From NCBI GenBank assembly GCA_041740515.1, contig JBGSLV010000043.1:27594-91593 (forward strand): a stretch of 64,000 nt of DNA. The letters run 5' to 3'. The notes under the pieces are model-generated. The model was not told the origin of the DNA, did not search any database, and saw only the letters and a list, made by a program, of their open reading frames with translations. Below are positions 1 through 64,000 of this stretch, one piece after another. The translations under genes were made by a program, and so were the position numbers. Numbering within the stretch: the stretch's first letter is position 1; each line of letters opens with the position of its first letter. The stretch is from Bdellovibrionales bacterium. GTDB lineage: Bacteria; Bdellovibrionota; Bdellovibrionia; Bdellovibrionales; UBA1609.

Positions 1-37
1 TGTTTTTAATTCTAAAACGTTAGGGTTAATCGATTCT

Positions 38-454
38 TTATGGCAAAAACAATTTTTGCTCTTCAGCGGTTGGTCTGCGGCAAACTTCCCTTCGACCAAA
101 AAATTTATATCTGTGTTTAGCAATAAAATCATAAATTTTATCACACACAAAAAGAGGTAGAACGAAGCTTAGCTTGGCCAGCCATTTCCAAACTCCACCA
201 AGCTCAGTGGCCAAAAGCCGCCAAGCTAGGGTTTTTTCATAAATTATTTGACCATCAAAAACATACAAAGTTTCTAAATTTTTAATATTTACATCTGTCT
301 TTAAGGTTTTGATATATTCCCCTTGCAGGGGGCTATATATGAACTTATTTTGTTTATCCCTTAATATAAGAAAATCGACAGCCCCATTGCAAAGGCCACA
401 GTAGCCATCAAAAAAAACGACAATTTTTCCATCATTGCTTTTGAGTGATGGCAT
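38..454 (-). CDS. DCC1-like thiol-disulfide oxidoreductase family protein (DUF393)
   Basis: N-terminal VVFFDGYCGLCNG motif (the FDGxCxLC signature of the DCC/YuxK family). Size is about 138 aa. Confidence 0.75.
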   Translation of the reverse strand: MPSLKSNDGKIVVFFDGYCGLCNGAVDFLILRDKQNKFIYSPLQGEYIKTLKTDVNIKNLETLYVFDGQIIYEKTLAWRLLATELGGVWKWLAKLSFVLPLFVCDKIYDFIAKHRYKFFGRREVCRRPTAEEQKLFLP

Positions 455-477
455 TTTTTCTCCAATTTCAATTTATT

Positions 478-515
478 TTATGCGCTGTGACCTGAGCGCG
501 GAACCTGGCACCTAG
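478..515 (+). repeat. Single copy of a GC-rich ~40-nt dispersed repeat (TTATGCGCTGTGACCTGAGCGCGGAACCTGGCACCTAG)
   Basis: Near-identical to the four units at 58342-58723. It fills the gap between the divIVA stop and the DCC gene start. It contains an internal GCGCT-N8-AGCGC hairpin. Confidence 0.85.
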
Positions 516-1015
516 ATGCTGCTGATCCGGGCGCGAAGACTTTCGGGGTCAACTTGCGGGTCAGGCATCATCTGCTTACCCTGCTCCAGCATGGCAATGT
601 GCGACTGGATCAAAGCGCGAAGATTATTTTCAAATTGCATACGCACTCTTTTTAGATCTGAAACATCGTGATAGATATTTTTTAAGGAGTCTTTGGCATC
701 TCGAATAATCATTTCAGCTTTTTGATGAGCATCGTTAATAATTAATTTAGCTTCACGTTCAGAGTCACTGCGAATTCGATCTGACATCTTAGTTGCATTG
801 GCGATGGTGTTTTTCAAAAGTTCATCCCGTTGACGATATTCATCAAGATCGGTCTCAAATTTTTTGCACTGTTTTTTCAAATCAGCTTTTTCTTTGGTTA
901 ACATATCCATTTCAACCGAAACCTTTCTTAGAAAATCAAAAATTTGATCTGGATCTAAACCAAACATTTTTTTTCTAAAAGTTCTTTCGTTAATCTCTAC
1001 GGAATTAAATTTCAT
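512..1015 (-). CDS. divIVA: DivIVA domain cell-division protein
   Basis: N-terminus FRKKMFGLDPDQIFDFLRKV followed by a long coiled coil. Synteny with yggS and proC. Confidence 0.8.
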   Translation of the reverse strand: MKFNSVEINERTFRKKMFGLDPDQIFDFLRKVSVEMDMLTKEKADLKKQCKKFETDLDEYRQRDELLKNTIANATKMSDRIRSDSEREAKLIINDAHQKAEMIIRDAKDSLKNIYHDVSDLKRVRMQFENNLRALIQSHIAMLEQGKQMMPDPQVDPESLRARISSI

Positions 1016-1193
1016 GTCCCACCAACCCTATTTATTATGTTAAAGACAGCCTTATGAAGTGTAAAGATAATTTTTTTCTTAAGCTATCTTCTTAGCTTAA
1101 ACCAGAGGGGAGGATAAAAAGCTCTATCCACATTTAGTAGTGAAACAAGCACGCTTATAAACTTTGAAATCATTGTTAGAGTATGGAAAAAAA

Positions 1194-2057
1194 TTAATTG
1201 TTTTGTGCCAACTTTGCGTTTCGCAAAAGAGCATTTTCAAAACCTATTCTAAGGGTGCGGTCCAAATCCATAGCCCGAAAGGATTCTAGACCTTCCCCAG
1301 TAACACCTTTTTTGGAAGTAACTTGGTTTTGCAGCTTAGCAAAGCTTTCAAGGGATGAACGAGCTAACATTGAAGTTGCCAAAAAAGTTTCTGCCGTCAT
1401 TAAAACAGACTCTTCATGAGAAAACCCTTTCTCTTCGAGCCACTCTGACCAGATCTGCATAAATTCTAGTATGAAGCCAATGCCACTACTGCATCCTACC
1501 ATTAACGCGTCGAATAATTCTTCATTGGCTGCAAACACTGGCGTTCCTAATACGGATAAAATCTCTTTGATCATGGGTTCGTGCTTAAGTTGCGCTTCAG
1601 GTTTTTCAAAGGTGTAACCCAAGATTCCCTGACTGATTTTTGCAGCTGTTGTTGGCATGACCCTAATTATGGATTCGGCTCTTGGAATATATCTTCTAAG
1701 TAGTTTTAGATTGTAACCTGCGGCAAAACTTACCACGATTTGATGCTCATCTAAACTTTTGCCAATATTTTCTAGTAACAAGCCCAAATCCTGAGGCTTT
1801 ACCGACAGAAAAATAATGTCTGAGTTATCGATAACTTCATCCAGATTCGAACAACCTTGGATATTATGTTTGTCTCGTAAAGCGTGGACTTTATCTTGCG
1901 AACGACTGGCTACTAAAACTTTTTTTGGCGAAATTTTTTCGGCCGACGTCAGACCCGAAATTACAGCCGCTGTCATATGACCTGCGCCGATAAATCCAAG
2001 TTTTTTAGAGTTTAAAAAAGGGCTAATAGTAGACTTGGGACTGACTTGATTGATCAT
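1194..2057 (-). CDS. proC: Pyrroline-5-carboxylate reductase
   Basis: GFIGAGHMTAAVISGL Rossmann motif, ProC-like C-terminal dimerisation region, and yggS-proC synteny. Confidence 0.85.
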   Translation of the reverse strand: MINQVSPKSTISPFLNSKKLGFIGAGHMTAAVISGLTSAEKISPKKVLVASRSQDKVHALRDKHNIQGCSNLDEVIDNSDIIFLSVKPQDLGLLLENIGKSLDEHQIVVSFAAGYNLKLLRRYIPRAESIIRVMPTTAAKISQGILGYTFEKPEAQLKHEPMIKEILSVLGTPVFAANEELFDALMVGCSSGIGFILEFMQIWSEWLEEKGFSHEESVLMTAETFLATSMLARSSLESFAKLQNQVTSKKGVTGEGLESFRAMDLDRTLRIGFENALLRNAKLAQNN

Positions 2058-2752
2058 GACCGGACTCCAAAAATGGCACTGCCAATCCTAATCATAGTCG
2101 AACCCGCTTGAATGGCCAACTTAAAATCATCTGACATTCCCATAGAAACTTCTTTAAAGTCTTCTGAAAGCTTTTGGTTTTTCTTAACAGAAATAAATTT
2201 TTCCACCAGTTGTTCAAAACACTTAAGTTTATCTGCATCTGTTAAACCTAATGGTAAAATACACATCAAGCCACAAAACAAAATTGTTTTATGATTTTTA
2301 TAACCCTCTAAAATGGATTCGATCTGTGACATTTCAAAACCAAATTTTGTAGCTTCATCTCCAAATTTAATTTGCAGTAGAATTTTCTGACATAGATTTT
2401 TTTTTTCTGACTCTTGAATGATTTTTTTAAGCAACTTTTCACTATCCACAGAATGAATAAGATCGGCTCGCCCCACTACTTTTTCCACTTTGTTCGTTTG
2501 TAAATGACCAATAAAATGCCAATTAATCTTTAAATCTTTAAGGGTATCAAATTTATGAACAAACTCGGTGACATAGTTTTCAGCAAAATCGTTTTGACCC
2601 ATTCCATGAACTTCACGAATGCTTGCTACAGAAAAAGTTTTTGAAACGGCAATCAGTTTAACATTCGAAGGAATTAAGCTTTGGCGACCGGATTGATGCT
2701 CTGCTTTAAGTAAATTTAGTTTAATAGTTTCATAGCGATCTTTGAGGGACAT
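2054..2752 (-). CDS. yggS: YggS-family pyridoxal-phosphate homeostasis protein
   Basis: LIAVSKTFS (PLP lysine context), HFIGHLQTNK and SMGMSDDF motifs. Overlaps proC by 4 nt. Confidence 0.85.
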   Translation of the reverse strand: MSLKDRYETIKLNLLKAEHQSGRQSLIPSNVKLIAVSKTFSVASIREVHGMGQNDFAENYVTEFVHKFDTLKDLKINWHFIGHLQTNKVEKVVGRADLIHSVDSEKLLKKIIQESEKKNLCQKILLQIKFGDEATKFGFEMSQIESILEGYKNHKTILFCGLMCILPLGLTDADKLKCFEQLVEKFISVKKNQKLSEDFKEVSMGMSDDFKLAIQAGSTMIRIGSAIFGVRS

Positions 2753-2754
2753 GA

Positions 2755-3354
2755 TTATACCTGTTTAAATAACGATAAAAGACCACGTCGTTGTAAATAC
2801 TCAAAAAATCTTTCGATAGGAAAGCCAATAACATTGTTTACAGAGCCTATAACAAATTGTACAAAATCATGGTCCTCGTCTTGAAGACCATAGGCCCCTG
2901 CTTTATCAAGACAGGTTCCGCTCATTACGTATTGTGAAATTTGCTCATCGTTAAGCTTATAAAAATGAACTTTAGACTCTTCCACAAAATGATCTACAGA
3001 CTTAAGTTTGGAGTTGTAAATGGATACGGCTGTAATCACGACATGAGTCCTGCCCGACAATAGTCTTAAATACTCTTTGGCCTGCGCTATAGATTCGGGT
3101 TTACCTAAAATCTGCTCTTCGACTAACACCATTGTGTCGGCCGTAATAGCTAAATAGTCTATATATTTCAATGACTTATCTGAAATCAAGAAGGATTCAA
3201 GCTTATCACGAGCAATCTGAGACACTGCTTGCTGCCAATTCAGGTTTTCATCAATAATTTCCGATATTTCTACTGTCTCAGTGTGAAAACTTAGACCGGC
3301 ATCGGTAAGGATTTTTTTTCGTCTTGGTGATGCTGAAACTAAAACAAGTTGCAT
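2755..3354 (-). CDS. maf: Maf-like nucleoside triphosphate pyrophosphatase
   Basis: LVSASPRRKKIL N-terminal motif, DKAGAYGLQ motif, about 199 aa. Confidence 0.85.
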   Translation of the reverse strand: MQLVLVSASPRRKKILTDAGLSFHTETVEISEIIDENLNWQQAVSQIARDKLESFLISDKSLKYIDYLAITADTMVLVEEQILGKPESIAQAKEYLRLLSGRTHVVITAVSIYNSKLKSVDHFVEESKVHFYKLNDEQISQYVMSGTCLDKAGAYGLQDEDHDFVQFVIGSVNNVIGFPIERFFEYLQRRGLLSLFKQV

Positions 3355-3374
3355 GTGATCGAGGGCCTTAGTTT

Positions 3375-4283
3375 ATGGATGGTTTATCATTAAATCTCAT
3401 GTTTCTGATTTTGGGTCTACTGCTGGCGGGGTTCAGCGTTTACTTAATTGTCAGAACGGTACTTAAAACAGACGACCAAACATCCTCATTGGCCATGGCC
3501 TCAGGGGATGAAGCTCAAAGATCAAAATCGCCATTGATTAATTTTTCCAGACCGCTTGTGCATAGCTTTGCTATGCAACATACCAAAAAAATTAAAAGTG
3601 AAGAGTACCGTAAAAAAGTACAAATCAAATTGATCACTTCGGGCTTAGCCTCAGAGCTTAGTGTGGATGAGTTCATTGGGTTACAAATCTTTTGGGGAAT
3701 TTTCTTTCCAATTTTGATGATGGCATTAAACTTTGCTTTAGACCTTGGACTCCCATTTTACAGCGTAATTTTTATTATGGGATTTGGAGCCTTTTTTCCT
3801 CATCTGTATGCGAATTCTGAAAAGAAAAAACGCAATATGTCCGTGCAACTTGATCTACCCTTCTTCACTGATCTTTTAGCTTTATCCACAGAAGCCGGAC
3901 TTGATTTTTTCGGAGCTATCCAAAGAATTGCAGACAAAGCCAAAGGAAGCGTCCTTGGTACTGAACTTCAAATCGTACTCAGAGATAACAGCCTTGGAAG
4001 TTCCAAAGCTGATGCTTTAAGGGGGCTTTCAGAAAGATTAGATATGTCGGAAATCACAAGTTTTGTAGCGGTCATCATTGATGCCGAACAATCTGGTGTA
4101 TCAATTGCTAAAGTTTTAAAAGATCAATCCATTCAAATGCGTTTAGAAAGATTTGTTAGAGCAGAAAAAGCTGGAGCTCAAGCTTCTCAGGCTCTACTTA
4201 TACCTATCATGCTTTTTATTGTGCCCGCGGTTTTTATAATGGTTTTAGCACCCGTAGCATTAAGCTTTTCAACAGGTGGATAA
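3375..4283 (+). CDS. Type II secretion system F-domain protein, TadB/TadC-like (Flp/Tad pilus platform)
   Basis: Single T2SS-F domain: LPFFTDLLALSTEAGLDFFGAIQRIA ... FVRAEKAGAQASQALLIPIMLFIVPAVFIMVLAP. Alternative start at 3399. Confidence 0.8.
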   Translation: MDGLSLNLMFLILGLLLAGFSVYLIVRTVLKTDDQTSSLAMASGDEAQRSKSPLINFSRPLVHSFAMQHTKKIKSEEYRKKVQIKLITSGLASELSVDEFIGLQIFWGIFFPILMMALNFALDLGLPFYSVIFIMGFGAFFPHLYANSEKKKRNMSVQLDLPFFTDLLALSTEAGLDFFGAIQRIADKAKGSVLGTELQIVLRDNSLGSSKADALRGLSERLDMSEITSFVAVIIDAEQSGVSIAKVLKDQSIQMRLERFVRAEKAGAQASQALLIPIMLFIVPAVFIMVLAPVALSFSTGG

Positions 4284-4289
4284 TTTATC

Positions 4290-4643
4290 ATGATGCAATC
4301 AACATTCCTCTTTAATATTACCAAAAATAAAAGGATTTCGGATCATGTCGAAATAGCACTGACTTTTGCACAACGTTCAAAAGGACTTTTAGGTCGAAAA
4401 GGTTTAGAACAAAATCAAAGTCTTTGGATTCATCACTGCAACAGTGTTCATACATTTTTTATGCAATTTAGCATTGATGTTTTGTACGTTAACAAAGATT
4501 TGCAAGTGACTAAAATACATCGAGACCTGCAACCCTGGAGACTCAGTTGGGGTGGTTTCGAGTCGCACTCATGCTTTGAATTTCAAGCCCATCAATTAAC
4601 CCATGAAATAAAGATAGGAGACTATTTACGTGTTAGCGCTTAA
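4290..4643 (+). CDS. DUF192 domain protein
   Basis: AQRSKGLLGRK ... CNSVHTFFMQFSIDVLYV pattern typical of DUF192. Lies 6 nt after the tadC-like gene. Confidence 0.7.
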   Translation: MMQSTFLFNITKNKRISDHVEIALTFAQRSKGLLGRKGLEQNQSLWIHHCNSVHTFFMQFSIDVLYVNKDLQVTKIHRDLQPWRLSWGGFESHSCFEFQAHQLTHEIKIGDYLRVSA

Positions 4644-6210
4644 AATTTTAACCGGTCAACAAATGGGAAAAGTGATTCGAATTAAAGACGGCGTTTCTGT
4701 CTTAGGTCGATCTCCAGAATGCGATATCATCATCGCCAACAATAACGTTTCAAAGAAACATGCCAGCCTTGAAAAAAAAGGCGAACTGATTGTTCTTAAA
4801 GATTTAAAATCTACAAATGGCTGTTATATCAATGGCGTTAAAGTCCACGAGTCAAAAGTTCATTTGGGTGATAAATTAAGTTTTCATGACACTGTGGCGG
4901 AAGTCATCGACCCAAATGCCGGTGGAGCTTTAGCTCTTTTTCAGCCTAAAAAAGAACTAGCACTAACTTCTGATGTTGTAGTCTCAGATTTGGCTTTACA
5001 TATTGATGATAGTGACATCATACAACCTTACGATCCACCCGTTGAAATTTTTAAGAAAAGAACCAATCATTATTTTGAAAATACCGTACTGCCAGGAATT
5101 TATAAAATGACTGAGTTTATGGATTTCCAATGGGTGGTTGGCTTTTTCTTTATTCTAGTTGTCGTAATTTCAACAAGCTTATCGGTCATTCCCTTGCTTA
5201 AAATTCTACGTGAGAGTATTGAAGAGTCTAGTCTTAGAAATGTGCAAAACATTGTTAAGGAAGTTGTAAACCAAAATAAAGACCCCCTATTTAAACGACT
5301 TTTTTCAGCCGTAGATTTAGATTCCACTTATCAAAAACAAGGCGTAGTTTTAGCATATATTACAGACCTTCGTGGTGAAATTGTGGCTCCAGCCAGGTAT
5401 GCAGGTAAAACACCGCAAATACTTGGATTTCACAAAGGTCGAAAAATTGCTGACACTCGAACTTTTATTGAGTTTGTTGATAGCAAAAATATTTTAGCTG
5501 TTGAAGCTTTTAAATATTATGATCCCAAAAAATCTGTAGAAACCTCTCGCTATTATGCTATGGTTTTGTATAACGTCGATACTCGAATGATGGACTTTAA
5601 TAGAACCTTAAGTCTATTCGTTCAAACATTGGCCTTGTCCCTAGTTGTCGCTTTGATTTTGTATTTTTTCGTTTCTCGCTTGATCAGTTATCCGCTTCGG
5701 GTTTTAAATCGACAGATAGATCTTTACTTACGTGATGGTGGTGCTGGTGGTACGAATCAGCTAGAAACCAAACTTAAATTTCCTATTTTACAAAAATTAT
5801 ATTCAAACTTAAATAGTGCTTTGAATCGTCAAAATAGTTCTTCCAATCAATCCGATCAGCCGTTTGAAAGAGATAGAAATTTTGAAATGAAAAACTTAGT
5901 TGAACTGATAGGCTTTCCAGCTTTGGCCATTCGAGCCAGTGACGAAACCGTTGCGGCTTACAATCCAGAGTTTGAAAATAAAACCAACTTAAACAATATT
6001 GAAGGCGTTACCGTTTTTAATATTTCGGACCAATCCTTAAAGTTGTGCCTTCGAGATTTAATTGATCAAATTAAAATCAATCCTGATCAAATAGTTTCCA
6101 ATCAATTAGAGTTTCCATCCGACACTTATGAACTAGCTATGCAAGCCATTCATGGCAGCCAAGATATCTCGTATTATATTATTTCTTTTATTCCGGTGGA
6201 TCCAAGTTAA
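4630..6210 (+). CDS. FHA-domain membrane protein: FHA, TM, extracytoplasmic domain, TM, HAMP-like linker, C-terminal domain
   Basis: FHA motifs VLGRSPECDIII..VSKKHASL..STNGCYINGVKV. Two hydrophobic spans: FQWVVGFFFILVVVISTSL and LSLFVQTLALSLVVALILYFFV, the second followed by SYPLRVLNRQI. GTG start overlaps the DUF192 gene. Confidence 0.7.
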   Translation: MLALKILTGQQMGKVIRIKDGVSVLGRSPECDIIIANNNVSKKHASLEKKGELIVLKDLKSTNGCYINGVKVHESKVHLGDKLSFHDTVAEVIDPNAGGALALFQPKKELALTSDVVVSDLALHIDDSDIIQPYDPPVEIFKKRTNHYFENTVLPGIYKMTEFMDFQWVVGFFFILVVVISTSLSVIPLLKILRESIEESSLRNVQNIVKEVVNQNKDPLFKRLFSAVDLDSTYQKQGVVLAYITDLRGEIVAPARYAGKTPQILGFHKGRKIADTRTFIEFVDSKNILAVEAFKYYDPKKSVETSRYYAMVLYNVDTRMMDFNRTLSLFVQTLALSLVVALILYFFVSRLISYPLRVLNRQIDLYLRDGGAGGTNQLETKLKFPILQKLYSNLNSALNRQNSSSNQSDQPFERDRNFEMKNLVELIGFPALAIRASDETVAAYNPEFENKTNLNNIEGVTVFNISDQSLKLCLRDLIDQIKINPDQIVSNQLEFPSDTYELAMQAIHGSQDISYYIISFIPVDPS

Positions 6211-7167
6211 ATGAGTAATGTGACCTATAGAAACTCAGACCTAAACCCAAATACTGTGGTACAAAACCACAGTGATAAAAGATTTTTTTTAAAAATCAAT
6301 AAGGGACATGAAAAAGGGGCTGTATTTCAAATCTCTTCGTCAGAAGTTATGATAGGTCGAGATCCTTCTAACCATATTCAACTAAAAAATGATTCAAAAA
6401 TTAGTCGGCACCATGTTAGGCTTATTTTTAAAAATGACCGTTACACAGTACAAGATATCACTAAAAATAATTTTATTTATGTCAATGGCATAAAAGTAAA
6501 ACAATTTGATTTGAAAAATAACGAATTAATCCAAATTGGTGATCATGTCTTACAATTTGTTGAAACAGATATAAACAGCAAAACTAATTCTGCAATGCCA
6601 AATTCAAATCAGGCTCCTCAGAATAACCGATTAAGGCTAATACTTATTCTTATTGTATTAATGGGAAGTGGCTATTATTTCACGACACCAGCTCCGAAGA
6701 TAGATGTTAACACTATTAAAGCTGACGCTTTTGATAATGCGACAAAGAGCGAAAGACGAATAGACAGTATTGAAAATTCAATCAAAGAGTTAGATGAAAA
6801 ATTTAAAGACTCGGTATATTTTACAGAAAATGGTAGGAATGCCCAAGCCATTTTTATTCAAGGTAAACGTGATTTTGATCGTGGCCAATTTTTTTATGCT
6901 CGAGATGCTTTTGGAGCTGTGTTATCCATCGAGCCCTCGCATGCGGAAGCACGCAGACTTTTAAGGCTTTCACAGCAATTTTCAGATGACCTTCTTGAAA
7001 AACAGTTTACCGAAGGTCTTGCTAGCAAAGAGTCTGGTCGTTTTGATTTTTGTAAATCCTCCATGAAAAATATTATGAACTTAATAAACGATCCCGCCAA
7101 CTCTAGGTATCGAGAAGCCAAAAAAATACTGATTGAGTGTGAATTAAAAAAACGAGGTAATTTTTAA
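6211..7167 (+). CDS. FHA-domain protein with one TM span and a helical-repeat extracytoplasmic tail
   Basis: MIGRDPSNHIQL..SRHHVRL..NFIYVNG FHA motifs. TM span LRLILILIVLMGSGYYF. The start codon directly follows the previous stop. Confidence 0.7.
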   Translation: MSNVTYRNSDLNPNTVVQNHSDKRFFLKINKGHEKGAVFQISSSEVMIGRDPSNHIQLKNDSKISRHHVRLIFKNDRYTVQDITKNNFIYVNGIKVKQFDLKNNELIQIGDHVLQFVETDINSKTNSAMPNSNQAPQNNRLRLILILIVLMGSGYYFTTPAPKIDVNTIKADAFDNATKSERRIDSIENSIKELDEKFKDSVYFTENGRNAQAIFIQGKRDFDRGQFFYARDAFGAVLSIEPSHAEARRLLRLSQQFSDDLLEKQFTEGLASKESGRFDFCKSSMKNIMNLINDPANSRYREAKKILIECELKKRGNF

Positions 7168-9062
7168 TGTTTCATTTAAAATGTTTCATCGACGGTGAAC
7201 TTTACAAAGAGCTTAAAATTAATCCTGGGCAAGAGATCATTATCGGTCGAGATGAAACGGCGGATATTGCTTTGGAATCATTCCCCGGTGTTTCAAGACA
7301 ACATATTAAAGTAATACATTTAGGAGATAAACTTTTAGCGGAACGAATGTCCCAAGCTGGCAAATTGATAGTTAATGGCAAAAGTGAAAAGTCGATAGAA
7401 ATTACCGGCCAAGGACAATTTGCTATTCCACCTTATAATTTTGAAGTCTTACAAGAAGTTCAAGAAGTAGAAGTCCAAACGGTAGAGCCTACGGTCAACA
7501 AAGAACCTGAACCCTATATGAGCGAAAAAACCTTTGCCGGTGACTTTGAAAAAACTTCGGTTAGCACCCATGATTTAGCCGCAACTTTCAAAAGAATTGA
7601 ATTTGGAAATATAGTTGATGAATTCAAAATGGATAGTGCCAAATGGACTTTTGGGAGGGCAAAAACCTGCAATGTATTCATTGATCATGACAAAGCTAGT
7701 CGTCAACATTTTGAAGTCTACAAACTTAATAACAAGTTTTTAATTAAAGACCTGGGCAGCTCTAATGGCACATTTCTTAATGGCCATCAGCTTCCAGCAA
7801 ATAATGAAATTGATCTTAAGTCTGGTGATGTGATTTCAATTAACGATTATAAGTTGCTATTTGAAATGAAAGATAATTTTGTTGAAAAACAAATTTATAA
7901 CTTACCAGATTCATATAAACCCGTTGATTTAGAAGATTTTAAATACTCCCAAACTTCTAACAACAGTAATATGGGCGTTGCTAAGGTCAAGTCAGGTTGG
8001 GTAGGTATTTCAGAATGGAGTCTACAAGCAAAAATCAGAGCTGGTATTACCATCGTTTTTATAGCCATGATTACAGGCTTTGCTTTATTCCCTAGTATTA
8101 ATCCTGAGAACAAAGCCTTAGAGCAAAGAGAGCTCGCGGCTTTACGACAAAAAAATGAAGAAAATAAAATTATCGAAAACGCAAAAGTTGCAGCGATTCA
8201 ATACATAGGTGAGGCCCGTTGGTCGTTGTGTATATCTGAAGTTCAAAGAATCCAAGAGCTTCGACCCGACGACCAAGATGCCGCTGAAATAGGGATAAAA
8301 TGTCAAACAGCTTTAGAATCTTTAGAACGTCAAAGCCAAATCGAAGCCCAAGAGCGAGATCGTTTAGCCATAATTGAAAAGGTAAACGCTATTATTGAAG
8401 AGTGTAAAGATAAGGTTAACCAAGGTAGTGCCGTGATTAAGGATTGTCTTCAAGATGCCATTGAACTTGCACCAGAAAATGAAAACATCGCCAAACTTTT
8501 TGACGAGGCCGAGGCCATAGATAGATTGAATGAGGAGAAAAAGCTTAAGCAAGAAAAATATGCTCAAAGATTAAATGCGGGGTTAAGTGTTTTAAAGAAA
8601 GGCGATAGCTTCAAAGATAAACAATATTGGGAAGAAGCCATCAAATGGTATAATACTTTTCTTAAAGGCAATTATCCAGATCCCAAAGGCGAATATAAAC
8701 CAAGAGCTCAGCGTGAAATAGCCTCCATACAATCTGCTTTAGCTAGCACTTTAAAAAAAGCTTTAGATGATGCCAAAGTGCAATTTAATAAAGAAAATTA
8801 CCGCGAAGCCGTGATAGCGGCTCGAAAAGGTTTAAAGATTGATGAGTATCATAAAGAGTTAAGGAAGATTGAAATGGAAGCTTTAGGTATATTAAGAATT
8901 GAAATCCGATCTTTATACCAGGATAGTATTCTTATGGAAGACTTAGGCAAGATTCATACAGCCATTTCAAAATGGAAACAGATTGTTGAACGAGACATAC
9001 CAGGTGAAGAGTACTTTAATAAAGCCGAAAGCAAACTTAAAACTTACGAAACTGAGATCTAA
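7167..9062 (+). CDS. Double-FHA-domain membrane protein with a long coiled-coil/TPR-like tail
   Basis: FHA 1: IIGRDETADIAL..VSRQHIKV. FHA 2: FGRAKTCNVFI..ASRQHFEV..SSNGTFLNGHQL. TM span AGITIVFIAMITGFALF. Overlaps the upstream gene by 1 nt. Confidence 0.75.
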   Translation: MFHLKCFIDGELYKELKINPGQEIIIGRDETADIALESFPGVSRQHIKVIHLGDKLLAERMSQAGKLIVNGKSEKSIEITGQGQFAIPPYNFEVLQEVQEVEVQTVEPTVNKEPEPYMSEKTFAGDFEKTSVSTHDLAATFKRIEFGNIVDEFKMDSAKWTFGRAKTCNVFIDHDKASRQHFEVYKLNNKFLIKDLGSSNGTFLNGHQLPANNEIDLKSGDVISINDYKLLFEMKDNFVEKQIYNLPDSYKPVDLEDFKYSQTSNNSNMGVAKVKSGWVGISEWSLQAKIRAGITIVFIAMITGFALFPSINPENKALEQRELAALRQKNEENKIIENAKVAAIQYIGEARWSLCISEVQRIQELRPDDQDAAEIGIKCQTALESLERQSQIEAQERDRLAIIEKVNAIIEECKDKVNQGSAVIKDCLQDAIELAPENENIAKLFDEAEAIDRLNEEKKLKQEKYAQRLNAGLSVLKKGDSFKDKQYWEEAIKWYNTFLKGNYPDPKGEYKPRAQREIASIQSALASTLKKALDDAKVQFNKENYREAVIAARKGLKIDEYHKELRKIEMEALGILRIEIRSLYQDSILMEDLGKIHTAISKWKQIVERDIPGEEYFNKAESKLKTYETEI

Positions 9063-9094
9063 ATTTTTTTTATAAAAATCAAAAAGGTTATTAT

Positions 9095-9799
9095 ATGAAT
9101 TTTTCTAATTTAGGATATCGTGGTCAATTTATTCAATTAGCCCCTTCTGCTCGTTTAGTGGCAGAGTCCCATTTTTTCATGCTGGGGACAAGTTATGGCA
9201 ATCCAAGTTTAATTGAAAAAATATTTGATGAATGCCAGAGGGAATATTTAGCGGCAAATCAAGATTTTGATGTCACATCACCTTTTGCTAAACTGACATG
9301 TTTAGACGGAATCGCTAATCGGATTTATACCACAATGCTATTTTTAAATGATTATATCTACAATACTTATAATAAAAATTCTTATATTGAAGGCTTTGAA
9401 TTTTTAATTTTACAGAAAATCAATCATAAAATTTATTGGTCACAGATAGGCTGGCCTCATATTTTTTTCATTTCTAATAACAATCTATTTGGCTTAGATC
9501 ACAGCTTAGGGCAACGATCTGTAAAACCTAATGAAGCTCCCACTTTACCCAATGCCTTGTTGGGCTTAGAAAACAGTTTGAATTTTAGAATTGAAAGTTC
9601 AAATTTAAAACATGGCGAAGAGCTGTTATTTGTAAAAAGCGAAACCCTGCCTTCAAACTTTTATAATCCAAAACAGTCAGATAATGATTTTTTAATTAAA
9701 AGTATTTACAAGCACAATCCTAAATCTGGGGCTTGGCTTGGTCGATTAAACTTTTCTGACGATCAGAAAGTTGTAAATAGTAAAGTTCAAAATCTGTAG
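9095..9799 (+). CDS. Hypothetical protein, possibly a catalytically degenerate PP2C-like fold
   Basis: Last gene of the FHA operon. The segment order EGFEFLIL..IYWSQIGWPHIFFIS..LFGLDHSLG..LLGLENS..GEELLFVKSETLP loosely mirrors PP2C strand order but lacks the metal-binding Asp residues. Weak call. Confidence 0.3.
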   Translation: MNFSNLGYRGQFIQLAPSARLVAESHFFMLGTSYGNPSLIEKIFDECQREYLAANQDFDVTSPFAKLTCLDGIANRIYTTMLFLNDYIYNTYNKNSYIEGFEFLILQKINHKIYWSQIGWPHIFFISNNNLFGLDHSLGQRSVKPNEAPTLPNALLGLENSLNFRIESSNLKHGEELLFVKSETLPSNFYNPKQSDNDFLIKSIYKHNPKSGAWLGRLNFSDDQKVVNSKVQNL

Positions 9800-11468
9800 G
9801 CTCAATAGCAATTTCATATGTAAGTGCGCTGGATAAAAAAGTTTTCCAATTACTTTGTGTTCGTAAATCCCTTTGCATATTTTGCAGATAATAAGATTTA
9901 AAAATTTTAAGCTGCGCCTCAGTCTGTTCAAAGCCAATTAGTTTCCAAGCATTGTAAAGAAGATCGTTTTGACACTGATTGGACCAGGTTTTAATCTCTT
10001 TAAAAAAGACACGCAAACAACCAGAACGAAACTCTTTCGTAAATTTGATATTTTTCTTTAAGCAGGATTTAGATGCTAACATCCATTTACTATTTTTCGT
10101 TTTTTGTGCCAAATTAAGTAAGGTCTCGCAGTCCTGATGCTGAACGGCCAGCTTTGCCATCCAATTGTTTAACTCTTCAGAGGTTTCATCATCTGAATTT
10201 AGGGACTTAAGATCATCTAAAATATCGGGGTACTTATAATCCTTTTGTCCCCAAATTTTATAACCCATTGCCAATTTTTGAATATCTACATCTTTAAATT
10301 GATCCTTGCCCTCAGAATTTAACCGGGTGGCCATACTCAAATAAAAATTTTTACGTTCGTCAGTTAACTGATCTTCTACATTTAATGACAGCTCTCGGCT
10401 CAGCAAAGTATTAAATATTCTTAAATCTTTATCCACAAACACACGATATTGATCATCAAGTATTAAATAAACAGGTGCAGAACCATAACGCCAATCCGGC
10501 CAAGAACTTTCAATCAGACGCGGTCTGGATTTTACAGATCTATCCTTTTTCGCAATGAGATAGGATTGGAAAGATTCTGTTGATGTTAATTCCGGAAAAT
10601 TTGCAGGATTGGATTTATCTTTGAAGCCATTATCAGCAAAATTTAAAAGCGTATGCCCTAGGTCTGCCAAAGAGATATTATTATCCAATTGAAAGCTTAA
10701 TTCACGATCCCTGGGTTTTGTGGCTGGTTTAAAAAAGGCTTCCACTTTAATGTTTCTTTCGCTTAAATTCACCATGGGCCAAGGATTGTTTTCGGTATGG
10801 TTTAAGAGGCCCTGAAGTCCCACAACTAAGATATGGGTATTATGCCATTTTTTTGTTTTTTTGAGTTTAAGAAACATGGTGTTTAGCTGATCTTCAAGAT
10901 CATCAAAGACTTTATCGTTATCGTTTAAGTTTTTAAGAGCTGACAAATAAATCATTGAAAATGTGGGTTTGTCAGTCGTTAGCAAAAAATTTATTGCCGC
11001 TTTGAACACTTCCGATAAACTTTGCGAATCCGGCGACATTGAAAAGTCATAAAAATTTTGAAATCCACGGTTTAGACCCTGATAACTTTTAATCGGATCC
11101 CCTTCCGAAAAAAATGCAGTTTGATAGCGCTTGTGCAACAGCACTTGAGCCAGATTTGCAGTATTAAACGAAAGCACATTGTCGGCGTGCCTTAAACCAT
11201 GATTGATAGGGTATTCTCCTGTCAATAAGCTTGCAATTGCAGCCGGAGACTGTAACGACGGCGTATAAGCATTTGTCATACGAACGAAATCATTGCATAA
11301 AATAAAAAATCCGCCTTCGCTCTTTTCTAGATACTCTGGACAAGAGACAGACCCCGCCCCAAATCTGTCAATGGCAACAATGACGTAGGACGGCGAGGTC
11401 TTGGGGTTTGAAAAACAACCAAAAAGACATAAAGTAAAACCTAAGGTAATACTGAATTTACATACCAT
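9720..11468 (-). CDS. Alkaline-phosphatase-superfamily (sulfatase-like) lipoprotein with a C-terminal helical domain
   Basis: AYTPSLQSPAAIASLLTGEYPINHG resembles the sulfatase CxPxR..LTG..HG block, but the Cys/Ser and Arg positions are not conserved. Start moved to ATG 11468 (MVCKFSITLGFTLCLFGC lipobox), which removes the overlap with the exbB-like gene. Confidence 0.5.
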   Translation of the reverse strand: MVCKFSITLGFTLCLFGCFSNPKTSPSYVIVAIDRFGAGSVSCPEYLEKSEGGFFILCNDFVRMTNAYTPSLQSPAAIASLLTGEYPINHGLRHADNVLSFNTANLAQVLLHKRYQTAFFSEGDPIKSYQGLNRGFQNFYDFSMSPDSQSLSEVFKAAINFLLTTDKPTFSMIYLSALKNLNDNDKVFDDLEDQLNTMFLKLKKTKKWHNTHILVVGLQGLLNHTENNPWPMVNLSERNIKVEAFFKPATKPRDRELSFQLDNNISLADLGHTLLNFADNGFKDKSNPANFPELTSTESFQSYLIAKKDRSVKSRPRLIESSWPDWRYGSAPVYLILDDQYRVFVDKDLRIFNTLLSRELSLNVEDQLTDERKNFYLSMATRLNSEGKDQFKDVDIQKLAMGYKIWGQKDYKYPDILDDLKSLNSDDETSEELNNWMAKLAVQHQDCETLLNLAQKTKNSKWMLASKSCLKKNIKFTKEFRSGCLRVFFKEIKTWSNQCQNDLLYNAWKLIGFEQTEAQLKIFKSYYLQNMQRDLRTQSNWKTFLSSALTYEIAIEPTDFELYYLQLSDRQKSLIDQAKPQI

Positions 11469-11501
11469 TTTAACATTATATTTTAGTTTCTGAGGACCAT
11501 C

Positions 11502-12137
11502 ATGGAAAATTTGGATTTTTTCACGGCACAGTTTTTTGTAGTAGCTCAATTTGGACACAATTTGACTCTTTATATTTTAATAGCGTTAAGTGTAGTAAGT
11601 GTGAGCTTTATTATAGAGCGAATTCTATTTTTTAACAAAATTAAAAAATCGCAAGAGCAATTTAGAAAAGCCTCCAGTGATGCGGTTTACAATAATGATG
11701 TGTCATCACTTAGATCTTTCACTGACATGAACACTGGTTACGAATCTGAAGCTATTAAACTAGGTTTTGGTTATATCAAGGAAGCTGGTACGGAAGGTCT
11801 GCAAGAGTATTTGGACAGTTACAAGCAGAATATCCGACCCACTTTAGATAGATACTTAAGTCCATTAGCATCTATTGGTTCTAACGCTCCTTTTATTGGA
11901 CTTTTAGGAACAGTCTTCGGAGTTATGGAGGCTTTTCAAAGTTTAGCAACTAACCAAAGTGACCCAGGTCTTGTTATGATTGGAATTTCAAAGGCCCTAA
12001 TGGCGACTGCTATAGGACTTTTTGTAGCCATACCTGCAACTTTTGCCTTCAACACATTTAACAAAAAGTCTAAAACGGTATTAAGTCACATCGATACTAT
12101 CCGTGACTTATGTGTCGCTCATAAAAAGAAAATCTAG
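11502..12137 (+). CDS. MotA/TolQ/ExbB proton-channel family protein
   Basis: Three TM spans and the conserved IGSNAPFIGLLGTVFGVMEAF motif. GAGGA 5 nt upstream of the ATG. Confidence 0.8.
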   Translation: MENLDFFTAQFFVVAQFGHNLTLYILIALSVVSVSFIIERILFFNKIKKSQEQFRKASSDAVYNNDVSSLRSFTDMNTGYESEAIKLGFGYIKEAGTEGLQEYLDSYKQNIRPTLDRYLSPLASIGSNAPFIGLLGTVFGVMEAFQSLATNQSDPGLVMIGISKALMATAIGLFVAIPATFAFNTFNKKSKTVLSHIDTIRDLCVAHKKKI

Positions 12138-12185
12138 TGCTGCAACAATTTATTTTTTTTAATAAATTTTTATCCGGGATTTAAA

Positions 12186-12593
12186 ATGGGACAAAGACTA
12201 AAAGATAGCGATGATGATTTAATATCAGATATTAACATTGTACCTTTTGTAGATATTTTACTTGTGATTCTAATTATATTTATGGTAACAGCCCCTGTTG
12301 TTATGCGCCCATCTTTGAAAATTCAACTTCCTGAAGCCTCTACGGGGGATAAATCTGACTTTACACCCTTTCAGCTGACAGTATCTTCAAAAGAAGAAAT
12401 TGTTTTAAATGGGGAACCCGTAGCTTTTGCCAATTTAAAACTTTTAGCAGCTGATTTCATAGCAAAAAACCCTTCAGGCCAAGCTGAAATTTCCGCAGAT
12501 AAAAATGTACCTCACGGGGATGTTATTGCCATCTTAGACCAAATCAAACTTGGTGGCGTCACTAAATTAGGTTTAAGAACTCGAAGTCAGTAA
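12186..12593 (+). CDS. ExbD/TolR biopolymer transport protein
   Basis: INIVPFVDILLVILIIFMV N-terminal motif. Follows the ExbB-like gene. Confidence 0.8.
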   Translation: MGQRLKDSDDDLISDINIVPFVDILLVILIIFMVTAPVVMRPSLKIQLPEASTGDKSDFTPFQLTVSSKEEIVLNGEPVAFANLKLLAADFIAKNPSGQAEISADKNVPHGDVIAILDQIKLGGVTKLGLRTRSQ

Positions 12594-12613
12594 GACTGAT
12601 GGTTTCCTTAAAT

Positions 12614-13078
12614 TTATTTCCAAAGCGCAAGTTGTGTATCTGAAGGAATTCCATTTGCAAAGTTTGCATTAACATTTATTTTGGTAGCGCCATTTCGACT
12701 AGCAATGACAACAGAATTGTTATCAAATATTTTAAGCTGATTTATAAAATTAAACCCAGGATCAAGATAAAAGTTTGTCCATAATGGTTTTGGAATTTTA
12801 TTATTTTTCAAATATTCAAAAGTATTTTCAATTGGTTTTTCTCCAACAACAATTAAAAAGCTATATTTTTTTGTACTTACAAGCTTAAGGGCATTGTCTA
12901 AACATTTTGTACATGCACTTTTGATATATAAAACATTTTGCTTTGAATTTGAAGTTATCAATTCCACTTTGTTGGTATCTGATACAGATTGCAGCAAATA
13001 CAAAACTTCATTGGCCAACACAAATCGTGTAGACAAAAGAATAACAAAAATAAAAACATAAAACTTAGAAGATGTCAT
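12614..13078 (-). CDS. Secreted thioredoxin-fold (TlpA/redoxin-like) protein with a CxxC motif
   Basis: Signal peptide. VLYIKSACTKCLDNA (CTKC) is followed by a redoxin-like layout (FLIVVGEKP ... KIFDNNSVVIASRNGATKI). It starts 5 nt downstream of the pilin-like ORF. Confidence 0.45.
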   Translation of the reverse strand: MTSSKFYVFIFVILLSTRFVLANEVLYLLQSVSDTNKVELITSNSKQNVLYIKSACTKCLDNALKLVSTKKYSFLIVVGEKPIENTFEYLKNNKIPKPLWTNFYLDPGFNFINQLKIFDNNSVVIASRNGATKINVNANFANGIPSDTQLALWK

Positions 13079-13083
13079 ACATC

Positions 13084-13935
13084 TTAATTACCATACACTG
13101 GCTTAAACATATACACACCGTTTTCAAATTCTCCCACCGACATTAAAGTATCACGCTTATTATTTGGAAATTTTAAAGTAAATATTTTAGTGACTGTTTT
13201 ATAGGGGGAAGTAGTCCCTGGATTACAAATAGTCCCTGCCGTAATATCCCCTGTAGGTCCAAGACAATCAAAGGCGTTACTATTACTCATAGTGGGATAG
13301 ATACTAGTTACCTGCACTCTTATTGAATTTAAAATATTGTTTCTTGAAAATTGGGGCTGATCGATAATTAAATCAGAAATATTATCGAAGATCAGATCAG
13401 TATTGTCAGGAGCTACAACTCCGCTGGCATTGGCAGCCCCGAGGTCTATAACAATTCTAGACCCTCTTCGGGTGTTATCCATAGCTTCATTTTTTCTCAT
13501 GAAAAACACACCTGTTGGCCTGAATTGACTTTGTAGGTTTTCAGGATTGCCCGTTGTTGTTTGCGTCTCTCTGGCAAAAAACATTAGAGTATCACCCGGT
13601 AATGCCCCCAAAGAGGCATCATTGGTATAATTAAAAGTTTTAACAAACCCAGATCCATCAGCGGCTCCTTGTAGTCCATTTAAACTGGGTAGATTCGTAA
13701 AATGAACATTAACAGCTTGGGCCGCAAGCATTTTCCAAGTGTAGATTAAGCGTTCTAAATCTTTTTCGGCATCCGAAATCTTAACCTGCTTCATCCCCAC
13801 AGTTACCATATTTAAGCTGAGTAAAGATGCTGCTAAGAATATGGTGGAAGCAATAACAGCAGTTACTATCAACTCTATCAATGTGAATCCTGCAGATCTT
13901 ATGCTTTTATCCGAGGAAAGATTAGATGGACTCAT
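13084..13935 (-). CDS. Type IV pilin/pseudopilin-like protein (candidate internal start inside the 649-codon ORF)
   Basis: MSPSNLSSDKSIRSAG/FTLIELIVTAVIASTIFLAASLL is a textbook prepilin cleavage/methylation N-terminus. C-terminal Cys pair: FDCLGPTGDITAGTIC. Confidence 0.55.
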   Translation of the reverse strand: MSPSNLSSDKSIRSAGFTLIELIVTAVIASTIFLAASLLSLNMVTVGMKQVKISDAEKDLERLIYTWKMLAAQAVNVHFTNLPSLNGLQGAADGSGFVKTFNYTNDASLGALPGDTLMFFARETQTTTGNPENLQSQFRPTGVFFMRKNEAMDNTRRGSRIVIDLGAANASGVVAPDNTDLIFDNISDLIIDQPQFSRNNILNSIRVQVTSIYPTMSNSNAFDCLGPTGDITAGTICNPGTTSPYKTVTKIFTLKFPNNKRDTLMSVGEFENGVYMFKPVYGN

Positions 13936-15033
13936 GTCTTTTAAGGAGGTTTTTATATCCACATTTTTTAAGGACTGATTATTTAGATTAGGAGTTAATG
14001 GATCTAATACAAATTTATCTTTTATCATAACTTTCTGCTTCTTTAGAAATTTCATAATGTCATTTTTTATTAATCCAAAGGGGTGAAATAAATCATAAAA
14101 ATATGACTTAGGCATACGTCCTTCATGATCATTGATGCCAAACTTATATCTTTCTTTTCTTTGGGGTATATAAAGCGATCCAAGAATTACATCCCAAACT
14201 GAAAAAATAACCCCAAAATTTTTATTAAAATGTATTGAGTTTCGACTGTGATGAACTTGGTGCATATGGGGGCTGATTAAAATATAGCTTATAAATCGGC
14301 CATAATTGATTCGAATATGCGTATGTCGAACATGTTGAATAAAGCTAAAAATAAAATAGGTTATAATTAAAATGGTTAATTTAGTTTCTGAACTTCTACT
14401 GATATTAAAGGCAGTAGATAACATCAATAATCCGGGTATTTGCATAATGGCGATATTTACATATCCGATAATATAGGCCACAGGATGGGTTCTGGATTTT
14501 GTAATCGGACTTAGTACGGTGGCTCTATGATGAGTCATATGAAAGTACCAAATCCATGGAACTTTATGCTCTAAAAAATGAGCCACAAAATTGGTAAAAT
14601 CAATATATAACATTTGCAAAAGTGCATACAGATAAATACCATACACAGGATCTAACATAAAAACGGGCTGTTCAAACCTAAAGTACGAAAAACCTGCATA
14701 GGTGGTAAAAAAGTGTGTAATGTTATTAACGTTTAATAACAAAAAACCAAAATATATGGGTTTATATAAAATCCGCATCGAAAAATATAAACAATCTTTA
14801 ATGAATTCTTTTCGATATCTTTGGGATAAAACAAAAGACTTTATACGTTTTGGGTACGTTTTGGATTTATAAGATTTATAAGCAAAATATAATAACGCCA
14901 CAACCGCGCTGGATAAAAACCAATGGATATTAAATGGGTATTCTTTTTTAAACAGAACACCATTCCCAATATACATAAATTCTTTGTAGGCTAACGACCA
15001 ATAGTTAAGAACCAAATTTATTAGAAACTCCAT
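13084..15033 (-). CDS. Uninterrupted 649-codon ORF: fatty-acid hydroxylase/sterol-desaturase-type membrane enzyme followed in frame by a prepilin-type protein
   Basis: His boxes HFLEH, HMTHH, HVRHTH and HQVHH plus FSVWDVILGSLY in the first ~330 aa. No stop codon before the prepilin N-terminus at codon 367. Confidence 0.6.
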   Translation of the reverse strand: MEFLINLVLNYWSLAYKEFMYIGNGVLFKKEYPFNIHWFLSSAVVALLYFAYKSYKSKTYPKRIKSFVLSQRYRKEFIKDCLYFSMRILYKPIYFGFLLLNVNNITHFFTTYAGFSYFRFEQPVFMLDPVYGIYLYALLQMLYIDFTNFVAHFLEHKVPWIWYFHMTHHRATVLSPITKSRTHPVAYIIGYVNIAIMQIPGLLMLSTAFNISRSSETKLTILIITYFIFSFIQHVRHTHIRINYGRFISYILISPHMHQVHHSRNSIHFNKNFGVIFSVWDVILGSLYIPQRKERYKFGINDHEGRMPKSYFYDLFHPFGLIKNDIMKFLKKQKVMIKDKFVLDPLTPNLNNQSLKNVDIKTSLKDMSPSNLSSDKSIRSAGFTLIELIVTAVIASTIFLAASLLSLNMVTVGMKQVKISDAEKDLERLIYTWKMLAAQAVNVHFTNLPSLNGLQGAADGSGFVKTFNYTNDASLGALPGDTLMFFARETQTTTGNPENLQSQFRPTGVFFMRKNEAMDNTRRGSRIVIDLGAANASGVVAPDNTDLIFDNISDLIIDQPQFSRNNILNSIRVQVTSIYPTMSNSNAFDCLGPTGDITAGTICNPGTTSPYKTVTKIFTLKFPNNKRDTLMSVGEFENGVYMFKPVYGN

Positions 15034-15061
15034 AGGTGTCCTTTTTAACTAAGTGGTCTAG

Positions 15062-16543
15062 TTATGAAGGTCCAACGCCATCATCACCATCTGAACCATC
15101 ATGGTGCCCACCTGCATCCCCACCATCACCGGAGCTGCCATCACCATCACCGTCGCCCCCATCTGAAGGCGGTGGCGGTGGCGGAGGTGTATTGCACTGG
15201 TTGGCCATAGTTCGCCCCCCACCTGGGCACCAACCTCTGGATGGTGGTCGATTGATATAGGGAGCCGTGCAAGTTTCGCAATCTAAAGTGTTTTCCGGGG
15301 GCTGTGGTTCTGAAAGTAAGTAAGAGTTCAAAGTTACATTATGAGCCACATCAACAGCTTTGACTTCGATAGCCATATTGCAACCCAAACTAAGATTTGA
15401 ATAATTTAAATAATATCCATCACTGGCACCAAGAGCGGGATGTGATTCTGCATTCCACGGGTTGTTAGGAGGCTGACCACACAAAGTCACTTGGTTGCAG
15501 TTGACCCAATTGCCAGAGACTGCGAAGTTTTGGCGAGACCCACCACCCACACATTCCGCAGGAGGGGAAGGAAATCCGCCGGCATATATCGAAGCATCTC
15601 GACAAATAAGTGTTATAGCTTTGCCACTTTTTAAATTCGGTGAAACCCTAATATCTGCATTTACACTTCTAGATGTTGCACAGATTGGAATCCCGTCGGG
15701 TATTATGTCTCCGCTGATTAAAGCAGCGTCGTTCACATCATCTGATGGTATTTTTGGGTAATTAAAAGCTGTCGAAACTCGACAATTATGAGCTACGTTT
15801 TGACTGTCCACATAGGAAGTTGTAACGGTCACATAGAACCCTATGTCCGCTCTTGATCCTGGTTCTGGTTGAACTTGATTGCCAAGTAATTGTTGGGCTT
15901 GGGTTAGATTTATATTTAATCCTGCTGGTCTAATAATCAAAGGAATTCCAGGGCAACTTAAACTGCCATTGGTTAAATCAATAGCTTGGATTCTAATGCT
16001 TGTACTTACATTTCTTAAATGCCCGACAACACGGTTCTCGGATAAACTAGCGGCGGCTGCGCCTGAGTACACAATACCAATAGGACTATTACAGTAGTTA
16101 CCGTTACTGTTATACAATGAATTTAATAACGACATTGAACCGATAAGAGCTTTATGATTTTTTAAAATCAAAGCCGGTCCAACATTAGTCCATAACTGAG
16201 CATTGGCATTCAACCAATCTTCAGATAGAGCAATAAAATTTAAAGTATCTTCACTGCCACCTGTTGGTCGGGTCATTACATTGCCTGTAACATTTAAATT
16301 ATTGACAGACTTAACAATACCTACTGACTTAATTCTATCCATTACGTCTTGTGAGGTTTGGCTACACACTTTAAAGTGCGAGTTTTGAATCTGTGACATT
16401 CTAGCCGTACTAAAATAGCCAAAAAGAACTATAACGCCAGACAAAAGAGCTATAGCTACAACTGATTCCGCTATAGAAAATCCATTTATATTATTAGTGA
16501 TACTAATTTTATTTAACGTATTAGTTTTATTAAAATATCTCAT
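15062..16543 (-). CDS. Large Cys-rich pilin-like secreted protein with a poly-Pro and Gly/Asp/His-rich tail
   Basis: N-terminus NNING/FSIAESVVAIALLSGVIVLF is prepilin-like (G-F-S-I-x-E). Many Cys residues. The C-terminus is PPPPPPPSDGGDGDGDGSSGDGGDAGGHHDGSDGDDG. Confidence 0.55.
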   Translation of the reverse strand: MRYFNKTNTLNKISITNNINGFSIAESVVAIALLSGVIVLFGYFSTARMSQIQNSHFKVCSQTSQDVMDRIKSVGIVKSVNNLNVTGNVMTRPTGGSEDTLNFIALSEDWLNANAQLWTNVGPALILKNHKALIGSMSLLNSLYNSNGNYCNSPIGIVYSGAAAASLSENRVVGHLRNVSTSIRIQAIDLTNGSLSCPGIPLIIRPAGLNINLTQAQQLLGNQVQPEPGSRADIGFYVTVTTSYVDSQNVAHNCRVSTAFNYPKIPSDDVNDAALISGDIIPDGIPICATSRSVNADIRVSPNLKSGKAITLICRDASIYAGGFPSPPAECVGGGSRQNFAVSGNWVNCNQVTLCGQPPNNPWNAESHPALGASDGYYLNYSNLSLGCNMAIEVKAVDVAHNVTLNSYLLSEPQPPENTLDCETCTAPYINRPPSRGWCPGGGRTMANQCNTPPPPPPPSDGGDGDGDGSSGDGGDAGGHHDGSDGDDGVGPS

Positions 16544-16588
16544 ATTAATATCTTCTCATAGATTTGACTTTTGTCTACACGTCATAAA

Positions 16589-16604
16589 GCAGACTAATGT
16601 CTGC
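16589..16604 (-). terminator. Short hairpin between two pilin-cluster genes (possible attenuator or weak terminator)
   Basis: On the minus strand: GCAGAC-ATTA-GTCTGC followed by TTTAT. The stem is only 6 bp. Confidence 0.25.
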
Positions 16605-16636
16605 AAATCATAAAGTAGAGATTTTACGAGTAAGAT

Positions 16637-17410
16637 TTAATAGTGTCTTACGGCAAAAGTCTGGGTTATTTTTTGTTTACCGGTACAATTAGGCGAACCA
16701 TTTACACAAAATGATACATTAAAACACTCTGTATGATTTGTCTGACAGTTAACGAAATCAGTAACTCCATTACCACCAAAGTTAGGCGGGATTATAACAC
16801 GAGCTCCTGGAACGGTTTGACTTAAGCCAGCAGCAACAATAGGCGTTGTGTTGGGTTTGGCAACATAAACACCTTTAGTATAGCTACGCATTGGTACATA
16901 ACTTAGAGCACCCGTTTGATTAAATGTCGATCTATCAACAGCTGCTTCAAGAGGATTCAAGGGAGCAATTTCTGGTTCGGGAGCAGGACCAGGAGTAAAA
17001 AATTCTTCATCAACCACACCACCAAAAGCATTGGCTTTAGAAACAATTAAAGCTAATGGATTTACTTTGTGATTTATAAAAGCTAAAGACTGGGCGTTGG
17101 CTAAACAAATTTTATTACCACGCATTTGATCTGGACTAAAACATCTATTAGCATCTAAACCGGTCCAACAGAGTTTAAAAATATTTGGATTTAGGCCAAT
17201 CTCAACACTAGTTCCAGGGCAGCCTGCACTCTGTTGCCCCAAATCGTATGCGATTCTTACAACGGGTGCAATGGACAGTGCTAGCTCGGTTTTTTCGTAC
17301 ATCTCGCGATTTAATACATCAGATTTAACTTTTGCTTCGTAAGTTGTATTTATATTTGAAATAATCAAAGTATTTAACATTAAAATTCCAAGTACGAACA
17401 AAATTTGCAT
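16637..17410 (-). CDS. Membrane-anchored or secreted Cys-rich hypothetical protein, first gene of the pilin-like cluster
   Basis: Start placed at ATG 17410 (MQILFVLGILMLNTLIIS), with AGAGGA 5 nt upstream. Hydrophobic N-terminus. Cys-rich motifs CPGT, CWTG, NRC, ICLAN, and CQTNHTECFNVSFCVNGSPNC. Confidence 0.5.
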   Translation of the reverse strand: MQILFVLGILMLNTLIISNINTTYEAKVKSDVLNREMYEKTELALSIAPVVRIAYDLGQQSAGCPGTSVEIGLNPNIFKLCWTGLDANRCFSPDQMRGNKICLANAQSLAFINHKVNPLALIVSKANAFGGVVDEEFFTPGPAPEPEIAPLNPLEAAVDRSTFNQTGALSYVPMRSYTKGVYVAKPNTTPIVAAGLSQTVPGARVIIPPNFGGNGVTDFVNCQTNHTECFNVSFCVNGSPNCTGKQKITQTFAVRHY

Positions 17411-17673
17411 AAATTCCTCTTTGGTTAAAATCAAATATTTTTCATATTATCTTTTCGTCTAATTTAAGAGTTTTGATAAAATTTTAAACGATACAATGTA
17501 TTAATTTGAAACAGATGGTTTAGAAATAAAAAAAAAGCCCTTAAATTAATACTTAAATATGAATAAAAATAACAAGTTAACTGTTTTACCAATATTGTTA
17601 CAAGAATGTTTCAAGATCCAGTTTATTTTCAAGCCTGGATTTCCAAGTTGAAGTCTTTCAATAAGTCGACACT

Positions 17674-18954
17674 TTAAGGTCTAAGCAAAATGATAGGAGA
17701 TTTTTTGTTTAAAGCAATTATCAAATATTTCTTATCTACTCCCACTTGGCTGGATAAACCTTCATTAAATGAATATTTTTTTAATAATTTGAAACTCACA
17801 AAATCATAAATACAAACATCAGTTTTCGCACAAGGAGTGGCGACATATTTTTTACTCTTGTATTTTAGGATGACTGGGCTGGCTCTTTTTGTCTCTTTAC
17901 TCATGCTTAATTCATGAAAAGCAAGCCTTTGGCCTGTCTTCAAATCAATTTTATGCACACCAGTTTGATCATTTATAAATCCAAATGACAATTTTTGATC
18001 TATCGCCGGACTACTTTGATTAAATTCACTAAGCTTATATTGCCAATTTATAAGACCATTAGCTTTTTTCAAACTGTATAAATGACCATCCCATGAACTG
18101 ATGTAAATGTTTTCGTTATCCATGGCTGGCGTAGATTTAATAGGGCCGGCTAATTTTATTTCCCACATGATAGTTCCTGTAGTTTTGGACATAGCTTGAA
18201 ATTTATTATCATTGTCACCAAAATACAAATTTTCATTATCAACAGCCGGTGAAGAATGACTGTGATTACCAATGGGATTGCTGGCCCACACAAGAGACGT
18301 ATCCGATAAATTAATTTTCCCAATATAACCATTAGGATGTAAGGTTTCGACATTGTAATAAAGATAATGCGATTCTAACCAAGGGGTAGCTCCAAAAGAG
18401 TTGCCTAATTGTGCCATCCAAATAATTTTCTTCGCTTCAAGATTCAGAAGATATAGCCGCCCGGAGTATTCACCGATGATAGCGTAATCATTAAAAACAA
18501 TTGGCGTTCCATGAAACCCAAGATTTGAATTATATAGATGTAAAGACCAATGAAGTTTTTCTTGTTTAAAGACTTGAATGAGTCCCTGATCACCAGCCGA
18601 TACCATGAACTTACCATTACTTACGGGCGTAGATTTACTAGCACCATGCCCCCCATGATTAACAATAGTGTCATTCAGCATTTCAGATTTTAAGCTGAGG
18701 GGATCAAAATCAATCTCGTAGAAGCCTGTTCGATCAGCATCATTTCGATATTGAACGGAGGAATCCTTTAATCCCTTAATAAGGTTAGTATCTTTATTTA
18801 TTATAAAAAAATTGGGTTTAATAAAAACGAAACTTCGATAACTGTAGATTCCATAATTATAGAGTGTTGGATTTAAAAAAAATAAAATGAGTAGGGTTAA
18901 AAAAAGGGTACTAAAAGTATAGAAATAAAAAAACTTAAAGCTCTTTACAAACAT
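17674..18954 (-). CDS. PQQ-like (BamB-type) beta-propeller repeat protein with an N-terminal membrane anchor
   Basis: Repeated units such as ENLYFGDNDNKFQAMSKTTGTIMWEIKL and ENIYISSWDGHLYSLKKANGLINWQYKL. Confidence 0.7.
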   Translation of the reverse strand: MFVKSFKFFYFYTFSTLFLTLLILFFLNPTLYNYGIYSYRSFVFIKPNFFIINKDTNLIKGLKDSSVQYRNDADRTGFYEIDFDPLSLKSEMLNDTIVNHGGHGASKSTPVSNGKFMVSAGDQGLIQVFKQEKLHWSLHLYNSNLGFHGTPIVFNDYAIIGEYSGRLYLLNLEAKKIIWMAQLGNSFGATPWLESHYLYYNVETLHPNGYIGKINLSDTSLVWASNPIGNHSHSSPAVDNENLYFGDNDNKFQAMSKTTGTIMWEIKLAGPIKSTPAMDNENIYISSWDGHLYSLKKANGLINWQYKLSEFNQSSPAIDQKLSFGFINDQTGVHKIDLKTGQRLAFHELSMSKETKRASPVILKYKSKKYVATPCAKTDVCIYDFVSFKLLKKYSFNEGLSSQVGVDKKYLIIALNKKSPIILLRP

Positions 18955-20113
18955 TGTTGTAAGTCCTTACAAGAGTATATTCTTTATCTGTTGTTCGTGC
19001 TGACTCTAAGTAAAACAAAAACTTAGAGTTTGGATTTTTCTGACATAATCTTTGAAGAAATGTATCATAAACTATTGCGTCACAATGAATTCTAAGGAAA
19101 TTTACTATTTTGGGAATATTTAAAGCTACTATGCTTCCATCCGATTTTTCCTCAAGTAATGTATGTTGGCATTTAAGCTTAGAATCTAACATATTTAAGG
19201 TTTCATATCTTATATTTCCATCCATGGATGGATCTATTCCATAAAATTTGCTTGAAATATTCCAAACAATCATAAGCATTATAAAAAATATCGAAGCTCG
19301 TCGCCTAAAATTACTGTTGCCGAACTGCAGATCATTCAGAGTTGTAAAAGAATATTTTAATAATCCTGAATCATCATTTGTAAATTCATTAATAACAATA
19401 GGTAACAAAAGACCCATCATTATTAATGGATAATAAAACCCAACAATTAAAACTGAATACAAATGGAATATAATCAACTGTAATAAAGTAACTCGTCTTA
19501 AAAGGACGTTTTGAGATAGCAAACCCCAGATTAAAATAAGTTCTAGTACAGGGACATAAGCCAAACTTAATGTATGCCAAAAGCCGCTCAGCATGTAAGT
19601 GCTATAACTAACCAATGCGGCACCAGACAGCCACTCGATATTAAGTTTTAAAAGTCCTGCAAATACATATTGTAAAATTAGACCCAGTCGATAAAAATGA
19701 AAGGAACCCAAAGAAAGTATCGTTAAAATACTTAAACTTAAATGCATGGTATGGTAATTACCCATGAAATTATATCTTGATAAAAGGACTAATACTTTAA
19801 AAAAAGTAAGGGAATAAAAAATTAGCATATAAATCTTGGTTTTATCAAAAAGGACTAAAAACAGACCGATGACGCAAAAAAGAGCGTAAATATAAAAAAT
19901 ACTTTGAACATAAAATAAATTTTCAAAAGCTAATTCAAAGCAATTTCTAAAAACTGGAACACAGGCTACTTCATAATTTTCATTTGCAAATCTTAACCAA
20001 ACCTTACCTTTCAACCAGTATATCGCAGTTATAAAATGTGCAAAAAGAAGCCCAAAATAAATTGCCTTTTTTAAATAGTTCATTTTATAAGAATTAAAAG
20101 TTTGAAAGTTCAT
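18935..20113 (-). CDS. Polytopic membrane protein, possibly HTTM/VKGC-like, with a small C-terminal soluble domain
   Basis: About 8 hydrophobic spans. The NFMGNYHTMHLSLSILTIL segment is reminiscent of the HTTM N-x-Y-x-L region. The family call is weak. Alternative start at 20083. Confidence 0.4.
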   Translation of the reverse strand: MNFQTFNSYKMNYLKKAIYFGLLFAHFITAIYWLKGKVWLRFANENYEVACVPVFRNCFELAFENLFYVQSIFYIYALFCVIGLFLVLFDKTKIYMLIFYSLTFFKVLVLLSRYNFMGNYHTMHLSLSILTILSLGSFHFYRLGLILQYVFAGLLKLNIEWLSGAALVSYSTYMLSGFWHTLSLAYVPVLELILIWGLLSQNVLLRRVTLLQLIIFHLYSVLIVGFYYPLIMMGLLLPIVINEFTNDDSGLLKYSFTTLNDLQFGNSNFRRRASIFFIMLMIVWNISSKFYGIDPSMDGNIRYETLNMLDSKLKCQHTLLEEKSDGSIVALNIPKIVNFLRIHCDAIVYDTFLQRLCQKNPNSKFLFYLESARTTDKEYTLVRTYNNVCKEL

Positions 20114-20489
20114 ATTTGATTGTATTTTTAAATATTACATTTTTAAGGTTACATGTATTTATATTAGTAAAACTTAGATCTGAATCCAAAAAAATTACAG
20201 TATTCAAACTACAATTGCTAAAGTAGGCCCCTTGAAGTGAAGCTCCTTTTAAGACTGTATTTTCGATATTTAGACCATTAAACTTGACGGCTTCAGCTTT
20301 GAGACCAACAATTTCTGAATTTATAATCTTTAGATTTTGGATTTTTTTAGTCTTTAAATACAAAATGAATACATTGACCGAATCTAAAATTTGATCATTT
20401 TCTGCAATTGAGATCTTGTCATAAGTCTTATTGGGGTCCAAACCATAAATGTTTGAAAATAGTAAGTAGCTAGCCACTATAAGTATCAT
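20094..20489 (-). CDS. Secreted pentapeptide-repeat protein
   Basis: LKGASLQGAYFSNCSLNTVIFLDSDLSFTNINTCNLKNVIF. Start moved to ATG 20489 (MILIVASYLLFSNIYG signal-like). Confidence 0.7.
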   Translation of the reverse strand: MILIVASYLLFSNIYGLDPNKTYDKISIAENDQILDSVNVFILYLKTKKIQNLKIINSEIVGLKAEAVKFNGLNIENTVLKGASLQGAYFSNCSLNTVIFLDSDLSFTNINTCNLKNVIFKNTIKYELSNF

Positions 20490-20645
20490 AGTAAAATGAT
20501 AGATTTTAACATCGATTATGCAAGTTAAATAAAATCTTAGTTTTAAATTAACAACAGGCTTGAGTCGGTAGTTAAGTGTAAAAACTAGTATGGAGTCATA
20601 ATATATCAATTAAATTGTAGTAACAACGACTTGATCTGACAGCTA

Positions 20646-20673
20646 CCCTGTTTGTGTTTAGCTACAAACAGGG
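20646..20673 (-). terminator. 10-bp-stem hairpin downstream of the 441-aa gene (possible terminator or regulatory hairpin)
   Basis: CCCTGTTTGT-N8-ACAAACAGGG. The T-run lies on the plus-strand side only, so its function on the minus strand is uncertain. Confidence 0.25.
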
Positions 20674-20751
20674 TTACCATCTTTTGTTCCTCGTTAATTA
20701 CGAGAAGTGTCAGATTAAGTTGTGACTAGTTCACTTTAGTAATCAAAAATT

Positions 20752-22077
20752 TTAAAAAAAACTACCTATAGACTTGGCACTAAAGACCTGCTTTTGAAAT
20801 ATATATTTATCAGGATCTATATTTGATTTGTTTAAAGTTAGAATTAAGTCACTGATTGATTCTGGAACAAGTAACACATTAGAAAAACCAAATCTTACAA
20901 GGGTTTTATAAACATTGATCGATTTGTTGGGGTCAAGCATATGATGTCCAACAAGATATAATTTATCGTCTTTGGAAATCTTATCTAGTCCAGTTAACAT
21001 ATAGTTGCCAGTAACTTTATTTTCCTTAACTAGTCTATTATATGACTCTTGAGTATAAGTTCTTAAATAGTACTGTTTAAATCCCTCAACAGAAAGCTTT
21101 TCAGGATAAAGTGGAATAGAGTTTTTAAAATGTATAGTCTCAAATGCATCTGGATCGGAGACATCAATAATTTTAAATTTGTCATTGGACTTAAGACTAG
21201 TCAGTAATTGCTCTTGGGATGCAATTTTAGTTCGTTTAAAGACCTCAGCCATTGTTTTTTCTTTATTATTAACCCATTTTTTATCTGCGTCTTTAAACCA
21301 ATATACATTCTTCGCATTTTTTGTATAAAGTTTACTGATCAAATTATAGCCTTTGAAAGTATTTTTATATGTTGAGAACACAACGATATCGTTATTATTT
21401 AATGGTGTTTTCAAATTCGTATCAAAAAGTAAGTCTAAAAGATTAAATTTAGTATCTTTAGGTAAAATATCATTTGCGATTATGGCTTTTGGGAAAAAAT
21501 ATCCGTCCTGATCAGAAAAGGTATAAAATTCAACATTACTCTTGGCGTAGAATTGAATCAGCTGTTTATAATCTATAACTTTGGCATTCCAATGATTTTT
21601 GGGAAAAAGGTTTGGATTCCAAAGTGTCTTAACTTTACTATTTATAAGTTCACCGACTATAAATTGGATTTTTTTATCTTTTTCATTCAAAAGTTTAGAA
21701 TTGTAAATTCCGAAGATAAAATCAGTAAGTAGATAGGGATTCGTTATTTTCTTTACAGTTTCGTGAAAAGTCCTAATCAAATTATTAGGTTCATTAGATT
21801 TTATAGTGATATCATTGTAATAATAAAATTTGCTCATTTTAAATTTTAAAACACCAAATTCTTTACCTTCTAAATTTAAGACTTTAAAATCCTTGGTTAT
21901 CGCACAGATTGAACTCGGCAAAGGAATAATCTTTGATCCATTTTGACTAAAGTAAAAATTAATAAGCTCATCCGGCCATTTTAAATCACTCAAAACTGTA
22001 CAAGCTTCCGCTTTATTTGCGAAAACAAAAAATGTCATGGTGAGTAAAAATATAACATAGTTGCATTTGGATTTCAT
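20752..22077 (-). CDS. Secreted hypothetical protein, possibly with two degenerate rhodanese-homology domains
   Basis: Signal peptide. KIIDVSDPDAFETIHFKNSIPL ... LYLVGHHMLDPNKS..LVRFGFSNVLLV resembles a rhodanese layout without the catalytic Cys. A similar unit lies upstream (VVFSTYKN..NAKNVYWFKD). Confidence 0.35.
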   Translation of the reverse strand: MKSKCNYVIFLLTMTFFVFANKAEACTVLSDLKWPDELINFYFSQNGSKIIPLPSSICAITKDFKVLNLEGKEFGVLKFKMSKFYYYNDITIKSNEPNNLIRTFHETVKKITNPYLLTDFIFGIYNSKLLNEKDKKIQFIVGELINSKVKTLWNPNLFPKNHWNAKVIDYKQLIQFYAKSNVEFYTFSDQDGYFFPKAIIANDILPKDTKFNLLDLLFDTNLKTPLNNNDIVVFSTYKNTFKGYNLISKLYTKNAKNVYWFKDADKKWVNNKEKTMAEVFKRTKIASQEQLLTSLKSNDKFKIIDVSDPDAFETIHFKNSIPLYPEKLSVEGFKQYYLRTYTQESYNRLVKENKVTGNYMLTGLDKISKDDKLYLVGHHMLDPNKSINVYKTLVRFGFSNVLLVPESISDLILTLNKSNIDPDKYIFQKQVFSAKSIGSFF

Positions 22078-22413
22078 AATATCACCCTTTAAAAGATGCT
22101 AAAGGTTATCTTCGGCTAAAACAACATATGTATTAAAAAGGAATTTGCTTTCATTTTTGGAAGCATTACATCGATTATTAACGGTATTGAAGCAATTTAC
22201 TTAAAAATTTACGATAAATGAATTTAATTTTTTAGACTTAATGAAGTCATAACTCTGCCCTAATTCATAATCAGGCTTACAAGAACTACTTTTCTCTTCA
22301 CGTAAATTCATCGATCAGTTTGAGATCAAGAAGATTGAATTGAATTAAATTGGATTATTTTAATTTCTCATTCAAATATGCTGAACTGTCAAATCGGTAG
22401 TAATTCTACCAAC

Positions 22414-22923
22414 TTAATTTCCAGAGTTATTTTTAACGCTTGCTTTCCCGACATTAGCGCCCTCTGTGTATTGTAAATCAACATTATCAAATTGAAGTGT
22501 GAAATTTTCGGTTAAACGCTCTTCGCCACCCGATCCACCGCTTGCTACAGATGTGATCAGAACTTTATTCATTGTGAATTTTATGGTCATTGCATTTTCG
22601 ACTTCAAGAACAACTTTTGAAATTTTTGTTTTCTGGCTTAGTAATTTAATAATCTCAGCTGATTCTGGACCAACAAATTTAGTAAATGACATATCTTGAA
22701 CTTTTAAATCTCTTGATTGCTTTGATTCCGAATCTTCTGAAATATTACTAACTCCCCAACTCCAAGCTAAAATCTCGACTGGTTTTTGCAAATTGGTAAC
22801 ATTCATGGATTTGTCCGTTTCAAAAGAAAGTTTCATTTTTGTACCTCTTCGAGGTGAACTCTCTTGACCAGCTAATGTAAAACAAAAGGTAAAAGTAATA
22901 AGGAATATAAATATATTTTTCAT
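22414..22923 (-). CDS. Hcp-family (type VI secretion tube protein) homologue with an apparent N-terminal signal peptide
   Basis: Blocks VEILAWSWGVSN, LKVQDMSFTKF and ITSVASGGSGGEERLTENFTLQF match Hcp1 hallmark blocks as I recall them. MKNIFIFLITFTFCFTLAGQ precedes the Hcp core. Alternative leaderless start at 22836. Confidence 0.8.
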   Translation of the reverse strand: MKNIFIFLITFTFCFTLAGQESSPRRGTKMKLSFETDKSMNVTNLQKPVEILAWSWGVSNISEDSESKQSRDLKVQDMSFTKFVGPESAEIIKLLSQKTKISKVVLEVENAMTIKFTMNKVLITSVASGGSGGEERLTENFTLQFDNVDLQYTEGANVGKASVKNNSGN

Positions 22924-23112
22924 TTTGAAACCTCTGAAAGGATTTATATAATTTAATATTAAATATTTAACGTGAATTTAGGTTAATTATATCTAATTGA
23001 AGATTCAATAAAAAAAATTTATTTTTTTGGTGCATAGACTTTAAGATAGGTGAGACAACTTTAACTGATAACCCCATTCCATTTAAATTTTTTGATTCTT
23101 AAGTTAACGGCA

Positions 23113-24564
23113 TTACCAACGACAGCTGTTTATGTTATCCGCATTTGCAATAAAACTGTAATTATAAGTTTTATAAAAGAACCAACTTTTTTTAGGACCA
23201 AGGAATTGCTTTATATTCAAATTGGTCAATTTATGTATTTCACCACTTTCAGATTTTACAATAAGATTAAAATTTTGTAGCTTATCTAACTTACGTGCCC
23301 TTTCATAGGCAAGATCAAGTCCTGATTTAGTAATCCAGTCCGATGTTTGTCTAACTTCCGTAAAAATAGATTCGTCATAAGAGCTAAGTACTTGGTAAAG
23401 CTCGCTCTCGTATCCAAATAAATCAATTTTTTTCATAAAAAAATGATTATTGTAGGAACCCGCAAACTTAAGATTTGAGAACATGGTGAAGTTCCCTGCC
23501 GAACGATAGCCAAAATAGATAGAAGTGCTAAATAAACAAAGCAAAATTAATGGTCCTAATTTAAGAGTATCAATTGATGAAAAATTTAAATACCTTTCGA
23601 AAGAATGCCTTTTAATTATATGCTTACTACTCAAATAAATCAGATTCATCGTAATAACGATAAGGATTAATCCTTGTAAAGACTGCAAGGTCTGTTTGAT
23701 TTCTGGAAACACATAAGCACCTATCAAACTTATACCAATAAGGACATAAGAGCTTATAAAATGCAGATAAATAATTTTAATCCAAACATCGAAACTAGAA
23801 ATAACAAGAGGCAAAAATAGAAATAATAAAGCCATAGCCAATGATGAAAAGTCTGCAAACCCACCAAGGGCCAAATAGGAATGCAAAAAGAGCAACATAA
23901 GTAGACCATAGTTTCTATATCGTTTCATCAATAACAAGGTGGGTGCCAATAGTTCCAGTGCACCTACAATTTTGGGGGAAATACTTTTAATAAATACAGG
24001 TATATCATTTAAGTCGATATTATTAAAAAACCGACTAAAAAGCTTTAAGTGGTACCAAGTGGTGCAAGATTTATCAGGATTATAAAAATCAACATTCATT
24101 TTATGCAAAGCAGCGCTATAGTATAAAATGACCAATGCACTTAACAAAAAAATTTTATTTTCAAAAAGATTAAGGTAAATATTTTCATATTTTATAAAAT
24201 TCACAAAATAGAATACAAAAATTAAAAAAAGCAAAAATGTATTAAAATTAGTATGATTGGCCCCATAGGGCCAATGATTAATTATATGAAATAACAGTAA
24301 AGAACAGAAAAAAATAAATAATAGGTTGATATAAAAAAAGAATCTATTAGAACTCTCTATGTGACAGTTTTTTATGGCTTTAAAAAATCGATACGCCAAA
24401 TAATGAAAAGCTAAAAGAAAAACAAATAATACTTTCTCTGCATAGTCGTTTTGGAAGTACTCAAAAAAATGATAAACTTGTGCGGTAACGTAAGACAGAA
24501 TAAAGCCTAAGTCATAAATATTAGACTTTATTGGGATGGCTTTTCTGTTCAAACATAAAGTCAA
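23113..24564 (-). CDS. Polytopic membrane protein, possibly HTTM/VKGC-like, with a C-terminal soluble domain
   Basis: More than 8 hydrophobic spans. WPYGANHTNFNTFLLFLIF and AGNFTMFSNLKFAGSYNNHFF segments. The family call is weak. Confidence 0.4.
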   Translation of the reverse strand: MTLCLNRKAIPIKSNIYDLGFILSYVTAQVYHFFEYFQNDYAEKVLFVFLLAFHYLAYRFFKAIKNCHIESSNRFFFYINLLFIFFCSLLLFHIINHWPYGANHTNFNTFLLFLIFVFYFVNFIKYENIYLNLFENKIFLLSALVILYYSAALHKMNVDFYNPDKSCTTWYHLKLFSRFFNNIDLNDIPVFIKSISPKIVGALELLAPTLLLMKRYRNYGLLMLLFLHSYLALGGFADFSSLAMALLFLFLPLVISSFDVWIKIIYLHFISSYVLIGISLIGAYVFPEIKQTLQSLQGLILIVITMNLIYLSSKHIIKRHSFERYLNFSSIDTLKLGPLILLCLFSTSIYFGYRSAGNFTMFSNLKFAGSYNNHFFMKKIDLFGYESELYQVLSSYDESIFTEVRQTSDWITKSGLDLAYERARKLDKLQNFNLIVKSESGEIHKLTNLNIKQFLGPKKSWFFYKTYNYSFIANADNINSCRW

Positions 24565-24573
24565 TGTATGCCT

Positions 24574-24759
24574 TTAAAATAATTTTTTAAATAGTAAATA
24601 TTCAGACAAAGTATTATCTGCTTTCGACCAAGAATTTTGAATATCATTAGAAAAAGTAACTAGACCATAGTCAGGTTCCAATAAAAAACCTATAAACTCT
24701 TTAGCATTAGCTTTTAGCCCAATAATCAATATAAAAATAGAAAGCAAAGTCTTGAACAT
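24574..24759 (-). CDS. Small secreted protein (61 aa) ending 9 nt upstream of the 483-aa membrane protein gene
   Basis: Signal peptide MFKTLLSIFILIIGLKANA followed by about 40 residues. Tight spacing suggests co-transcription. Confidence 0.4.
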   Translation of the reverse strand: MFKTLLSIFILIIGLKANAKEFIGFLLEPDYGLVTFSNDIQNSWSKADNTLSEYLLFKKLF

Positions 24760-24960
24760 AAATAAATACTTTACGATATAAGTATATTTGTAAAGAACAA
24801 AACCTTAATTAATTCCCTATTTAAATTTATCAACTACTCCAAAAAAATTGGAACTAATTTTTTATAATTCCAATACTTGGTATATATCTTAACTTAAACT
24901 AAAAAACGCAAAAGCTAAAATGCTATTGTTATTTCTATCAATTACATCGAGGATAAATGT

Positions 24961-25377
24961 GTGCGAGCTCAACTTAATCATTTGTTTTTATTATTAATCC
25001 TAGCCCTCGGCTTGGCAGGACCCGTGTCAATGTTAATCTTTGAGTACAATCCCCTGTTTTTTATTTCTCCAGCGCCAAGTGTTTTTACCTATCAAAAAAA
25101 ATATCCCAATCAAATTGAATTTATAAGATATGCCTCAAATGGACCTTACGATAGTATTAAAATGAATCGTGATTTTTATAAAAAAATGATTGGACCACAT
25201 AGATATAAAGTGCTTTTTAATTCACTAATGAAACGTGGCGAAAGGCTAGTGCATTCCAAAAATTATAAAGTTTTTATAAAAAATTTTATCTGTAAACACA
25301 ATACTGATTTAACTTTGTTAAAAGTAGAAATTGTAAAAAACAAAAAAATCTTAAATGTGATCGATTGTCATGGATAA
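24961..25377 (+). CDS. Small membrane-anchored hypothetical protein (position suggests an SdpA-like partner)
   Basis: GTG start with GAGGA 7 nt upstream. One N-terminal hydrophobic span. Overlaps the next gene by 8 nt. Confidence 0.4.
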   Translation: MRAQLNHLFLLLILALGLAGPVSMLIFEYNPLFFISPAPSVFTYQKKYPNQIEFIRYASNGPYDSIKMNRDFYKKMIGPHRYKVLFNSLMKRGERLVHSKNYKVFIKNFICKHNTDLTLLKVEIVKNKKILNVIDCHG

Positions 25378-26188
25378 ACAACAAATTGAAATCAAAACTA
25401 TTCAAATCACTATAGTCTTTCTGGCTATCTACTACCTGTTATATTCTTTATATGAGCTACCTTTTGTCATTGATATGTACTCATGTGCAAGGCTTAATAT
25501 TTGTATTTATAGCGAATTAAACTTATCAAATTTCTATATATTTTTTTTTCAAGTTCTAAAAATTTTTTCCTCCCTGCTTCTCTTTAACAAAAAATTTTAT
25601 AAATTTGCTCTTTTTAATATTTTATCAACTAACATACTTTTTATGTTTGCAAATAAACTTTTACACTCCCCAGAGCAAGGCTACTTAAATTTTTTACTTC
25701 TTATACTTTTGTTATATAAGAATCCAAATAGTCCAGATCATGAATCTTCACCTCATCAAGTTTTTAATTTAAGGCTTACAAAGATTTATATTTTTGTTTT
25801 TTACTTAGCCTACAGTTTCTCTGGATTTACCAAATATCGAACTGACGCTTGGATGGATGGATCTTTTATGAATAATTTTTTTGCTCATAATCATTTGATT
25901 TATAATACCATTTTTTTAGAATTCCTTTCCACCGCTGTGAAAAGTGCCATGACCTATTTTACGGTTTTTATTGAGTTGTTTTCCTTTCTTGCAATTACTA
26001 ATCGCATTTTAGCCCTATTTTTTTGGCTAAATCTCACAATCATTCAAATTGGCCTAATTTTTTGGGCCGATTTATGGCAAGTAAATCTAGGTATGCTAAT
26101 CTGTCATTTTTTTGTTATGGATAATGGTCTTTTAATCGGTATAAAAAAACTTTTACATTCTCTTAAATTTAAAATCTTTAAAATATGA
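25370..26188 (+). CDS. Polytopic membrane protein, possibly SdpB/HTTM-like
   Basis: Several hydrophobic spans. The LHSPEQGYLNFLLLILLLYK segment resembles the HTTM core. Translationally coupled to the 138-aa gene. Confidence 0.4.
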   Translation: MDKQQIEIKTIQITIVFLAIYYLLYSLYELPFVIDMYSCARLNICIYSELNLSNFYIFFFQVLKIFSSLLLFNKKFYKFALFNILSTNILFMFANKLLHSPEQGYLNFLLLILLLYKNPNSPDHESSPHQVFNLRLTKIYIFVFYLAYSFSGFTKYRTDAWMDGSFMNNFFAHNHLIYNTIFLEFLSTAVKSAMTYFTVFIELFSFLAITNRILALFFWLNLTIIQIGLIFWADLWQVNLGMLICHFFVMDNGLLIGIKKLLHSLKFKIFKI

Positions 26189-26379
26189 ATTCTTTTAAAA
26201 ATTGAAAAGTTCCGATGTTTTAAAGATTCCGACTGATTTTCCAAATCAAATATGAATGAATGTTGTACTGCGGAGAGTTAAATACTTTGTTTTTATTTAT
26301 AATGTAATAGCCCCGTTGATGTTGATGTATATCTTTGGTAGCTTTTGTCTAAATAAATAAAATGTTAAGGGGAAATTTT

Positions 26380-27099
26380 ATGAAACAATCCATATTTAAG
26401 AACTATTTTATATTAATTTTAACTCTATTTTTCGTGAATTCATATGCCAACGCTAATTTTTTTCAGAATGCTGGCAGTAAGTATGATGTTCTTTTTGTTA
26501 TGGATGACTCCGCAGATATGACTACAATTAAATATAAAGAAGGGCTGACAACAGCCGTGAGCAAATTGATTGATTTAAATGTACATATTGGAATGATAAC
26601 TACAAGTGATTATGATCAAAGTTACCCAAGAGTTAAAAGAACGGTTTGGGAATTTATTCCTTACTCATCTGCTAGCGACAAAAGTCACACTGACAATGTT
26701 GTAGATTATTTGCTATCAGTTCCCTACAATGGGAGTGGTACAGAAAAATTTTTTCCAAACATAGTTGGGGCTTTTCAAAATTCTGATAGTTCTCTGTTTT
26801 TTAGACAAGATGCTACTTTAGTTATTTTTATTGTTTCAACAGCTGTCGACCAGAGTGAACTGTCATCACTAGATTTTTTAAAAAAACTTGAAGTCTATAA
26901 ATCTTTAACTCATGTTTACATTCGGGCTGCATTAACAGCGCCTCACGATGTTAATGATAACAATTGTAAAGGTGAAATTGACTCATCTAACCTAAGTTTT
27001 GTTCCAAAATTAAACGAACTTATGAATTACTCTAAAATTGATGTTAAAATGATTAGTTTATGTTCAAAAGATTGGAGTTCTTTAATCGATTTTAATTAA
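26380..27099 (+). CDS. Secreted hypothetical protein with a vWA-like layout
   Basis: Start at ATG 26380 (AAGGGGA upstream). Signal peptide. YDVLFVMDDSADM (MIDAS-like DxSxD), HIGMITT, GSGTEKF and ATLVIFIVSTAVD follow vWA strand order. Confidence 0.4.
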   Translation: MKQSIFKNYFILILTLFFVNSYANANFFQNAGSKYDVLFVMDDSADMTTIKYKEGLTTAVSKLIDLNVHIGMITTSDYDQSYPRVKRTVWEFIPYSSASDKSHTDNVVDYLLSVPYNGSGTEKFFPNIVGAFQNSDSSLFFRQDATLVIFIVSTAVDQSELSSLDFLKKLEVYKSLTHVYIRAALTAPHDVNDNNCKGEIDSSNLSFVPKLNELMNYSKIDVKMISLCSKDWSSLIDFN

Positions 27100-27124
27100 T
27101 TTAAATTTATTTTAAATTATACAA

Positions 27125-27152
27125 AAACTCACTATCATTAGTGGGTTTTCAT
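27125..27152 (+). terminator. Putative intrinsic terminator after the vWA-like gene
   Basis: AAACTCAC-N8-GTGGGTTT stem (one G-U pair) followed by TTC ATT. The T-tract is weak. Confidence 0.35.
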
Positions 27153-27253
27153 TAATCTGCTTTCCGCTAAAATACTTAACTGTTATAACTTTTGCGGCTG
27201 CGTCTGAACATTTGGAAGAAGATATTTTGTCCACATATGTTCATTGGAACCGG

Positions 27254-27904
27254 TTATGACAGTTGCGCTTCAAGTTCTGCCTTAAGGTTATCCTTTAATC
27301 TATCTATATTAAAATTATTTATATCTTCTAAACATCCCACATCACTAGGCTTATAACCGCAGGGTTGAATGCCTTGAAAAGCATTTGCGTCTTTATATAA
27401 ATTGATGGCACATCCATGGTAAGTTACCCACCTTCTAACAGCAATTCCAAATGCTGCTATCTTTTTGGAGTCCCACCATAGGCCTCGATTAAGTAATTTC
27501 CGACCCTCGTCATCAATGTCCATATCTTCTTTCAAATATATATCTAAAAAGCCAGTTCGTTTTAACCCATTCAAAACAGCCTGTTCGAAGGAAGCTAAAT
27601 AGATCATAACATCTTTAGATTTTAAATTTTTAAAGTTTTTTTGATCTAGGGAAATTATAGGATAAATTATTAGTTGATTTGGACCATGATAAGTGGCACG
27701 ACCACCTCGTCGTACTTCAAAGACATCTCCCGTCCAGCCAGAAAGGTCTGATGGTTTGGTCGATCGCCCTAAGGTAACCACCGGTGGGTGGGAGCAGAAT
27801 AAGATCTGATCATTGATTTGATCTTTGGCTCGTTGCTGAACTAACGACTCTTGCAACTCAAGGGCTTCTTTGTAATTAATGAGTCCTAAGTCCACAAATT
27901 CCAA
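27254..27904 (-). CDS. lipB: Lipoyl(octanoyl) transferase
   Basis: RRGGRATYHGPNQLIIYPI and AAFGIAVRRWVTYHGCAINL motifs. Confidence 0.85.
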   Translation of the reverse strand: MEFVDLGLINYKEALELQESLVQQRAKDQINDQILFCSHPPVVTLGRSTKPSDLSGWTGDVFEVRRGGRATYHGPNQLIIYPIISLDQKNFKNLKSKDVMIYLASFEQAVLNGLKRTGFLDIYLKEDMDIDDEGRKLLNRGLWWDSKKIAAFGIAVRRWVTYHGCAINLYKDANAFQGIQPCGYKPSDVGCLEDINNFNIDRLKDNLKAELEAQLS

Positions 27905-27981
27905 ATTAAAATCCTTTAATTTAAGTACAATCTTCGTAATCGCAATTTACGGCATCAGCCCGCATCTTGGTAACACCAATT

Positions 27982-29457
27982 TTAATGTCGGGTTGTATTT
28001 TCGGGCTGTACAGTAGGAGTGGCTTTGGTAAGCGGTTTCTGTATGATATGAATCGCGTGGCCTAATGTAGCTTCTGCGGCTTCCATCATGGTTTCACCAA
28101 GCGTTGGATGAGGGTGAATGGTCAGCGCAATATCTTCCAGAGTAGCTCCCATTTCTATAGCTAAAGCGGCTTCAGATATTAAGTTGGAAGCTTCTGGACC
28201 TACAATATGAACACCTAGAACTAAATTTGTGGTTTCATCGGCTATGATTTTTACAAACCCATCAGTGGATTGTAAGGAAACCGCTTTACCGTTAGCTGCA
28301 AAAGGAAATTTACCTATTTTTAAATTCGTGTAACCGGCCTCACGGCATTCTTTTTCAGTCATACCTGCAGAGGCAATTTCGGGATCAGTAAAGATCACCG
28401 CTGGCACCGTTTTTACATCGTACGCTCGGTTATGACCTGCAATATTTTCGGCTACTAAAACACCTTCATGACTGGCTTTGTGGGCCAGCATAGGTTGGCA
28501 AGCAATATCACCGATGGCATAAATTCCTGGAATATTAGTGCGGCGTTTAGCGTCCACCATAACAAAACCTTTTTCATCGATAGCCATACCTAAGTTTTTT
28601 AAACCCATTTCATCGGAATTAGGTTTTCGACCTACAGTCACAATAATTTTATCACATTCAAACGATTCTAATTTACCTTCCACTTCAGCTTTAACAAAGG
28701 TCTTGCCAGCTTTGGTTTCATAAGATTTTGCAAAGGCTTTAAATTTAATAGTCACACCTTCTTTTTTTAATTTCTTTTCGACAACTGCCACCAGATCTGA
28801 TTCAACAACACCTGCCAAAAGATGATCATTGGCTTCAAGCACTGTAACTTCAGAACCAAGTTTATTTAGATAGCCACCAATTTCCAGACCAATGTAGCCA
28901 CCACCAATAACAACTAATTTTTTTGGGACTTCTTCTAAGTCTAGCGCACCCGTTGAGCTTAATACGGTCTTTTCATCAAATTTAAATCCAGGTATTTCAA
29001 TAGGACGAGAACCCGTCGCAACAACAAAATTTTTGGCATTGATTTCAAGCGCTTCGCCATCATCAATATTAACGATTAAAGTTGCAGGACTTTTGAAAGT
29101 GGCTTTGCCTCTGATAATTTCAACTTTATTGCCTTTTAATAGTTGTGAAACTCCTCCAGACATTTTTTGCGACACGGACTCTTTCCAACCTTTTAATTTT
29201 TTCATATCAAGACGAACATTACCAATCATGATACCCATCACACTACTTTCATGCTGAGCTTGATGTAAAAATTCAGCGGCAGAAATCATAGCTTTAGAAG
29301 GAATACAACCCACGTTCAAACATACACCACCTAAAAACTCGCGCTCAATAATACACGTTTTTAAACCTAGTTGCGCACTTCGAATTGCGGCAACGTAACC
29401 GCCAGGTCCAGCGCCAATAATACACACATCATAACCGTCTTTTACTTGTACAGACAT
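27982..29457 (-). CDS. lpdA: Dihydrolipoyl dehydrogenase (E3)
   Basis: GAGPGGYVAA FAD motif, the redox disulfide GGVCLNVGCIPSK, and the C-terminal HPHPTLGE. Start at ATG 29457, with AGGAG 5 nt upstream. Confidence 0.9.
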   Translation of the reverse strand: MSVQVKDGYDVCIIGAGPGGYVAAIRSAQLGLKTCIIEREFLGGVCLNVGCIPSKAMISAAEFLHQAQHESSVMGIMIGNVRLDMKKLKGWKESVSQKMSGGVSQLLKGNKVEIIRGKATFKSPATLIVNIDDGEALEINAKNFVVATGSRPIEIPGFKFDEKTVLSSTGALDLEEVPKKLVVIGGGYIGLEIGGYLNKLGSEVTVLEANDHLLAGVVESDLVAVVEKKLKKEGVTIKFKAFAKSYETKAGKTFVKAEVEGKLESFECDKIIVTVGRKPNSDEMGLKNLGMAIDEKGFVMVDAKRRTNIPGIYAIGDIACQPMLAHKASHEGVLVAENIAGHNRAYDVKTVPAVIFTDPEIASAGMTEKECREAGYTNLKIGKFPFAANGKAVSLQSTDGFVKIIADETTNLVLGVHIVGPEASNLISEAALAIEMGATLEDIALTIHPHPTLGETMMEAAEATLGHAIHIIQKPLTKATPTVQPENTTRH

Positions 29458-29487
29458 TTTGTCTCCTAAATTTTGCAAAAAAACTTC

Positions 29488-30879
29488 TTAGACCATATTA
29501 AGCATAAGTTCGCTGGGATTTTCTAACTTCTTGATAAATGAAGCTAGAAAATTTGCAGCTACAGCACCGTCGATAAGTCTATGATCCGCTGTGATCGTTA
29601 AGTTCATCATTTTTTGGGCTTTAAACTTACCATTCATCATCACTGGTTTATCGGTAATTTTATACATACCTAAGATTGCAACTTCAGGATGATTGATTAT
29701 TGGAGTAGCGTAACTACCGCCAACACTTCCAATATTGGTTATTGTGATTGTTGCTCCTTTCATCTCTTCTAGTTTCAGTTTGCCATCACGAGCTCTAGTG
29801 GCAAGATCCGTTATTTCTGAACTAAGTTGTAAGATCGTTTTATGGTCAGCATCGTGAATAACTGGAACCATCAATCCATTTGGGGTATCTGCTGCAAATC
29901 CTAAATTGAAATATTTTTTATAAACAATCTCTTCCGCCTGATCATCAATGCTGGCATTGAACATCGGAAATTCTTTTGAAGTTGCAATTAAGGCTTTCAT
30001 TACAAATGGCAGATAGGTAATTTTAACACCATATTTTTCGCCAACAGCTTTAGCGTTTTCTCTGAATTTAACCAGCTCAGTGACATTTGCTTCATCCATT
30101 AACGTGAAATGTGGGATCACATGTTTAGCCATTTGCATGTTGGCCGCAATCTTTTTCCTAACACCGCGCAAAGCCACCCGCTCTTCTTGTCCTGCGGAAA
30201 AGGTTTGAAAAGCTGGTTTCGGGATTGCAAGAGCCTGTTTGGTTTTTCCAGGCATCGAAGTTGGTACTGGCGAAGAATAAGTGGCTTGAGCCAGATTTTC
30301 GGTTCCGCCACTGCTAATTGATAGTAAGTCCTCTCTTGTGACTCGACCAGCAAGACCTGAACCCTGCACTTGATTGATATCAACGGCCATTTCACGAGCT
30401 AATCTTCGAGTTGACGGAGTAGCTAAAACTTTGGATTCAGCCGCTGGAGGTAAGACATCTAAAGGTTTAACCGTCATATTGTCAGGTCTAACAATTGCTG
30501 ATTTTACTGCTGAATTAGCCGCAGTCATTGAAGCTGAAGTGGCCGCTAATTTGCCATCTGCCACAGAGTTATTTGGTTTATTGGAAATTTGTGGAGCGTC
30601 TTTGGCTTCCGACACTTTTGAATTTTTAACAGCTCCACCGGAAGAATCTAAAATCAGCATAACTTTGCCGATAGGAACAAGATCACCTTCGCTAACTTTT
30701 AACTCTTTCACAACTCCAGCTTGCGATGTAGGAACCTCAACCGTTGCTTTGTCTGTCATCACTTCAGCCACTGGTTGATCGGCTTCCACAGTATCACCAA
30801 CTTTTACAAGCCACTTTACCATTTCACCTTCAGTAACTCCTTCACCAACATCTGGAAGTGTAACTTCGATTTGAGACAT
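29488..30879 (-). CDS. 2-oxoacid dehydrogenase E2 dihydrolipoamide acyltransferase (lipoyl domain, E3-binding domain, catalytic domain)
   Basis: Lipoyl-lysine context EVMTDKATVEV, PSBD ATPSTRRLAREMAVDI, and the catalytic DHRLIDGA. Confidence 0.85.
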   Translation of the reverse strand: MSQIEVTLPDVGEGVTEGEMVKWLVKVGDTVEADQPVAEVMTDKATVEVPTSQAGVVKELKVSEGDLVPIGKVMLILDSSGGAVKNSKVSEAKDAPQISNKPNNSVADGKLAATSASMTAANSAVKSAIVRPDNMTVKPLDVLPPAAESKVLATPSTRRLAREMAVDINQVQGSGLAGRVTREDLLSISSGGTENLAQATYSSPVPTSMPGKTKQALAIPKPAFQTFSAGQEERVALRGVRKKIAANMQMAKHVIPHFTLMDEANVTELVKFRENAKAVGEKYGVKITYLPFVMKALIATSKEFPMFNASIDDQAEEIVYKKYFNLGFAADTPNGLMVPVIHDADHKTILQLSSEITDLATRARDGKLKLEEMKGATITITNIGSVGGSYATPIINHPEVAILGMYKITDKPVMMNGKFKAQKMMNLTITADHRLIDGAVAANFLASFIKKLENPSELMLNMV

Positions 30880-30981
30880 ATTTTCCTCGCTTTCATTTCT
30901 TGCGTTAAAAAGTTAATTAGAATTTATAAAAGTAAAATATATTTAGATAAAAAAATAAAAATTTAGTTTATTAAACTTGAA

Positions 30982-31932
30982 CTATACTATGTTATTTAAA
31001 CTCTGTTCGCCAAGCGCTGCTCTTTGCTTTTCTACAATCCCTTTCATAAAAAATTCACCAGCACGATACGAACTTCGAACCAGTGGCCCACTGGCCACAT
31101 ACAAAAATCCCATATTCTCTGCCACGGACTGCCAATGCGCAAATTTTTCTGGAGTTAAATACTCTTGTACCATCAAATGACGTCGACGTGGCTGTAAGTA
31201 CTGTCCAAATGTCACCACATCACACCCCACAGCTCGTAAATCTTCAAGACACTGCTGGACTTCAGCATCGGTTTCACCCAATCCCAACATAATCGATGAT
31301 TTGGTGTAACGAGTTGAATCCATTTCTTTAACCATTTTTAATACATCTAAGCTTTGTTGATATGTCGCTCGAGGATCTCGTACTGCTGGGGTCAACCGTT
31401 TAACGGTCTCAACATTATGGGCAAAAACATCTGGTTTAGCATTCACGATTTTAGCTACAAACTCTCTGTTGCCTTTAAAGTCTGGAGTCAAAACTTCAAC
31501 GATAAGCTTCGGATCTAGCATTTTAATGAGTTCAATGGTTTCGGCAAAATGTCCCGAGCCTTCATCTGGAAGGTCATCTCGGTCCACACTCGTTAAGACA
31601 ACATATTCTAAACCCATTTTTGAAATCGCATAACTGACCTTTTGAGGCTCTTCGCTATCGATTACGCCTTTGGGGTTACCTGTCTTCACATCACAAAAAC
31701 GACATCCCCGGGTGCAAGTGTCACCCATTAGCATAATGGTGGCCGTGCCCCCCGACCAACACTCTGAAACGTTGGGACATTGGGCCTCTTGACAGACAGT
31801 TGCAAGATTCAATTCTTTAAACATTCGTTTAAGTTCAAGATACTTTTCGCCGGCCGGTGGACGCATCTTAATCCAAGAGGGCTTAGGCATGGCATTTCGA
31901 CCGGATGGAATTTTTTCTATTTTTGGTTTCAT
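30982..31932 (-). CDS. lipA: Lipoyl synthase
   Basis: CQEAQCPNVSECW and CTRGCRFC cluster motifs. Confidence 0.9.
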   Translation of the reverse strand: MKPKIEKIPSGRNAMPKPSWIKMRPPAGEKYLELKRMFKELNLATVCQEAQCPNVSECWSGGTATIMLMGDTCTRGCRFCDVKTGNPKGVIDSEEPQKVSYAISKMGLEYVVLTSVDRDDLPDEGSGHFAETIELIKMLDPKLIVEVLTPDFKGNREFVAKIVNAKPDVFAHNVETVKRLTPAVRDPRATYQQSLDVLKMVKEMDSTRYTKSSIMLGLGETDAEVQQCLEDLRAVGCDVVTFGQYLQPRRRHLMVQEYLTPEKFAHWQSVAENMGFLYVASGPLVRSSYRAGEFFMKGIVEKQRAALGEQSLNNIV

Positions 31933-32037
31933 AGCTGAAAGTTTTAGCTAAAAAACTCCTTAAAGTCAGCACTATTCCCGTCATGTTTGACAAATTGCCT
32001 TTGGCATTTGATGCTTGGTCGCAAAATATGGAGATTT

Positions 32038-32772
32038 ATGCTTCACAAAAGTCCTTTACTTAAAGGTCAGTTTTTAAAACGCTACAAACGTTTTTTTGCG
32101 GATGTACAAGTGGGTCATGAAATCGTTGTCGCTCACGTTCCTAATACTGGTAGTATGAAGACTTGCTTGGCCGAAAATGCCCAATGTTATTTAACTTATA
32201 ATCCCGATCCCAAACGAAAACTTAAATATACTCTGGAAAGAATGGTCATTGATAACTCTCATGTGGGAGTCAATACGGGCATTCCCAATACTTTGGTTTT
32301 TGAAGCATGGCAGAATAATTTAATTCCGCATTGGAAAATTTTTGATTGTGCACAAAAAGAGGTCAAGATCAATTCTGAATCAAGACTGGACATGGTTCTG
32401 TGGCAGTCTAAAGTTCAACCTGATTTAAAAAAAATAACAGCGGATAGCTTACATAATGAAAAGTTGAAGCTTCATTTTGTGGAAATAAAAAACGTAACAA
32501 TGGCCGAAAAAAATGTGGCCATGTTTCCAGATGCTGTGACTTCAAGAGGTGCCAAGCATATTGAAGAGCTTATGCAACTGCTACAAAGGGGTCACACTTG
32601 CGAGATGATTTTTGTTATTCAGCGAGAGAACGTCAACGCTTTTCAGATCGCAAAAACCATTGATCCCGAATACGATAAAGCATTGAATGAAGGCTTAAAA
32701 ATGGGTCTTAAAGTTACTGCTTTAAAAGTAGCATTTACGTCCGATGAAACCAAAGTTACTGGTATTTTATGA
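32038..32772 (+). CDS. sfsA: Sugar fermentation stimulation protein SfsA homologue
   Basis: KGQFLKRYKRFFADV N-terminus and FPDAVTSRGAKH motif. Start at ATG 32038, with GGAGA upstream. Confidence 0.8.
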   Translation: MLHKSPLLKGQFLKRYKRFFADVQVGHEIVVAHVPNTGSMKTCLAENAQCYLTYNPDPKRKLKYTLERMVIDNSHVGVNTGIPNTLVFEAWQNNLIPHWKIFDCAQKEVKINSESRLDMVLWQSKVQPDLKKITADSLHNEKLKLHFVEIKNVTMAEKNVAMFPDAVTSRGAKHIEELMQLLQRGHTCEMIFVIQRENVNAFQIAKTIDPEYDKALNEGLKMGLKVTALKVAFTSDETKVTGIL

Positions 32773-32792
32773 AACTTAGATGTCCATATATT

Positions 32793-33482
32793 TTATTTAA
32801 AAATCATTCCTAAGCCACCATAAGGTGCAACGAATTTACTATCGCCAGAGTCACCCCATGGGAAAATATAAGCTCCGCCAAGTGTTAAGGAAAACCCAAA
32901 GGTAGGTCGAAACCAAAAGGTGTTTGAGACGGTCAAAGAGGCGTAGTAGTAATCGCCGGTCTCAGTCAATTGTAACGAGTATAAATCTTCAAAGTCCTGA
33001 GCCACTTCGGCATCAATATCTCGACTGATGTTGGTGTAATTAAATCTTGGAACTAGCGCGAGTTCGTAAAACCCATATTTACGACCCCAAACCATACCGC
33101 CGTAGCCGTAAGCACCTTGAGTCGTTAATCCCCCCCCACCAAGAAGTGACCCACTCCATTGATCCTCAGAATACTCAGTCGCTTGAAGTAGGATTCGAGC
33201 TCCCATAGAAAAACCTTTGATCTGAGATTCCATCTGTAGACCTAAGTCAAATGTTTCGCCAACACCCATTGTATAAACATAACCTATGTAAGGGTACCCC
33301 GCCGTAGTACTATGCGACTGATTGCCTTTCCCAAGAGTTTGAGGGCTTACAGGATCACTAAGAGGTGCAAAAGAACAGTTTGTGAGAAAACCTAAACACA
33401 ATAACCAAATTAAATAACTAATAGGTTTCCAGCTAGCATGAGTCTGCAATTTTAAAGGCAAGCAATTAAACAATAATTTCAT
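32793..33482 (-). CDS. Gly/Tyr-rich putative outer-membrane lipoprotein (beta-barrel-like)
   Basis: LGFLTNC lipobox-like signal. Alternating aromatic/Gly composition. Confidence 0.4.
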   Translation of the reverse strand: MKLLFNCLPLKLQTHASWKPISYLIWLLCLGFLTNCSFAPLSDPVSPQTLGKGNQSHSTTAGYPYIGYVYTMGVGETFDLGLQMESQIKGFSMGARILLQATEYSEDQWSGSLLGGGGLTTQGAYGYGGMVWGRKYGFYELALVPRFNYTNISRDIDAEVAQDFEDLYSLQLTETGDYYYASLTVSNTFWFRPTFGFSLTLGGAYIFPWGDSGDSKFVAPYGGLGMIFK

Positions 33483-33510
33483 AAATCTCCACTTCGACTA
33501 TTAAAACTAT

Positions 33511-33548
33511 AAAAAAAAGGGTAAGTCCATCGACATACCCTTTTTTTA
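33511..33548 (-). terminator. Intrinsic terminator (bidirectional type) after the dsbA-like gene
   Basis: A8-GGGTA-N12-TACCC-T8. On the minus strand the hairpin is followed by a T8 run. Confidence 0.6.
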
Positions 33549-33636
33549 TATACTTTTTTTCCAGTATGAGCCCAAACTCGAATTAAAATAAGTTTGAAGC
33601 AGAGTTATGGGTGAAAAAGGTTAAACTGTTGCAGAA

Positions 33637-34416
33637 CTAGTTTTTAGCTTTTTCTAGATGTCTATCAATGACCTGTTTGAATTTATCAAACTCTTCGGCC
33701 CCACGCATTGTAACACCATTTACATTGTAGGCTGGAGTCCCACGTAATTGAAATTTTCCACCAGCTTCTTGTTTATCAGATTCAATGATCTGCTTAACAT
33801 CTTCAGAGTTTGCAAATTTTAAAACCTCAGGCATTTTTGCACCCATAAGTTTGCGAGCTTCGCCTTCAAGGAAAGTTTTTGCATTATTCTCTTTCAATTT
33901 ATTTTGATTTTCAAAAACGATTTCATGAAATTTATAGGCTTTTTCAACATCAAATTTACCAATACCTTCCATCAATTGCGACGCATAGACTGAGTTCGGA
34001 TTTCCTAAAACATGGAAATGTTTAAAAAGTACTCGAACTTTATCGCCATATGCTTCTTTAACCTGGGCAATGGTTTTTGAACCTAGAGCACAATAGTAAC
34101 AAGAAAAATCAGCGTACTCTACAATTGTAATGGGTGCGTCTTTTTTGCCCCAAATCGCACGGTTATCAGCAATCTCAGGATTCACTGGATTTGAAAAAGC
34201 AGACTCCATCTCTTCGGTTTGTTTTGCAGCCGCTTTTTTTTGCGCGATTTCTTTCATTTGCTCTTGAGTGGATTCGATCGTGTTAAAAAAACCTTCTGGA
34301 TCTTTTTTGATCGCGCTAAAAACGATATCTGGATTATTTTCAATTGTTTTTTTAATTATTTTTCCACAACCAGGTAGCATACTTAGAGCAACAAGGGTTA
34401 ACATTAATTTTTTCAT
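33637..34416 (-). CDS. DsbA-family thiol:disulfide oxidoreductase lipoprotein
   Basis: LPGC lipobox, the thioredoxin-fold active site FSCYYCA, and RGTPAYNVNG. Confidence 0.75.
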   Translation of the reverse strand: MKKLMLTLVALSMLPGCGKIIKKTIENNPDIVFSAIKKDPEGFFNTIESTQEQMKEIAQKKAAAKQTEEMESAFSNPVNPEIADNRAIWGKKDAPITIVEYADFSCYYCALGSKTIAQVKEAYGDKVRVLFKHFHVLGNPNSVYASQLMEGIGKFDVEKAYKFHEIVFENQNKLKENNAKTFLEGEARKLMGAKMPEVLKFANSEDVKQIIESDKQEAGGKFQLRGTPAYNVNGVTMRGAEEFDKFKQVIDRHLEKAKN

Positions 34417-34650
34417 TTAATAAATCTCCTTATGATTTGAATTTCTTGGTAAGTTTAAATTTCAGAAATTAGTTTATATACAGTCCATTGGAAGAACAAG
34501 GCTATAGATAAAAATAAACCAGACAGCGTTTGAATCCGACTAAGGTCAAGTTGAATTCAAACACTTAGATTGCATCAACAGAAGTATAATTTAAAATAAT
34601 AGTGTTAGCTAATTTTAAAGGTCCATTTTGGAACCACGAGGCCCATTGCA

Positions 34651-35283
34651 ATGATAAAAATTATTCTCTTCCTTTTATTAAATTTGACGCAAATCGCACT
34701 AGCCTCTAACTACGATTATAACAAACTTCGTTTTATGGAATATAACGAACTTCGCCAGATAAAGAATTCCGCTGTCAATGCTTCTAGACGCTTCCAATAT
34801 CCTAGGCAAGCTGAACAAACTTTAAAGCCCCTTCGAGAAACTTTAACCATGTTGTTATCAAGGCCTAATGATGACAATTTAGTTACTGATTTAATGACTG
34901 ATATTGAATCCGAGCTTGAAACTCTTGGGGCTTATGAATTAACACTGCAAACCATTATCGATGAAAGGATAGCCGTCATAAACAACAGGTCCTTAAAACC
35001 CGACGTTCGAACGACAGCTGCCGTTTGTATTAATAATTTACTATTAGAGATAAAACCAAAGTCAGTTAAAAATCCAAATATTGCTAAAGTCATTTGCAAG
35101 CTTGCTGATAAAAAATTAATTTTACCTAAAGATGTTCAAGCTAGTTCCATGTTTAAAAGTTTATATTTAGAAAAATCACCTTCAAAAGTGGCCCAGAAAA
35201 TCATGCTTTGGTATGCTCAGCAAAAAAATATAAAAGTCAGTTCTCAGACTAAAAGCTGTCCTTTTTCAAAACGAGCCATCTGA
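34651..35283 (+). CDS. Secreted hypothetical protein
   Basis: Signal peptide MIKIILFLLLNLTQIALA. No recognisable domain. The 3' end overlaps the convergent ABC ATPase gene by 40 nt. Confidence 0.4.
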   Translation: MIKIILFLLLNLTQIALASNYDYNKLRFMEYNELRQIKNSAVNASRRFQYPRQAEQTLKPLRETLTMLLSRPNDDNLVTDLMTDIESELETLGAYELTLQTIIDERIAVINNRSLKPDVRTTAAVCINNLLLEIKPKSVKNPNIAKVICKLADKKLILPKDVQASSMFKSLYLEKSPSKVAQKIMLWYAQQKNIKVSSQTKSCPFSKRAI

Positions 35284-35888
35284 GTAAAATCATAAATATA
35301 CTGAGGATTTAAAAAAGAAATCTCTTCGTCTTTGTCATGACTGATAAGGATACACGGAATATTCTCAGCTTTTAAAAAGTTCATCAAATGCAGCCTGTAA
35401 TCACTTTTGTTTTCAAAATCCATGGAACTCCAAGGCTCATCTAATAATAAAATTCTTCGACCCTTGTGAATGAAAGCTCGCACGCACGAAACCATTTGCT
35501 TTTCACCACCAGATAAAATGTTAGCCTTTTTAAGTAACAGCTCATCAATATTATAATCTTGAATCCATGACAAAAACTGGTTTCTGTCCACATTATGGGG
35601 GCGAATCAATTCAAGGTTTTTTATAACTGAAAGATGATCAAAAAGATTATTTGCTTGGAAAACAACAGAGAAATTTCTTTCAAAAGGTTTAAGCGATGCA
35701 ATTTCTATTTCATCTATAACAAGATTATATTCGGCAATATTTAAGCCAATTAAACCTTGAATAAAACTTGTTTTACCACAGCCAGAGGGTCCATGAATTA
35801 AAGTAACTTGCCCAGGATCTAAACTGATATCTTCAATTGTTAAAACCCAGTCGCCGACGAAAGATTTAAAATTTTTTATTTTTATCAC
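35244..35888 (-). CDS. ABC transporter ATP-binding protein (ThiQ/FbpC-like size class)
   Basis: Walker A GPSGCGKTS, signature LSGGEKQ, Walker B ILLLDEP. Confidence 0.85.
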   Translation of the reverse strand: MIKIKNFKSFVGDWVLTIEDISLDPGQVTLIHGPSGCGKTSFIQGLIGLNIAEYNLVIDEIEIASLKPFERNFSVVFQANNLFDHLSVIKNLELIRPHNVDRNQFLSWIQDYNIDELLLKKANILSGGEKQMVSCVRAFIHKGRRILLLDEPWSSMDFENKSDYRLHLMNFLKAENIPCILISHDKDEEISFLNPQYIYDFTQMARFEKGQLLV

Positions 35889-37353
35889 CTAAGCCACCTC
35901 CAATAAAAAAGATCAAAATAAAAGCTAAAATTATTAAACAAATGGCAAGCAATTGAGCTTCAATCAATTGATAGGATTGTATGTAGGTTCTCATACTGAT
36001 ACCTATGGTCTTTAAGTCTGAAAGTAAAATACCACTAATTGTGAAATCCCCAATGGCAAACAATATGACGTAAGCTAATGATGTTTGAAAAGCTGAATAG
36101 AAATAGGGTCCTATCACTTGATCAAAAAATCTAGGGTATGAAACACTCAGAATTTGCGACTTTTTATGAAAATTAATTAGTGTTGAATACTCTGGCAAAA
36201 TCCAGAATTTAAAAACTATTGGAAAGACAAAACTAGCAATGGCCAAACCACTAAAAGCCACTTTGATAGCTACCGAATCTAAAAAATATAAAGAAATACT
36301 TAGAATGACAAACGATAGCAAAATAGGACTTAAGGGCCAAAAAAACTGATGAAACTTGCGCACGCTTTCGAATTTTAAAATATAAAGTTGCGACCAAAAA
36401 ATCAAAGTGTAGAAAAGAAAGGTCCAACTGGAAAGAAAAAAAGTATTGATAATTATTTCTCTGAAATCAAAACTAAGAGCTTTGAAGGCCTCTAAAGAAT
36501 TGCCTTCCCCAATGTGAAATAAACTTATTAAAATAAGCATCAGAGGTAAAAGATTAAATAAATAAAAAATTGATTTAGGGTCACGTAAAATAATAAAATT
36601 GGTATTTCTTGCTGAAGTCGATAATTTTTCAGTTCGTAAGAAAAAAAGGCAACCTAAAAAAACAAATTCTAAAATACCTATAAAAGCTGCCGAAGCCCAA
36701 TCTCCTTCAACATAGCCTTTTAAGTATATGAGGTAATCAAAACTGCTCGGGACACTACCTGATAGTAAAAGCGGCACTGAAAAGCTAGTTAGACTAAACG
36801 AGAAAATCAAAATCCAAATATAAAAAACTGTTGGTGCTAATTCACCCAAAACTATAAGTTGAAAAAATTTGTTGATAGAAATTTTTAAACTTATCATTAG
36901 ATGTAATTTTTTTTCAATCTCGTCTTGGACGTGAGGAAATATAAGAAAAGAGACTAGTCCCATGTTGATCAATACATGAACAACAATCACATGAAAATAT
37001 GACTGTGGATAAATACCAAAAAACGAAAATATTTTAAAATACGCATATACAATTAATACTGTGGGCAGAGCCTGAGGCAATAGCCCCCAGTACAAAGTTT
37101 TTTTTACATGGGCCGCTTTTTTAACATAAGACAGAGCCATCAGAAGGCCAATAAAAACCGAAAAGCTTGCACTTAAAAACGATTGCCCAATAACATAAAA
37201 AATATTTTTATAAAAAAATTGAAAATCAATAGACTCGATATGAATTATTTGAACTAAAGAAAATAGAATGGGCCACAAAAATATAGACAGAAGCATAAAG
37301 CCAAATCCTGTGCAAAGTTTATCAAACGATTTCATTAAATTTTTCCGTGGCAT
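35866..37353 (-). CDS. ABC transporter permease, duplicated-domain type (ThiP/FbpB-like)
   Basis: About 12 hydrophobic spans. Overlaps the ATPase gene and abuts the binding-protein gene. Confidence 0.7.
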   Translation of the reverse strand: MPRKNLMKSFDKLCTGFGFMLLSIFLWPILFSLVQIIHIESIDFQFFYKNIFYVIGQSFLSASFSVFIGLLMALSYVKKAAHVKKTLYWGLLPQALPTVLIVYAYFKIFSFFGIYPQSYFHVIVVHVLINMGLVSFLIFPHVQDEIEKKLHLMISLKISINKFFQLIVLGELAPTVFYIWILIFSFSLTSFSVPLLLSGSVPSSFDYLIYLKGYVEGDWASAAFIGILEFVFLGCLFFLRTEKLSTSARNTNFIILRDPKSIFYLFNLLPLMLILISLFHIGEGNSLEAFKALSFDFREIIINTFFLSSWTFLFYTLIFWSQLYILKFESVRKFHQFFWPLSPILLSFVILSISLYFLDSVAIKVAFSGLAIASFVFPIVFKFWILPEYSTLINFHKKSQILSVSYPRFFDQVIGPYFYSAFQTSLAYVILFAIGDFTISGILLSDLKTIGISMRTYIQSYQLIEAQLLAICLIILAFILIFFIGGGLGDKNKKF

Positions 37354-38300
37354 TAATTGTCAATAGTTTTTGTATTAAGAAGTTTTAAAGTTCTTAACTT
37401 TGAATATTCATGGTCCCTTAAATATGTAGGCCACATATAATTTTTTTCTAAAATTAATTTCTGAATTTCGTCCGAATACATAAAGCTTAAAAAATTAGTT
37501 TTTTGTTGATCTGACATTTTGCTTTGTGCTGAAAATGTGAAATATTCTTTTAAATTTGGGTGTCCAGAGTTTATAGCAATCTTTGATATTTTTTTTGATT
37601 TAATAAAATAAATCTCTGAGGTTTCAAAACTTAAAAATCCGTCCACAATTTTTCTTTCAAAAAGGCCAAACCCTTCAGACCAAGATTTGACAAATTTAAT
37701 TGCACGTAAACTATTGACCTGTTCAATGCTTAAAGCGCTTGATTGGACCCAATCCTGAAACAGAGCCCCTAGTATGCTGGTCGTTTTTAAAGGAATGGCC
37801 ACTGTTAAGTTTTTAGCCTCCAGAAAACCAAAGAATTCATTCAAAGTATTGAATTGTGATTGCTTAACATTTCTCATAAAAAACGTTAATGGGGCTTCAT
37901 CATAAGCCCAAAGTAAAAACTTTTTACTTGATAACAGATGCGAAGATCCAAGATCTGTAGTCTTTAGAAAATAATTACTTTTTTGTTGAATCAACAGACT
38001 GTCTGTTAATTTTTGAATCTGGTATTGATCTAGTCCAATTAAAATATCATATTGTTTGGGCTGCTTTACAAATAGATTAGCAATTAAATTAGCCCCATTA
38101 ACAACAGCAAACTTCAATTCACAATTAAATTTTTCAAAATATCTTTTCTTAAAACTTTCTCCAAGTCCTGAATAAAAAGAATTTGAAGTTAAGACTCTAT
38201 GTTGGCAATTGCTACTGAATTTAGGTCCACTGTAATAGTTTAACGTAGCCAATACTAAAGCTAGAAAAAAAAAGCCTAATAGACCAAAAATTTTTACCAC
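37353..38300 (-). CDS. Periplasmic substrate-binding protein of the ABC transporter (ThiB-like, start uncertain)
   Basis: Position and size. A GTG at 38300 overlaps the upstream stop (GTGGTAA) and gives the signal-like VVKIFGLLGFFFLALVLA. The longer ORF to 38444 would overlap the DoxX-like gene. Confidence 0.5.
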   Translation of the reverse strand: MVKIFGLLGFFFLALVLATLNYYSGPKFSSNCQHRVLTSNSFYSGLGESFKKRYFEKFNCELKFAVVNGANLIANLFVKQPKQYDILIGLDQYQIQKLTDSLLIQQKSNYFLKTTDLGSSHLLSSKKFLLWAYDEAPLTFFMRNVKQSQFNTLNEFFGFLEAKNLTVAIPLKTTSILGALFQDWVQSSALSIEQVNSLRAIKFVKSWSEGFGLFERKIVDGFLSFETSEIYFIKSKKISKIAINSGHPNLKEYFTFSAQSKMSDQQKTNFLSFMYSDEIQKLILEKNYMWPTYLRDHEYSKLRTLKLLNTKTIDN

Positions 38301-38776
38301 AAAAAGCCACGGTATCTTTTGTAAAAATAGTAATCTAGTCCCACACACCGACCTGCTCCGGCCCATCCCAGAGTAAACAAGACTGCAGAAAACAAACTTA
38401 TCCACGGCCATAGAACCTGATCTTGAATGTAAGAAAACGACCAAAGATAAACCAGCAGAAGGAATACTGTGGGTCGAACTAAAAAACCAAAGATTAAAAG
38501 CAGTCCTGTAGCAATCTCAAGGCTGACTTGCAATTGGGCAAATATGCTCCAGTAAGGGCGTACAATTTCAATAAAGAAATATTCAATAGCGGCTGGATAT
38601 GATCCTAATCGTAAAAATTCGTTGATTTGAGCCGCCAATAAGGGTTCGTTAATATAATCCCCATGGTATTTACTCCAACCTAAATTAAAAATATGTATCC
38701 CAACATAGATTCTTAAAAAACAAATTGCAAAATAATGACCAACATATTTTAAACTTTCCAAAAGCTCTCGAATCAT
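38294..38776 (-). CDS. DoxX-like small membrane protein
   Basis: Four hydrophobic spans. FLRIYVGIHIFNLGWSKY is similar to a DoxX N-terminus. Confidence 0.5.
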   Translation of the reverse strand: MIRELLESLKYVGHYFAICFLRIYVGIHIFNLGWSKYHGDYINEPLLAAQINEFLRLGSYPAAIEYFFIEIVRPYWSIFAQLQVSLEIATGLLLIFGFLVRPTVFLLLVYLWSFSYIQDQVLWPWISLFSAVLFTLGWAGAGRCVGLDYYFYKRYRGFLW

Positions 38777-38790
38777 GGTTTAAATTTAAC

Positions 38791-39411
38791 CTAGAAGGTA
38801 CTTGAGGGGCAATCTTTCTTTAAAAAACAATCTTCACAATGTGGTTTACGAGCTTTGCAGGGTCCTCGTCCATGATGAATCAACCAGTGGGAAAAGATGA
38901 TCCAATGTTTTTTTGGCACCTGTCGCATTAAATCCCTTTCGATGATTATTGGATTGTCTGATGCCGTTAAACCCAATCTATTTGCCAGCCTTTTTACATG
39001 TGTATCAACAACAATGCCCTCTGCGATTTGAAAGCACTCTCCCAAAACTACATTTGCCGTCTTACGTCCAACCCCTGCAAGGTTTTTTAGGACTTCGATA
39101 TCGGGAACTACTTTAGCTTCATATTTTGCAACTAATACCTGGCAACAGGCCTTAAGATTTTTAGCTTTATTTTTATAAAATCCGGTGGACTTAATGTCTT
39201 TTTCAATCTCTTTAATATCAGCCAAAGCCAAATCCTGAGGAATTTGGTATTTCTTGAATAGCTTGTCAGTCACTATATTTACTCTTTTATCTGTGCACTG
39301 CGCACTTAAGATTGTCGCAATTAATAGTTCTTCCGGTGTCGAATAGTTTAAGGCACAGGTCACATCTGGGTAATAGCGTTTTAATAAATTGATTAACTTT
39401 TTGATTGGCAT
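38791..39411 (-). CDS. nth: Endonuclease III
   Basis: HhH-GPD region LAGVGRKTANVV and the 4Fe-4S cluster motif CKARKPHCEDCFLKKDC. Confidence 0.9.
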   Translation of the reverse strand: MPIKKLINLLKRYYPDVTCALNYSTPEELLIATILSAQCTDKRVNIVTDKLFKKYQIPQDLALADIKEIEKDIKSTGFYKNKAKNLKACCQVLVAKYEAKVVPDIEVLKNLAGVGRKTANVVLGECFQIAEGIVVDTHVKRLANRLGLTASDNPIIIERDLMRQVPKKHWIIFSHWLIHHGRGPCKARKPHCEDCFLKKDCPSSTF

Positions 39412-39531
39412 GATGACATCTTCTTATTCTTCATTTTAAATAAGACAACTAGTTTAATGAACTCTAGACATAAATTTATATTTGCAACGAATTGTTTTTC
39501 AAATTTAAAACATGAGAAAAAGCGAGGTATT

Positions 39532-40191
39532 ATGCAGAAAAAAGTTGCTGTTGTGCTTTCTGGCAGCGGTTATTTAGATGGATCAGAAATCACAGAAGCT
39601 GTTTCCGTGATCATCGGCTTGTCCCAAAATAACATCAATTATCAAGTTTTTGCCCCTCAACAAAGATTCTCTCCAACGTCTCACTTTAAAGATGAGCTGC
39701 TCGAAAATCATTTCAGAAATGCTTTAGAAGAGTCTGCTCGTATCAGTCGAGGTAAAATTCAAGATCTTGCAGATTTAAATCCATCTTATTTTGACGGCTT
39801 AATTATACCTGGCGGCTACGGGGTGGTGAAAAACTTGTGCACCTGGGCTCATGATGGTCACAAATGCAGCGTGCATAAAGAGGCTCGTCGAGTCATTGAA
39901 GATTTTTTTGAAGCTTCAAAACCAATTTTAGCCCTTTGCATAGCCCCAGCTCTCATTGCTAGAGTGCTTGGACAAAAAAGATCTGTCACTTTAACCATTG
40001 GCAATGACAAAGCAACCGCCACAAAAATCGTAAGCTCAGGCTGCGAGCATGTGGAATGTTCAGTTGATGACTTCATCACTGACCGCGAGTGCAAAGTAAT
40101 TTCTTCCCCAGCTTATATGTTTGACGTAGAGCCTCATCGAGTTTTTGCTGGAATCCAGAAAGCTTTGAATGAATTTCTAGCTATGGCTTAA
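39532..40191 (+). CDS. elbB: ElbB-type DJ-1/PfpI-family protein (isoprenoid biosynthesis glyoxalase ElbB)
   Basis: KKVAVVLSGSGYLDGSEITEAV N-terminus and LCIAPAL nucleophile elbow. Start at ATG 39532, with GAGGT upstream. Confidence 0.75.
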   Translation: MQKKVAVVLSGSGYLDGSEITEAVSVIIGLSQNNINYQVFAPQQRFSPTSHFKDELLENHFRNALEESARISRGKIQDLADLNPSYFDGLIIPGGYGVVKNLCTWAHDGHKCSVHKEARRVIEDFFEASKPILALCIAPALIARVLGQKRSVTLTIGNDKATATKIVSSGCEHVECSVDDFITDRECKVISSPAYMFDVEPHRVFAGIQKALNEFLAMA

Positions 40192-40569
40192 AATGCACTA
40201 GAATTGCGGTTTCAATATTTTATGTGCCTTAAAGCAAAATCGCTGCTTAATCACATAATAATGCCGTCAGAGGAAGGATCATAATTAAACAAAGATGATG
40301 GGTCAGTCTTTCAGAAAGTTTGAGCACATGTACAAGTTGTTTCTTGGATTTAACACATTTTCAATAGTAGCTTGCAATTGCCTGATCTCGCCATTAGAAA
40401 TTGTAACGTTGTTTTCTTGAGGTAAAATATTGACCTTGAAAAAACTCTCTTCAAACGTTCTTTGAGTTCAATACTGCTAATCAAGTTTAAGGAATAATAC
40501 TTTGGCGAAGGCTCGTCGCCGGATCTGCCTATTCCTAACGAATTGAAAGATAAATTTCAATGTTTCTGA

Positions 40570-40605
40570 ATGAAAGGACTTTTTTTTGTAAAAAAGTCCT
40601 TTCAT
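40570..40605. repeat. Perfect 16-bp-stem palindrome with a 4-nt loop
   Basis: ATGAAAGGACTTTTTT-TTGT-AAAAAAGTCCTTTCAT, read directly from the sequence. It lies in a 525-nt ORF-free gap. Confidence 0.9.
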
Positions 40606-40717
40606 GTAAAACTTGTGGTCATCGATTATAACTCTTGGTTTTACAGGGGAGAGTATTTTTTATTTTAATTAGAATTGGATTCGGTCGGCGCAGTTTGAAA
40701 ATTACAACCTGAAGAAA

Positions 40718-41380
40718 TTAATTTAATAGATCTTCGTAAAAAGCCCCGAAAGGTTTTATAGGATGGCGAATTTGAATCTCTAGTATCCATCGGTTTGCCG
40801 TGGGGGTTTGCTGGAAATGTTCAACAGTGCCTCGCTGGCGAGCCGTATGTGGAAAGTCTGCAACCCTATGACCATTAGCTTTTTTTAGCATTAGGTCCCA
40901 ACCCAAGTCTTTTGCGGCTTGAGAAGCAAAAGCATAGAGTTCGTGACCTGTGGCTTTATGTTTTAACCAATGTTCTCTAACTTGATACCATATAGTTTCT
41001 GCATCTTGGCAGCATTTCATCATCACAGGGTCATGACCCACAAAAAATGGACGACCTACATCACCTTCATGATCTGAAAATACTGGACCAATATCGATAA
41101 AGAAGATGTCGTTTTCCTGAAGTTCTGTTGCCGCTTTGCTTGGAACACCAAAAGGCAATAGCGTGTTGATGCCAAAGCGCACTTGTGGTGGATGCCAATG
41201 GCCCGAAGCTCCGCGCTCTGTTTGCAGTTTATGAATCAAAGACTTAGCTTCTAACTCATTCATACCAGCAACTATGAGTTTTGATGCTTCCAAAATAACT
41301 TCTAAGGTTTTATTTCGAGCCTCTAGAAGTAAATCAATATTAAATTTTGCACCAATGGATTCGTCGACATTTGCCAACAT
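40718..41380 (-). CDS. M24-family (pita-bread fold) metallopeptidase-like protein
   Basis: NDIFFIDIGPVFSDHEGDVGRPFFVG and GHRVADFPH segments. Start moved to ATG 41380, just downstream of the citrate synthase stop. Confidence 0.5.
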   Translation of the reverse strand: MLANVDESIGAKFNIDLLLEARNKTLEVILEASKLIVAGMNELEAKSLIHKLQTERGASGHWHPPQVRFGINTLLPFGVPSKAATELQENDIFFIDIGPVFSDHEGDVGRPFFVGHDPVMMKCCQDAETIWYQVREHWLKHKATGHELYAFASQAAKDLGWDLMLKKANGHRVADFPHTARQRGTVEHFQQTPTANRWILEIQIRHPIKPFGAFYEDLLN

Positions 41381-41384
41381 TAAT

Positions 41385-42509
41385 TTATGATTTCCACTTT
41401 TGATTGGCTTTTCCATTCCAGCGTCCACGCGGACGATAGATTCTGTTGTTAGAGTACTGTTCAAAAATATGCGCTAACCAACCTGAAACTCGTGATGCTG
41501 CAAATATCGGTGTATAAAGATCTATTGGAATTCCCATGCTGTAGTAAACAGTGGCCGAGTAAAAATCAACGTTAGGCAGTAGACCTTTTTCAGCCTTAAC
41601 AGTCTCATCGATCACTTCAGACATATCGTAATACTGGGACATGCCCGCTTCTTTACAAAGTTCTTTGCTCATCTGACGTAGTATTTTGGCTCTTGGATCC
41701 CCATTCTTATAAACCCTATGACCAAATCCCATGACCAATTCTTTATTTTCAAGAGCAGCTTTAACCCATTTTCGAGCGCCATCCATGGTCCCAATCTCTT
41801 TCAACATTAACATCACTTGCTCATTGGCTCCACCATGTAATGGACCTTTAAGAGCACCAATGCCGCTCACAACTGAAGAGTAGATATCGCTGAGGGACGA
41901 CGCCGTTACACGACTCGCAAAGGCTGAACAGTTTAGTTCATGATCCGCATGAAGCACTAAACATGTATCAAATACTTTGGTAGCCATTAACGAAGGTTCT
42001 TTTCTATTCAGGGTATAAAGAAAGTTCCAAGCAATTCCTTTTTCCGGTTTAGGACTTGGCATTTGCGCCAAAGTGCCTCGTCGTAAATTTTCATAAAAAG
42101 ACACCAACAAAGGCAGTTTTGCCACCAAGCGAAAGCCAACTTCAATTTGAGCTTTTGGATCAATATCGCTTTCCATAGAGTCCCAATGTGCCAATAAAGA
42201 AACCGCCGATCTAAGCCATGACATAGGATGAACATTCGTCGGAATTAACTTCAAAATTTCCATTAATTTGGGTTCAAGAAACAAATTTGCTTTTATTTTT
42301 TGATTATAAGCTTGCAACTGTTCTGGAGTAGGTTTGGCATCATTCCAAAGCAAATAAATAACTTCTTCAAAAGTTGCATTAGCAGCAAGATCTTCAATGG
42401 TATATCCACGGTAACATAAAGTAGCATCGACAATTGAAGAAATACCTGTTGAGCAGGCCACAACGCCTTCAAGTCCACGATCCACTGCGCCTTCAAAAAT
42501 TTCTGCCAT
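41385..42509 (-). CDS. gltA: Citrate synthase (short, ~375-aa type)
   Basis: LVLHADHELNCSAF, GPLHGGANE and GFGHRVYKNGDPR motifs. Start at ATG 42509, with GAGGT upstream. Confidence 0.9.
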   Translation of the reverse strand: MAEIFEGAVDRGLEGVVACSTGISSIVDATLCYRGYTIEDLAANATFEEVIYLLWNDAKPTPEQLQAYNQKIKANLFLEPKLMEILKLIPTNVHPMSWLRSAVSLLAHWDSMESDIDPKAQIEVGFRLVAKLPLLVSFYENLRRGTLAQMPSPKPEKGIAWNFLYTLNRKEPSLMATKVFDTCLVLHADHELNCSAFASRVTASSLSDIYSSVVSGIGALKGPLHGGANEQVMLMLKEIGTMDGARKWVKAALENKELVMGFGHRVYKNGDPRAKILRQMSKELCKEAGMSQYYDMSEVIDETVKAEKGLLPNVDFYSATVYYSMGIPIDLYTPIFAASRVSGWLAHIFEQYSNNRIYRPRGRWNGKANQKWKS

Positions 42510-42587
42510 ATTATACCTCTGGGTGATTGCTGATTGGGTGTACTCAAGTGTTATCAAAGATTAGCGTGAAGGTAAACCTGATTTCAA

Positions 42588-43484
42588 TTAAGCTAAACGA
42601 AGTACTGGTTCATCAGGACAAAAAATTACTAAAGTCGTGTCATGTGAAGCTGGTTTTCCTTTTAAGTGCTTTTCAAAAGCAAACAAAATTTCATGTCTAA
42701 TGTCATGCACATTTGTGTCTACGGGTAGCTTACCTAATAAGCTCATAATATCTTCCAAAGCTAAGTAATTCCCGCTGTCATTTGCAGATTTGAAGTACCC
42801 ATTAGTTAAAAGAACTATTACATCCCCTGCATCTAGTTTTAATTTTTCAGTATGCAGCTGCTCTTGCCCATCATAAAAGCAATTTACCGTTTTAGTTTTA
42901 AATGAGCGCACTAAGCCTTTAACTTCACCTAGACCCGAATACATAAAAGAAAAATCCCGTTTGTTAAAGTAACCTAAAAATAAATCGGGTAGAACTTCTA
43001 AATCTTTAAGGGCCGCAATCAGCTGTTTTAAAGACTCTGTGGGATCAACCAGAACCTTATCTTCAAACTCATGACTTAACTTCATAAGTAATGCTAAGAC
43101 AATGGCAGAGACGGAAGGGCTTGGGCTTTTACAAAGCAAGGTGCCAAACTTTAATTTATCTTTATGCTCAAACACATCAAAGTAATCACCATAGAAATCG
43201 GTGCCTGATTTATACTGAGTGCTGAATTGAAATCCCGATATCTTCGGAATTTTGGTCGGAACGATCAGCTTAAATAAATCCGCTAATGATTTATAATCTT
43301 GATCCAGTCGATTCTTAAGCTGAACCAAAGTTTGATTGGCTTTTTCTAGTTCAAATTTGAATACATTTATGGCGCTCGTTTTTTGCATATTCTCTAGCCT
43401 TAGCTCTTCACACTCTTGTCGTAAAAGCTCTAATTCATCCACCATAGTTTTAATGTCTCCAAAGCTAGACCTCACAGAGCGCAA
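42588..43484 (-). CDS. SpoIIE/RsbU-type PP2C phosphatase with an N-terminal coiled coil
   Basis: SGTDFYGDYFDVF, GDVIVLLTNGYF and SHDTTLVIF motifs. Start uncertain (43445 is possible). Confidence 0.7.
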   Translation of the reverse strand: MRSVRSSFGDIKTMVDELELLRQECEELRLENMQKTSAINVFKFELEKANQTLVQLKNRLDQDYKSLADLFKLIVPTKIPKISGFQFSTQYKSGTDFYGDYFDVFEHKDKLKFGTLLCKSPSPSVSAIVLALLMKLSHEFEDKVLVDPTESLKQLIAALKDLEVLPDLFLGYFNKRDFSFMYSGLGEVKGLVRSFKTKTVNCFYDGQEQLHTEKLKLDAGDVIVLLTNGYFKSANDSGNYLALEDIMSLLGKLPVDTNVHDIRHEILFAFEKHLKGKPASHDTTLVIFCPDEPVLRLA

Positions 43485-43530
43485 TTTACTCTGTTATTGT
43501 CAAATGTAACTCTTTTTAATAGAAAGTAAA

Positions 43531-44331
43531 ATGGAGCCACCCATGAAAGACTTAATATCACAACTGAAGGCCATGTGTTTTGAGAAGCCAGAATCTATAA
43601 TACATGGACTGGACCTTCTACACTTTTACTTTCACGGTGAAGATTATAGCTTTAGTGCCTCCAACAAAGTGATCATGCTCGGTGAACAGTTTAAATCTAT
43701 GGATATGACCATGGATGAAAAAATAAAACTGTTAAATTCTGTTTTTTTCGAAAAAGAGCAACTTTGTACAAGCTTAGACGACGATGCACCGATTTATTTA
43801 AAACATTTGTTTGATAAACATTTTGGCGACTCGAACTTAGTATCTTTGGTCTATCAATATTTATTAAAGAAACTTAACATAAATTTTAAAATATGGTCAG
43901 CTCAGCAGCCTTATTTGATTAAAGTTTTTGATTCAGAAAAAACCTATGTGATTAATCTTAAAGACAATGGTAACCGGGCTAAAGGTAAAGACCTAGCAGA
44001 ACCTCCCGACGAGTCTTCATCGGCTCTTATAATTCAAACTTACTTCATACTTACTAAAATCGCAGATCAACATTTGATGAAAAGTAATTACCAAAAAACT
44101 TTAAAAGTTTATAATTTGATTTTAGAAATTTTCCCAGAAAAAGTTTTATGGTTAGCCCGTCGTGGTCTATTAAATAAAAACTTAGGATTTTTTCAAGAGG
44201 CTTTAAAAGATCTGGAAAAATATTCGATCTACGTTGCAGAGAAAGACTTTTCTAACTCCGTCGTTCAAGCCTTGATTGAACTTAAGGGTTTGAAATATGC
44301 AAATGTCGATCGACAAGCCTTAACTCATTAG
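43531..44331 (+). CDS. Hypothetical protein with a TPR-like C-terminus (SirB1/YchA-like layout)
   Basis: C-terminal helical repeat KTLKVYNLILEIFPEKVLWLARRGLLNKNLGFFQEALKDLEKY. The family call is weak. Confidence 0.35.
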   Translation: MEPPMKDLISQLKAMCFEKPESIIHGLDLLHFYFHGEDYSFSASNKVIMLGEQFKSMDMTMDEKIKLLNSVFFEKEQLCTSLDDDAPIYLKHLFDKHFGDSNLVSLVYQYLLKKLNINFKIWSAQQPYLIKVFDSEKTYVINLKDNGNRAKGKDLAEPPDESSSALIIQTYFILTKIADQHLMKSNYQKTLKVYNLILEIFPEKVLWLARRGLLNKNLGFFQEALKDLEKYSIYVAEKDFSNSVVQALIELKGLKYANVDRQALTH

Positions 44332-44336
44332 TTATT

Positions 44337-44434
44337 CGACAATTAATTTTTTTTTGGCCCTAATACCTAATAAGAGTTAAGTCGTATTGTAACAGGTTGA
44401 AGTTAGAATGAAGGGTGAAAAAATTTAATTGTCG
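44337..44434. repeat. AT-rich inverted repeat (CGACAATTAATTTTTT ... AAAAAATTTAATTGTCG) spanning the gap between two convergent genes
   Basis: 10 bp, one bulge, then 6 bp of complementarity around a ~60-nt loop. Related motif copies lie at 55840-55867, 46656-46671 and 58458-58475. Confidence 0.6.
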
Positions 44435-44444
44435 CAATACAATT

Positions 44445-45200
44445 TCATTTAAAGACTAAGTATTTGATCGTAGGACCTGCATAAATCTGTTTTGGAGTTA
44501 TTCCACCACTGTAATTTTTTACTTTTAAGACGGTTCTGATAGGTTTGTTTTTAACCGCCTTATCAATGGCTTCATCTAAGTCAGTCATTTTATCATTTCG
44601 AGTGATGTGTTTTAGAAAAAACATCTCTTTGTTACTTTTTGCTTTTTTATCAAAGAACATGAAATCAAAATATAATACAGCCTCGTCATTAACAGTCATT
44701 GCGTTTAAATAAGCACTGGCCTCACTAAAATGAAGTTCAAATTTTTGGGCTTCATTGGGGTTTGAGTTAAGATATCGATCTAATCCATCTTTTAACAATA
44801 AATAAACAATTGGGTTCTGTTCAATCCAAGTGACTTTTGCAAAGTACTTAGCAACGATAAATGAATCCTTACCGAAGCCCGCCGTTAGATCAATTAAATG
44901 CTGTTGATTTGTTTTTAATCCCAAGGCTTTACATAATAGATTTTTACGATTGGTTTTAAGAGTTTGGGATTTTATTTTAGGATCATTGAAATCTACAAAG
45001 ATTGGCTTTTGGTTTTCGTATAAAATTTTTAATGTTTGATCTTGATACTCCAATGTGAAGCAAGATTGTTTGGCAAAGGAAATTTTTGAAATAAGACCTG
45101 AATTTATGAGTTCATCTAACACAGGATGAGGTTCTGATTGATCACTGATAAAAATTTCAGATGGATTATTTTTTAGATAACTTTTTAGGACATCAACCAC
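44445..45200 (-). CDS. Class I SAM-dependent methyltransferase, RsmJ-like (16S rRNA m2G1516)
   Basis: LIDLTAGFGKDSFIVAKYFAKVTWIEQNPIVYLLLKDGL matches the RsmJ core pattern as I recall it. Confidence 0.6.
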   Translation of the reverse strand: MVDVLKSYLKNNPSEIFISDQSEPHPVLDELINSGLISKISFAKQSCFTLEYQDQTLKILYENQKPIFVDFNDPKIKSQTLKTNRKNLLCKALGLKTNQQHLIDLTAGFGKDSFIVAKYFAKVTWIEQNPIVYLLLKDGLDRYLNSNPNEAQKFELHFSEASAYLNAMTVNDEAVLYFDFMFFDKKAKSNKEMFFLKHITRNDKMTDLDEAIDKAVKNKPIRTVLKVKNYSGGITPKQIYAGPTIKYLVFK

Positions 45201-45220
45201 AATAGTTTTAGCTTAAAGTT

Positions 45221-46147
45221 TTATTTACGCCAGTACAATCTTGGTGCAATTTTTAAGACCATCTCGTGCAGTTTTTTAAGTTTAGGCTGTAAAATGATAA
45301 GCTCGTCAGCCTGAATTTTGATTTTCGCAATTAGGTTTTCGTTCATAAGATCAAAAGCTTTAAGTTTAGTTAAAAGTAAATCTTTTGAAATTAACTTATA
45401 TAGCTCATCTTCGTTTGTAATTTTATAAACAGAGTCTTTAAGCTTAATATCTTCAAAAAGTAGAATCGAAAATGAATTTAAAAAACCTGCTTTAAGATCA
45501 GTCAGTAAAGACTTTTCTTCAAAGTTACGAATATTGAAATCTAAAAGATCATCACTTCGTTGTAACAAAAGACCCATATTTCGACCAATTTCACATAACT
45601 TTTGAATGACCTCTTCAGAATAATCCTTGTAGACAAAAGGCGCTTTTAAACACCAAGAAAATAAAGAGGAAGTCTTAAGCTCATGAATTCTTTGCATTTT
45701 TTCAAAACTTACATTTACATCATAACGAATGCTATCTTGTAGCCACTCACCCTCAAGCAATTCACTGATGGACTCGGATGTCACTTGCACTAACTTAATA
45801 TGTCCATGGGTTGAAAGATTAACCATAACTCGGGCTAGTAGATAATCTCCGGCTAGAACTGCATATTCAGCTCCAAACTCTTTCCACATTGCCGTTTTGC
45901 CTCGTCGAAGTGGTGCTTGGTCAATAAGATCATCATGTAAAAGGGAAGAGTTATGAATAAATTCAATAGTCTGAGCCAAAAGTAACTTTTCTTTCGAAGT
46001 TAATCCTAAAATATCCGCAACTTCGGCTACAAGTTGACCCCGAAAACCTTTGCCGTCTGAAAAAAGCTTGTCATAAAGATCGCTTAACCGAGGTAGCTCT
46101 TTAGGAAAATCTTTAGAACTATAAATTTTTAGATCTCTGCCGAACAT
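45221..46147 (-). CDS. Polyprenyl diphosphate synthase (trans-IPPS, quinone side chain)
   Basis: First Asp-rich motif LLHDDLIDQAPLRRGK. Second motif QRSDDLLDF. Confidence 0.85.
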   Translation of the reverse strand: MFGRDLKIYSSKDFPKELPRLSDLYDKLFSDGKGFRGQLVAEVADILGLTSKEKLLLAQTIEFIHNSSLLHDDLIDQAPLRRGKTAMWKEFGAEYAVLAGDYLLARVMVNLSTHGHIKLVQVTSESISELLEGEWLQDSIRYDVNVSFEKMQRIHELKTSSLFSWCLKAPFVYKDYSEEVIQKLCEIGRNMGLLLQRSDDLLDFNIRNFEEKSLLTDLKAGFLNSFSILLFEDIKLKDSVYKITNEDELYKLISKDLLLTKLKAFDLMNENLIAKIKIQADELIILQPKLKKLHEMVLKIAPRLYWRK

Positions 46148-46204
46148 TAATATCCAATTTTTTAAAGTCTATACAATGAGTTACGTCTACATGACGCAAG
46201 GGTC

Positions 46205-46627
46205 ATGCCCTCATGTGTAATTCAAGTTCATGTTAGAGTCATGGTCAAAATCATAAAGAGAATACCATTCGATCTGTGTGATCCCGTTGGCATCCTATTT
46301 TATGGATCCATCTATGCCCTAGTTCATCAAGCGTTAGAAGAGGCTTTGCCCCAAATAGGTATTTCGTGGCAGGAGTGGTTCAATTCGGACCAAGGAGCCC
46401 CCGTTCGAAGAGTCGAATGCGATTATTATCGGCCCATGAAAGGCAATGAAGTTTTTGATATTGAAATTAACTTTGTAAACCCAACAGACTCATCTATAAC
46501 TGTCCATTATCTTATCAAAAAAGAAAATGTAACTTACTGTGAAGTCAAAGTTATTAAAGTTTTTGTCGATCGAAAAACCATGACCAAAACAAAAATGCCC
46601 TCTAAGTATAAAGCCATTTTTGGTTAA
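46205..46627 (+). CDS. Hotdog-fold acyl-CoA thioesterase (4HBT/YbgC type; candidate DHNA-CoA thioesterase)
   Basis: FDLCDPVGILFYGSIYALVHQALEE. Close to men genes. Alternative start at 46241. Confidence 0.55.
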   Translation: MPSCVIQVHVRVMVKIIKRIPFDLCDPVGILFYGSIYALVHQALEEALPQIGISWQEWFNSDQGAPVRRVECDYYRPMKGNEVFDIEINFVNPTDSSITVHYLIKKENVTYCEVKVIKVFVDRKTMTKTKMPSKYKAIFG

Positions 46628-46692
46628 AAAATCCTTGTATTGCGAAAATGGTTTGTTCGACTATTTAATTTAAAGTCTTGAATCTTGAAAGA

Positions 46693-47478
46693 TTACGACT
46701 TTAAACCAACAATGGCGTAGGCGTCTCGACGATCAAATGTAGAAAGAAAAGATTCGTTGATGGCTTTGCTCAAATTTTCTCGATCCACCACAAAGGAATG
46801 CATCTTTTTTAATGCTTCAAGTTTATCACTTGAAAAAGCAAAAGACTTCACAATCTGCGATAACTCTGAGGAATTTAAAACAAGAACTGTATTTGTGGAC
46901 TTATAGGACGCTATGAAGTCTTGCAACATTTGTAACTTAGCATCGGATTGCGAGGTTTTGGTCAAATCTGCAAACAAGGTTCGGAGCTCAGTGGGATAGA
47001 ATTTTTTTGTAAGTAAAGATTCTTTATTATAAATTTCAATTTTGGCATTTTTCGGAATGTCGATATCTATGCGGATAAAACATGCCCCTTCTAAGGAGGA
47101 GATTTTGTTATTTTTAAGTTTAATGGAACACGAATAATTAAAAATGCCACCCATATTGATACTGTAATCCGAAGTACTTTCTTGAGTTAAGCGGACTCCA
47201 GAAACAGAAGTTCGTGCATCAAATTCAACAGAATGAACTTTAACTACAACTTTATCTAGGGCTGCATTTTTAAGGTAATTGATAACAACCGCTTTATTTT
47301 CAATGGAACCAGGAAGTTTAATTCTTATAGCTTTGGTCTTATCGGTAGGAATTTCAAACTGTTGAGTGCGAGGACTAAATTTTGCTGGTATAGATTTAAT
47401 GTCCACCTGAGCATGAGCGGAATACATTGTCATCCCATGAACAAAAAATAAACTTAAAAAGAATGTAAGTGTTTGCAT
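46693..47478 (-). CDS. Secreted hypothetical protein with a DUF4476-like C-terminal region
   Basis: Signal peptide. SELSQIVKSFAFSSDKLEALKKMHSFVVD resembles the FxFDSDKLE repeat of DUF4476. Confidence 0.4.
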   Translation of the reverse strand: MQTLTFFLSLFFVHGMTMYSAHAQVDIKSIPAKFSPRTQQFEIPTDKTKAIRIKLPGSIENKAVVINYLKNAALDKVVVKVHSVEFDARTSVSGVRLTQESTSDYSINMGGIFNYSCSIKLKNNKISSLEGACFIRIDIDIPKNAKIEIYNKESLLTKKFYPTELRTLFADLTKTSQSDAKLQMLQDFIASYKSTNTVLVLNSSELSQIVKSFAFSSDKLEALKKMHSFVVDRENLSKAINESFLSTFDRRDAYAIVGLKS

Positions 47479-47576
47479 ATAAAAATCTCCAAAACAAATA
47501 AATATTTAATAATTAATGATTTACTTAAATAAGTATTTAAGCAAACTAATTAACTAGAAAAAACTGTTTTTTGACA

Positions 47577-48710
47577 TTAAGGCAAATGACTGTACAAAGG
47601 CTTACCTAATTCATTTTTAGGGATTTCATCTATATAACAAAGTCCTGAAATTCGCTCATGAGCAGGACATTCAGAATTCCAGGTTTTAATCAATTTATTC
47701 AGATTTTTAATGGAGGAAGAAGTATAGGCTATAAGTCTATATCCACTTTTTAAATCAACTTTGGCTACAATTAAGTTGTGCGTTGGATCAATTTTGTTTT
47801 GCAAACAAAATGTGGTGAATCGAGATCTTAAACTTTCTAAATGAACTAAAGTTGAATTAATTTTGATAAAATCGTTAATTCGACCTAAAAAACTTTTAAG
47901 GGTTCGCCCCTGCAATTGCACTAAATCCTCGGTTGTAAAATAACCGCCCTCGTCTCTTGGGGATTGGGCAAATTTAACTTTATCATTTTTTATAATTAAA
48001 TACCCTTTATAGAGAGCTTGCCCTTTAATTTGCAATTGCTGCATCTCGTTTAATCGAATCTGCCAATGCGGCAAAGCTGTTTGAGTTGCATTTGATGGTT
48101 GTCTTTGTGAAAAAATTTGGGAACAGGCTTCAGAAGATCCAAAGGTTCTCAAAATAGGCCAACCTAAATTCAAGGCTTGGTTCATAAGCTCTACACTTAA
48201 ACCAGAGCCTCCGACAAAAACCACTCGTAAACATGTTGGTGCTTTTACTTTGGCTTGAACTATTTCATAGATCAATGAAGGCACTAAAGACGTAATCGTA
48301 ATCTTGTCCGCTTCTATTATTTCTAAAAATTTATTTAAAGACCATTGCTCTAAAATTACAGCCGGTGCGGCGCTAGCAAAAACGGATCTAGATAGCACAC
48401 TAAAGCCACCCATGTGAAAGATAGAGATAGGTGCTAAAAACTTATCTTTAGATTGAACATCGGTCCATTCGCTCACACTGTTCGCCGAGGTTTTTATGCT
48501 GTCAAAATCATGGAGTACAAATTTTTTGGAAGCCGTTGAGCCTGAGGTTTGAAATATAAAACCGTGGGTGACATGCTGTTTTGCTTCAAGGCAAAGTTTT
48601 GATAAATCTTCTTTGGTTAATTCTGTCGTTTTAAAAATACAAAAAATATCGTTTTCCAAATGATACAGATTTTTAATAAAACTATTTTTGAAATCGTCAA
48701 AACTGAGCAT
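47577..48710 (-). CDS. menE: o-Succinylbenzoate-CoA ligase (short AMP-binding enzyme)
   Basis: QTSGSTASKKFVLH, GYFTTEDLV, GRINDFIK and NELGKP motifs. Sits in the men cluster. Confidence 0.75.
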   Translation of the reverse strand: MLSFDDFKNSFIKNLYHLENDIFCIFKTTELTKEDLSKLCLEAKQHVTHGFIFQTSGSTASKKFVLHDFDSIKTSANSVSEWTDVQSKDKFLAPISIFHMGGFSVLSRSVFASAAPAVILEQWSLNKFLEIIEADKITITSLVPSLIYEIVQAKVKAPTCLRVVFVGGSGLSVELMNQALNLGWPILRTFGSSEACSQIFSQRQPSNATQTALPHWQIRLNEMQQLQIKGQALYKGYLIIKNDKVKFAQSPRDEGGYFTTEDLVQLQGRTLKSFLGRINDFIKINSTLVHLESLRSRFTTFCLQNKIDPTHNLIVAKVDLKSGYRLIAYTSSSIKNLNKLIKTWNSECPAHERISGLCYIDEIPKNELGKPLYSHLP

Positions 48711-49761
48711 CTAAGTCCCTTAAATAAATCCATTCAGCCCGAGCCAATTCTTTATCCAAACCCCAACCTCTAAGTTTGTCTTTTTCTTTTAAGTTTAAGA
48801 ATGAGGTTCGAACCTTGGGATCAAGCTCTTGCTTATTATGGGGTTTTAATGAACTTAAAGCATCAAATTCTTGAATGTCAGGAGTTCGAAAAAAATGTCT
48901 GGTGTAAAGACCTGCACCAAAAAATCGGCTCTTCCAATGGGTGAAAATATAGTTGGCCCAATGGGCGGCAATGATATGATCAAGTTCATCCCCCATATTT
49001 GTAGTAATTAGAAGTTTGGATTTGGGGAAAATCTGTAAAACCTCTTTGACTGATTCTTTAGTAGGTTTAACAGCAATAATATCAAATATTTCAGCAAGGG
49101 GCTTTAAGCGTTGATGAAATGTCATATTTTTTTGATCCAAAATCATTTGAAAACCAAGAGCTTTAAGGGCTGTAAGTTCATCGAGGTTTTGCATGTCAAT
49201 AGGATCTTCCCAATATGATCTTTGTAATACATCTCTGGGCCATTGAATTTTTTGGAAGTCTTTAAGCTGGGCGCATGAATTAAAGTCAAAAATAAATTCG
49301 CAACTCTCGTGAAGTTTTAAAAAATCAAAATACATTTGTTGATCTAAAAAAAAATTTAGATTCATTTTAAACTTTAATCTAGTAAAACCATTTCTATATA
49401 AACCAAAAGCTGTTTTTAGATCTTCTTCGGCAGTTAATTTTTTTTGTATGGTAGCCTGGGTTTTTAATTCGTGGCTTACAAAATCTAAAAAATATCTTTC
49501 CTTGGATTTAAGTAAATACTCTTCTTTAAAATTTTCTAGTAAAATAGAAGGTATGTTATTTTTTAACATTTCAATTTGATATTCGACCTCAGGATCACCT
49601 AAAGAAGTATGCAAGGTCATACTTGTATAAAGGTTTTCTTGCTTATAAACCCATTTGAAATCAAGACCTTGGATTGGCTTAACATAAGTGTCTTGGCCAT
49701 GCCTTGCATTTACAGCTGAATTAGGAAAAAGCGAAAAGGTTTTGTAATACAGTGAGCTCAA
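48697..49761 (-). CDS. menC: o-Succinylbenzoate synthase (enolase superfamily)
   Basis: KxK (RLKFKMN), DFN, YWEDPI, MILDQ and VKPT fall at the expected order of the catalytic strands. Sits in the men cluster. Confidence 0.65.
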   Translation of the reverse strand: MSSLYYKTFSLFPNSAVNARHGQDTYVKPIQGLDFKWVYKQENLYTSMTLHTSLGDPEVEYQIEMLKNNIPSILLENFKEEYLLKSKERYFLDFVSHELKTQATIQKKLTAEEDLKTAFGLYRNGFTRLKFKMNLNFFLDQQMYFDFLKLHESCEFIFDFNSCAQLKDFQKIQWPRDVLQRSYWEDPIDMQNLDELTALKALGFQMILDQKNMTFHQRLKPLAEIFDIIAVKPTKESVKEVLQIFPKSKLLITTNMGDELDHIIAAHWANYIFTHWKSRFFGAGLYTRHFFRTPDIQEFDALSSLKPHNKQELDPKVRTSFLNLKEKDKLRGWGLDKELARAEWIYLRDLDAQF

Positions 49762-49791
49762 AATTAAGTCCTATCAAATGGGTCAAAGACC

Positions 49792-50682
49792 TTATAAAGT
49801 TAAAAAGCCAATACACAAAGACAAACAATATCCAAAGTAAGTTAAACTGCTAAATTTTAAAATTTTATTGTATGCAAAACTGGGCGTATGGTTTCGAACC
49901 CAATTCCAGAAGTATAAACTAAATCCAAACCACGGAACACTCAGCCAAATAAATTCTATCTTAAAGAATTCTGTGGGCCAGAAGAAAGTGCCCCCAAACC
50001 CAATAAGAATTAATGCTAAATAATATACAATTCCAAACCGACGGCCCAATCTGACAATTAAGGTTTTTTTATTATTTTGGATATCTTGAAGTTGATCGCG
50101 AAGGTTGTTGACCACAAGTAAAACCGTACATAAACAACCTAATTGTAATCCTAATAAAAATGCAAATAGATTGCCATTTAAGGACAAAGTATAAACCGTT
50201 CCCCAAACTGCAAATCCACCAAAAAAAACGATCACAAAAAAATCCGCAGTTCCTGAATAGGCCAGGGACATTTTGGTACCAGTATATAGATATGATAATA
50301 ACAAACTTAAAACGCCTAAAATCACAAAAAGCCAACCTGTTTTTAAAACAATGGGGATACCTGCGATTAAAGCAATTCCACATAAAACTATGGCCCAGTT
50401 TCTTACTATCTCTGGTTTAACCAATTGGGCTGATGTGACGCGAAGGGGGCCTAAACGATCTGCTTTATCTCCACCTTTAAAAGTATCTAAATAATCATTA
50501 AAAAGATTGGTAGCAATTTGAATTGATAACCCGGAGATTAAGATAGGGAAAATATACCAAGTTTCTATGGACTCCACAGAATATTTTAACGCAAAAAAAT
50601 ACCCAACTAAAATTGGTCCTAAAATAGCTGTTAGTGTTTGTGGACGTGCCGCCAATATAAAATTTTTAAAAGCCATAATCAA
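49792..50682 (-). CDS. menA: 1,4-dihydroxy-2-naphthoate polyprenyltransferase
   Basis: UbiA-family motif NLFNDYLDTFKGGDK and about 8 TM spans. Confidence 0.85.
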   Translation of the reverse strand: MIMAFKNFILAARPQTLTAILGPILVGYFFALKYSVESIETWYIFPILISGLSIQIATNLFNDYLDTFKGGDKADRLGPLRVTSAQLVKPEIVRNWAIVLCGIALIAGIPIVLKTGWLFVILGVLSLLLSYLYTGTKMSLAYSGTADFFVIVFFGGFAVWGTVYTLSLNGNLFAFLLGLQLGCLCTVLLVVNNLRDQLQDIQNNKKTLIVRLGRRFGIVYYLALILIGFGGTFFWPTEFFKIEFIWLSVPWFGFSLYFWNWVRNHTPSFAYNKILKFSSLTYFGYCLSLCIGFLTL

Positions 50683-51436
50683 TTGTCCTCAAAATAAACT
50701 TAAAATCTTCACTTTCAATTAAGCGGTGACTTCGACCAGATAATACTTGCCCAATAAGGTTTGCATTTTTCAAATTCTGAAGTCGATGCATCTGGGTCAT
50801 ATATTTTTCGTCTTCTGATCCACAAAATACATAAAAGAAAAATCCCTTATCTAACAGCTTTGCTGGAATAAGACTTTGACTTTGATTTCGATTCCAAAAT
50901 TGAAAATAACACTTGATCTGATTTAGACTCCAATCGGTTAAAACAGGTTTGTCCTCTTTAAATAGAGTAAGCTCATTCCACTCTTTTAAGAACTGGTCCA
51001 GTTTAGCGTTTTCTAATACTTCTAAAAATTTATGATTCAAGGCTTTTCGATAATTAGTTTCAAGCTGAAATTCATCTTCACTTTGGTAAATACCAAAATG
51101 TGTCGAGATCCAAACAAATTTAGGTTTGATTTCAAAATGTTGCAAGATTCCGCTTTGATATAATGGGTCTAATATGTCGAATAAAACCTTACTACCCATA
51201 GAGTAACTAAAAAAAACGATCTCGTTTGCAAAATTTAGTTTGTTTAAAAATGCTAAAAGCTGCTTTTGTGTTCGGCTAAGCATGGACTCCCAACTTTCAA
51301 ATTTTTCTTCCGATAGTTCAGGCTTAGGTTTTAAATCTAGACTAAAAATTTCAAAACTACTTTGAAGGTCTTTAAAATCATGGCCAGACCCTAAAAATCC
51401 ATGGAAACATATTGCCGTTTTTTTGTTTAGCCTCAT
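50666..51436 (-). CDS. menH: SHCHC synthase (alpha/beta hydrolase)
   Basis: CFHGFLGSGHDF and nucleophile elbow YSMGS. Overlaps menD and menA. Confidence 0.7.
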   Translation of the reverse strand: MRLNKKTAICFHGFLGSGHDFKDLQSSFEIFSLDLKPKPELSEEKFESWESMLSRTQKQLLAFLNKLNFANEIVFFSYSMGSKVLFDILDPLYQSGILQHFEIKPKFVWISTHFGIYQSEDEFQLETNYRKALNHKFLEVLENAKLDQFLKEWNELTLFKEDKPVLTDWSLNQIKCYFQFWNRNQSQSLIPAKLLDKGFFFYVFCGSEDEKYMTQMHRLQNLKNANLIGQVLSGRSHRLIESEDFKFILRTIDYGF

Positions 51437-53010
51437 GTAAAGTCACACTCAATAATATTAGGCCAGGCGTTAGATGTCTTATATTGATTTTCCAACTCAT
51501 GAATGGATTGGATCGACAAATAACTCAAACCCCACATTTCAGCCCAAGAGGCAAACTTTACATCATGTTTATTTATAAATTTTGGATTTTTAAACATTTT
51601 TGCAAAAATTTGTCCTCCCTTGTTGTTAATAATAAATAATGTAAAATTGACTTTATCTAAATTTTTAACCCAATACCAAGCCGCTGCAAGATCATACATG
51701 GTGGTTAAATCTCCAAGGACGGCAATAGTCTTTTGATGTTTAGAATTATAGGCAAGCCCCAAAGCTGTTGATAGCTGACCATCGATGCCATTAAGTCCTC
51801 GACTGGCATAGACTTCATTAAACGTATTAGTTTTATCAGCATCCCAACTTCTAATAGGTAAACTGTTACCAAGATAAAAAACTGTTTCTGTTTCGGACCC
51901 AACAAAAGATTTGTTTTGGTTTAAATGCAGTTGCACAACTAATTGTTTGAGCTGTTTAAAAAAAACCTCTTCATGGGATAGATTGACTTCCAGTTGGTCT
52001 GAATGATTTTGTGTTAACTTCATATCATTTAAAATATTTATACCTTCTAAGTCAGAAAGAAATTGTGCAAACTGGTTTAGTTTAAACACTTCTCCAAAAG
52101 ATAACCCGGGTAAGGGCAATTCAGAAAAGTGAATTACTTTTTTAAAAGCTGCTATTTCAAAATCTCGCCAGACTCGATGAGTTGGAATTCCGCCAATACG
52201 AATCACCAAATCATATAAGGTCATTACTGACATTTTATTCAAATTTTTTGCATTGAGGTGACTAGGAAAAGCATCCATTTCACCGGTGGATTCAAAATAA
52301 TAATCCGCTTGTAATTTCTTGAGTTGACGAGCCCAGCTTAACTTTTGTTGTTTATTTAACCCTGAAAATATCAACAAAAGTTTAGGCGTTTTTTTAGTTT
52401 TTAAGTTGACCTCTGTCAGCTTAAAAATATTTTCTAAACTATATTCTAAAAATTTAAAATTGTAGGGGTTTAATAATTTCGAAAACTCGATTGTTTTATC
52501 TAAACCAGGTTCAAGCAACCAAGGTATGGTCGGAGCATCAAGAAGGGGTTCATCAAAAATACAATTGATATGTAATGGATATGATACTTTATTAGGATCA
52601 AAGGTTTCATCGACACTGGCACCAAGATGGGATAACAAAAAATCTTTTTGTTTCATAGTTTGTGGGGCCCCGCTTCCCCACATAATCTCTGGTCTATCGG
52701 CACTAATAACAATTAAGGGCCATCCCGAATAATGAGCTTCCAGCAAAGCCGAACATGTTTCAACAAATGCTGTTCCAGATGTTGTAAACACGGCCACGGG
52801 CTGCCCCTGTTTCATAGTCAACCCAAGAGCATAAAAACCCGCGGATCGTTCTTCGAAACCCCAGTGAATGGATATGTCCTGAGAGGTACAAGATTCAAGT
52901 GTATCCACAAAAGGGGCGTTTCGTCCTCCGGGACACATAACGAAATGACGAACACCAATTTCATATAGTTTCTGGATAAGCTTTTGTGCTCGAGATATAT
53001 TTGTTGTCAT
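51433..53010 (-). CDS. menD: SEPHCHC synthase (ThDP-dependent)
   Basis: VMCPGGRNAPF N-terminus, ThDP motif GDLTTMYDL...NNKGGQIF. Confidence 0.9.
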   Translation of the reverse strand: MTTNISRAQKLIQKLYEIGVRHFVMCPGGRNAPFVDTLESCTSQDISIHWGFEERSAGFYALGLTMKQGQPVAVFTTSGTAFVETCSALLEAHYSGWPLIVISADRPEIMWGSGAPQTMKQKDFLLSHLGASVDETFDPNKVSYPLHINCIFDEPLLDAPTIPWLLEPGLDKTIEFSKLLNPYNFKFLEYSLENIFKLTEVNLKTKKTPKLLLIFSGLNKQQKLSWARQLKKLQADYYFESTGEMDAFPSHLNAKNLNKMSVMTLYDLVIRIGGIPTHRVWRDFEIAAFKKVIHFSELPLPGLSFGEVFKLNQFAQFLSDLEGINILNDMKLTQNHSDQLEVNLSHEEVFFKQLKQLVVQLHLNQNKSFVGSETETVFYLGNSLPIRSWDADKTNTFNEVYASRGLNGIDGQLSTALGLAYNSKHQKTIAVLGDLTTMYDLAAAWYWVKNLDKVNFTLFIINNKGGQIFAKMFKNPKFINKHDVKFASWAEMWGLSYLSIQSIHELENQYKTSNAWPNIIECDFT

Positions 53011-54074
53011 TATAATCCTAATTTGGTCTTGGTACTTGCAAACTTTAACTTAAGCTCATTAACTTCGTTGGGATATTCACTAAGTGCTGTGATGCCTCCA
53101 CCAACATGAATATACAGATGTGACGTGTCCCAAAACAAACCTCTTAAACAAACCACAACACGACTTTCCTCAGCTGTTATTAGTCCAAAGGGAGCCCCGT
53201 ATGACCCACGTTCATGGACTTGTAAAAGGTTGCCAAAACGTTTCCAGTTTTCAGCAGGGAAGACGCCCACTGCGGCCGTCGGTGCCAGCCTAGTGATAAG
53301 CTTTGTAATATTTGTTGTTGTTGTAAACTCTAGTCTGGCGTGAAGATGTTTGATGGAACCATAAATTTTCTCTTGAACTTGACTCCACTTTAAATCCAGT
53401 CCTGCAAGCTTCGAAGTAATATCCTGAATTACCATTTGGTGCTCTTCTTTAAGTTTTACATCAAGTAGCATGTCAGTCTGATCAATAGCCGGTAAGGTTC
53501 CAGCTAAGGCCATGGTTTCATAGGTATTTCCCAACCCTTTGCTTTCAAATAAAATTTCAGGTGTCTGACCAATGAAGCCTGAGGTCTGATCCCACAAACC
53601 ATACAAAAATTGGTCCTTATTATAAAATTGTAATAGTTTCGCGAGAATGAAAGGTAGATATTTTTTATTGAAATCCTTGGGCTTAGTGGCTTTAAAACTA
53701 ATAAATGGCACTGCTTTTTTTAAGACCCCATTGGTAATAAAATTTTGAAACTGATCATAAGTTTGTTTATATAAATCCCAGTCTGCGCTCCATTCCAATG
53801 CCACTGTTTTTGAATTTGATTCCGATGTTAATAAAGACGCAGATGTTAATTCAGATACTGATTTAATAAAAGAGGCATCCGATGAATAATGGGTAGGGAC
53901 GAATCGATGATTAAGCTTTTTTAAATCATATGTTGGATTTAAAAAAAATGCCTCCGAGGCCTCAGAATTTTGCGAGTCGGTTTCAAGAAGCAACTTTAAA
54001 TTCTGTCCAAAATAAGTCTGACCACTGGGCATACTCATAACAGCGCCATTTAAAAAAAATTGTTCGGGACTCAT
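53010..54074 (-). CDS. menF: Isochorismate synthase (short form)
   Basis: Chorismate-binding C-terminal motifs GAPFG, CLRGLFW and HVGGGITALSEYPNEVNE. Confidence 0.8.
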   Translation of the reverse strand: MSPEQFFLNGAVMSMPSGQTYFGQNLKLLLETDSQNSEASEAFFLNPTYDLKKLNHRFVPTHYSSDASFIKSVSELTSASLLTSESNSKTVALEWSADWDLYKQTYDQFQNFITNGVLKKAVPFISFKATKPKDFNKKYLPFILAKLLQFYNKDQFLYGLWDQTSGFIGQTPEILFESKGLGNTYETMALAGTLPAIDQTDMLLDVKLKEEHQMVIQDITSKLAGLDLKWSQVQEKIYGSIKHLHARLEFTTTTNITKLITRLAPTAAVGVFPAENWKRFGNLLQVHERGSYGAPFGLITAEESRVVVCLRGLFWDTSHLYIHVGGGITALSEYPNEVNELKLKFASTKTKLGL

Positions 54075-54194
54075 TTAGTATTTATATCGGATTTTAGCTC
54101 AAATTGAACGATAAACTTGAAAATGAAACGCAAATCCACGAATTTATGAAGACAATTCTAGAATTTATAGCTAATTTCTTGCAAAAGGATATTT

Positions 54195-55010
54195 ATGAAC
54201 TCAGCCAATTCTTCAAGCACATATCAAACTGTAAAAAAATCTGAAGTCAAAATTTTAGATATTAACTTTAAAGATCAATTACAAGTTATAGCCGGACCAT
54301 GTTCCATTGAATCTCAAGATCAGTTTTACAAAATTGCTGAAAGCTTAAAAAAAATGGGCGTGGGTCTACTTCGAGGTGGACTTTACAAACTACGTACTCG
54401 ACCAGATACATTTCAAGGACATGGAAAAGTCGCTTACCCTTGGGCTGTAGAAGTAAAAAAACATTTAGGAATGGGATTTGTCAGTGAAATCACTGACCCT
54501 CGTCAAATCCAAGAGATGTCAGATGTGGTAGACTGCTTTCAAGTGGGCGCACGTAATATGTACAACTATGACCTGCTGAAAGAACTTGGAAGACAAAAAA
54601 TACCTGTTCTGTTAAAGCGAGCCTTCTCCGCCACTATTGACGAGTGGCTATATGCTTCTGAGTATTTAGAAAAAGGGGGAAATCAATCTGTCCTTTTGTG
54701 TGAACGTGGCATTCGAACTTTTGAAACAAAAACCAGAAATACTTTAGATGTTAACGCCATTTCATACGCCAAACAGTTTTGTAAATACCCTATTTTATCT
54801 GATCCTTCCCACGGCACAGGTCGTGCGGATTTAGTGGAACAAGCATCGCTTGCATCTATTGCGGCCGGTGCAGACGGATTACTTATTGAAGTGCACAACG
54901 ATCCTAATCAAGCTCTCTCTGACAAAGACCAAGCTTTGGATCTTAATCAATTTAAAATTGTCTTTGATAAAAGCCAAAAACTTTATAATTTTTTAAAAAC
55001 TGTAAATTAG
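54195..55010 (+). CDS. 3-deoxy-7-phosphoheptulonate (DAHP) synthase, type I-beta
   Basis: VIAGPCSIES, LLKRAF, CERGIRTFE and SDPSHGTGR motifs. Confidence 0.85.
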   Translation: MNSANSSSTYQTVKKSEVKILDINFKDQLQVIAGPCSIESQDQFYKIAESLKKMGVGLLRGGLYKLRTRPDTFQGHGKVAYPWAVEVKKHLGMGFVSEITDPRQIQEMSDVVDCFQVGARNMYNYDLLKELGRQKIPVLLKRAFSATIDEWLYASEYLEKGGNQSVLLCERGIRTFETKTRNTLDVNAISYAKQFCKYPILSDPSHGTGRADLVEQASLASIAAGADGLLIEVHNDPNQALSDKDQALDLNQFKIVFDKSQKLYNFLKTVN

Positions 55011-55043
55011 TATTTCGGTTTAGAGTTTTTAATAGGATTTATT

Positions 55044-55748
55044 ATGAAAGGACCTGAAGCTGAAAAAATACAGAATCTTTTTTCAGAGATCGCTAAAAGC
55101 TATGATACGGCTAATGATGCTATAACTTTTGGTATGGCCCGTTCTTGGCGACGTCAACTTGTACGTTGGAGTGAGGCGAAAGCCAATGATCAGATTTTAG
55201 ATATTGCCACTGGAACTGGTGATTTGGCTTTTGATTTTTTAAATCTAACATCCAATAAAGCGCAAGTGATTGGGGTTGATTTTTGCGAACCCATGCTTGA
55301 GGTTGCCAGAGACAAAGCCAAAAATAAAAACCTAAAAATTGATTTCTTTTGGGGTGATGCCTGCGATTTAAAATATAAAAATGAATCGTTTGATATTGTT
55401 AGCATTTCATATGGTATTAGAAACGTCGAAAATTTAACCCAAGCCATCCAAGAGATGCATAGAATTTTAAAACCAGGGGGTCGCCTGATGATCCTAGAGA
55501 CTGGGTCTAAAGGCTCTGGAATATTGAGCCCACTTATTGGTATCTATTCTAATTATATTATGCCTTTTGTGGGCGGTCTTATCTCTGGAAAAAAATCTGC
55601 TTACAATTATTTAGGAACATCATCGTCTGAATTTCCATCAGGCCAAAAACTAATCGACCAAATGCAAAAAGCTGCACCATTTAAAACGGCAAATTACAAA
55701 AAAATCCTTGGTGGTGCTAGTTTTATTTATAAGCTGATTAAAGCATAA
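55044..55748 (+). CDS. ubiE: Demethylmenaquinone/ubiquinone methyltransferase
   Basis: YDTANDAITFGMARSWRR and ILDIATGTGDLA SAM motif; LKPGGRLMILE. Confidence 0.85.
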   Translation: MKGPEAEKIQNLFSEIAKSYDTANDAITFGMARSWRRQLVRWSEAKANDQILDIATGTGDLAFDFLNLTSNKAQVIGVDFCEPMLEVARDKAKNKNLKIDFFWGDACDLKYKNESFDIVSISYGIRNVENLTQAIQEMHRILKPGGRLMILETGSKGSGILSPLIGIYSNYIMPFVGGLISGKKSAYNYLGTSSSEFPSGQKLIDQMQKAAPFKTANYKKILGGASFIYKLIKA

Positions 55749-55956
55749 TGACTAAATCTAGTGTTACAATAATTTTAATTTTTTCAATCCTTTATTTACT
55801 TCGCTTTCAACGTATTATAATGCGACTTTAGGAAAATGTAGGTGAAAAATTTAAATTGTCGCAAGACTAGCTTGCTCGATCAATTATTTTTTAGATTCTT
55901 GAATAGAAATAAGTTGCTTTAATATTTTTTATTTACAAGTTAATTGTTTTAATATT

Positions 55957-58314
55957 TTATTTACAAAAATTTGTTTTTGGATAGTAGTTTTCAGGTACAC
56001 ATCCTTCATTTTGAAGCGTACACATGACTCTGACGTGATAGTGATCATGGTGCCCAGCCCAGTTTCTCATGAATCTTTCAACTATTTCTCTGTGGGATTG
56101 TAGTTTATTATTATCTTTAAGATATTTACAAAATCTTTTGCGAATACGATTGTCAGTAAACAACACTTGAACTCGATCTGTATAAACAAGAAGGCGAGCT
56201 TGATCAAAGGCAGCCACGACTCTACTTGAATTTAAATTTGCCGCGAAGTTATCAAAGCCTCGAGTTGAATTATTAATATGAGGATAAGACACATCGACAT
56301 CTAAGCCGTTTTGATGGGATGCATGCTCTCCTAATTGGCCCCCATTTTTGTAGGACAAACTGTTAATTTGATTCATTAAATTTTCACCATATCTTTGCTT
56401 TAAGACACAGCCCACAAATTCTAAGACATGCTTGGTGACATCAGACCCAAACTGTCTTGAAGTATGATCAGGTGAGTGAAAGATAGTTTCATGAACTGAG
56501 TCCTTATAATTGGTCGCATTTTTTAATCTGCCAGAATTATAATGGCCGCGTGCCTGATTATAATTTAAGTTTTTAGCTCTGATTATGTGAGTTCCACAAA
56601 GCGACAAATCATAAGTGAATTGCCCATCTATGCTTTCAAAAGGCACCACCGCCTGAGACTCCACAGTTTTTTGCTCTTCTTTTTCCTCTTCCGGCCCTTT
56701 TAAATCATCGGGTCGCTTTCTTGGTCTTGTCGGCGGCTTCACATTTTGGGCTGTCGTTGGGGCTAAAGTTTCCGTATGAGCATTAGGTGCTGTTGGAGTG
56801 GATGAATCAGTTATCGGTGGGTTTGTTTGTGGAGTCGGTGGATTAACTTTTTGCGCTTGAAGTCGGATGATAAACTGATGGTAGTCACTAGTATCATAAT
56901 TTTTGGCATTTGGGTTTGGAAGCACATCGAGATTTGGTTCAGATTGTCTTGGACTCTCTGGTACAAGAATAACTTCTTCGGGGGGGAAAACCTCTTCGTT
57001 GATGACATCAACCAGTTCAACAGGCTCTTCCGGAATCATTGTCACAACCAAGCCAGGGGGGCGGGATTTGGGACGTTTAGTTGGTTTGGACTCCTTAATT
57101 AGTTCTGGTGGGCGGGCTTTGGGGCGTCGAGAAGATGGATTTTGCTTTTCAAACTCAGGAGGGCGGGCTTTGGGGCGTTTTGAAGTTGGTGGGTTGTTAG
57201 ATAGTCCCTCAGGTCTTGCTTTTGGTTTTATACGAGACGTAGTTGCTTGGGGTGATTGCTCTTCAAGACCATCATCAGTTTGTATTACTCCCTCGTTAAT
57301 CTGTGGCTGTTGACCGACCTGTTGGGGTTCATCGGACTCAAGCTGCACGACTTCTATTTCGGGGACGACATCTTTTGATGTTGCCGCTTTAGGTCGTTCA
57401 AGAGTTGGGTCTAGTAAGTACTTTGGACACGGAGTTCCCTTAGGAACCAAACCTTCACATAAAGAATCCATATTTTCGGGTCTAAGCAAAGGGGCCCCGA
57501 TTTTTAAAGCTTCGGGATCATCACCTTCATCAGGAGTGTAAGTATCTTGGTGGAGACCAGTTTGATCATCCTCAATCACCTCTTTAATAATGGGTTCCAT
57601 GACTGATAATGTGGTTTTATTTGGTAAAGTATTTTCTAAGGTAATTTCAGATTCGCGCTGATCAATCATAAAAGGTCTAGAATCTATAAAACTCTCACCT
57701 TTTGCATTCACGTTAGCAAACGAAGCTACCAAAGTAATGTCCTGGCAATCAGGAATATCGTAGCAATGTACGATTGCATTTACGATCTCAGAAGATTCAG
57801 ATGAAGTTCTTTTAAGTTTTAAATAAGTTCGTTGACGAGTTTTTTGATAATCATCTTTGTATGACTTAAGATCACCCACAAATTCATACTTGTAATCTTT
57901 AAATTCAGACGTGTTGTTCTCGGCAAGCCGTAAATAAAGTATGACATACATCTCTAGTTTTAAAGAATTATACATGACCGAAGGGTTTACTACTGTCCTT
58001 GCTTTGATATTAAGCCATGGAGTCAGCTCGTTTACCTTTAGATTCTCTTTACTTGTAGATACTGGTGTTGAGGTGGGGTTAGTTATTATGGGTTCCCTTT
58101 TGATCTCTTCATTTTGTGTGCAGTCTGATGGATCTTGGTCCCCGGCCAAAAATGCGCAATCGTATCGTCTGAGTCGAACCTCTCTTAAACCATTTTCAGC
58201 ATTGACCATTTCTGGCAATTTAATGATTTTAGCATCATTATTTAAGGAACAAGCGACAAAATTTGTCACCCAAAGTATCGCCAAAATGAATTTAGAGGTT
58301 ACGCGCAATTTCAC
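55957..58314 (-). CDS. Large lipoprotein with a Pro/basic repeat linker and a C-terminal MepA-like (peptidase M74, LAS-type) murein endopeptidase domain
   Basis: Lipobox NFVACS. C-terminal motifs EHASHQNGLDVDVSYP and WAGHHDHYHVRVMC match MepA zinc-ligand blocks. Confidence 0.7.
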   Translation of the reverse strand: MKLRVTSKFILAILWVTNFVACSLNNDAKIIKLPEMVNAENGLREVRLRRYDCAFLAGDQDPSDCTQNEEIKREPIITNPTSTPVSTSKENLKVNELTPWLNIKARTVVNPSVMYNSLKLEMYVILYLRLAENNTSEFKDYKYEFVGDLKSYKDDYQKTRQRTYLKLKRTSSESSEIVNAIVHCYDIPDCQDITLVASFANVNAKGESFIDSRPFMIDQRESEITLENTLPNKTTLSVMEPIIKEVIEDDQTGLHQDTYTPDEGDDPEALKIGAPLLRPENMDSLCEGLVPKGTPCPKYLLDPTLERPKAATSKDVVPEIEVVQLESDEPQQVGQQPQINEGVIQTDDGLEEQSPQATTSRIKPKARPEGLSNNPPTSKRPKARPPEFEKQNPSSRRPKARPPELIKESKPTKRPKSRPPGLVVTMIPEEPVELVDVINEEVFPPEEVILVPESPRQSEPNLDVLPNPNAKNYDTSDYHQFIIRLQAQKVNPPTPQTNPPITDSSTPTAPNAHTETLAPTTAQNVKPPTRPRKRPDDLKGPEEEKEEQKTVESQAVVPFESIDGQFTYDLSLCGTHIIRAKNLNYNQARGHYNSGRLKNATNYKDSVHETIFHSPDHTSRQFGSDVTKHVLEFVGCVLKQRYGENLMNQINSLSYKNGGQLGEHASHQNGLDVDVSYPHINNSTRGFDNFAANLNSSRVVAAFDQARLLVYTDRVQVLFTDNRIRKRFCKYLKDNNKLQSHREIVERFMRNWAGHHDHYHVRVMCTLQNEGCVPENYYPKTNFCK
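57050..57235 (-). repeat. In-frame tandem 51-bp (17-codon) repeats encoding RPKARPPExxKxxxxxx
   Basis: The GCGGG core recurs at 57061, 57112 and 57163 (spacing 51), plus a degenerate fourth unit. The protein reads KPKARPEG..RPKARPPEFEKQNPSSR RPKARPPELIKESKPTK RPKSRPPGL. Confidence 0.8.
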
Positions 58315-58341
58315 GCAGTGTACTAGGCAATATTCAGACCA

Positions 58342-58423
58342 CCTTAGGTGCCAGGTTCCGCACTCAGGTCACAGCGCATTATACCTTGGGTGCCAGGTTC
58401 CGCATTCAGGCAACAGTGCATTA
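58342..58423 (-). repeat. Two tandem ~40-nt GC-rich repeat units (left arm)
   Basis: Units at 58342-58381 and 58384-58423: CCTTAGGTGCCAGGTTCCGCACTCAGGTCACAGCGCATTA and CCTTGGGTGCCAGGTTCCGCATTCAGGCAACAGTGCATTA. Confidence 0.9.
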
Positions 58424-58644
58424 TTTTTTAATATCGATTACTCATATGGGTTCATATGTTTCGACAATCTAATTTTTCAACTAAATAAATTTCAAATAGT
58501 TTTTCGACCAATAATATATAAATTTATATAGTTTATATTTTATATTCCAGTTCGCATATTAGGTGGTGCGACCATATCCTGTAACAAGGCAGCTATGAGA
58601 TAACGAATATGCGATCCGTTCTGAGGTCGAACCCAGGCCACGAA

Positions 58645-58723
58645 TAATGCAGTGTTGCCTGTATGCGGAACCTGGCACCTAAGGTGATGCGGTGTGACCT
58701 GAGTGCGGAACCTGGCACCTAAG
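58645..58723 (+). repeat. Two tandem ~40-nt GC-rich repeat units (right arm, inverted relative to the left arm)
   Basis: Units at 58645-58684 and 58685-58723. The inner unit pairs with the inner left unit and the outer with the outer left unit, giving nested complementarity. Confidence 0.9.
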
Positions 58724-59452
58724 TTTAAGGAGGGTGGCACTTAAGATGATGAGGATAAGACTAATCCAAGTGGAAATGGTGAATCCAAAAATGAGTTCGC
58801 CCCGAGAGTCATCTCGTAGAGTCTCCATTACAATTCGGCCTACACCATGTAATAGCAACCAGGTAAAAAATAGTGCACCTTTACCGGCTTTCATAAAATT
58901 AAGTTTTTTTTCTAATAGAAGTAAAAGTAGCCAAACACCAATTTCATAGACAACGGCATAGAGTTGTGTGGGATGTCGAAGACCGTGCAAATGTGGAAAT
59001 TTAAAGCCCCAAAAAACATCAGTTTCAGCACCATAACAGCAACCATTAAAAAAACATGCTAAACGACCTAGGCCATAACTTAAAGCAGCTACTGGTGCAG
59101 ATACATCCAACCATAAAAAAATATTTTGTTTTTTAAGTTTCAAAAACAATATTCCTGCAAAAACACTAGCTAAAAAACCGCCGTAATATACAAAGCCACC
59201 GTTCCAAACATAAAAAATTTGTTTTAAATTTTGCACATAAAATTCAGGCTCTTGGTATAAAACATAGAAAAGTCTTGCCCCGATAAAACCAAATACCATT
59301 AAAACAAACAGAAGATCAGCTGCGATGGAGGGCTTTAATGGAAATTTTTTGAGACGATAAAAATAGTATTGAATACCAATACAATAAACGATCGCAAGTG
59401 TTACGAAGTACACTGAAATTTTAAAATTTTGAAATTCAATAAAAGGAAACAA
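58679..59452 (-). CDS. lgt: Prolipoprotein diacylglyceryl transferase
   Basis: FGFIGARLFYV, GGFVYYGG and GRLACFFNGCCYG motifs. The last ~14 codons (LRCQVPHSGHTASP) and the stop lie inside repeat units. Confidence 0.85.
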   Translation of the reverse strand: MFPFIEFQNFKISVYFVTLAIVYCIGIQYYFYRLKKFPLKPSIAADLLFVLMVFGFIGARLFYVLYQEPEFYVQNLKQIFYVWNGGFVYYGGFLASVFAGILFLKLKKQNIFLWLDVSAPVAALSYGLGRLACFFNGCCYGAETDVFWGFKFPHLHGLRHPTQLYAVVYEIGVWLLLLLLEKKLNFMKAGKGALFFTWLLLHGVGRIVMETLRDDSRGELIFGFTISTWISLILIILSATLLKLRCQVPHSGHTASP

Positions 59453-59455
59453 TGA

Positions 59456-59953
59456 TTATGAGCTCTTGGATTTTTTCATTTCATCTTTTATCATAAAGAC
59501 AAAAAGCAAAAATACACCTGTTACAATAGACATGTCAGCTACATTAAAAGCCGGGTAAGACCAAACTTGTTTATAGTGAAAATCTAAAAAATCAATTACG
59601 TATTGAAATCGTATACGATCAATATAATTTCCTAGCGCTCCTGCAAAAACTAAACTGAGCGCCAAATTTTGAATTTTATCTTTATCTGGACTGGCCTTAA
59701 GAAGGAAAAAAATAACTAACATGGCAATCGGCGGCAGACTTAAAAAAAATACTGTTCGAAACAAAACATTAGCATCTCTAAAAATGCCAAATGCAGCTCC
59801 GGTATTTCGAACGTAAGTGATATGGAATATGTCTTTAATAATCGGAAAAGACTCATGAAGTCTAAAGTTCATAGTTATATACATTTTGGTAATTTGGTCC
59901 AAAGCCACAATTAAACATGTAATAACAATTAAATATAAAAACTTTTTATTCAT
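59456..59953 (-). CDS. lspA: Lipoprotein signal peptidase (signal peptidase II)
   Basis: YVRNTGAAFG, GNYIDR and FNVADMSI motifs. ileS-lspA synteny. Confidence 0.9.
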   Translation of the reverse strand: MNKKFLYLIVITCLIVALDQITKMYITMNFRLHESFPIIKDIFHITYVRNTGAAFGIFRDANVLFRTVFFLSLPPIAMLVIFFLLKASPDKDKIQNLALSLVFAGALGNYIDRIRFQYVIDFLDFHYKQVWSYPAFNVADMSIVTGVFLLFVFMIKDEMKKSKSS

Positions 59954-59990
59954 AGATATCCTTTAATTTAAAAAATTATAATTATCCTAT

Positions 59991-62747
59991 CTAGCTTAAT
60001 GCGTCCGAACAGCGTTGACAAACATTTGCATGATTCGGATTGGCACTTAATTGTTCATAGATCTTCCAGCATCTTTCACATTTCTGACCGTCATATTTAC
60101 TAGCCCAAATCTGGGTTGGACCTTCAACTAATTCAACTTTAGAAACTATAAAGATTTCGTCCAAATAGGATAAATATTTAGAAGCTAGTTTGTTATCATT
60201 TCCTGACAAAGACAATTTAACTTGAGCTTCAAGGCTAGAACCAATGGTTTTGTCTTTTCTTAGATCTTCAAGCTTTTTTGTCACTTCACTTCTTAATGCT
60301 AAAATTCCTTTAAAATCTTCGGATTCAGATTCAAATACCCACGATTCATTGGGCTTTGAAAAGGACTCAAGCCAAATACTAGCTTTTTTGTCTCCTGGTA
60401 AATAATCATGAACCTCATCACTTAAAAAGGATAAGATAGGAGCCATCATTTTCGTAAGCTCGCGAGTCATAAAATACATCACTGTTATAGAGGACTTCCG
60501 TCGATTTGAATCAATGCTATCACAGTACAACCTATCTTTTAAAATATCTAAATAGGTAGCACTTAACTGCACAGTAAAGAACTGATTGAGCAAATGATAA
60601 ACTTTGTAAAAATTAAACTGATCGTAACTCAAAGTAACATCTTGGATCAGCTGATTAAACTGATGTAAAGCCCAACGATCCATAAAATCTAACTTCTCAG
60701 GAGCCACTAAACTCTCCGGCTTTACGTCTCCTACGACGCCCAGAAAAAATCGCATTGTGTTTCGTATCCGCCGATAGGTTTCAGATACACGTTTAAAAAT
60801 TTCAGGACCTACCGTCACATCTTGGCCATAATCTTCATAGGCCACCCAAAGTCGTAAAATTTCAGCTCCACTTTCATTAATGACTTTTTGAGGATCAACA
60901 GTATTGCCTAAACTTTTGCTCATCTTGTGACCTTTTTCATCGTTGGCAAAACCATGAGTCACAAGCGCTTTATAGGGTGGAATCCCTTTAGAAGCTAAAG
61001 ATGAAAGCAGACTTGTTTGAAACCATCCTCGGTGTTGGTCAGAGCCTTCAAGATAAATATCTGCCGGTGTATGTAAACCTTCACGACGATCTTGAACCGC
61101 CGCATGACAGACACCGCTGTCAAACCAAACATCTAAAATATCTTGCGAGGCTGTGAACTCTTCACCTTTACAGACGGCGCACTTATATCCTTTTGTAAAA
61201 TGATTTTTTGGAGCTTCAAAGTACTCTTCAATACCTTGTCCGTGTTGCATTTCATCAGCAACTTTGTCGATGATATCTTGATGAATTAGTGCTTCACCAC
61301 AGCTATCACAGTAAAAAACGGGAATAGGTACACCCCAAATTCTTTGACGACTTAAACACCAGTCAGGACGATTTTCGACCATGGATTTTAAACGTGCTTT
61401 GCCCCATGCTGGATAAAATTTGATATCCTCTTCAATACTTTTTAGCGCCATTTTTCGAACATTAAAATTTTGATCATCAACGCTTACAAACCACTGTGGG
61501 GTGGCTCGATAGATCAATGGCGTTTTAGATCTCCAGTTGTGCGGATAGCTATGAACAAAAGTACTAAAATGAATTAAGTGCCCTGACTCTTTCATCTGTT
61601 CCACTAATAATTTGTTGGCTTTCCAGATATGAACACCTTTCATAGGTAGAAAATTTTCATTGTAAAGCCCTCCTTCATCTACGGGGCTCTCCATAGGAAG
61701 ATCATACTTTTGCCCTACATTGTAATCATCTAGGCCGTGTGCTGGCGCTGTGTGTACACATCCCGTACCAGCTTCTAATGTAACGTGCGTCCCATTCATC
61801 AGTAAGGATTTGCGATTAATAAATGGATGCATAGCCTCTAATCGATCAAAATCTTTTCCTGAAAAAATCATTTTAGGCTCAGACAGTTCAACGGACGTTT
61901 TAGCTACAAAGGCTTCTTTTAATTTTGTAGCCATAATAAGTTGACCTTTTGCCGAGTCATAAAGCCCATATTCAAAATCAGGATGAAAAACTACACCGTA
62001 GTTTGCTGGAATGGTCCAAGGTGTTGTCGTCCAAATGACAACAGCGGCTGGTTCTTTAATTTTTAAGGCTTTCAAAGTTTCAACAGTTAAATCAAATTTT
62101 ACATAAATTGATGGGCTTTCAATATCTTTATACTCAACTTCAGTATCCGCTAAAGCGGTCTGCAAAGTGGGACACCAAAATACAGGCTTTTGTCCTCGAT
62201 AAAGAATATTATTTTTTAAAATTCGACCAAGTTCTCTAACCTCTTCGGCTTCATAATCAGGATCAAGTGTTAGATATGGATTCTGCCAATCGGCAATTAT
62301 ACCAAGTCGCACAAATTGCTCTCTTTGATGGGCAACCCATGTTTTGGCTTCCTTTCGACACAACTCGCGAATATCTTTTTTACTTTTATCTTTTCGTTTG
62401 TCCCCTAAGTCTTTAGTTACTTTAAGCTCAATAGGTAATCCATGGCAGTCCCAGCCTGGTATAAATTCAGCATGAAATCCCTGCATATTTTTATATTTGA
62501 TTACAATATCTTTTAAGACTTTATTTAAGACGTGACCAACGTGAATAGAGCCATTGGCATAGGGAGGACCATCCGGCATAACGAATTTTTTTTGCCCTTT
62601 ATTCTTTTCAATCATCTGTTGATAGATTTTTGTGTCCGTCCATTTCTTGATCATTAACGGTTCTTTTTCAGCTAAGGATGCTCGCATAGGAAAATCTGTA
62701 ATTGGTAAATTCAGTGTTTTCGAAAAACCGTCTTGTTGCTCTGCCAT
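59991..62747 (-). CDS. ileS: Isoleucine--tRNA ligase (type 1, with C-terminal zinc finger)
   Basis: HVGH (PYANGSIHVGHVLN), KMSKS, and the C-terminal CERCW...CQRC. Confidence 0.95.
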   Translation of the reverse strand: MAEQQDGFSKTLNLPITDFPMRASLAEKEPLMIKKWTDTKIYQQMIEKNKGQKKFVMPDGPPYANGSIHVGHVLNKVLKDIVIKYKNMQGFHAEFIPGWDCHGLPIELKVTKDLGDKRKDKSKKDIRELCRKEAKTWVAHQREQFVRLGIIADWQNPYLTLDPDYEAEEVRELGRILKNNILYRGQKPVFWCPTLQTALADTEVEYKDIESPSIYVKFDLTVETLKALKIKEPAAVVIWTTTPWTIPANYGVVFHPDFEYGLYDSAKGQLIMATKLKEAFVAKTSVELSEPKMIFSGKDFDRLEAMHPFINRKSLLMNGTHVTLEAGTGCVHTAPAHGLDDYNVGQKYDLPMESPVDEGGLYNENFLPMKGVHIWKANKLLVEQMKESGHLIHFSTFVHSYPHNWRSKTPLIYRATPQWFVSVDDQNFNVRKMALKSIEEDIKFYPAWGKARLKSMVENRPDWCLSRQRIWGVPIPVFYCDSCGEALIHQDIIDKVADEMQHGQGIEEYFEAPKNHFTKGYKCAVCKGEEFTASQDILDVWFDSGVCHAAVQDRREGLHTPADIYLEGSDQHRGWFQTSLLSSLASKGIPPYKALVTHGFANDEKGHKMSKSLGNTVDPQKVINESGAEILRLWVAYEDYGQDVTVGPEIFKRVSETYRRIRNTMRFFLGVVGDVKPESLVAPEKLDFMDRWALHQFNQLIQDVTLSYDQFNFYKVYHLLNQFFTVQLSATYLDILKDRLYCDSIDSNRRKSSITVMYFMTRELTKMMAPILSFLSDEVHDYLPGDKKASIWLESFSKPNESWVFESESEDFKGILALRSEVTKKLEDLRKDKTIGSSLEAQVKLSLSGNDNKLASKYLSYLDEIFIVSKVELVEGPTQIWASKYDGQKCERCWKIYEQLSANPNHANVCQRCSDALS

Positions 62748-62763
62748 TTTTTACTCCGTGACT

Positions 62764-63381
62764 TTAATCTTCTGTTCCGAAAATTTTCTTAAGATGTTTC
62801 TCGCCCAATGAGACTAAAACACGAATCGCTTCCGTGTTTGAACTTAAATTCAATCTCTCTTTAGCCAGATTAATTGCTGAAATTGTTTTTTTATCTAATT
62901 TTAAAAGCACTGTTTCTGCAGCGTCTGCAGATTGAACGGAACTTGTTAACGACGATGAGGGTAATGTGGAAGGTGGTGTTGTAAAAGTAGCCGCTTCTTT
63001 GATAATTTGAGGCATAGGCTGCTCTTCTGGAGTTTGTGTTGCGAGCATCAAACTAAGTTCATGAAGATACTCCGAGGGTGGTGATTCAGCCTTTTTAGGT
63101 TCTGATATAGGTTTGTCTTCAAACTGTTTTAAGTTCAGCGCTAAACCTTGAAGCTCATTTCTAAAACTTTTAGCACTTGAAAGATCAGTGCTGTATGCGC
63201 CCGCTTGACCTTGCACTTCTTGGTGTTCCTTTAAACGGGTCGACTTTAAATATAAACCTACTAAGTCATCTGAAGTACGAATGGATTTTTTAACACCCTC
63301 GCTTTGTCGTGAAAGCCAGTCAAACGCTGTTGCGAGGACTTCTTTGGTATAGGCTTGTGGGGGCATTCGAGTCATAATCAA
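62764..63381 (-). CDS. Hypothetical protein (Ser/Thr/Pro-rich centre)
   Basis: ORF ending 16 nt upstream of the ileS start. No recognisable motif. Confidence 0.4.
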   Translation of the reverse strand: MIMTRMPPQAYTKEVLATAFDWLSRQSEGVKKSIRTSDDLVGLYLKSTRLKEHQEVQGQAGAYSTDLSSAKSFRNELQGLALNLKQFEDKPISEPKKAESPPSEYLHELSLMLATQTPEEQPMPQIIKEAATFTTPPSTLPSSSLTSSVQSADAAETVLLKLDKKTISAINLAKERLNLSSNTEAIRVLVSLGEKHLKKIFGTED

Positions 63382-63506
63382 ATAACTTTATTGAGTATAA
63401 TTCTGACAAGCAATTAAAAATAGTGGGTCGTGAGTATTTTTAATACAGGCTTGGATTTAAAGGACTTTATGCGCAAAGAATTTGCAGTCTGAAGAACCCT
63501 AAGGAC

Positions 63507-64000
63507 TTAGTCTAAGGTGGTTTTAATACCCTGAGCGTCAATCCCATACTTTTCGATTTTACGTAACAAGGTCTTTTTGGGAATGTTCGAGTTCAAAGCT
63601 GTTTGGTTGATTTTACCTTTGTTAGCCCTCAAAGCTTCAATAATAAAGCGTTTTTCAAACTCGTCTTTTTGTTTTTGAAAATCCATATCTTCAATTTCAA
63701 TTTTTATGGATTTAATTTCCACCAAATCTAAACTTTCTTCATTTTTATCCGAACTTGTTAGTACCGATTTTTGATCTAATTCCAGATTTCCCAAACTTTT
63801 GCTGACTTCATAAAGCGAATTTGGTTCGTCATTTTTCTTTAGTGTTACTTGAGCCGCTTTTAGAATTTTCTCAGGCAAGTGCTGAAGTAATATTTCTGGA
63901 CCATCATTTAATATAAAAGCGTGTTCAATCACGTTTTCAAGCTCTCGGATATTTCCAGGCCAGTTGTAGGATCTTAAACATTGTAAGGCCTGAGGGTTAA
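63507..64000 (-). CDS. Sigma-54-dependent Fis-family transcriptional activator, C-terminal part (5' end outside the window)
   Basis: The reading frame continues upstream of the annotated Met to the window edge as NPQALQCLRSYNWPGNIRELENVIEHAF. C-terminal Fis-type HTH: IIEALRANKGKINQTALNSNIPKKTLLRKIEKYGI. Confidence 0.8.
   Translation of the reverse strand, partial: NPQALQCLRSYNWPGNIRELENVIEHAFILNDGPEILLQHLPEKILKAAQVTLKKNDEPNSLYEVSKSLGNLELDQKSVLTSSDKNEESLDLVEIKSIKIEIEDMDFQKQKDEFEKRFIIEALRANKGKINQTALNSNIPKKTLLRKIEKYGIDAQGIKTTLD

Follow-up and report, generated by a model that had tools for sequence, protein, structure and literature searches.

A putative orphan minor-pilin module with a hydroxylase-prepilin fusion in a Bdellovibrionales bacterium

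The core minor pilins of type IVa pili (T4aP) together with PilY1 (FimU-PilVWX-PilY1 or PilHIJK-PilC) and the GspH-I-J-K set of type II secretion systems (T2SS) constitute prepilin gene sets that are clustered apart from the genes for assembly. Tip complexes capped by a subunit that lacks Glu5 are also known (PMC10191384). In Myxococcus xanthus, the Kil (Tad) “Tip” complexes KilL/M/N are encoded by stand-alone three-gene pilin-like clusters away from the machinery, and exhibit one large member, many predicted disulfides and sequence-orphan distal domains (Herrou et al. 2025, PMC12075869). Predators thus far provide a precedent for tip complexes of three pilins that are rich in disulfides and encoded separately (PMC12075869). 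Additionally, modular type IV pilins such as PilB and PilC of S. sanguinis combine a pilin with an unrelated functional module in one polypeptide, with the module grafted C-terminally so that it stays with the mature pilin (PMC8179133, PMC10191384).

Here we describe a pilin-like gene cluster in a 64 kb stretch of DNA, referred to as the window, from an uncultured, Bdellovibrio-like bacterium of the Bdellovibrionales/Pseudobdellovibrionaceae. As in the T4aP and T2SS sets, its prepilin genes are found apart from assembly genes, and it shares with these sets an N_methyl class III signal, one Glu5-less member and a beta-propeller encoded alongside. However, there are three members instead of four, the Glu5-less member lacks a leader and Gly-1, the propeller is a 426-aa PQQ/BamB type rather than PilY1, and a hydroxylase and a CxxC protein are attached to the set. 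With the Kil Tips the cluster shares a stand-alone three-gene organization away from the machinery in a predatory lineage, one large member, many predicted disulfides and sequence-orphan distal domains, but KilL/M/N are homologous to TadE/F/G and belong to a Tad (T4c) pilus (PMC12075869) while the cluster is of the GFxxxE/N_methyl type and has no TadE match. It also contains a modular polypeptide whose enzyme, unlike the graft of known modular pilins, lies N-terminal to the predicted cleavage site.

Gene layout and prepilin motifs

An earlier note on this DNA had described four consecutive minus-strand genes, and all four open reading frames are present at 16637-17434, 15062-16543 (493 aa), 13084-15033 (649 aa) and 12614-13078 (154 aa), the last of which does begin 5 nt past the preceding stop. 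The two G-F-x-x-x-E prepilin motifs that had been noticed in the 493-aa and 649-aa proteins are real, and a six-frame scan for such a motif followed by a hydrophobic stretch detects only these 2 occurrences in the 64 kb. The note would have taken a lack of conservation among orthologues as a refutation, but both motifs are invariant, across 10 orthologues for the 493-aa protein and 8 for the 649-aa protein. The cluster's Cys-rich proteins also deserve that description, as they contain 3.1% and 2.8% Cys versus a window median of 1.1%. Judged by their sequences, both the 493-aa and the 649-aa protein are true members of the prepilin type, with a class III signal.

The 493-aa large prepilin-type protein (15062-16543, minus strand) has a 21-aa leader, 14 Cys and a poly-Pro and Asp/Gly-rich acidic tail. 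Its predicted cleavage motif is NG/FSIAES, of which G21, F22, S23, E26 and S27 are invariant in the 10 orthologues (33-75% identical), as are 13 of the 14 Cys, with the remaining C197 kept in at least 90%. A full-length homologue is encoded on a distant contig, L023 (99% probability over 359 columns), and hhalign relates the protein to the pilin family discussed below with 95% probability over the leader and alpha1N only.

The upstream neighbor is a Cys-rich protein with a leaderless N-terminal hydrophobic helix (MQILFVLGILML...). Translation from the ATG at 17410, a conserved start preceded by an AGAGGA ribosome-binding site, yields 257 aa (16637-17410, minus strand), shorter than the longest open reading frame. 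The MQIxFV start is kept in 5 orthologues and all 8 Cys of this 265-aa-type protein are invariant. It has no Gly-1, no Glu5 and indeed no prepilin motif at all, nor any similarity to either of the cluster's two prepilins. Homologues adjoin a pilin gene in loci L019 and L022, and a weak homologue occurs in L023.

A hydroxylase fused to a prepilin

The N-terminal half of the 649-aa protein (residues 1 to ~330; 14044-15033, minus strand) is a polytopic membrane domain of the di-iron, His-box FA_hydroxylase/sterol desaturase superfamily, which includes the ornithine-lipid hydroxylase OlsE. Residues 138-285 match PF04116 well above threshold (E 7e-19, 69 bits versus a cutoff of 31), and all His-box histidines are kept, with H152, H156, H165, H168, H169, H237, H239, H258, H261 and H262 invariant in the 8 fusion orthologues. 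Identity as an OlsE equivalog was rejected, given an NCBIfam score of 60 bits against a cutoff of 475, and this hydroxylase also departs from OlsE in being fused or translationally coupled to a prepilin. A variable Lys/Arg-rich linker (13888-14043, minus strand) follows and ends in the prepilin leader ...KSIRSAG (G382), such that prepilin peptidase is predicted to cut between 13888 and 13887. This linker is weakly conserved among orthologues, varying from 31 to 54 aa by in-frame indels with a net positive charge, and S380, A381, G382, L385 and E387 are invariant in all 8. The internal Met367 lacks an upstream Shine-Dalgarno sequence. The remaining 267 aa up to the stop (13084-13887, minus strand) form a pilin-type domain that starts FTLIELIV... 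and contains a C590-C603 pair, with residues 379-402 matching the Pfam model N_methyl (PF07963) and a further match to TIGR02532 in NCBIfam.

A HMMER profile of the pilin half retrieves at least 65 family representatives, most of which are stand-alone prepilins of 260-300 aa (typically ~275 aa), and N_methyl is matched by 26 of 32 family members. In PDB profile searches at E<=1e-3, this half matches only the alpha1N segment of type IV pilins. The best hhalign matches of the family are GspJ and PpdB, the latter of which we take to be the E. coli counterpart of PilW, at ~95% probability and over alpha1 only. Similarity to pilin folds beyond that helix lacks support. Alignments to E. coli PpdA/B/C, YgdB and GspG-K cover alpha1 only, and the globular domains match no Pfam or NCBIfam model of PilV/W/X, FimU or GspH-K and no TadE/F/G model. 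AF2 models (pLDDT 42 and 38) exhibit, at low confidence, a ~50-residue helix followed by beta strands, and Foldseek searches with these low-confidence models returned no matches.

The fusion is full-length in 8 protein clusters of 51-80% identity from independent samples (NCBI, ENA, JGI and Logan), indicating that it is a genuine conserved gene. Two related lineages (L019 and L018) instead encode the hydroxylase and the pilin as separate genes that overlap by 13-17 nt beside an A-run, in the order hydroxylase, pilin, CxxC protein. The pilin genes of these split lineages have their own short basic leader and a genuine Shine-Dalgarno sequence as do ordinary prepilins, and the split lineage P0026 branches as the outgroup of the fused clade. 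Hydroxylases of this subfamily are also found fused, via a transmembrane or signal segment, to substrate-binding protein, imelysin-like and creatininase-like periplasmic domains. Full-text literature searches revealed no account of a polytopic protein with its class III signal at residue 382, and no enzyme-pilin fusion of the hydroxylase-prepilin kind was found described in the literature searched.

A conserved module apart from assembly genes

The final gene of the four (12614-13078, minus strand) encodes a 154-aa exported protein and always directly follows the hydroxylase/pilin gene, whether fused or split. The earlier note had called it a secreted protein with a CTKC motif, which is borne out by a signal-like N-terminal segment and a CxxC (C56 and C59) kept in 6 of 6 orthologues. 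In contrast, its designation as TlpA/redoxin-like finds no support from Pfam, NCBIfam, a PDB profile search or hhalign, and no conserved Pro is present at the by-eye position of the thioredoxin-fold cis-Pro. The L023 contig, which is unrelated and of 52% GC, contains the large prepilin, the ~275-aa prepilin and the Cys-rich anchored protein with neither the hydroxylase nor the CxxC protein. The proposal that the CxxC protein handles the disulfides of the cluster is weakened by this trio; a standard DsbA-like gene is present at 33637-34416. The conserved core is these three genes, and the CxxC protein, which is predicted to be periplasmic, travels with the hydroxylase and not with the Cys-rich proteins, as part of a hydroxylase-pilin sub-module.

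The unit extends beyond the 12614-17434 originally delimited, as the four genes are part of a conserved module of ~9 genes that reaches ~24564 on the same strand. Directly upstream is the propeller, a 426-aa N-terminally anchored protein (17674-18954, minus strand; PQQ_2 E 2e-20) with PDB matches to BamB and PQQ-like propellers, which keeps its syntenic position in 5 loci and in L021 immediately precedes a family pilin of the stand-alone kind. Upstream of it are a 392-aa multi-pass membrane protein (18935-20113, minus strand) whose gene overlaps each neighbor by 20 nt and whose C-terminal part is likewise encoded ahead of the propeller in L021, and a pentapeptide-repeat protein (20094-20609, minus strand; Pentapeptide E 5e-8; syntenic in 5 loci) that is probably ~131 aa, below the longest open reading frame. 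Further upstream are a 441-aa exported protein whose C-terminus is weakly rhodanese-like (20752-22077, minus strand; Rhodanese E 2.7e-4, just under the cutoff), with orthologues in only L005 and L016 among the loci compared, and a 483-aa multi-pass membrane protein (23113-24564, minus strand; syntenic in L005, L006, L016 and L017) that marks the upstream end. Neither the 392-aa nor the 483-aa membrane protein has a Pfam, NCBIfam or PDB match.

The observation that PilB/PilC/PilD/PilQ and GspE/F/D genes are not adjacent holds more widely. Pfam and tblastn searches detect no PilB/C/D/Q or GspD/E/F/O in the 64 kb except for a lone single-domain T2SSF gene (3375-4283), and GspC/D/E/F/L/M are likewise missing from the window. 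No pilus or secretion assembly genes occur within ~10 kb of the cluster in four other genomes, and none is near the module in any of five genomes. The sequence data examined show neither a prepilin peptidase nor a major pilin nor an assembly ATPase.

What the module may do

The cluster is, on balance, probably an orphan, lineage-restricted module of minor-pilin type, most likely a source of accessory subunits for a pilus that is assembled by genes located elsewhere. Of the earlier proposal of a minor-pilin or tip module for a pilus encoded elsewhere, the prepilin signals and the orphan setting stand, while pilin-fold similarity is supported only over alpha1. Prepilin motifs, orphan setting, a Glu5-less leaderless third member and a neighboring propeller together resemble the way in which minor-pilin/PilY1 or Kil “Tip” gene sets are composed, both of which provide precedents (PMC10191384, PMC12075869).

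An unlikely alternative is an inner-membrane/periplasmic envelope complex that forms no filament, in which the G-F-x-x-x-E segments are merely N-in/C-out anchors and the hydroxylase stays tethered to the pilin-like domain, acting with the CxxC protein, the propeller and the two multi-pass proteins as a lipid/envelope-modifying machine. The module does consist mostly of membrane and periplasmic proteins with no assigned function, assembly genes are absent nearby and the CxxC protein co-occurs with the hydroxylase; furthermore, fusion of this hydroxylase subfamily to non-pilin periplasmic domains is compatible with a tethered, uncleaved arrangement. However, strictly invariant Gly-1 and Glu5 are expected for peptidase cleavage and subunit docking and not for a mere anchor. 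The N_methyl match of most family members, the leader and ribosome-binding site of the split-genome pilin and the hydroxylase-free L023 trio also speak against this reading. It is distinctly improbable that the genes instead encode pseudopilins for secretion or export by a T2SS-like device, in which they would prime a short periplasmic pseudopilus to push out specific cargo, predation enzymes for example. The N_methyl motif does have the T2SS/T4aP form, GspJ is the best single-sequence hhalign match besides PpdB, one orthologue is listed by JGI as a PulG-like pseudopilin and there are weak N-terminal NCBIfam matches to GspH and the HpsC pseudopilin, but every match is limited to alpha1, the window lacks the Gsp partners, and the large protein, at ~470 aa and with its 14 Cys and acidic tail, exceeds the usual size of a pseudopilin and would be more like an exposed adhesin-type minor pilin.

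We give little credence to the four genes being a prey-attachment tip adhesin complex with the CxxC protein as the dedicated TlpA-like oxidoreductase that forms its disulfides. The lineage, the numerous, even-numbered and conserved Cys of the large prepilin and of the anchored protein, the invariant CxxC after a signal peptide and the disulfide-rich tip complexes of predatory Myxococcus (PMC12075869) are all in its favor, but the 154-aa protein has neither thioredoxin-family similarity nor the conserved Pro, the L023 trio does without it and a standard DsbA-like gene is available. A role in prey attachment is speculation, drawn purely from the lineage. Lastly, it is scarcely credible that the hydroxylase-prepilin gene is an assembly or sequencing artifact. 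A single indel could join the overlapping genes of the split relatives at their A-run, but a frameshift is refuted by the independent full-length fused clusters, whose linkers differ in length and sequence and are all open and in frame.

If the cluster is indeed of minor-pilin type, a prepilin peptidase encoded elsewhere would cleave the 493-aa protein after G21 and the 649-aa protein after G382, and the mature subunits would join via their alpha1N helices into a low-abundance priming or tip complex. This complex may belong to a type IV filament, either T4aP or a T2SS-like pseudopilus, with the Cys-rich core protein held by its pilin-like N-terminal helix and the PQQ-type propeller as a possible non-pilin partner. 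As the enzyme is N-terminal to the cleavage site, it would part from the pilin and be in effect a 380-aa membrane-embedded leader. In the fused clade, the middle pilin gene has merged with the preceding FA-hydroxylase gene, making a membrane enzyme the pilin's “leader”. By its predicted topology the Lys-rich linker is cytoplasmic, on the side on which the peptidase acts, so that cleavage would release the two products that the split genomes encode separately.

Layout and conservation of the pilin-like gene module

The four co-directional genes on the minus strand encode a 257-aa Cys-rich anchored protein (16637-17434, with a conserved start ATG at 17410 preceded by AGAGGA), a 493-aa large prepilin (15062-16543), a 649-aa hydroxylase-prepilin fusion (13084-15033) and a 154-aa CxxC protein (12614-13078), and the gaps between these ORFs measure 93, 28 and 5 nt. 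A class III signal (PF07963, TIGR02532, IPR012902), consisting of a hydrophilic leader ending in Gly or Ala, ~20 hydrophobic residues and, usually, a Glu at +5, is present in the 493-aa and 649-aa proteins. Searching all six frames of the 64 kb for G-[F..]-[ST]-x-x-E and a following hydrophobic stretch recovers exactly two sites, which lie in these two proteins, and Cys content reaches 3.1% in the 257-aa and 2.8% in the 493-aa protein versus a median of 1.1% for 62 ORFs of the window. The motif scan, the Pfam and NCBIfam matches and the Cys content thus establish that the sequence features are real and not due to chance. Together with the ORFs themselves they agree with the earlier note, whose description of these genes and of their prepilin and Cys features was essentially right.

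The conserved unit is bigger than the four genes first noted. Its order is a 483-aa multi-pass membrane protein, a 441-aa rhodanese-like protein, a pentapeptide protein, a 392-aa multi-pass protein, a 426-aa PQQ/BamB-type propeller, and then the 257-aa protein, the 493-aa protein, the fusion and the 154-aa protein. This order is kept in the Bdellovibrionales loci L005, L016 and L017 and, with two differences, in L006, where the 257-type gene is placed upstream, unlike its position in the window; among the loci compared with the window the 441-aa gene occurs in L005 and L016 only. The contig of L004 stops ~200 bp upstream of the 493-type gene and covers just the last three module genes. Genes that flank the module are different in each genome compared, and a metagenome scan with a narrow family alignment added a single partial locus. 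All fusion-bearing loci are MAGs labelled Bdellovibrionales or Pseudobdellovibrionaceae, which bears out the assignment to a predator-like lineage.

The module is also an orphan, as had been claimed from the lack of adjacent assembly genes. No T2SSE, T2SSF, secretin or A24 peptidase domain is present in the module flanks of other genomes. Within the window, neither a Pfam search of ORFs of at least 120 aa nor tblastn with GspC/D/E/F/G/L/M/O of E. coli revealed an assembly gene other than a lone T2SSF protein, and Pfam and tblastn gave no prepilin peptidase gene anywhere in the 64 kb. Counts of sigma-70 promoters and terminators between 12 and 25 kb were at the level of shuffled sequence and gave no operon boundaries.

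Several neighbors deserve mention in their own right. The lone single-domain T2SSF platform-type gene (302 aa, 3375-4283), with weak UpsF/BasF-like matches, opens a plus-strand set (3375-9062) that continues with a DUF192 gene and three FHA-domain proteins and holds no ATPase, secretin or peptidase. This set may represent a fragment of an envelope system, Tad/Kil-like or other, and in other genomes it shows no synteny with the pilin module. Between the 441-aa and 483-aa module genes lies a minus-strand gene (22414-22923) for a 169-aa Hcp-like protein (PF05638, E 3e-12) with a signal-peptide-like N-terminus; the matching gap in L005 has no such gene, and it is odd to find an Hcp-like protein that is exported while T6SS genes are missing from the vicinity. 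An ExbB/ExbD pair (11502-12593, plus strand) converges on the module end, with 20 nt from the ExbD stop to that of the 154-aa gene, and is a neighbor specific to the lineage of the window. Additionally, the 392-aa protein (18935-20113, minus strand) has an invariant QYFFAGLLKLNxEWxSG motif that the YxSAALHKxNxDF of the 483-aa protein (23113-24564, minus strand) resembles. Both motifs recall the HTTM/vitamin-K-carboxylase-like domain; the two families gave no match in Pfam, NCBIfam or PDB profile searches, and their alignment to each other with hhalign was not significant (E 0.08).

The hydroxylase-prepilin fusion and its split relatives

What is most unusual about the module is the conserved enzyme-prepilin fusion and, behind it, an orphan pilin family of three genes. 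In the 649-aa ORF, residues 138-285 match FA_hydroxylase (PF04116, E 7e-19, 69 bits against a cutoff of 31), and all ten histidines of the His boxes (HxxxxH, HxxHH, HxxHH) are invariant in eight fusion orthologues, as expected for a member of PF04116; by NCBIfam the enzyme is not an OlsE equivalog. The prepilin signal follows at residues 379-402 (N_methyl, PF07963) and 381-402 (TIGR02532), and S380-A381-G382, L385 and E387 are invariant in the same eight orthologues. Unlike an ordinary prepilin signal at the precursor N-terminus, the motif here follows a polytopic enzyme and begins at residue 382. The fusion is full-length in eight protein clusters of 51-80% identity, with a poorly conserved, net basic linker of 31-54 aa that is always open and in frame. 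This combination of a conserved fusion with a variable but in-frame linker rules out an assembly or sequencing artefact and argues for selection acting on the fused reading frame. An internal translation start for the pilin half is not favored, as Met367 lacks both conservation and a Shine-Dalgarno sequence, although dual expression may occur in P0007.

Two genomes carry the hydroxylase and pilin as separate genes. On the 404-kb contig L019 the order is 493-type, 257-type, a separate 341-aa FA_hydroxylase, a 281-aa prepilin and finally a 152-aa CxxC protein. A GGAGG comes before the pilin ATG, and this start codon lies 13 nt before the hydroxylase gene ends. The two genes are likewise separate in L018, where they overlap by 17 nt and the ribosome-binding site is AAGGAAG. 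P0025 and P0026, the split orthologues, have the signal at the N-terminus behind leaders of 13-14 aa. A neighbor-joining tree puts the split P0026 lineage outside the fused clade, as its outgroup, and leaves P0025 unresolved at the base of the clade. Most simply, two translationally coupled genes became fused, and the hydroxylase, pilin and CxxC genes form a sub-module that is the conserved association. The positive-inside rule would place both the His boxes and the Lys-rich linker of the fusion in the cytoplasm. Prepilin peptidases cut on the cytoplasmic side (PMC10191384), and a cut after G382 would yield the same two products that the split genomes encode. A full-text literature search found no paper describing a hydroxylase-prepilin fusion.

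The pilin family contains another enzyme-prepilin fusion that is independent of the first. P0081 (514 aa; L020:1505-3049) consists of a GT2-like glycosyltransferase domain followed by a prepilin of this family (ESG/YTIVELLV, the slash marking the predicted cut), and its gene adjoins another GT2 gene. Relatives of the hydroxylase have also acquired other partners; for example, P0009, P0010 and P0012 have C-terminal fusions to creatininase-like, periplasmic substrate-binding and imelysin-like domains, with an apparent internal lipoprotein signal (..VLASGC) before the imelysin-like domain. Members of this hydroxylase subfamily seem to fuse readily with exported proteins. A PDB search with the hydroxylase domain returned no match or low-complexity noise.

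Families of the pilin-like and CxxC proteins

A HMMER search of 1.84 billion representatives with a profile of the C-terminal domain (E<=1e-3) places the pilin half in a family of 65 proteins, nearly all of them stand-alone, 260-300 aa long and opening with a leader, short and basic, ahead of G-[FMY]-[TS]-L-x-E. N_methyl was the sole match in 26 of the 32 members tested. Against solved structures the family profile aligns only with the alpha1N segment of type IV pilins (Geopilin, E 3e-5; PilA, E 2e-4), and the best hhalign matches among E. coli minor pilins, PpdB (95%, columns 13-60) and GspJ (94.8%, columns 11-78), are likewise in alpha1 only. The family search and these alpha1-only matches indicate that the pilin half is, by its sequence, a member of an unannotated prepilin family with a head domain that has no detectable relatives. 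AF2 models of the 493-aa protein (10-sequence alignment) and of the pilin half (8-sequence alignment) reached pLDDT values of 42.4 and 37.8, with a low-confidence secondary structure of a ~50-residue helix and then beta strands. Because these models are of low confidence, Foldseek searches of the PDB, which returned nothing at E<=0.001, are uninformative and speak neither for nor against the lollipop fold of type IV pilins, in which an antiparallel beta-sheet head is packed against a long alpha1 helix. PDB sequence and profile searches with the 154-, 493-, 257-, 392- and 483-aa families gave nothing or low-complexity noise.

The signal of the 493-aa protein is at the precursor N-terminus behind a short leader of 21 aa (...NING/FSIAESVVAIALL), with FSIAES after G21. 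Across ten sequences, with relatives at 33-75% identity, G21, F22, S23, E26 and S27 are invariant, as are 13 Cys, with one more nearly so. Since the motifs are invariant in 10 and 8 sequences of the large prepilin and the fusion, respectively, a check for non-conservation in orthologues does not refute the pilin reading, and the prepilin nature proposed for both proteins holds. The 257-aa protein has eight invariant Cys and an MQIxFV start in all five orthologues and is without leader, Gly-1 and Glu5, so it does not carry a class III signal. A PilX_N/Tad-type N-terminus for its family, considered by eye from a homologue on L023 (...ERGSVLILVVVLMG), is given no support by Pfam. Concerning paralogy of the three pilin-like proteins, hhalign aligns the 493-aa and ~275-aa families over leader and alpha1N only, and the 257-aa family matches neither.

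The C-terminus of the 493-aa protein (15062-15200, minus strand) has a poly-Pro stretch and then DGDGDG..GGD..GGHHDGSDGDDG, with Asp and Gly positions invariant in ten orthologues; as a guess, this tail might bind Ca2+ or another metal. A plus-strand ORF at 15036-15260 is the mirror image of the G/C-rich stretch encoding it. In L019:1-8997 two near-identical 493-type copies that lack N-termini are interleaved with DDE transposase genes, and the missing N-terminal fragment (MMINKKLNGFSLIEVMVS...) stands apart at 8800-8997, a pattern that resembles duplication and disruption of the large pilin gene by IS elements.

At the core of the module stands a trio of genes. L023, a contig of 52% GC from another lineage, carries three adjacent genes for the trio without the hydroxylase or the CxxC protein: a 447-aa homologue of the 493-aa prepilin (359 columns aligned by hhalign, 99%, E 6.5e-18), the family pilin P0041 and a 462-aa Cys-rich protein with a weak match to the 257-aa family (E 1.3e-3; AY[DE].GQQ...C motif). 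A 257-type gene directly precedes the pilin in L022 (HMM E 6e-9), as do the 392-type and propeller genes in L021. Three proteins are thus inherited together, namely the large prepilin, the prepilin of ~275 aa and the Cys-rich anchored protein that has no leader, with the propeller and the hydroxylase/CxxC pair recurring as accessories. The 257-type homologue at L023:10840-12225 has a leader-like N-terminus (...NERG/SVLILVVVLMG), which suggests that the leaderless MQI start in the clade of the window is a derived state, and a ~200-aa Gly-rich C-terminal extension with a weak Gly_rich_2 match.

The 154-aa protein has an N-terminal signal-like segment, and C56-x-x-C59 is invariant in six orthologues. 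The label of TlpA/redoxin-like is unsupported, as no thioredoxin-family similarity was detected: the six orthologues have no Pfam match even at E<=10, NCBIfam and PDB profile searches returned nothing, and hhalign of the family against the DCC1-like and DsbA-like proteins of the window gave a probability of <1%. By eye the strand-CxxC-helix-strand order fits, but there is no conserved Pro before the putative beta3 where a cis-Pro is expected. A dedicated disulfide-forming role for the Cys-rich proteins, as the earlier note had envisaged, is doubtful because the CxxC gene goes with the hydroxylase and not with the Cys-rich proteins. The window also has genes for a DCC1-like thiol-disulfide oxidoreductase (38-454, minus strand) and for a normal DsbA/Thioredoxin_4-like protein (33637-34416, minus strand), and the organism therefore possesses conventional disulfide machinery that does not depend on the 154-aa protein.

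Relation to pilus tip complexes and significance

At the sequence level the set does not join the minor-pilin families with which it was compared. For the globular domains of FimU/PilV/PilW/PilX and GspH/I/J/K, Pfam and NCBIfam give N_methyl-type and sub-threshold N-terminal matches (GspH, ComGD, ComGE, HpsC), and hhalign against E. coli PpdA/B/C, YgdB and GspG-K aligns 68 columns at most, all in alpha1. No member has a TadE or Tad match in Pfam, and the tips of Tad/Kil pili (TadE/TadF/TadG) differ in that the motifs of the window are of the GFxxxE N_methyl type. PilY1/PilC also differs, as a PilY1-type propeller (PF05567), which forms the C-terminal part of a large modular protein, was not found and the 426-aa neighbor matches only PQQ_2, BamB and ACSF4-type profiles; any analogy to PilY1 would be one of gene neighborhood only. 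The gene set is nonetheless like that of known priming and tip complexes in having several prepilin-type subunits, one subunit without Glu5, a non-pilin propeller partner and machinery encoded apart. Such complexes are capped by a Glu5-less subunit (PMC10191384), and in predatory Myxococcus separately encoded, disulfide-rich minor-pilin trimers serve as interchangeable pilus tips (PMC12075869). As membership of PilVWX/GspHIJK or TadEFG fails, we regard the set as a novel variant that plausibly works like them rather than as one of their members. The suggested prey-adhesin role is unsupported.

The main rival, which is plausible, is a non-filament envelope complex in which the GFxxxE motif is merely an anchor, and the fusion of other members of the hydroxylase subfamily to periplasmic domains speaks for it. 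However, Gly-1 and Glu5 are strictly invariant and the pilin of the split genomes has the form of an ordinary prepilin, both of which speak against this rival. A more speculative reading, which covers both the FA-hydroxylase fusion and the GT2-like fusion of P0081, is that enzyme-led prepilins are a functional design rather than neutral fusions. A polytopic membrane enzyme made as the "leader" of a minor pilin would be delivered 1:1 to the peptidase and assembly site and would modify the pilin (e.g. alpha1N) or nearby lipid, the peptidase would act as a polyprotein-maturation protease and the CxxC protein would belong to the modification pathway; we consider this design unlikely.

Tip complexes of minor pilins give type IV filaments most of their functions. 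Recent work on predators showed that such complexes determine prey range (PMC12075869). The module described here brings to light a formerly unannotated, sequence-orphan family made up of three pilin-like proteins that are inherited together in Bdellovibrio-like bacteria and in others, and it provides a natural case of a class III signal 380 residues into a membrane enzyme. If this signal is cleaved, the known range of prepilin peptidases would be extended and lipid hydroxylation would be linked to pilus biology. If it is not cleaved, a GFxxxE segment would have been reused as a plain anchor, which matters for motif-based genome annotation. Either way, the cluster is a concrete candidate for Bdellovibrionota genetics.

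What the first reader, a model, noticed from the sequence alone, without database searches (positions are those of the whole stretch)
22414..22923. Orphan Hcp (T6SS tube protein) homologue that appears to carry a Sec signal peptide
The core of this 169-aa protein matches the Hcp1 hallmark blocks as I remember them: LAWSWG, VQD[LM]SFTK[FY], and SV[AS][ST]GGSGGE[DE]RLTEN.

It is preceded by MKNIFIFLITFTFCFTLAGQ, a textbook n/h/c signal peptide. Hcp is normally leaderless and leaves the cell through the T6SS itself.

No other T6SS gene (tssB/C, vgrG, tssM and so on) is visible anywhere in the 64 kb. The gene sits alone between 330-nt and 190-nt AT-rich gaps.

Two start codons are possible. ATG 22923 includes the signal peptide. 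ATG 22836 gives a canonical leaderless Hcp starting MKLSFE. Both have AGAGGT 6-7 nt upstream, so the sequence alone does not decide. A random upstream extension encoding a clean signal peptide seems unlikely.

A Sec-exported Hcp ring would be a repurposed tube protein acting in the periplasm or extracellularly.
Basis: partly seen in the sequence, partly recalled or inferred. Interest (0 to 1): 0.72.

Follow-up and report, generated by a model that had tools for sequence, protein, structure and literature searches.

The report
Orphan Hcp protein with signal peptide
A predatory-type (Bdellovibrionota) bacterium encodes a lone copy of the type VI secretion "tube" protein Hcp that carries an export signal. 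This should send it across the inner membrane instead of into a secretion needle, and many unstudied relatives in public data carry the same kind of signal.

Summary
The ORF at 22414-22923 (-) is real. It is a true Hcp1-type protein: Pfam PF05638 at E 3e-12, an AlphaFold model with pLDDT 88, and best fold match P. aeruginosa Hcp1 (1Y12).

The 29 residues before the Hcp barrel look like a Sec/SPase I leader (n-, h- and c-regions, TLA|G site). Random codons of this composition give such a leader about 0.2% of the time.

None of the ~60 ORFs of at least 100 aa in the window hits any other T6SS family. The gene sits in a low-GC island of unmatched genes inside housekeeping DNA of a Bdellovibrionota genome.

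No close orthologue exists (at most 44% identity), so conservation of this particular leader cannot be tested. The nearest clade (P0121/P0122) does have a leader under purifying selection.

About half of the single-domain proteins among the 150 best representatives carry Sec or Tat leaders, usually cleaving right before the canonical AVDMF N-terminus. All 11 related gene neighbourhoods I inspected lack T6SS genes.

The internal ATG at 22836 also has a good SD, but starting there would delete conserved residues that every relative keeps.

Best reading: an exported Hcp-fold protein that works outside a T6SS. Export, ring formation and function are inferred, not shown. I found no literature describing this class.

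The parts
22414..22923 (-). Full CDS of the pre-protein (169 aa plus TAA stop at 22414-22416)
   Evidence: The identical protein, P0001, is in NCBI and Logan assemblies.
22870..22923 (-). Predicted Sec/SPase I signal peptide, residues 1-18 (MKN / IFIFLITFTFCFTL / A). The likely cleavage site is TLA|GQ.
   Evidence: Passes the heuristic n/h/c filter, with a chance rate of about 0.2%. Its F/I/L-rich style matches the other signal peptides of this window. The AF2 model is unstructured and low-confidence for residues 1-28. There is no lipobox.
22840..22869 (-). Linker, residues 19-28 (GQESSPRRGT). It includes T28 of the subfamily [ST]-x-M motif.
   Evidence: T28 is invariant in alignment A2, and Ser/Thr dominates that column in A4.
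22432..22839 (-). Hcp1-type beta-barrel domain, residues 29-164
   Evidence: PF05638 covers residues 45-152. AF2 places strands from E29 to E164 with pLDDT above 90 for most of the domain. Foldseek best hit is 1Y12, TM about 0.7. All 11 invariant columns of a 115-sequence Hcp alignment are present.
22930..22935 (-). SD-like AGAGGT, 6 nt upstream of ATG 22923
   Evidence: A 5-nt SD-like core 4-10 nt upstream occurs at 16/61 listed starts versus 8/385 internal ATGs.
22843..22848 (-). Second AGAGGT (codons R26-G27), 6 nt upstream of the internal ATG at 22836-22834 (M30). This is a possible alternative or secondary initiation site.
22396..22410 (-). Short palindrome (GGTAG-AATTA-CTACC), 4 nt after the stop codon. 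It is a weak terminator-like hairpin.
   Evidence: It was reported on the + strand but is palindromic. The T-run on the - strand is poor, so this is only suggestive.
18000..27100 (.). Low-GC (27-33%) island of lineage-specific genes that contains the Hcp gene. The rest of the window is mostly 34-42% GC.
   Evidence: Composition profile. Most island ORFs have no Pfam hit above threshold. Island proteins are absent from the E3-LplA-syntenic loci of relatives.

Best explanation
The gene encodes a secretory pre-protein. It has a cleavable Sec-type signal peptide (about residues 1-18), a 10-residue linker, and a complete Hcp1-type beta-barrel.

The proposed pathway is as follows. Translation starts at ATG 22923. 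The Sec translocon moves the chain across the inner membrane of this diderm Bdellovibrionota cell. Signal peptidase I cuts after TLA. A roughly 16-kDa Hcp domain is released into the periplasm, or possibly further out.

There it cannot join a cytoplasmic T6SS tube. Most likely it forms Hcp-like rings that act as an envelope or extracellular scaffold, or as a carrier or chaperone ring. It belongs to a widespread, uncharacterised set of Sec- and Tat-targeted Hcp-fold proteins encoded away from T6SS loci.

Shown here: Hcp family and fold; a signal-peptide-like leader; absence of T6SS genes in 64 kb; recurrence and selective conservation of leaders in relatives; orphan contexts.

Inferred: use of ATG 22923, export, cleavage, ring formation and function.
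For: 1. **Hcp identity.** PF05638 at E 3.4e-12, PDB 1Y12 at E 2e-15, AF2 pLDDT 87.6 with the barrel running from residue 29, and Foldseek to 1Y12 at E 5e-12.
2. **The leader passes an n/h/c and -3/-1 filter.** Only about 0.2% of random-codon peptides of this composition pass. It also resembles other signal peptides in the window.
3. **ATG 22923 has an SD at optimal spacing**.
4. **M30 aligns with Met5 of canonical MAVDMF.** A Ser/Thr two residues upstream is conserved across most of the subfamily. None of the 18 subfamily members starts at that Met.
5. **The nearest clade has a selected leader.** In the syntenic orthologues P0121 and P0122, the h-region changes are nearly all hydrophobic-to-hydrophobic (one V-to-G). 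GFQASAGST is kept through 5 synonymous changes, and the SD is conserved.
6. **Leaders are common among relatives.** In an unbiased HMMER search of 1.84 billion representatives, 106 of the best 150 are classified single-domain proteins. Of these, 48 have Sec-type leaders, 6 are flagged Tat-like (4 convincing) and 50 have none. The profile did not include the leader columns.
7. **Contexts are orphan.** None of the 11 related loci has a T6SS core gene within the DNA or gene list available, up to +-10 kb. A canonical control Hcp sits in tssB-tssC-hcp-tssE-F-G-H.
8. **No T6SS family in the 64-kb window**.
Against: - No orthologue above 44% identity exists, so conservation of this particular leader is untested.
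- The internal ATG 22836 also has AGAGGT at 6 nt. Such SD-like cores precede only 2% of internal ATGs, so internal initiation is plausible.
- The codon-usage score of the leader is intermediate between coding and non-coding.
- The h-region is unusually Phe/Thr-rich, and the signal-peptide call rests on my heuristic, not on SignalP.
- Only 64 kb of the genome was visible, so a T6SS could lie elsewhere.
- The same subfamily includes leaderless members (P0004, P0099, P0124-P0127, P0131, P0141).
- Ring formation was not modelled.
Confidence: 0.68

Rival explanations
1. This is an ordinary leaderless Hcp. Translation starts at ATG 22836 (MKLSFE...), the upstream 87 nt is untranslated or fortuitously open, and the protein is the tube subunit of a T6SS encoded elsewhere in the genome.
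For: AGAGGT lies 6 nt upstream of ATG 22836, and SD-like cores precede only 8/385 internal ATGs. Orphan hcp genes are common in T6SS-positive bacteria (general knowledge). Leaderless members exist in the same subfamily. The codon score of the leader is not decisive.
Against: A chance signal-peptide-like extension has a probability of about 0.002. A start at M30 would remove the conserved [ST]-x segment and give an N-terminus at least 3 residues shorter than every one of the 18 subfamily members and the canonical Hcps. The AGAGGT encodes R26-G27, and a Gly at that position recurs in several relatives, so the SD-like string may be a coding by-product. No vgrG, PAAR or tss gene lies in the 64 kb. 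Relatives of this subfamily are never next to T6SS genes in the stretches available.
Confidence: 0.12
2. Dual initiation. Both ATGs are used, giving an exported isoform and a cytoplasmic leaderless isoform. This would mirror in one gene the tandem pairs of leader-bearing and leaderless short Hcps seen in other genomes.
For: Both starts have identical AGAGGT-N6-ATG geometry. L004 encodes a leader-bearing Hcp directly followed by a leaderless one. L093 encodes a leaderless, a degenerate and a leader-bearing Hcp in tandem.
Against: There is no direct evidence. A cytoplasmic isoform starting at M30 would lack the conserved N-terminal residues. A single-genome observation cannot separate this from coincidence.
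Confidence: 0.1
3. The hydrophobic N-terminus is an uncleaved signal-anchor. The Hcp domain is tethered to the periplasmic face of the inner membrane rather than released.
For: The h-region is long (about 14-15 residues) and very hydrophobic, and Leu is at -3 for the alternative LAG|Q site. I could not run a trained cleavage predictor.
Against: T at -3 and A at -1 (TLA|G) fit the SPase I rule. Fourteen to fifteen residues is short for a stable TM helix. Relatives have clear AXA sites directly before the mature Hcp N-terminus.
Confidence: 0.07
4. This is a decaying remnant of a lost T6SS, or a gene-call artefact with no function.
For: It is a singleton, in a low-GC island, and no orthologue was found in relatives.
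Against: The ORF is intact. All 11 invariant and all 15 nearly invariant Hcp columns are retained. The model is a confident, complete barrel. A good SD is present.
Confidence: 0.03

Closest known systems
Hcp1 / TssD of T6SS-i, e.g. P. aeruginosa PA0085 (PDB 1Y12); Pfam PF05638
   Same: Same family and fold. The ILAWSWG, VQDxSxTK and GGSGGExRLTEN motifs are present, with about 27-40% identity.
   Different: This protein has a 28-residue Sec-type leader plus linker. It lacks the ~5-residue KAGExPLEY insertion and the C-terminal W-x-I strand segment of canonical 160-aa Hcp1. It is not next to any tss, vgrG or PAAR gene. It does not reach any NCBIfam Hcp model.
Orphan hcp genes and hcp-vgrG auxiliary islands of T6SS-positive bacteria
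   Same: A stand-alone hcp away from a main cluster.
   Different: Known orphan Hcps are leaderless and usually travel with vgrG and effector-immunity genes. Neither applies here.
Hcp-ET (Hcp with C-terminal toxin extension) and the Hcp chaperone-ring function for small effectors
   Same: These are precedents for Hcp rings acting as carriers or chaperones rather than only as tube building blocks (established knowledge). Some leader-bearing relatives also carry C-terminal extensions.
   Different: Those systems are cytoplasmic and depend on the T6SS. This protein has no C-terminal extension and carries an N-terminal export signal.
Uncharacterised metagenomic Hcp proteins with leaders: P0121/P0122, P0139, P0180, P0400, and the large AXA|AVDMF clade (e.g. 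P0386, P0414)
   Same: Leader plus Hcp domain, encoded away from T6SS genes. The P0121 clade is the best BLAST match (40% identity).
   Different: Only about 30-40% identical. This protein has a longer linker (10 aa versus 0-4) and is a single gene rather than a tandem pair.

Membership tests
Hcp/TssD family (Pfam PF05638) | Sequence match to the family profile above the curated threshold | tested here: met
   47.2 bits against a 23.5-bit cutoff, E 3.4e-12, covering profile positions 16-129 of 129.
Hcp/TssD family (Pfam PF05638) | Hcp beta-barrel fold | tested here: met
   AF2 pLDDT 87.6. The top 50 Foldseek PDB hits listed are all Hcp proteins, Hcp-containing fusion constructs or Hcp-containing T6SS assemblies; the best is 1Y12 at E 4.7e-12.
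Functional T6SS tube subunit | Cytoplasmic, leaderless protein with no Sec or Tat signal | tested here: not met
   The longest ORF begins with an n/h/c signal-peptide-like leader. Caveat: start-codon usage has not been mapped experimentally.
Functional T6SS tube subunit | Encoded with, or in a genome that has, T6SS core genes (tssA-M, vgrG) | tested here: not met
   None among about 60 ORFs of the 64-kb window. The rest of the genome was not available, so genome-wide absence could not be tested here.
Functional T6SS tube subunit | Forms hexameric rings that stack into a tube inside the TssBC sheath, with T6SS-dependent release | not testable with these tools
   No multimer prediction or experiment was possible.
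Sec/SPase I secretory pre-proteins | Positively charged n-region, uncharged hydrophobic h-region of 10-15 residues, small residues at -3 and -1 | tested here: met
   K2; I4-L17 uncharged; T16 at -3 and A18 at -1. Passes the heuristic filter at a random rate of about 0.2%. No trained predictor such as SignalP was available.
Sec/SPase I secretory pre-proteins | Actual translocation and cleavage | not testable with these tools
   Needs a PhoA fusion, fractionation or N-terminal mass spectrometry.
Bacterial lipoproteins (SPase II) | Lipobox [LVI][ASTVI][GAS]C at the end of the h-region | tested here: not met
   The only Cys (C14) is preceded by F-T-F.
Hcp-ET / extended Hcp effectors | C-terminal extension domain after the Hcp barrel | tested here: not met
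   The protein ends about 5 residues after the last barrel strand.

The most novel reading that the evidence does not exclude
Sec- and Tat-exported Hcp-fold proteins may form a widespread, undescribed class of envelope or extracellular ring proteins that work independently of the T6SS. This Bdellovibrionota gene would be one member. The class would also include two-gene modules of leader-bearing Hcps and single-chain proteins with exactly six tandem Hcp domains (covalent pseudo-hexamers). If so, the phage-tail-tube fold has been repurposed at least once for a function on the other side of the inner membrane.
Probability: 0.5. Interest if true: 0.8.

Novelty: new variant of a known kind. Interest (0 to 1): 0.64.

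Why it matters
Lack of a signal peptide is part of the textbook definition of Hcp, and presence of an hcp gene is routinely used as a marker for a T6SS. An Hcp routed through Sec cannot be a T6SS tube subunit.

If confirmed, three things follow.
1. hcp hits in genomes and metagenomes, especially in Bdellovibrionota and Planctomycetes-like lineages, would over-call T6SS.
2. The Hcp ring would have a second, unknown job in the periplasm or outside the cell.
3. The many leader-bearing and six-fold tandem relatives found here would give a ready experimental entry point into that function.

For a predatory lineage, an exported ring-shaped carrier is an attractive but untested candidate for handling secreted hydrolases.

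Tried and rejected
- **Orthologue test of the leader.**
  - The word-index search of 5.8 billion proteins gave nothing above 44% identity.
  - The genome-contig scan gave two distant hits only. The direct test was therefore impossible.
- **Syntenic-site test.**
  - I scanned metagenome contigs with the neighbouring E3 gene, hoping for the 81-88%-identity (by IleS) relatives.
  - Only relatives with 70% E3 identity came back. They keep E3-LplA but lack every island gene.
- **Promoter and terminator scan.** There were fewer promoter-like hits than in shuffles. One 9/12 match overlaps ATG 22923 and would favour the internal start, but I dismissed it as noise.
- **Codon-usage log-odds of the 28 leader codons.** The score is intermediate, so inconclusive.
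- **NCBIfam scan.** No Hcp model reached; the only hit is a spurious PqqD match at E 0.12.
- **tblastn of a leader-bearing Hcp against plasmids.** Only canonical leaderless Hcps in T6SS clusters came back. An apparent N-terminal extension in Rhodovulum was read-through into tssC.
- **AFDB Foldseek.** The library was unavailable.
- **Literature.** Eight full-text searches found no description of Sec- or Tat-leader Hcps or of tandem six-domain Hcps. One metaproteome paper only mentions T6SS_HCP-domain proteins in a secretome cluster.
- **Lipoprotein reading.** Rejected, because there is no lipobox.
- **Taxonomy from cluster names.** No names were returned. It was solved instead through IleS homologues.

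Full report
**1. Observation**

The minus-strand ORF 22414-22923 encodes 169 aa, exactly as quoted. The motifs ILAWSWG, VQDMSFTKF and SVASGGSGGEERLTEN are all present.

The second in-frame ATG is at 22836. It is codon 30, and it gives MKLSFE. Both ATGs are preceded by AGAGGT and a 6-nt spacer, at 22935-22930 and 22848-22843. The flanking gaps are 189 nt and 336 nt.

The identical protein (P0001) occurs once in public data, in NCBI on a 117-kb contig and in a Logan assembly.

**2. It is a true Hcp**

- Pfam PF05638 scores 47 bits against a 23.5-bit cutoff, E 3.4e-12, aligning residues 45-152 to profile positions 16-129.
- phmmer against PDB gives P. aeruginosa Hcp1 (1Y12) at E 2e-15.
- An AF2 model built on a 115-sequence alignment has pLDDT 87.6 and pTM 0.77. 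Residues 1-28 are unstructured with pLDDT about 60-74, and the barrel starts at residue 29.
- The 50 best Foldseek PDB hits listed are all Hcp proteins, Hcp-containing fusion constructs or Hcp-containing T6SS assemblies.
- All 11 invariant and all 15 nearly invariant columns of that alignment are kept in this protein. This argues against decay.
- NCBIfam has no model that reaches it.

**3. The leader**

The N-terminus has K2 in the n-region and an uncharged stretch from I4 to L17. T16 and A18 sit at -3 and -1. There is no lipobox.

I wrote a crude n/h/c and -3/-1 filter. It passes this peptide and the obvious signal peptides of the window. It passes only 0.18-0.24% of random-codon peptides drawn from the window, island or gap composition. 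Of 596 ATG-started stop-free 32-mers in all six frames, 10 pass. One is this leader, and most of the other nine start a listed ORF. The Phe/Ile/Thr-rich style matches the other signal peptides in this AT-rich genome.

The codon-usage log-odds of the leader is 0.13 per codon. This lies between in-frame segments (0.25 +- 0.13) and stop-free out-of-frame segments (-0.03 +- 0.16), so it does not decide the question.

**4. Which start codon?**

A 5-nt SD-like core 4-10 nt upstream is found at 16/61 listed starts but at only 8/385 internal ATGs. Both ATGs therefore look like real starts, and internal initiation cannot be dismissed.

Alignments argue against M30 as the only start. M30 is nearly invariant and aligns with Met5 of canonical MAVDMF. 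A Ser or Thr two residues before it (T28 here) is invariant in the four-sequence alignment and dominant in the 18-member subfamily alignment. Every member, leaderless ones included, has at least 3 residues before that Met. No other start codon lies between M1 and M30.

**5. Relatives**

No protein above 44% identity exists in 5.8 billion clusters or among the GTDB species representatives. Conservation of this exact leader is therefore untestable.

The best BLAST match is P0121. It sits in MAG GCA_947444305.1 and starts MKNVLLVLLAVVGFQASA|GSTDMHLQL. Its syntenic orthologue is P0122. Between the two:
- the h-region changes are nearly all hydrophobic-to-hydrophobic, with one V-to-G;
- GFQASAGST is retained through five synonymous changes;
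- the GGGGGA SD is conserved while sequence further upstream diverges.

That leader is translated and under selection.

I then ran a profile of the 18-member "short Hcp" subfamily against 1.84 billion representatives. The leader columns were not part of the profile. It gave 4065 hits. Of the best 150, 106 are classified single-domain proteins:
- 48 have Sec-type leaders;
- 6 are flagged Tat-like, of which 4 have convincing twin-arginine leaders;
- 50 have no leader.

The AXA site usually sits directly before AVDMFLK, the normal mature Hcp N-terminus.

On an NJ tree the leader trait is clustered, with 25 changes against 52 expected by shuffling. In the branch around this protein it is mixed.

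**6. Gene context**

IleS in the window is closest to named Bdellovibrionaceae / Pseudobdellovibrionaceae MAGs at 67% identity. Unnamed relatives reach 88%.

All ~60 ORFs of at least 100 aa were scanned. They are housekeeping genes (ileS, lspA, lgt, men genes, citrate synthase, PDH E2/E3, lipA) plus Tad-type T2SSF, three FHA proteins and ExbBD. There is no T6SS family among them.

The Hcp gene lies in a 27-33% GC island, about 18-27 kb, made up mostly of membrane or secreted proteins without Pfam matches. None of the island proteins is found in the E3-LplA-syntenic loci of relatives with about 70% E3 identity.

I inspected eleven other loci of related Hcps. None has a T6SS core gene in the DNA or gene list available, up to +-10 kb:
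- L004/L005: a leader-bearing Hcp followed by a leaderless Hcp, then a cytochrome-c-like gene and a patatin gene.
- L006-9.
- The P0190 locus: a leader-bearing Hcp followed by a 785-aa protein with Hcp, Big_9 and cadherin domains.
- The P0132 locus.
- L011.
- L012, which is syntenic with L004.
- L093/L094: leaderless, degenerate and leader-bearing Hcps in tandem.
- L095 and L096.
- L098 and L099: a leader-bearing Hcp followed by a leader-bearing Hcp with a conserved C-terminal extension of roughly 90 aa.

As a control, a canonical Hcp on a Rhodovulum plasmid sits in tssB-tssC-hcp-tssE-F-G-H.

**7. Mechanism**

The best-supported reading is a Sec-exported, SPase-I-processed Hcp-fold protein that acts in the envelope or outside the cell and not in a T6SS tube. 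My confidence is about 0.68.

Ring formation is inferred from two things: retention of the family core, and the existence of exported single-chain proteins with exactly six Hcp domains.

The rivals, with my estimates:
- a leaderless T6SS Hcp starting at ATG 22836 (0.12);
- dual initiation (0.10);
- an uncleaved signal-anchor (0.07);
- a remnant or artefact (0.03).

**8. Comparison with known systems, and novelty**

By sequence and fold this protein is a member of PF05638. It fails two features that define a working T6SS tube subunit: being leaderless, and being linked to T6SS genes, at least within 64 kb. I therefore file it as a new variant of a known kind.

Eight full-text searches found no description of Sec- or Tat-leader Hcps or of six-domain Hcps. 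That library lacks most subscription papers, so prior description cannot be excluded.

**9. Side observation**

About 20 proteins of 800-2164 aa carry exactly six tandem Hcp domains. Many of them start with an RR..E.LE.R.LLA motif. From memory this resembles Planctomycetes export leaders; I did not test that.

An AF2 model of one of them, P0360 (1066 aa), has pLDDT 78 and pTM 0.77. Such a pTM for a six-domain chain suggests a fixed arrangement of the domains. I could not inspect the coordinates to confirm a ring.

Noticed in passing
Proteins P0358-P0365, P0367-P0370, P0372, P0375, P0377, P0378, P0383, P0445, P0448, P0485: About 20 large proteins (800-2164 aa) contain exactly six tandem Hcp domains in one chain; P0404 has three. 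Many begin with an RR..E.LE.R.LLA leader-like motif. These could be covalent pseudo-hexameric Hcp rings. The AF2 model of P0360 has pLDDT 78 and pTM 0.77, but ring closure could not be inspected.
   Followed up: partly
Proteins P0472, P0482, P0489, P0490: Hcp-domain proteins with twin-arginine (Tat-type) leaders, for example ..NRREVLLGAAGLAVAAG.. and ..RRDLLKGAAGLAAFAAVAG.., instead of Sec leaders.
   Followed up: no
L098:135-1551; L099:1377-2754; P0190 locus: A recurring two-gene module: a leader-bearing Hcp of about 185 aa directly followed by a second Hcp. In L098 and L099 the second protein is leader-bearing with a conserved C-terminal extension of roughly 90 aa (..LTYTNGAP..YQVW.AS..). 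At the P0190 locus it is a 785-aa protein with Hcp, Big_9 and cadherin domains.
   Followed up: partly
L004:9489-10420; L093:10001-11257: Tandem arrays that mix leader-bearing and leaderless short Hcps in two unrelated genomes. L004 has a leader-bearing 162-aa gene followed by a leaderless 139-aa gene, then a cytochrome-c-like gene and a patatin gene. L093 has a leaderless 128-aa gene, a degenerate 134-aa gene and a leader-bearing 153-aa gene.
   Followed up: partly
window 18000-27100: A low-GC (27-33%) island. Most of its ORFs have no Pfam hit above threshold. It holds multi-pass membrane proteins (18935-20113, 23113-24564, 25370-26188), secreted proteins (20752-22077 with a weak rhodanese hit; 24574-24759; 26362-27099) and a pentapeptide-repeat protein (20094-20609). 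No homologues were found in the syntenic loci of relatives.
   Followed up: partly
window 3375-9062: A cluster with a Tad/T2SS-F-like membrane protein, a DUF192 protein and three consecutive FHA-domain proteins (4630-6210, 6211-7167, 7167-9062). The last one weakly matches the TagH FHA model, below its cutoff. This is a generic FHA signalling module, not T6SS evidence.
   Followed up: no
window 22910-22938 (-): A weak sigma-70-like match (TTCAGA-17-TATATT, 9/12) that overlaps ATG 22923. If functional, it would produce an mRNA lacking the first start. The region has fewer such matches than shuffled controls, so it is probably noise.
   Followed up: no
window 13084-15033 (-): A 649-aa protein that combines a fatty-acid hydroxylase (OlsE-like) domain with a marginal match to the prepilin-type N-terminal methylation motif at residues 379-402 (21.4 bits against a 21.2-bit cutoff). 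This is an odd architecture.
   Followed up: no

What the first reader, a model, noticed from the sequence alone, without database searches (positions are those of the whole stretch)
24574..26188. Possible SdpA/SdpB-like peptide-maturation pair facing a small secreted peptide and a second HTTM-like protein
Two gene pairs diverge from a 200-nt AT-rich region.

On the plus strand, a 138-aa single-span protein overlaps a 272-aa polytopic protein by 8 nt. That size and order recall the SdpA/SdpB antimicrobial-peptide export/maturation families, and SdpB is HTTM-related.

On the minus strand, a 61-aa protein with a signal peptide ends 9 nt before a 483-aa HTTM-like membrane protein.

If the family assignments hold, the 61-aa product is a candidate processed or secreted peptide (toxin or signal). 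Its maturation machinery would be encoded on both sides.
Basis: inference. Interest (0 to 1): 0.55.

Follow-up and report, generated by a model that had tools for sequence, protein, structure and literature searches.

The report
Split carboxylase-like membrane enzyme cluster
The gene pair encodes a very divergent, truncated relative of the vitamin K-dependent carboxylase plus a small membrane-anchored partner, inside a conserved predatory-bacterium (Bdellovibrionales) cluster with two more such enzymes; the 61-aa "peptide" gene is not a conserved part of it.

Summary
All four ORFs exist exactly as described.

(1) HTTM-like: supported, but only remotely. The 272-aa, 483-aa and a third 392-aa protein (18935-20113) hit no Pfam or NCBIfam model directly. 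Profiles built from their relatives reach human gamma-glutamyl carboxylase (GGCX), and the catalytic Lys218 and Asp263 (as Glu) equivalents are conserved in all three.

(2) SdpA/SdpB pair: not supported as family membership. There is no TIGR04033/04034 hit, no SdpC-like precursor and no SdpI/R. The 138-aa protein belongs to a new 8-member family. It is always translationally coupled (8-11 nt overlap) to the 272-aa gene, an architecture like SdpA+SdpB or DUF5819+HTTM.

(3) 61-aa substrate: not supported. It is absent from every related locus, where the divergent gap is 45-100 nt rather than 396 nt. It may still be a real orphan gene.

The real feature is a conserved 7-gene (probably 11-gene) envelope cluster in uncultured Bdellovibrionales. 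It contains three HTTM paralogs, a BamB-like propeller, a pentapeptide protein, a secreted 441-aa protein, Cys-rich pilin-like proteins and a fatty-acid hydroxylase. Most likely it is a periplasm-facing, quinol/O2-dependent modification machine; its substrate is unknown. I rate it a new variant of a known kind, of moderate interest.

The parts
24961..25377 (+). p138: single-span (TM about residues 7-27, N-in) protein with a ~110-aa periplasmic alpha/beta domain. Invariant motifs SPAPSVFTY and GPHRYKV.FNS.M.RG.RLV, and two invariant Cys (C111, C136). A new family; the proposed partner subunit of the 272-aa HTTM protein.
   Evidence: only 8 clusters in 5.8e9 proteins, all on cluster-bearing contigs; AF2 pLDDT 76.5; no PDB fold match; no SdpA or DUF5819 hit; 8-11 nt overlap with the downstream gene in every locus.
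25370..26188 (+). tm272: truncated, highly divergent HTTM (GGCX-like) membrane protein. K155=GGCX K218, W161=W223, E202=D263. The N159/H160 dyad is replaced by E102/Q103 (invariant SPEQ) and F299 by V238.
   Evidence: top 12 PDB fold hits all GGCX, prob 0.72-0.98; E=2.4e-11 with the A3 profile; top viral fold hit is the Yasminevirus epoxidase-desaturase.
23113..24564 (-). tm483: HTTM-like polytopic protein with a conserved C-terminal extension (GNFTMFSNL...NH motif, C-terminal CRW). N103/H104=N159/H160, K155=K218, E204=D263, H228=H287, F239 approximately F299.
   Evidence: A2 21.6 bits against a maximum of 7.6 in shuffles.
24574..24759 (-). orf61: lineage-specific 61-aa ORF with a signal-peptide-like N-terminus. 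Not a conserved cluster component; possibly an orphan gene. In frame with tm483 (one TAA plus 3 codons between them).
24760..24960 (.). AT-rich divergent spacer. Together with orf61 it forms a 396-nt gap that is 45-100 nt in all relatives.
20752..22077 (-). p441: secreted (signal peptide) conserved cluster protein with invariant C26/C58. The C-terminal rhodanese-like domain is a weak match and lacks an active-site Cys. Co-occurs with p138/tm272.
20094..20609 (-). Pentapeptide-repeat protein. The true start is probably 20489, giving 131 aa as in the orthologs. N-terminal hydrophobic segment; 20-nt overlap with tm392.
18935..20113 (-). tm392: third HTTM-like paralog (SRYNFMGNYHTMHLS; QYFFAGLLKLN.EW; E191; H217) with a Cys-rich C-terminal soluble domain.
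   Evidence: hhalign against the tm483 family: prob 86%, E=5.6e-6; empirical p about 0.001 against GGCX.
17674..18954 (-). BamB/PQQ_2-type beta-propeller with an N-terminal signal or anchor; 20-nt overlap with tm392.
12614..17434 (-). Conserved left flank, probably part of the same system: 154-aa secreted CxxC protein (12614-13078); 649-aa OlsE-like fatty-acid hydroxylase fused to a prepilin-type segment (13084-15033); 493-aa pilin-like protein with 14 Cys (15062-16543); 265-aa protein with 8 Cys (16637-17434).
   Evidence: All four conserved in L007 and L008, and two of them also at the cut ends of L001/L005, whereas the right flank differs in every locus.
22414..22923 (-). Hcp-like ORF with a signal-peptide-like N-terminus. 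A window-specific insertion between p441 and tm483, not part of the conserved cluster.

Best explanation
The 138-aa and 272-aa genes form a translationally coupled two-subunit module.

[quoted passage not shown] It keeps the residues that deprotonate and oxygenate the quinol (Lys155 = K218, Glu202 = D263, Trp161 = W223). It has lost the Asn-His dyad and the Phe of the Glu/CO2 pocket, and it lacks any lumenal domain.
- The 138-aa protein is a new-family, single-span protein whose disulfide-capable domain faces the periplasm. I infer that it docks on the 272-aa core and supplies the missing extramembrane substrate-handling module. DUF5819 is predicted to do this for bacterial HTTM proteins, and SdpA may do so for SdpB.
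- This module is an accessory part of a conserved Bdellovibrionales envelope cluster. The core of that cluster is a pentapeptide protein, a 392-aa HTTM paralog and a BamB-like propeller, all translationally coupled. It is joined by a 483-aa HTTM paralog with a near-complete carboxylase-type catalytic set, a secreted 441-aa protein, and neighbouring Cys-rich pilin-like proteins and a fatty-acid hydroxylase.

Proposed mechanism: at the periplasmic face, each HTTM paralog uses a reduced membrane quinone plus O2 to generate a strong base or oxygenated intermediate. That intermediate drives a C-H-activating modification (carboxylation-like for the 483- and 392-aa proteins, epoxidase-type only for the 272-aa protein) of exported substrates, most plausibly the co-encoded secreted or pilin-like proteins.

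The 61-aa ORF is a lineage-specific addition and is not the substrate.

Shown: the ORFs, their conservation, the coupling, superfamily homology and residue conservation. Inferred: complex formation, quinone dependence, topology of action, and substrate.
For: - HTTM homology of tm272. The A1 profile finds 298 relatives. Of 108 sampled, 28 hit PF05090, 13 hit TIGR04033 weakly, 21 are DCC1 fusions and 4 hit LMF1. The A3 profile hits GGCX at E=2.4e-11. The profile of the unannotated clade (A9) scores 25.1 bits against a maximum of 15.0 in 2000 shuffles. The AF2 model's top 12 PDB matches are all GGCX, and its top viral match is the Yasminevirus epoxidase-desaturase, prob 1.00.
- tm483. tm392.
- Catalytic residue mapping.
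- Coupling and co-occurrence of p138 and tm272: an 8-11 nt overlap in all 7 loci and the same contigs. A distant cluster, L013, also has a single-TM 191-aa gene overlapping a 272-like HTTM gene.
- Cluster conservation.
- Precedents: the DUF5819+HTTM split GGCX-like complex and the fused MloH; truncated K218/D263E epoxidase-like domains; GGCX residue roles.
- orf61 absent from relatives.
Against: - No direct Pfam or NCBIfam hit for any of the three HTTM-like proteins. The six close tm272 orthologs alone give no signal against GGCX, and the default PDB search with A9 found nothing.
- The tm272 model has low confidence (pLDDT 63; TM-scores 0.35-0.41).
- p138 has no detectable sequence or fold similarity to SdpA, DUF5819, GGCX or anything in PDB. 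Its homology to the L013 partner is not significant (E=0.1).
- A p138-tm272 complex was not modelled.
- No substrate, quinone-recycling enzyme (VKOR) or Gla-like motif was identified.
- tm272 lacks the N-H dyad and the pocket Phe, so it may be non-catalytic.
- Linkage of the left-flank genes could partly reflect shared ancestry of closely related genomes.
Confidence: 0.55

Rival explanations
1. Lipid-modification module. The HTTM paralogs act only as quinol epoxidase/electron modules that feed or cooperate with the neighbouring OlsE-like fatty-acid hydroxylase to remodel envelope lipids, as proposed for the giant-virus epoxidase-desaturase fusions. Proteins are not the substrate.
For: A FA_hydroxylase/OlsE-like gene is conserved beside the cluster in the window, L007 and L008. 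Three of 108 remote tm272 relatives are HTTM-FA_hydroxylase fusions and one is an Lnt fusion. The best viral fold match of tm272 is exactly such a fusion. tm272 keeps K218/D263E but lacks the carboxylation-specific residues, like the viral enzymes.
Against: The hydroxylase is four genes away from the nearest HTTM gene and about 10 kb from tm272. tm483 retains the Asn-His dyad and pocket Phe that bind the Glu carboxylate and CO2 in GGCX. The cluster is rich in secreted and Cys-rich proteins and has a periplasmic partner (p138) more suggestive of protein handling. L013 and L004/L005 are cut before the relevant flank, so linkage is shown only in three related genomes.
Confidence: 0.2
2. Redox or chaperone role without C-H activation. 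The HTTM paralogs act like LMF1 or DCC1-linked HTTM proteins in oxidative folding (disulfide formation or quality control) of the co-encoded Cys-rich pilin-like proteins. p138 (2 invariant Cys) and the CxxC protein relay electrons to the quinone pool.
For: Twenty-one of 108 remote relatives carry DCC1-like thiol-disulfide oxidoreductase domains and 4 hit LMF1. Neighbours have 14 and 8 Cys, there is a secreted CxxC protein, and invariant Cys pairs occur in p138, p441 and the tm392 tail.
Against: The conserved residues are the Lys/Glu pair used for quinol deprotonation and epoxidation, not a membrane-embedded Cys pair as in DsbB or VKOR. The cell has a separate DsbA-like gene (33637-34416). No thioredoxin-fold HMM hit for the 154-aa protein or for p138.
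Confidence: 0.15
3. One reading: an SdpAB-like toxin or signal peptide maturation system in which the 61-aa secreted product is processed by machinery encoded on both sides.
For: The gene order (small gene, then an overlapping HTTM gene) resembles sdpAB. Some remote relatives hit TIGR04033 weakly. orf61 has a signal-peptide-like N-terminus, an ORF length seen in only about 3.5% of shuffles, and gene-like codon usage.
Against: orf61 is absent from all six related full clusters and from L013; their gaps are too short to hold it. It has no SD. There is no SdpA or SdpB HMM hit, no SdpC-like ~200-aa precursor and no SdpI/SdpR. A conserved machine cannot depend on a substrate gene present in only one lineage.
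Confidence: 0.04

Closest known systems
[quoted passage not shown]
   Same: Homologous polytopic core. The catalytic K218 and D263 (as Glu) are conserved in all three paralogs, and W223 in two. tm483 also keeps N159/H160, H287 and probably F299. Fold matches.
   Different: Sequence identity is only 12-15%, with no direct Pfam hit. tm272 stops right after the membrane core (no lumenal or clamp domains) and lacks the N-H dyad and pocket Phe. There are three paralogs in one bacterial operon set. No Gla-type substrate or VKOR was identified.
DUF5819 + HTTM(-DCC1) predicted split GGCX-like complex, and fused MloH of malonomycin biosynthesis (bioRxiv 10.64898/2026.08.19.745780)
   Same: An adjacent small protein with an N-terminal TM helix plus an extramembrane domain, next to an HTTM membrane protein. 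The Lys...Trp spacing of 6 is the same as in tm272. DCC1-fused HTTM proteins are among the remote tm272 relatives.
   Different: p138 does not match the DUF5819 model and is smaller (~110 against ~155-aa domain). tm272 has no DCC1 domain. The complex was not modelled here.
B. subtilis SdpA/SdpB (and YitP/YitO) toxin-maturation pair
   Same: Small gene followed by an HTTM-related polytopic gene. SdpB-family models weakly hit some remote relatives. SdpAB act on an exported protein.
   Different: No TIGR04033 or TIGR04034 hit for the window proteins or their orthologs. No SdpC-like precursor and no SdpI/R immunity. Different phylum (Gram-negative predator MAGs). Embedded in a much larger cluster.
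Giant-virus truncated gamma-carboxylase-like epoxidase (VKE) fused or adjacent to sterol desaturase and VKOR (bioRxiv 10.64898/2026.03.26.714578)
   Same: A truncated HTTM core retaining K218 with D263 changed to Glu and lacking the carboxylation region. Association with a FA_hydroxylase-family enzyme. The Yasminevirus protein is the best viral fold match of tm272.
   Different: Here the hydroxylase is a separate gene several kb away. No VKOR is adjacent. The context is a bacterial periplasm, with a dedicated single-span partner.
Lipase maturation factor LMF1 / DoxX-clan membrane proteins
   Same: Weak HMM hits among relatives (LMF1 4/108; DoxX 1/108 and 1/19). Polytopic quinone- or redox-linked membrane proteins.
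   Different: Not the best match. No direct hits to the window proteins.

Membership tests
SdpB family (NCBIfam TIGR04033) | Match to the family HMM | tested here: not met
   No hit at E<=1 for tm272 or tm483. None among 10 of its nearer relatives (P0039-P0051). Only 13 of 108 remote relatives hit weakly, best E=4.4e-6.
SdpB family (NCBIfam TIGR04033) | Adjacent SdpA-family gene | tested here: not met
   None of the 8 members of the p138 family hits TIGR04034 or any SdpA model at E<=10.
Sdp-type toxin system | Adjacent SdpC-like precursor (~200 aa, signal peptide, hydrophobic C-terminal toxin region) | tested here: not met
   No such gene in the cluster. The only candidate, orf61, is 61 aa, has no hydrophobic C-terminus and is not conserved.
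Sdp-type toxin system | SdpI/SdpR-type immunity and regulator pair nearby | tested here: not met
   Pfam and NCBIfam scans of the ORFs of at least 120 aa between about 7.2 and 35.3 kb that were not already identified as pyruvate dehydrogenase E2/E3 or LipA found none.
HTTM superfamily (PF05090 / GGCX-like) | Direct match to PF05090 above the gathering score | tested here: not met
   No hit at E<=1 for tm272, tm483 or tm392.
HTTM superfamily (PF05090 / GGCX-like) | Profile-level (transitive) homology to HTTM proteins or GGCX | tested here: met
   tm483: A2 against PDB GGCX E=0.01; 21.6 bits against a maximum of 7.6 in shuffles. tm272; A3 against GGCX E=2.4e-11; A9 25.1 bits against a maximum of 15.0. 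tm392: hhalign prob 86%, empirical p about 0.001.
HTTM superfamily (PF05090 / GGCX-like) | Conserved catalytic Lys (GGCX K218) with its acidic helper (D263) | tested here: met
   tm272 K155/E202, tm483 K155/E204, tm392 K156/E191. All are invariant in their families.
HTTM superfamily (PF05090 / GGCX-like) | GGCX-like transmembrane fold | tested here: inconclusive
   The tm272 model has pLDDT 63. Its top 12 PDB hits are all GGCX (prob 0.72-0.98) but with TM-scores of only 0.35-0.40. Top viral hit has prob 1.00. tm483 and tm392 were not modelled.
Bona fide vitamin K-dependent carboxylase (GGCX/MloH-type activity) | Glu/CO2-pocket residues N159, H160, F299 | tested here: not met
   For tm272 these are E102/Q103 and V238. 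tm483 does keep N103/H104 and probably F239.
Bona fide vitamin K-dependent carboxylase (GGCX/MloH-type activity) | Extramembrane (lumenal/clamp) domain including the region 374-418 required for carboxylation | tested here: not met
   tm272 ends at residue 272, just after the membrane core. Whether p138 substitutes for the domain is inferred, not shown.
Bona fide vitamin K-dependent carboxylase (GGCX/MloH-type activity) | Quinol/O2-dependent epoxidation and substrate carboxylation | not testable with these tools
   Requires biochemistry.
DUF5819-HTTM split complex | Adjacent partner with an N-terminal TM helix plus an extramembrane domain | tested here: met
   p138 has a TM helix at 2-26 and an alpha/beta domain. 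The 8-11 nt overlap is conserved.
DUF5819-HTTM split complex | Partner matches the DUF5819 model | tested here: not met
   No Pfam hit for any of the 8 p138-family members at E<=10.
DUF5819-HTTM split complex | Confident predicted heterodimer resembling whole GGCX | not testable with these tools

The most novel reading that the evidence does not exclude
Predatory Bdellovibrionales carry a dedicated periplasmic post-translational modification factory built from three specialised GGCX-like enzymes. Two have fused extramembrane domains and one is split into core plus partner. The factory uses membrane quinol and O2 to carboxylate, or otherwise C-H-functionalise, Cys-rich pilin-like surface proteins. 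This would be the first multi-paralog bacterial counterpart of vitamin K-dependent protein modification, acting on the cell surface or predation apparatus.
Probability: 0.2. Interest if true: 0.75.

Novelty: new variant of a known kind. Interest (0 to 1): 0.45.

Why it matters
Bacterial HTTM/GGCX-like proteins are abundant but almost entirely uncharacterised; MloH and SdpB are the only functional footholds. This locus offers three things.

- It defines an unannotated clade of ~260-290-aa "mini-HTTM" proteins (about 48 representative clusters at E<=1e-10) that current Pfam and NCBIfam models miss.
- It adds a new partner family that, like DUF5819 or SdpA, may complete a split carboxylase-like enzyme.
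- It provides a natural comparison of three paralogs with graded retention of the carboxylase catalytic set in one operon set, linked to pilin-like proteins and a lipid hydroxylase in predatory bacteria.

If the chemistry is confirmed, vitamin K-type C-H activation would extend to the Gram-negative periplasm. For annotation, the analysis also shows that the tempting RiPP or toxin reading of the 61-aa ORF is not warranted.

Tried and rejected
- My by-eye impression that the p138 domain is homologous to the C-terminal soluble domains of tm392 or tm483 (a split-versus-fused relationship): hhalign E=0.63 and 0.38, rejected.
- p138 against the L013 191-aa partner: collinear (TM helix, SPAPS/SPLPR, GPHR/GHHR) but E=0.1, so not claimed as homology.
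- p138 fold against PDB: no match, all prob <0.1.
- Pairwise BLASTP among the three polytopic proteins: nothing significant. Only profiles reveal the relationship.
- PDB searches with A1 alone and with A9 under default filters: no hits. The signal appears only with deeper profiles or with --max, and was then validated by shuffles.
- p441 and tm392 profiles against PDB: nothing useful.
- The listing of cluster members gave no names or accessions. The exact look-up of P0001 found no record.
- The metagenome scan returned only 2 loci.
- Rfam on the intergenic region: nothing. The promoter and terminator scan was no better than shuffles.
- Perez Morales et al. 2013 (PMC3697648) is not held, so SdpA topology could not be checked.
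- orf61 as an N-terminal extension of tm483 (same frame, one stop between them): rejected, because the orthologs start where tm483 starts.
Full report
**OBSERVATION**

- orf61 at 24574-24759 (-)
- a 483-aa ORF at 23113-24564 (-, TTG start)
- a 138-aa ORF at 24961-25377 (+, GTG start)
- a 272-aa ORF at 25370-26188 (+)

The 138/272 overlap is 8 nt. orf61's stop is 9 nt from the 483-aa start. The divergent spacer is 201 nt, within a 396-nt gap of 24% GC. The 138-aa gene has a good GAGGA Shine-Dalgarno sequence. orf61 has none.

**DIRECT FAMILY TESTS**

Neither Pfam nor NCBIfam gives any hit at E<=1 for the 138-, 272-, 61- or 483-aa proteins: no PF05090, TIGR04033 or TIGR04034. Remote homology needed deeper testing.

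**THE 483-aa PROTEIN**

It has 20 relatives in 5.8 billion clusters. Two distant ones carry PF05090. The family profile (A2) hits human gamma-glutamyl carboxylase in PDB at E=0.01.

The alignment spans the core. The invariant N103-H104 falls on GGCX N159-H160. The invariant K155 (HKLN.DF) falls on the catalytic K218 (VKKLDADW). E204 falls on D263 and H228 on H287.

Against 2000 shuffled GGCX fragments, the real score (21.6 bits) exceeds the maximum (7.6). So "HTTM-like" is right, at superfamily level.

**THE 272-aa PROTEIN**

The word-indexed search found only six clusters. A profile of these, searched exhaustively against 1.84 billion representatives, finds 298 relatives (48 at E<=1e-10).

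The 20 nearest are unannotated proteins of about 250-340 aa, most of them 260-290 aa. The ten nearest have no HTTM hit in Pfam and ten further ones have no hit in NCBIfam. This is an uncharacterised "mini-HTTM" clade.

Among 108 sampled relatives:
- 28 hit PF05090
- 13 hit TIGR04033 weakly (best E=4.4e-6)
- 21 carry DCC1-like domains
- 4 hit LMF1
- 3 are FA_hydroxylase fusions

Further evidence:
- The 108-sequence profile (A3) hits GGCX at E=2.4e-11.
- A profile of only the unannotated clade (A9) scores 25.1 bits on the GGCX core, against a maximum of 15.0 in 2000 global or local shuffles. The default-filter PDB search with A9 returned nothing, and the six orthologs alone carry no signal.
- The AF2 model has low confidence (pLDDT 63). 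Even so, its top 12 PDB matches are all GGCX (prob 0.72-0.98, TM-scores 0.35-0.40).
- Its best viral match (prob 1.00) is the Yasminevirus "desaturase" A0A5K0UBG6. That is the published truncated epoxidase-desaturase fusion.

Residue mapping: K155=K218, W161=W223, E202=D263. N159/H160 are replaced by E102/Q103 (invariant "SPEQ"), H287 by Q226 and F299 by V238. The protein ends just after the membrane core. It therefore keeps the quinol-activating pair and lacks the carboxylation-specific residues and domains.

**A THIRD PARALOG**

The 392-aa ORF at 18935-20113 has the motifs SRYNFMGNYHTMHLS and QYFFAGLLKLN.EW. It aligns to the 483-aa family with hhalign probability 86%, E=5.6e-6. It reaches GGCX at an empirical p of about 0.001.

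**THE 138-aa PROTEIN**

Its family has eight members, all on contigs that also carry the cluster. No member hits SdpA, DUF5819 or anything else at E<=10.

The AF2 model (pLDDT 76.5) shows a TM helix (2-26) plus a small alpha/beta domain. It has no PDB fold match. Invariant motifs are SPAPSVFTY, directly after the TM helix, and GPHRYKV.FNS.M.RG.RLV. Two Cys are invariant.

Its gene overlaps the 272-aa gene by 8 or 11 nt in every locus. A distant cluster (L013) likewise has a 191-aa single-span gene overlapping a 272-like HTTM gene by 11 nt. Homology between the two partners is not significant.

This architecture parallels SdpA-SdpB. It parallels even more closely the DUF5819+HTTM pairs recently predicted to form a split GGCX-like complex, which is fused in the carboxylase MloH.

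**THE 61-aa ORF**

It has no homolog in any of 15 related loci and no paralog in the window. The equivalent gap is 45-100 nt in six independent clusters, against 396 nt here. There is no Rfam element.

It is not clearly spurious. Only about 3.5% of shuffles give an ORF that long, and its codon score (0.26) is typical of real genes. It may therefore be a lineage-specific orphan.

It is in frame with the 483-aa ORF, separated by one stop. The orthologs show no N-terminal extension. It cannot be the conserved substrate of a conserved machine.

**CONTEXT**

Related loci come from uncultured Bdellovibrionales and Pseudobdellovibrionaceae MAGs. The conserved cluster, in order, is:
- (-) BamB/PQQ_2 propeller
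- (-) tm392
- (-) pentapeptide-repeat protein
- (-) secreted 441-aa protein
- (-) tm483
- divergent (+) p138
- (+) tm272

This is supported. The first three genes overlap each other by 20 nt.

L008 has tm483 plus the core triad but lacks p441, p138 and tm272. L013 has the triad plus the p138-like/tm272-like pair but lacks tm483 and p441. So the 138/272 pair is an accessory module of a pentapeptide-HTTM-propeller core.

The left flank is also conserved: all four genes in L007 and L008, and two of them at the cut ends of L001/L005. It holds a secreted CxxC protein, an OlsE-like fatty-acid hydroxylase fused to a prepilin-type segment (TIGR02532 above its cutoff), a pilin-like 493-aa protein with 14 Cys, and a 265-aa protein with 8 Cys. 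The right flank differs in every locus.

No SdpC, SdpI or SdpR-like genes occur within about 12 kb.

**INTERPRETATION**

The best-supported reading is that p138+tm272 is a split, truncated GGCX-like module. It sits in a periplasm-facing, quinol/O2-dependent modification system with two more complete HTTM paralogs. The system would act on exported substrates, most plausibly the co-encoded secreted or pilin-like proteins.

Shown: gene structure, conservation, coupling, superfamily homology and catalytic-residue conservation. Inferred: complex formation, cofactor, chemistry and substrate.

Rivals:
- a lipid-modification role with the FA hydroxylase (supported by fusions among relatives and the viral precedent)
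- an LMF1/DCC1-like oxidative-folding role

**VERDICT**

This is a new variant of a known kind: HTTM/GGCX-like enzymes with a new partner family and a three-paralog cluster. Interest is moderate, because the function remains inferential and the exciting peptide-substrate idea fails.

Noticed in passing
window 22414-22923 (-): A 169-aa Hcp-like ORF (Pfam T6SS_HCP, E=3.4e-12, above cutoff) carries a signal-peptide-like N-terminus, which is unusual for Hcp. It is a window-specific insertion between the 441-aa and 483-aa cluster genes and is absent from all relatives.
   Followed up: partly
window 13084-15033 (-): A single 649-aa ORF fuses an OlsE-like fatty-acid hydroxylase (residues ~133-319) to a prepilin-type N-terminal cleavage/methylation motif (AGFTLIELIV, residues 381-402; TIGR02532 above cutoff) and a pilin-like C-terminal half. 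The fusion is contiguous and conserved in L007 (73% id) and L008 (50% id). Prepilin-peptidase cleavage in the middle of a membrane enzyme would be very odd.
   Followed up: partly
window 15062-16543 (-) and 16637-17434 (-): The 493-aa protein has a pilin-like N-terminus (GFSIAES; weak ComGE hit), 14 Cys and a Pro/Gly/Asp-rich tail. The 265-aa protein has 8 Cys. Neither has a Pfam family. Both are conserved next to the HTTM cluster, and the 265-aa gene is relocated upstream of tm483 in L008.
   Followed up: partly
window 12614-13078 (-): A 154-aa secreted protein with a CTKC (CxxC) motif and no Pfam or NCBIfam hit, conserved at the end of the extended cluster in L007 and L008. It may be a novel periplasmic thiol-disulfide oxidoreductase.
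   Followed up: no
window 24564-24759 (-): orf61 and the 483-aa ORF are in the same reading frame, separated only by TAA plus three codons. The orthologs show no N-terminal extension, so this is probably coincidental (1 in 3).
   Followed up: yes
window 20094-20609 (-): The listed 171-aa pentapeptide ORF probably starts at the internal Met at 20489, giving 131 aa as in the orthologs. The 20-nt overlaps propeller/tm392 (18935-18954) and tm392/pentapeptide (20094-20113) are conserved in the relatives, which suggests tight translational coupling.
   Followed up: partly
window 20752-22077 (-): The 441-aa secreted protein has a borderline rhodanese-like C-terminal domain (21.8 bits against a cutoff of 22.2). 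The active-site Cys position reads VGHH, so it is likely a catalytically inactive rhodanese homology domain.
   Followed up: partly
L013 1-5018 (metagenome contig JAAHTH010000524.1): A distant variant of the cluster (23-28% identity): propeller, 392-like HTTM, 227-aa pentapeptide protein, then a divergent 191-aa single-span partner overlapping a 288-aa mini-HTTM. This shows the pairing logic extends beyond the close relatives.
   Followed up: partly
L014 3722-4316: In the closest relative's contig, the right flank of the 272-like gene carries a Gp49/HTH (HigB/HigA-like) toxin-antitoxin pair. This is another sign that this flank is variable.
   Followed up: no
window 33637-34416 (-) and 32793-33482 (-): A DsbA-like thioredoxin protein (Thioredoxin_4, E=1e-20) lies next to an unannotated 229-aa ORF. 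I did not check whether the neighbour is a DsbB/VKOR-type quinone-linked partner, which would be relevant to quinone redox cycling in this organism.
   Followed up: no
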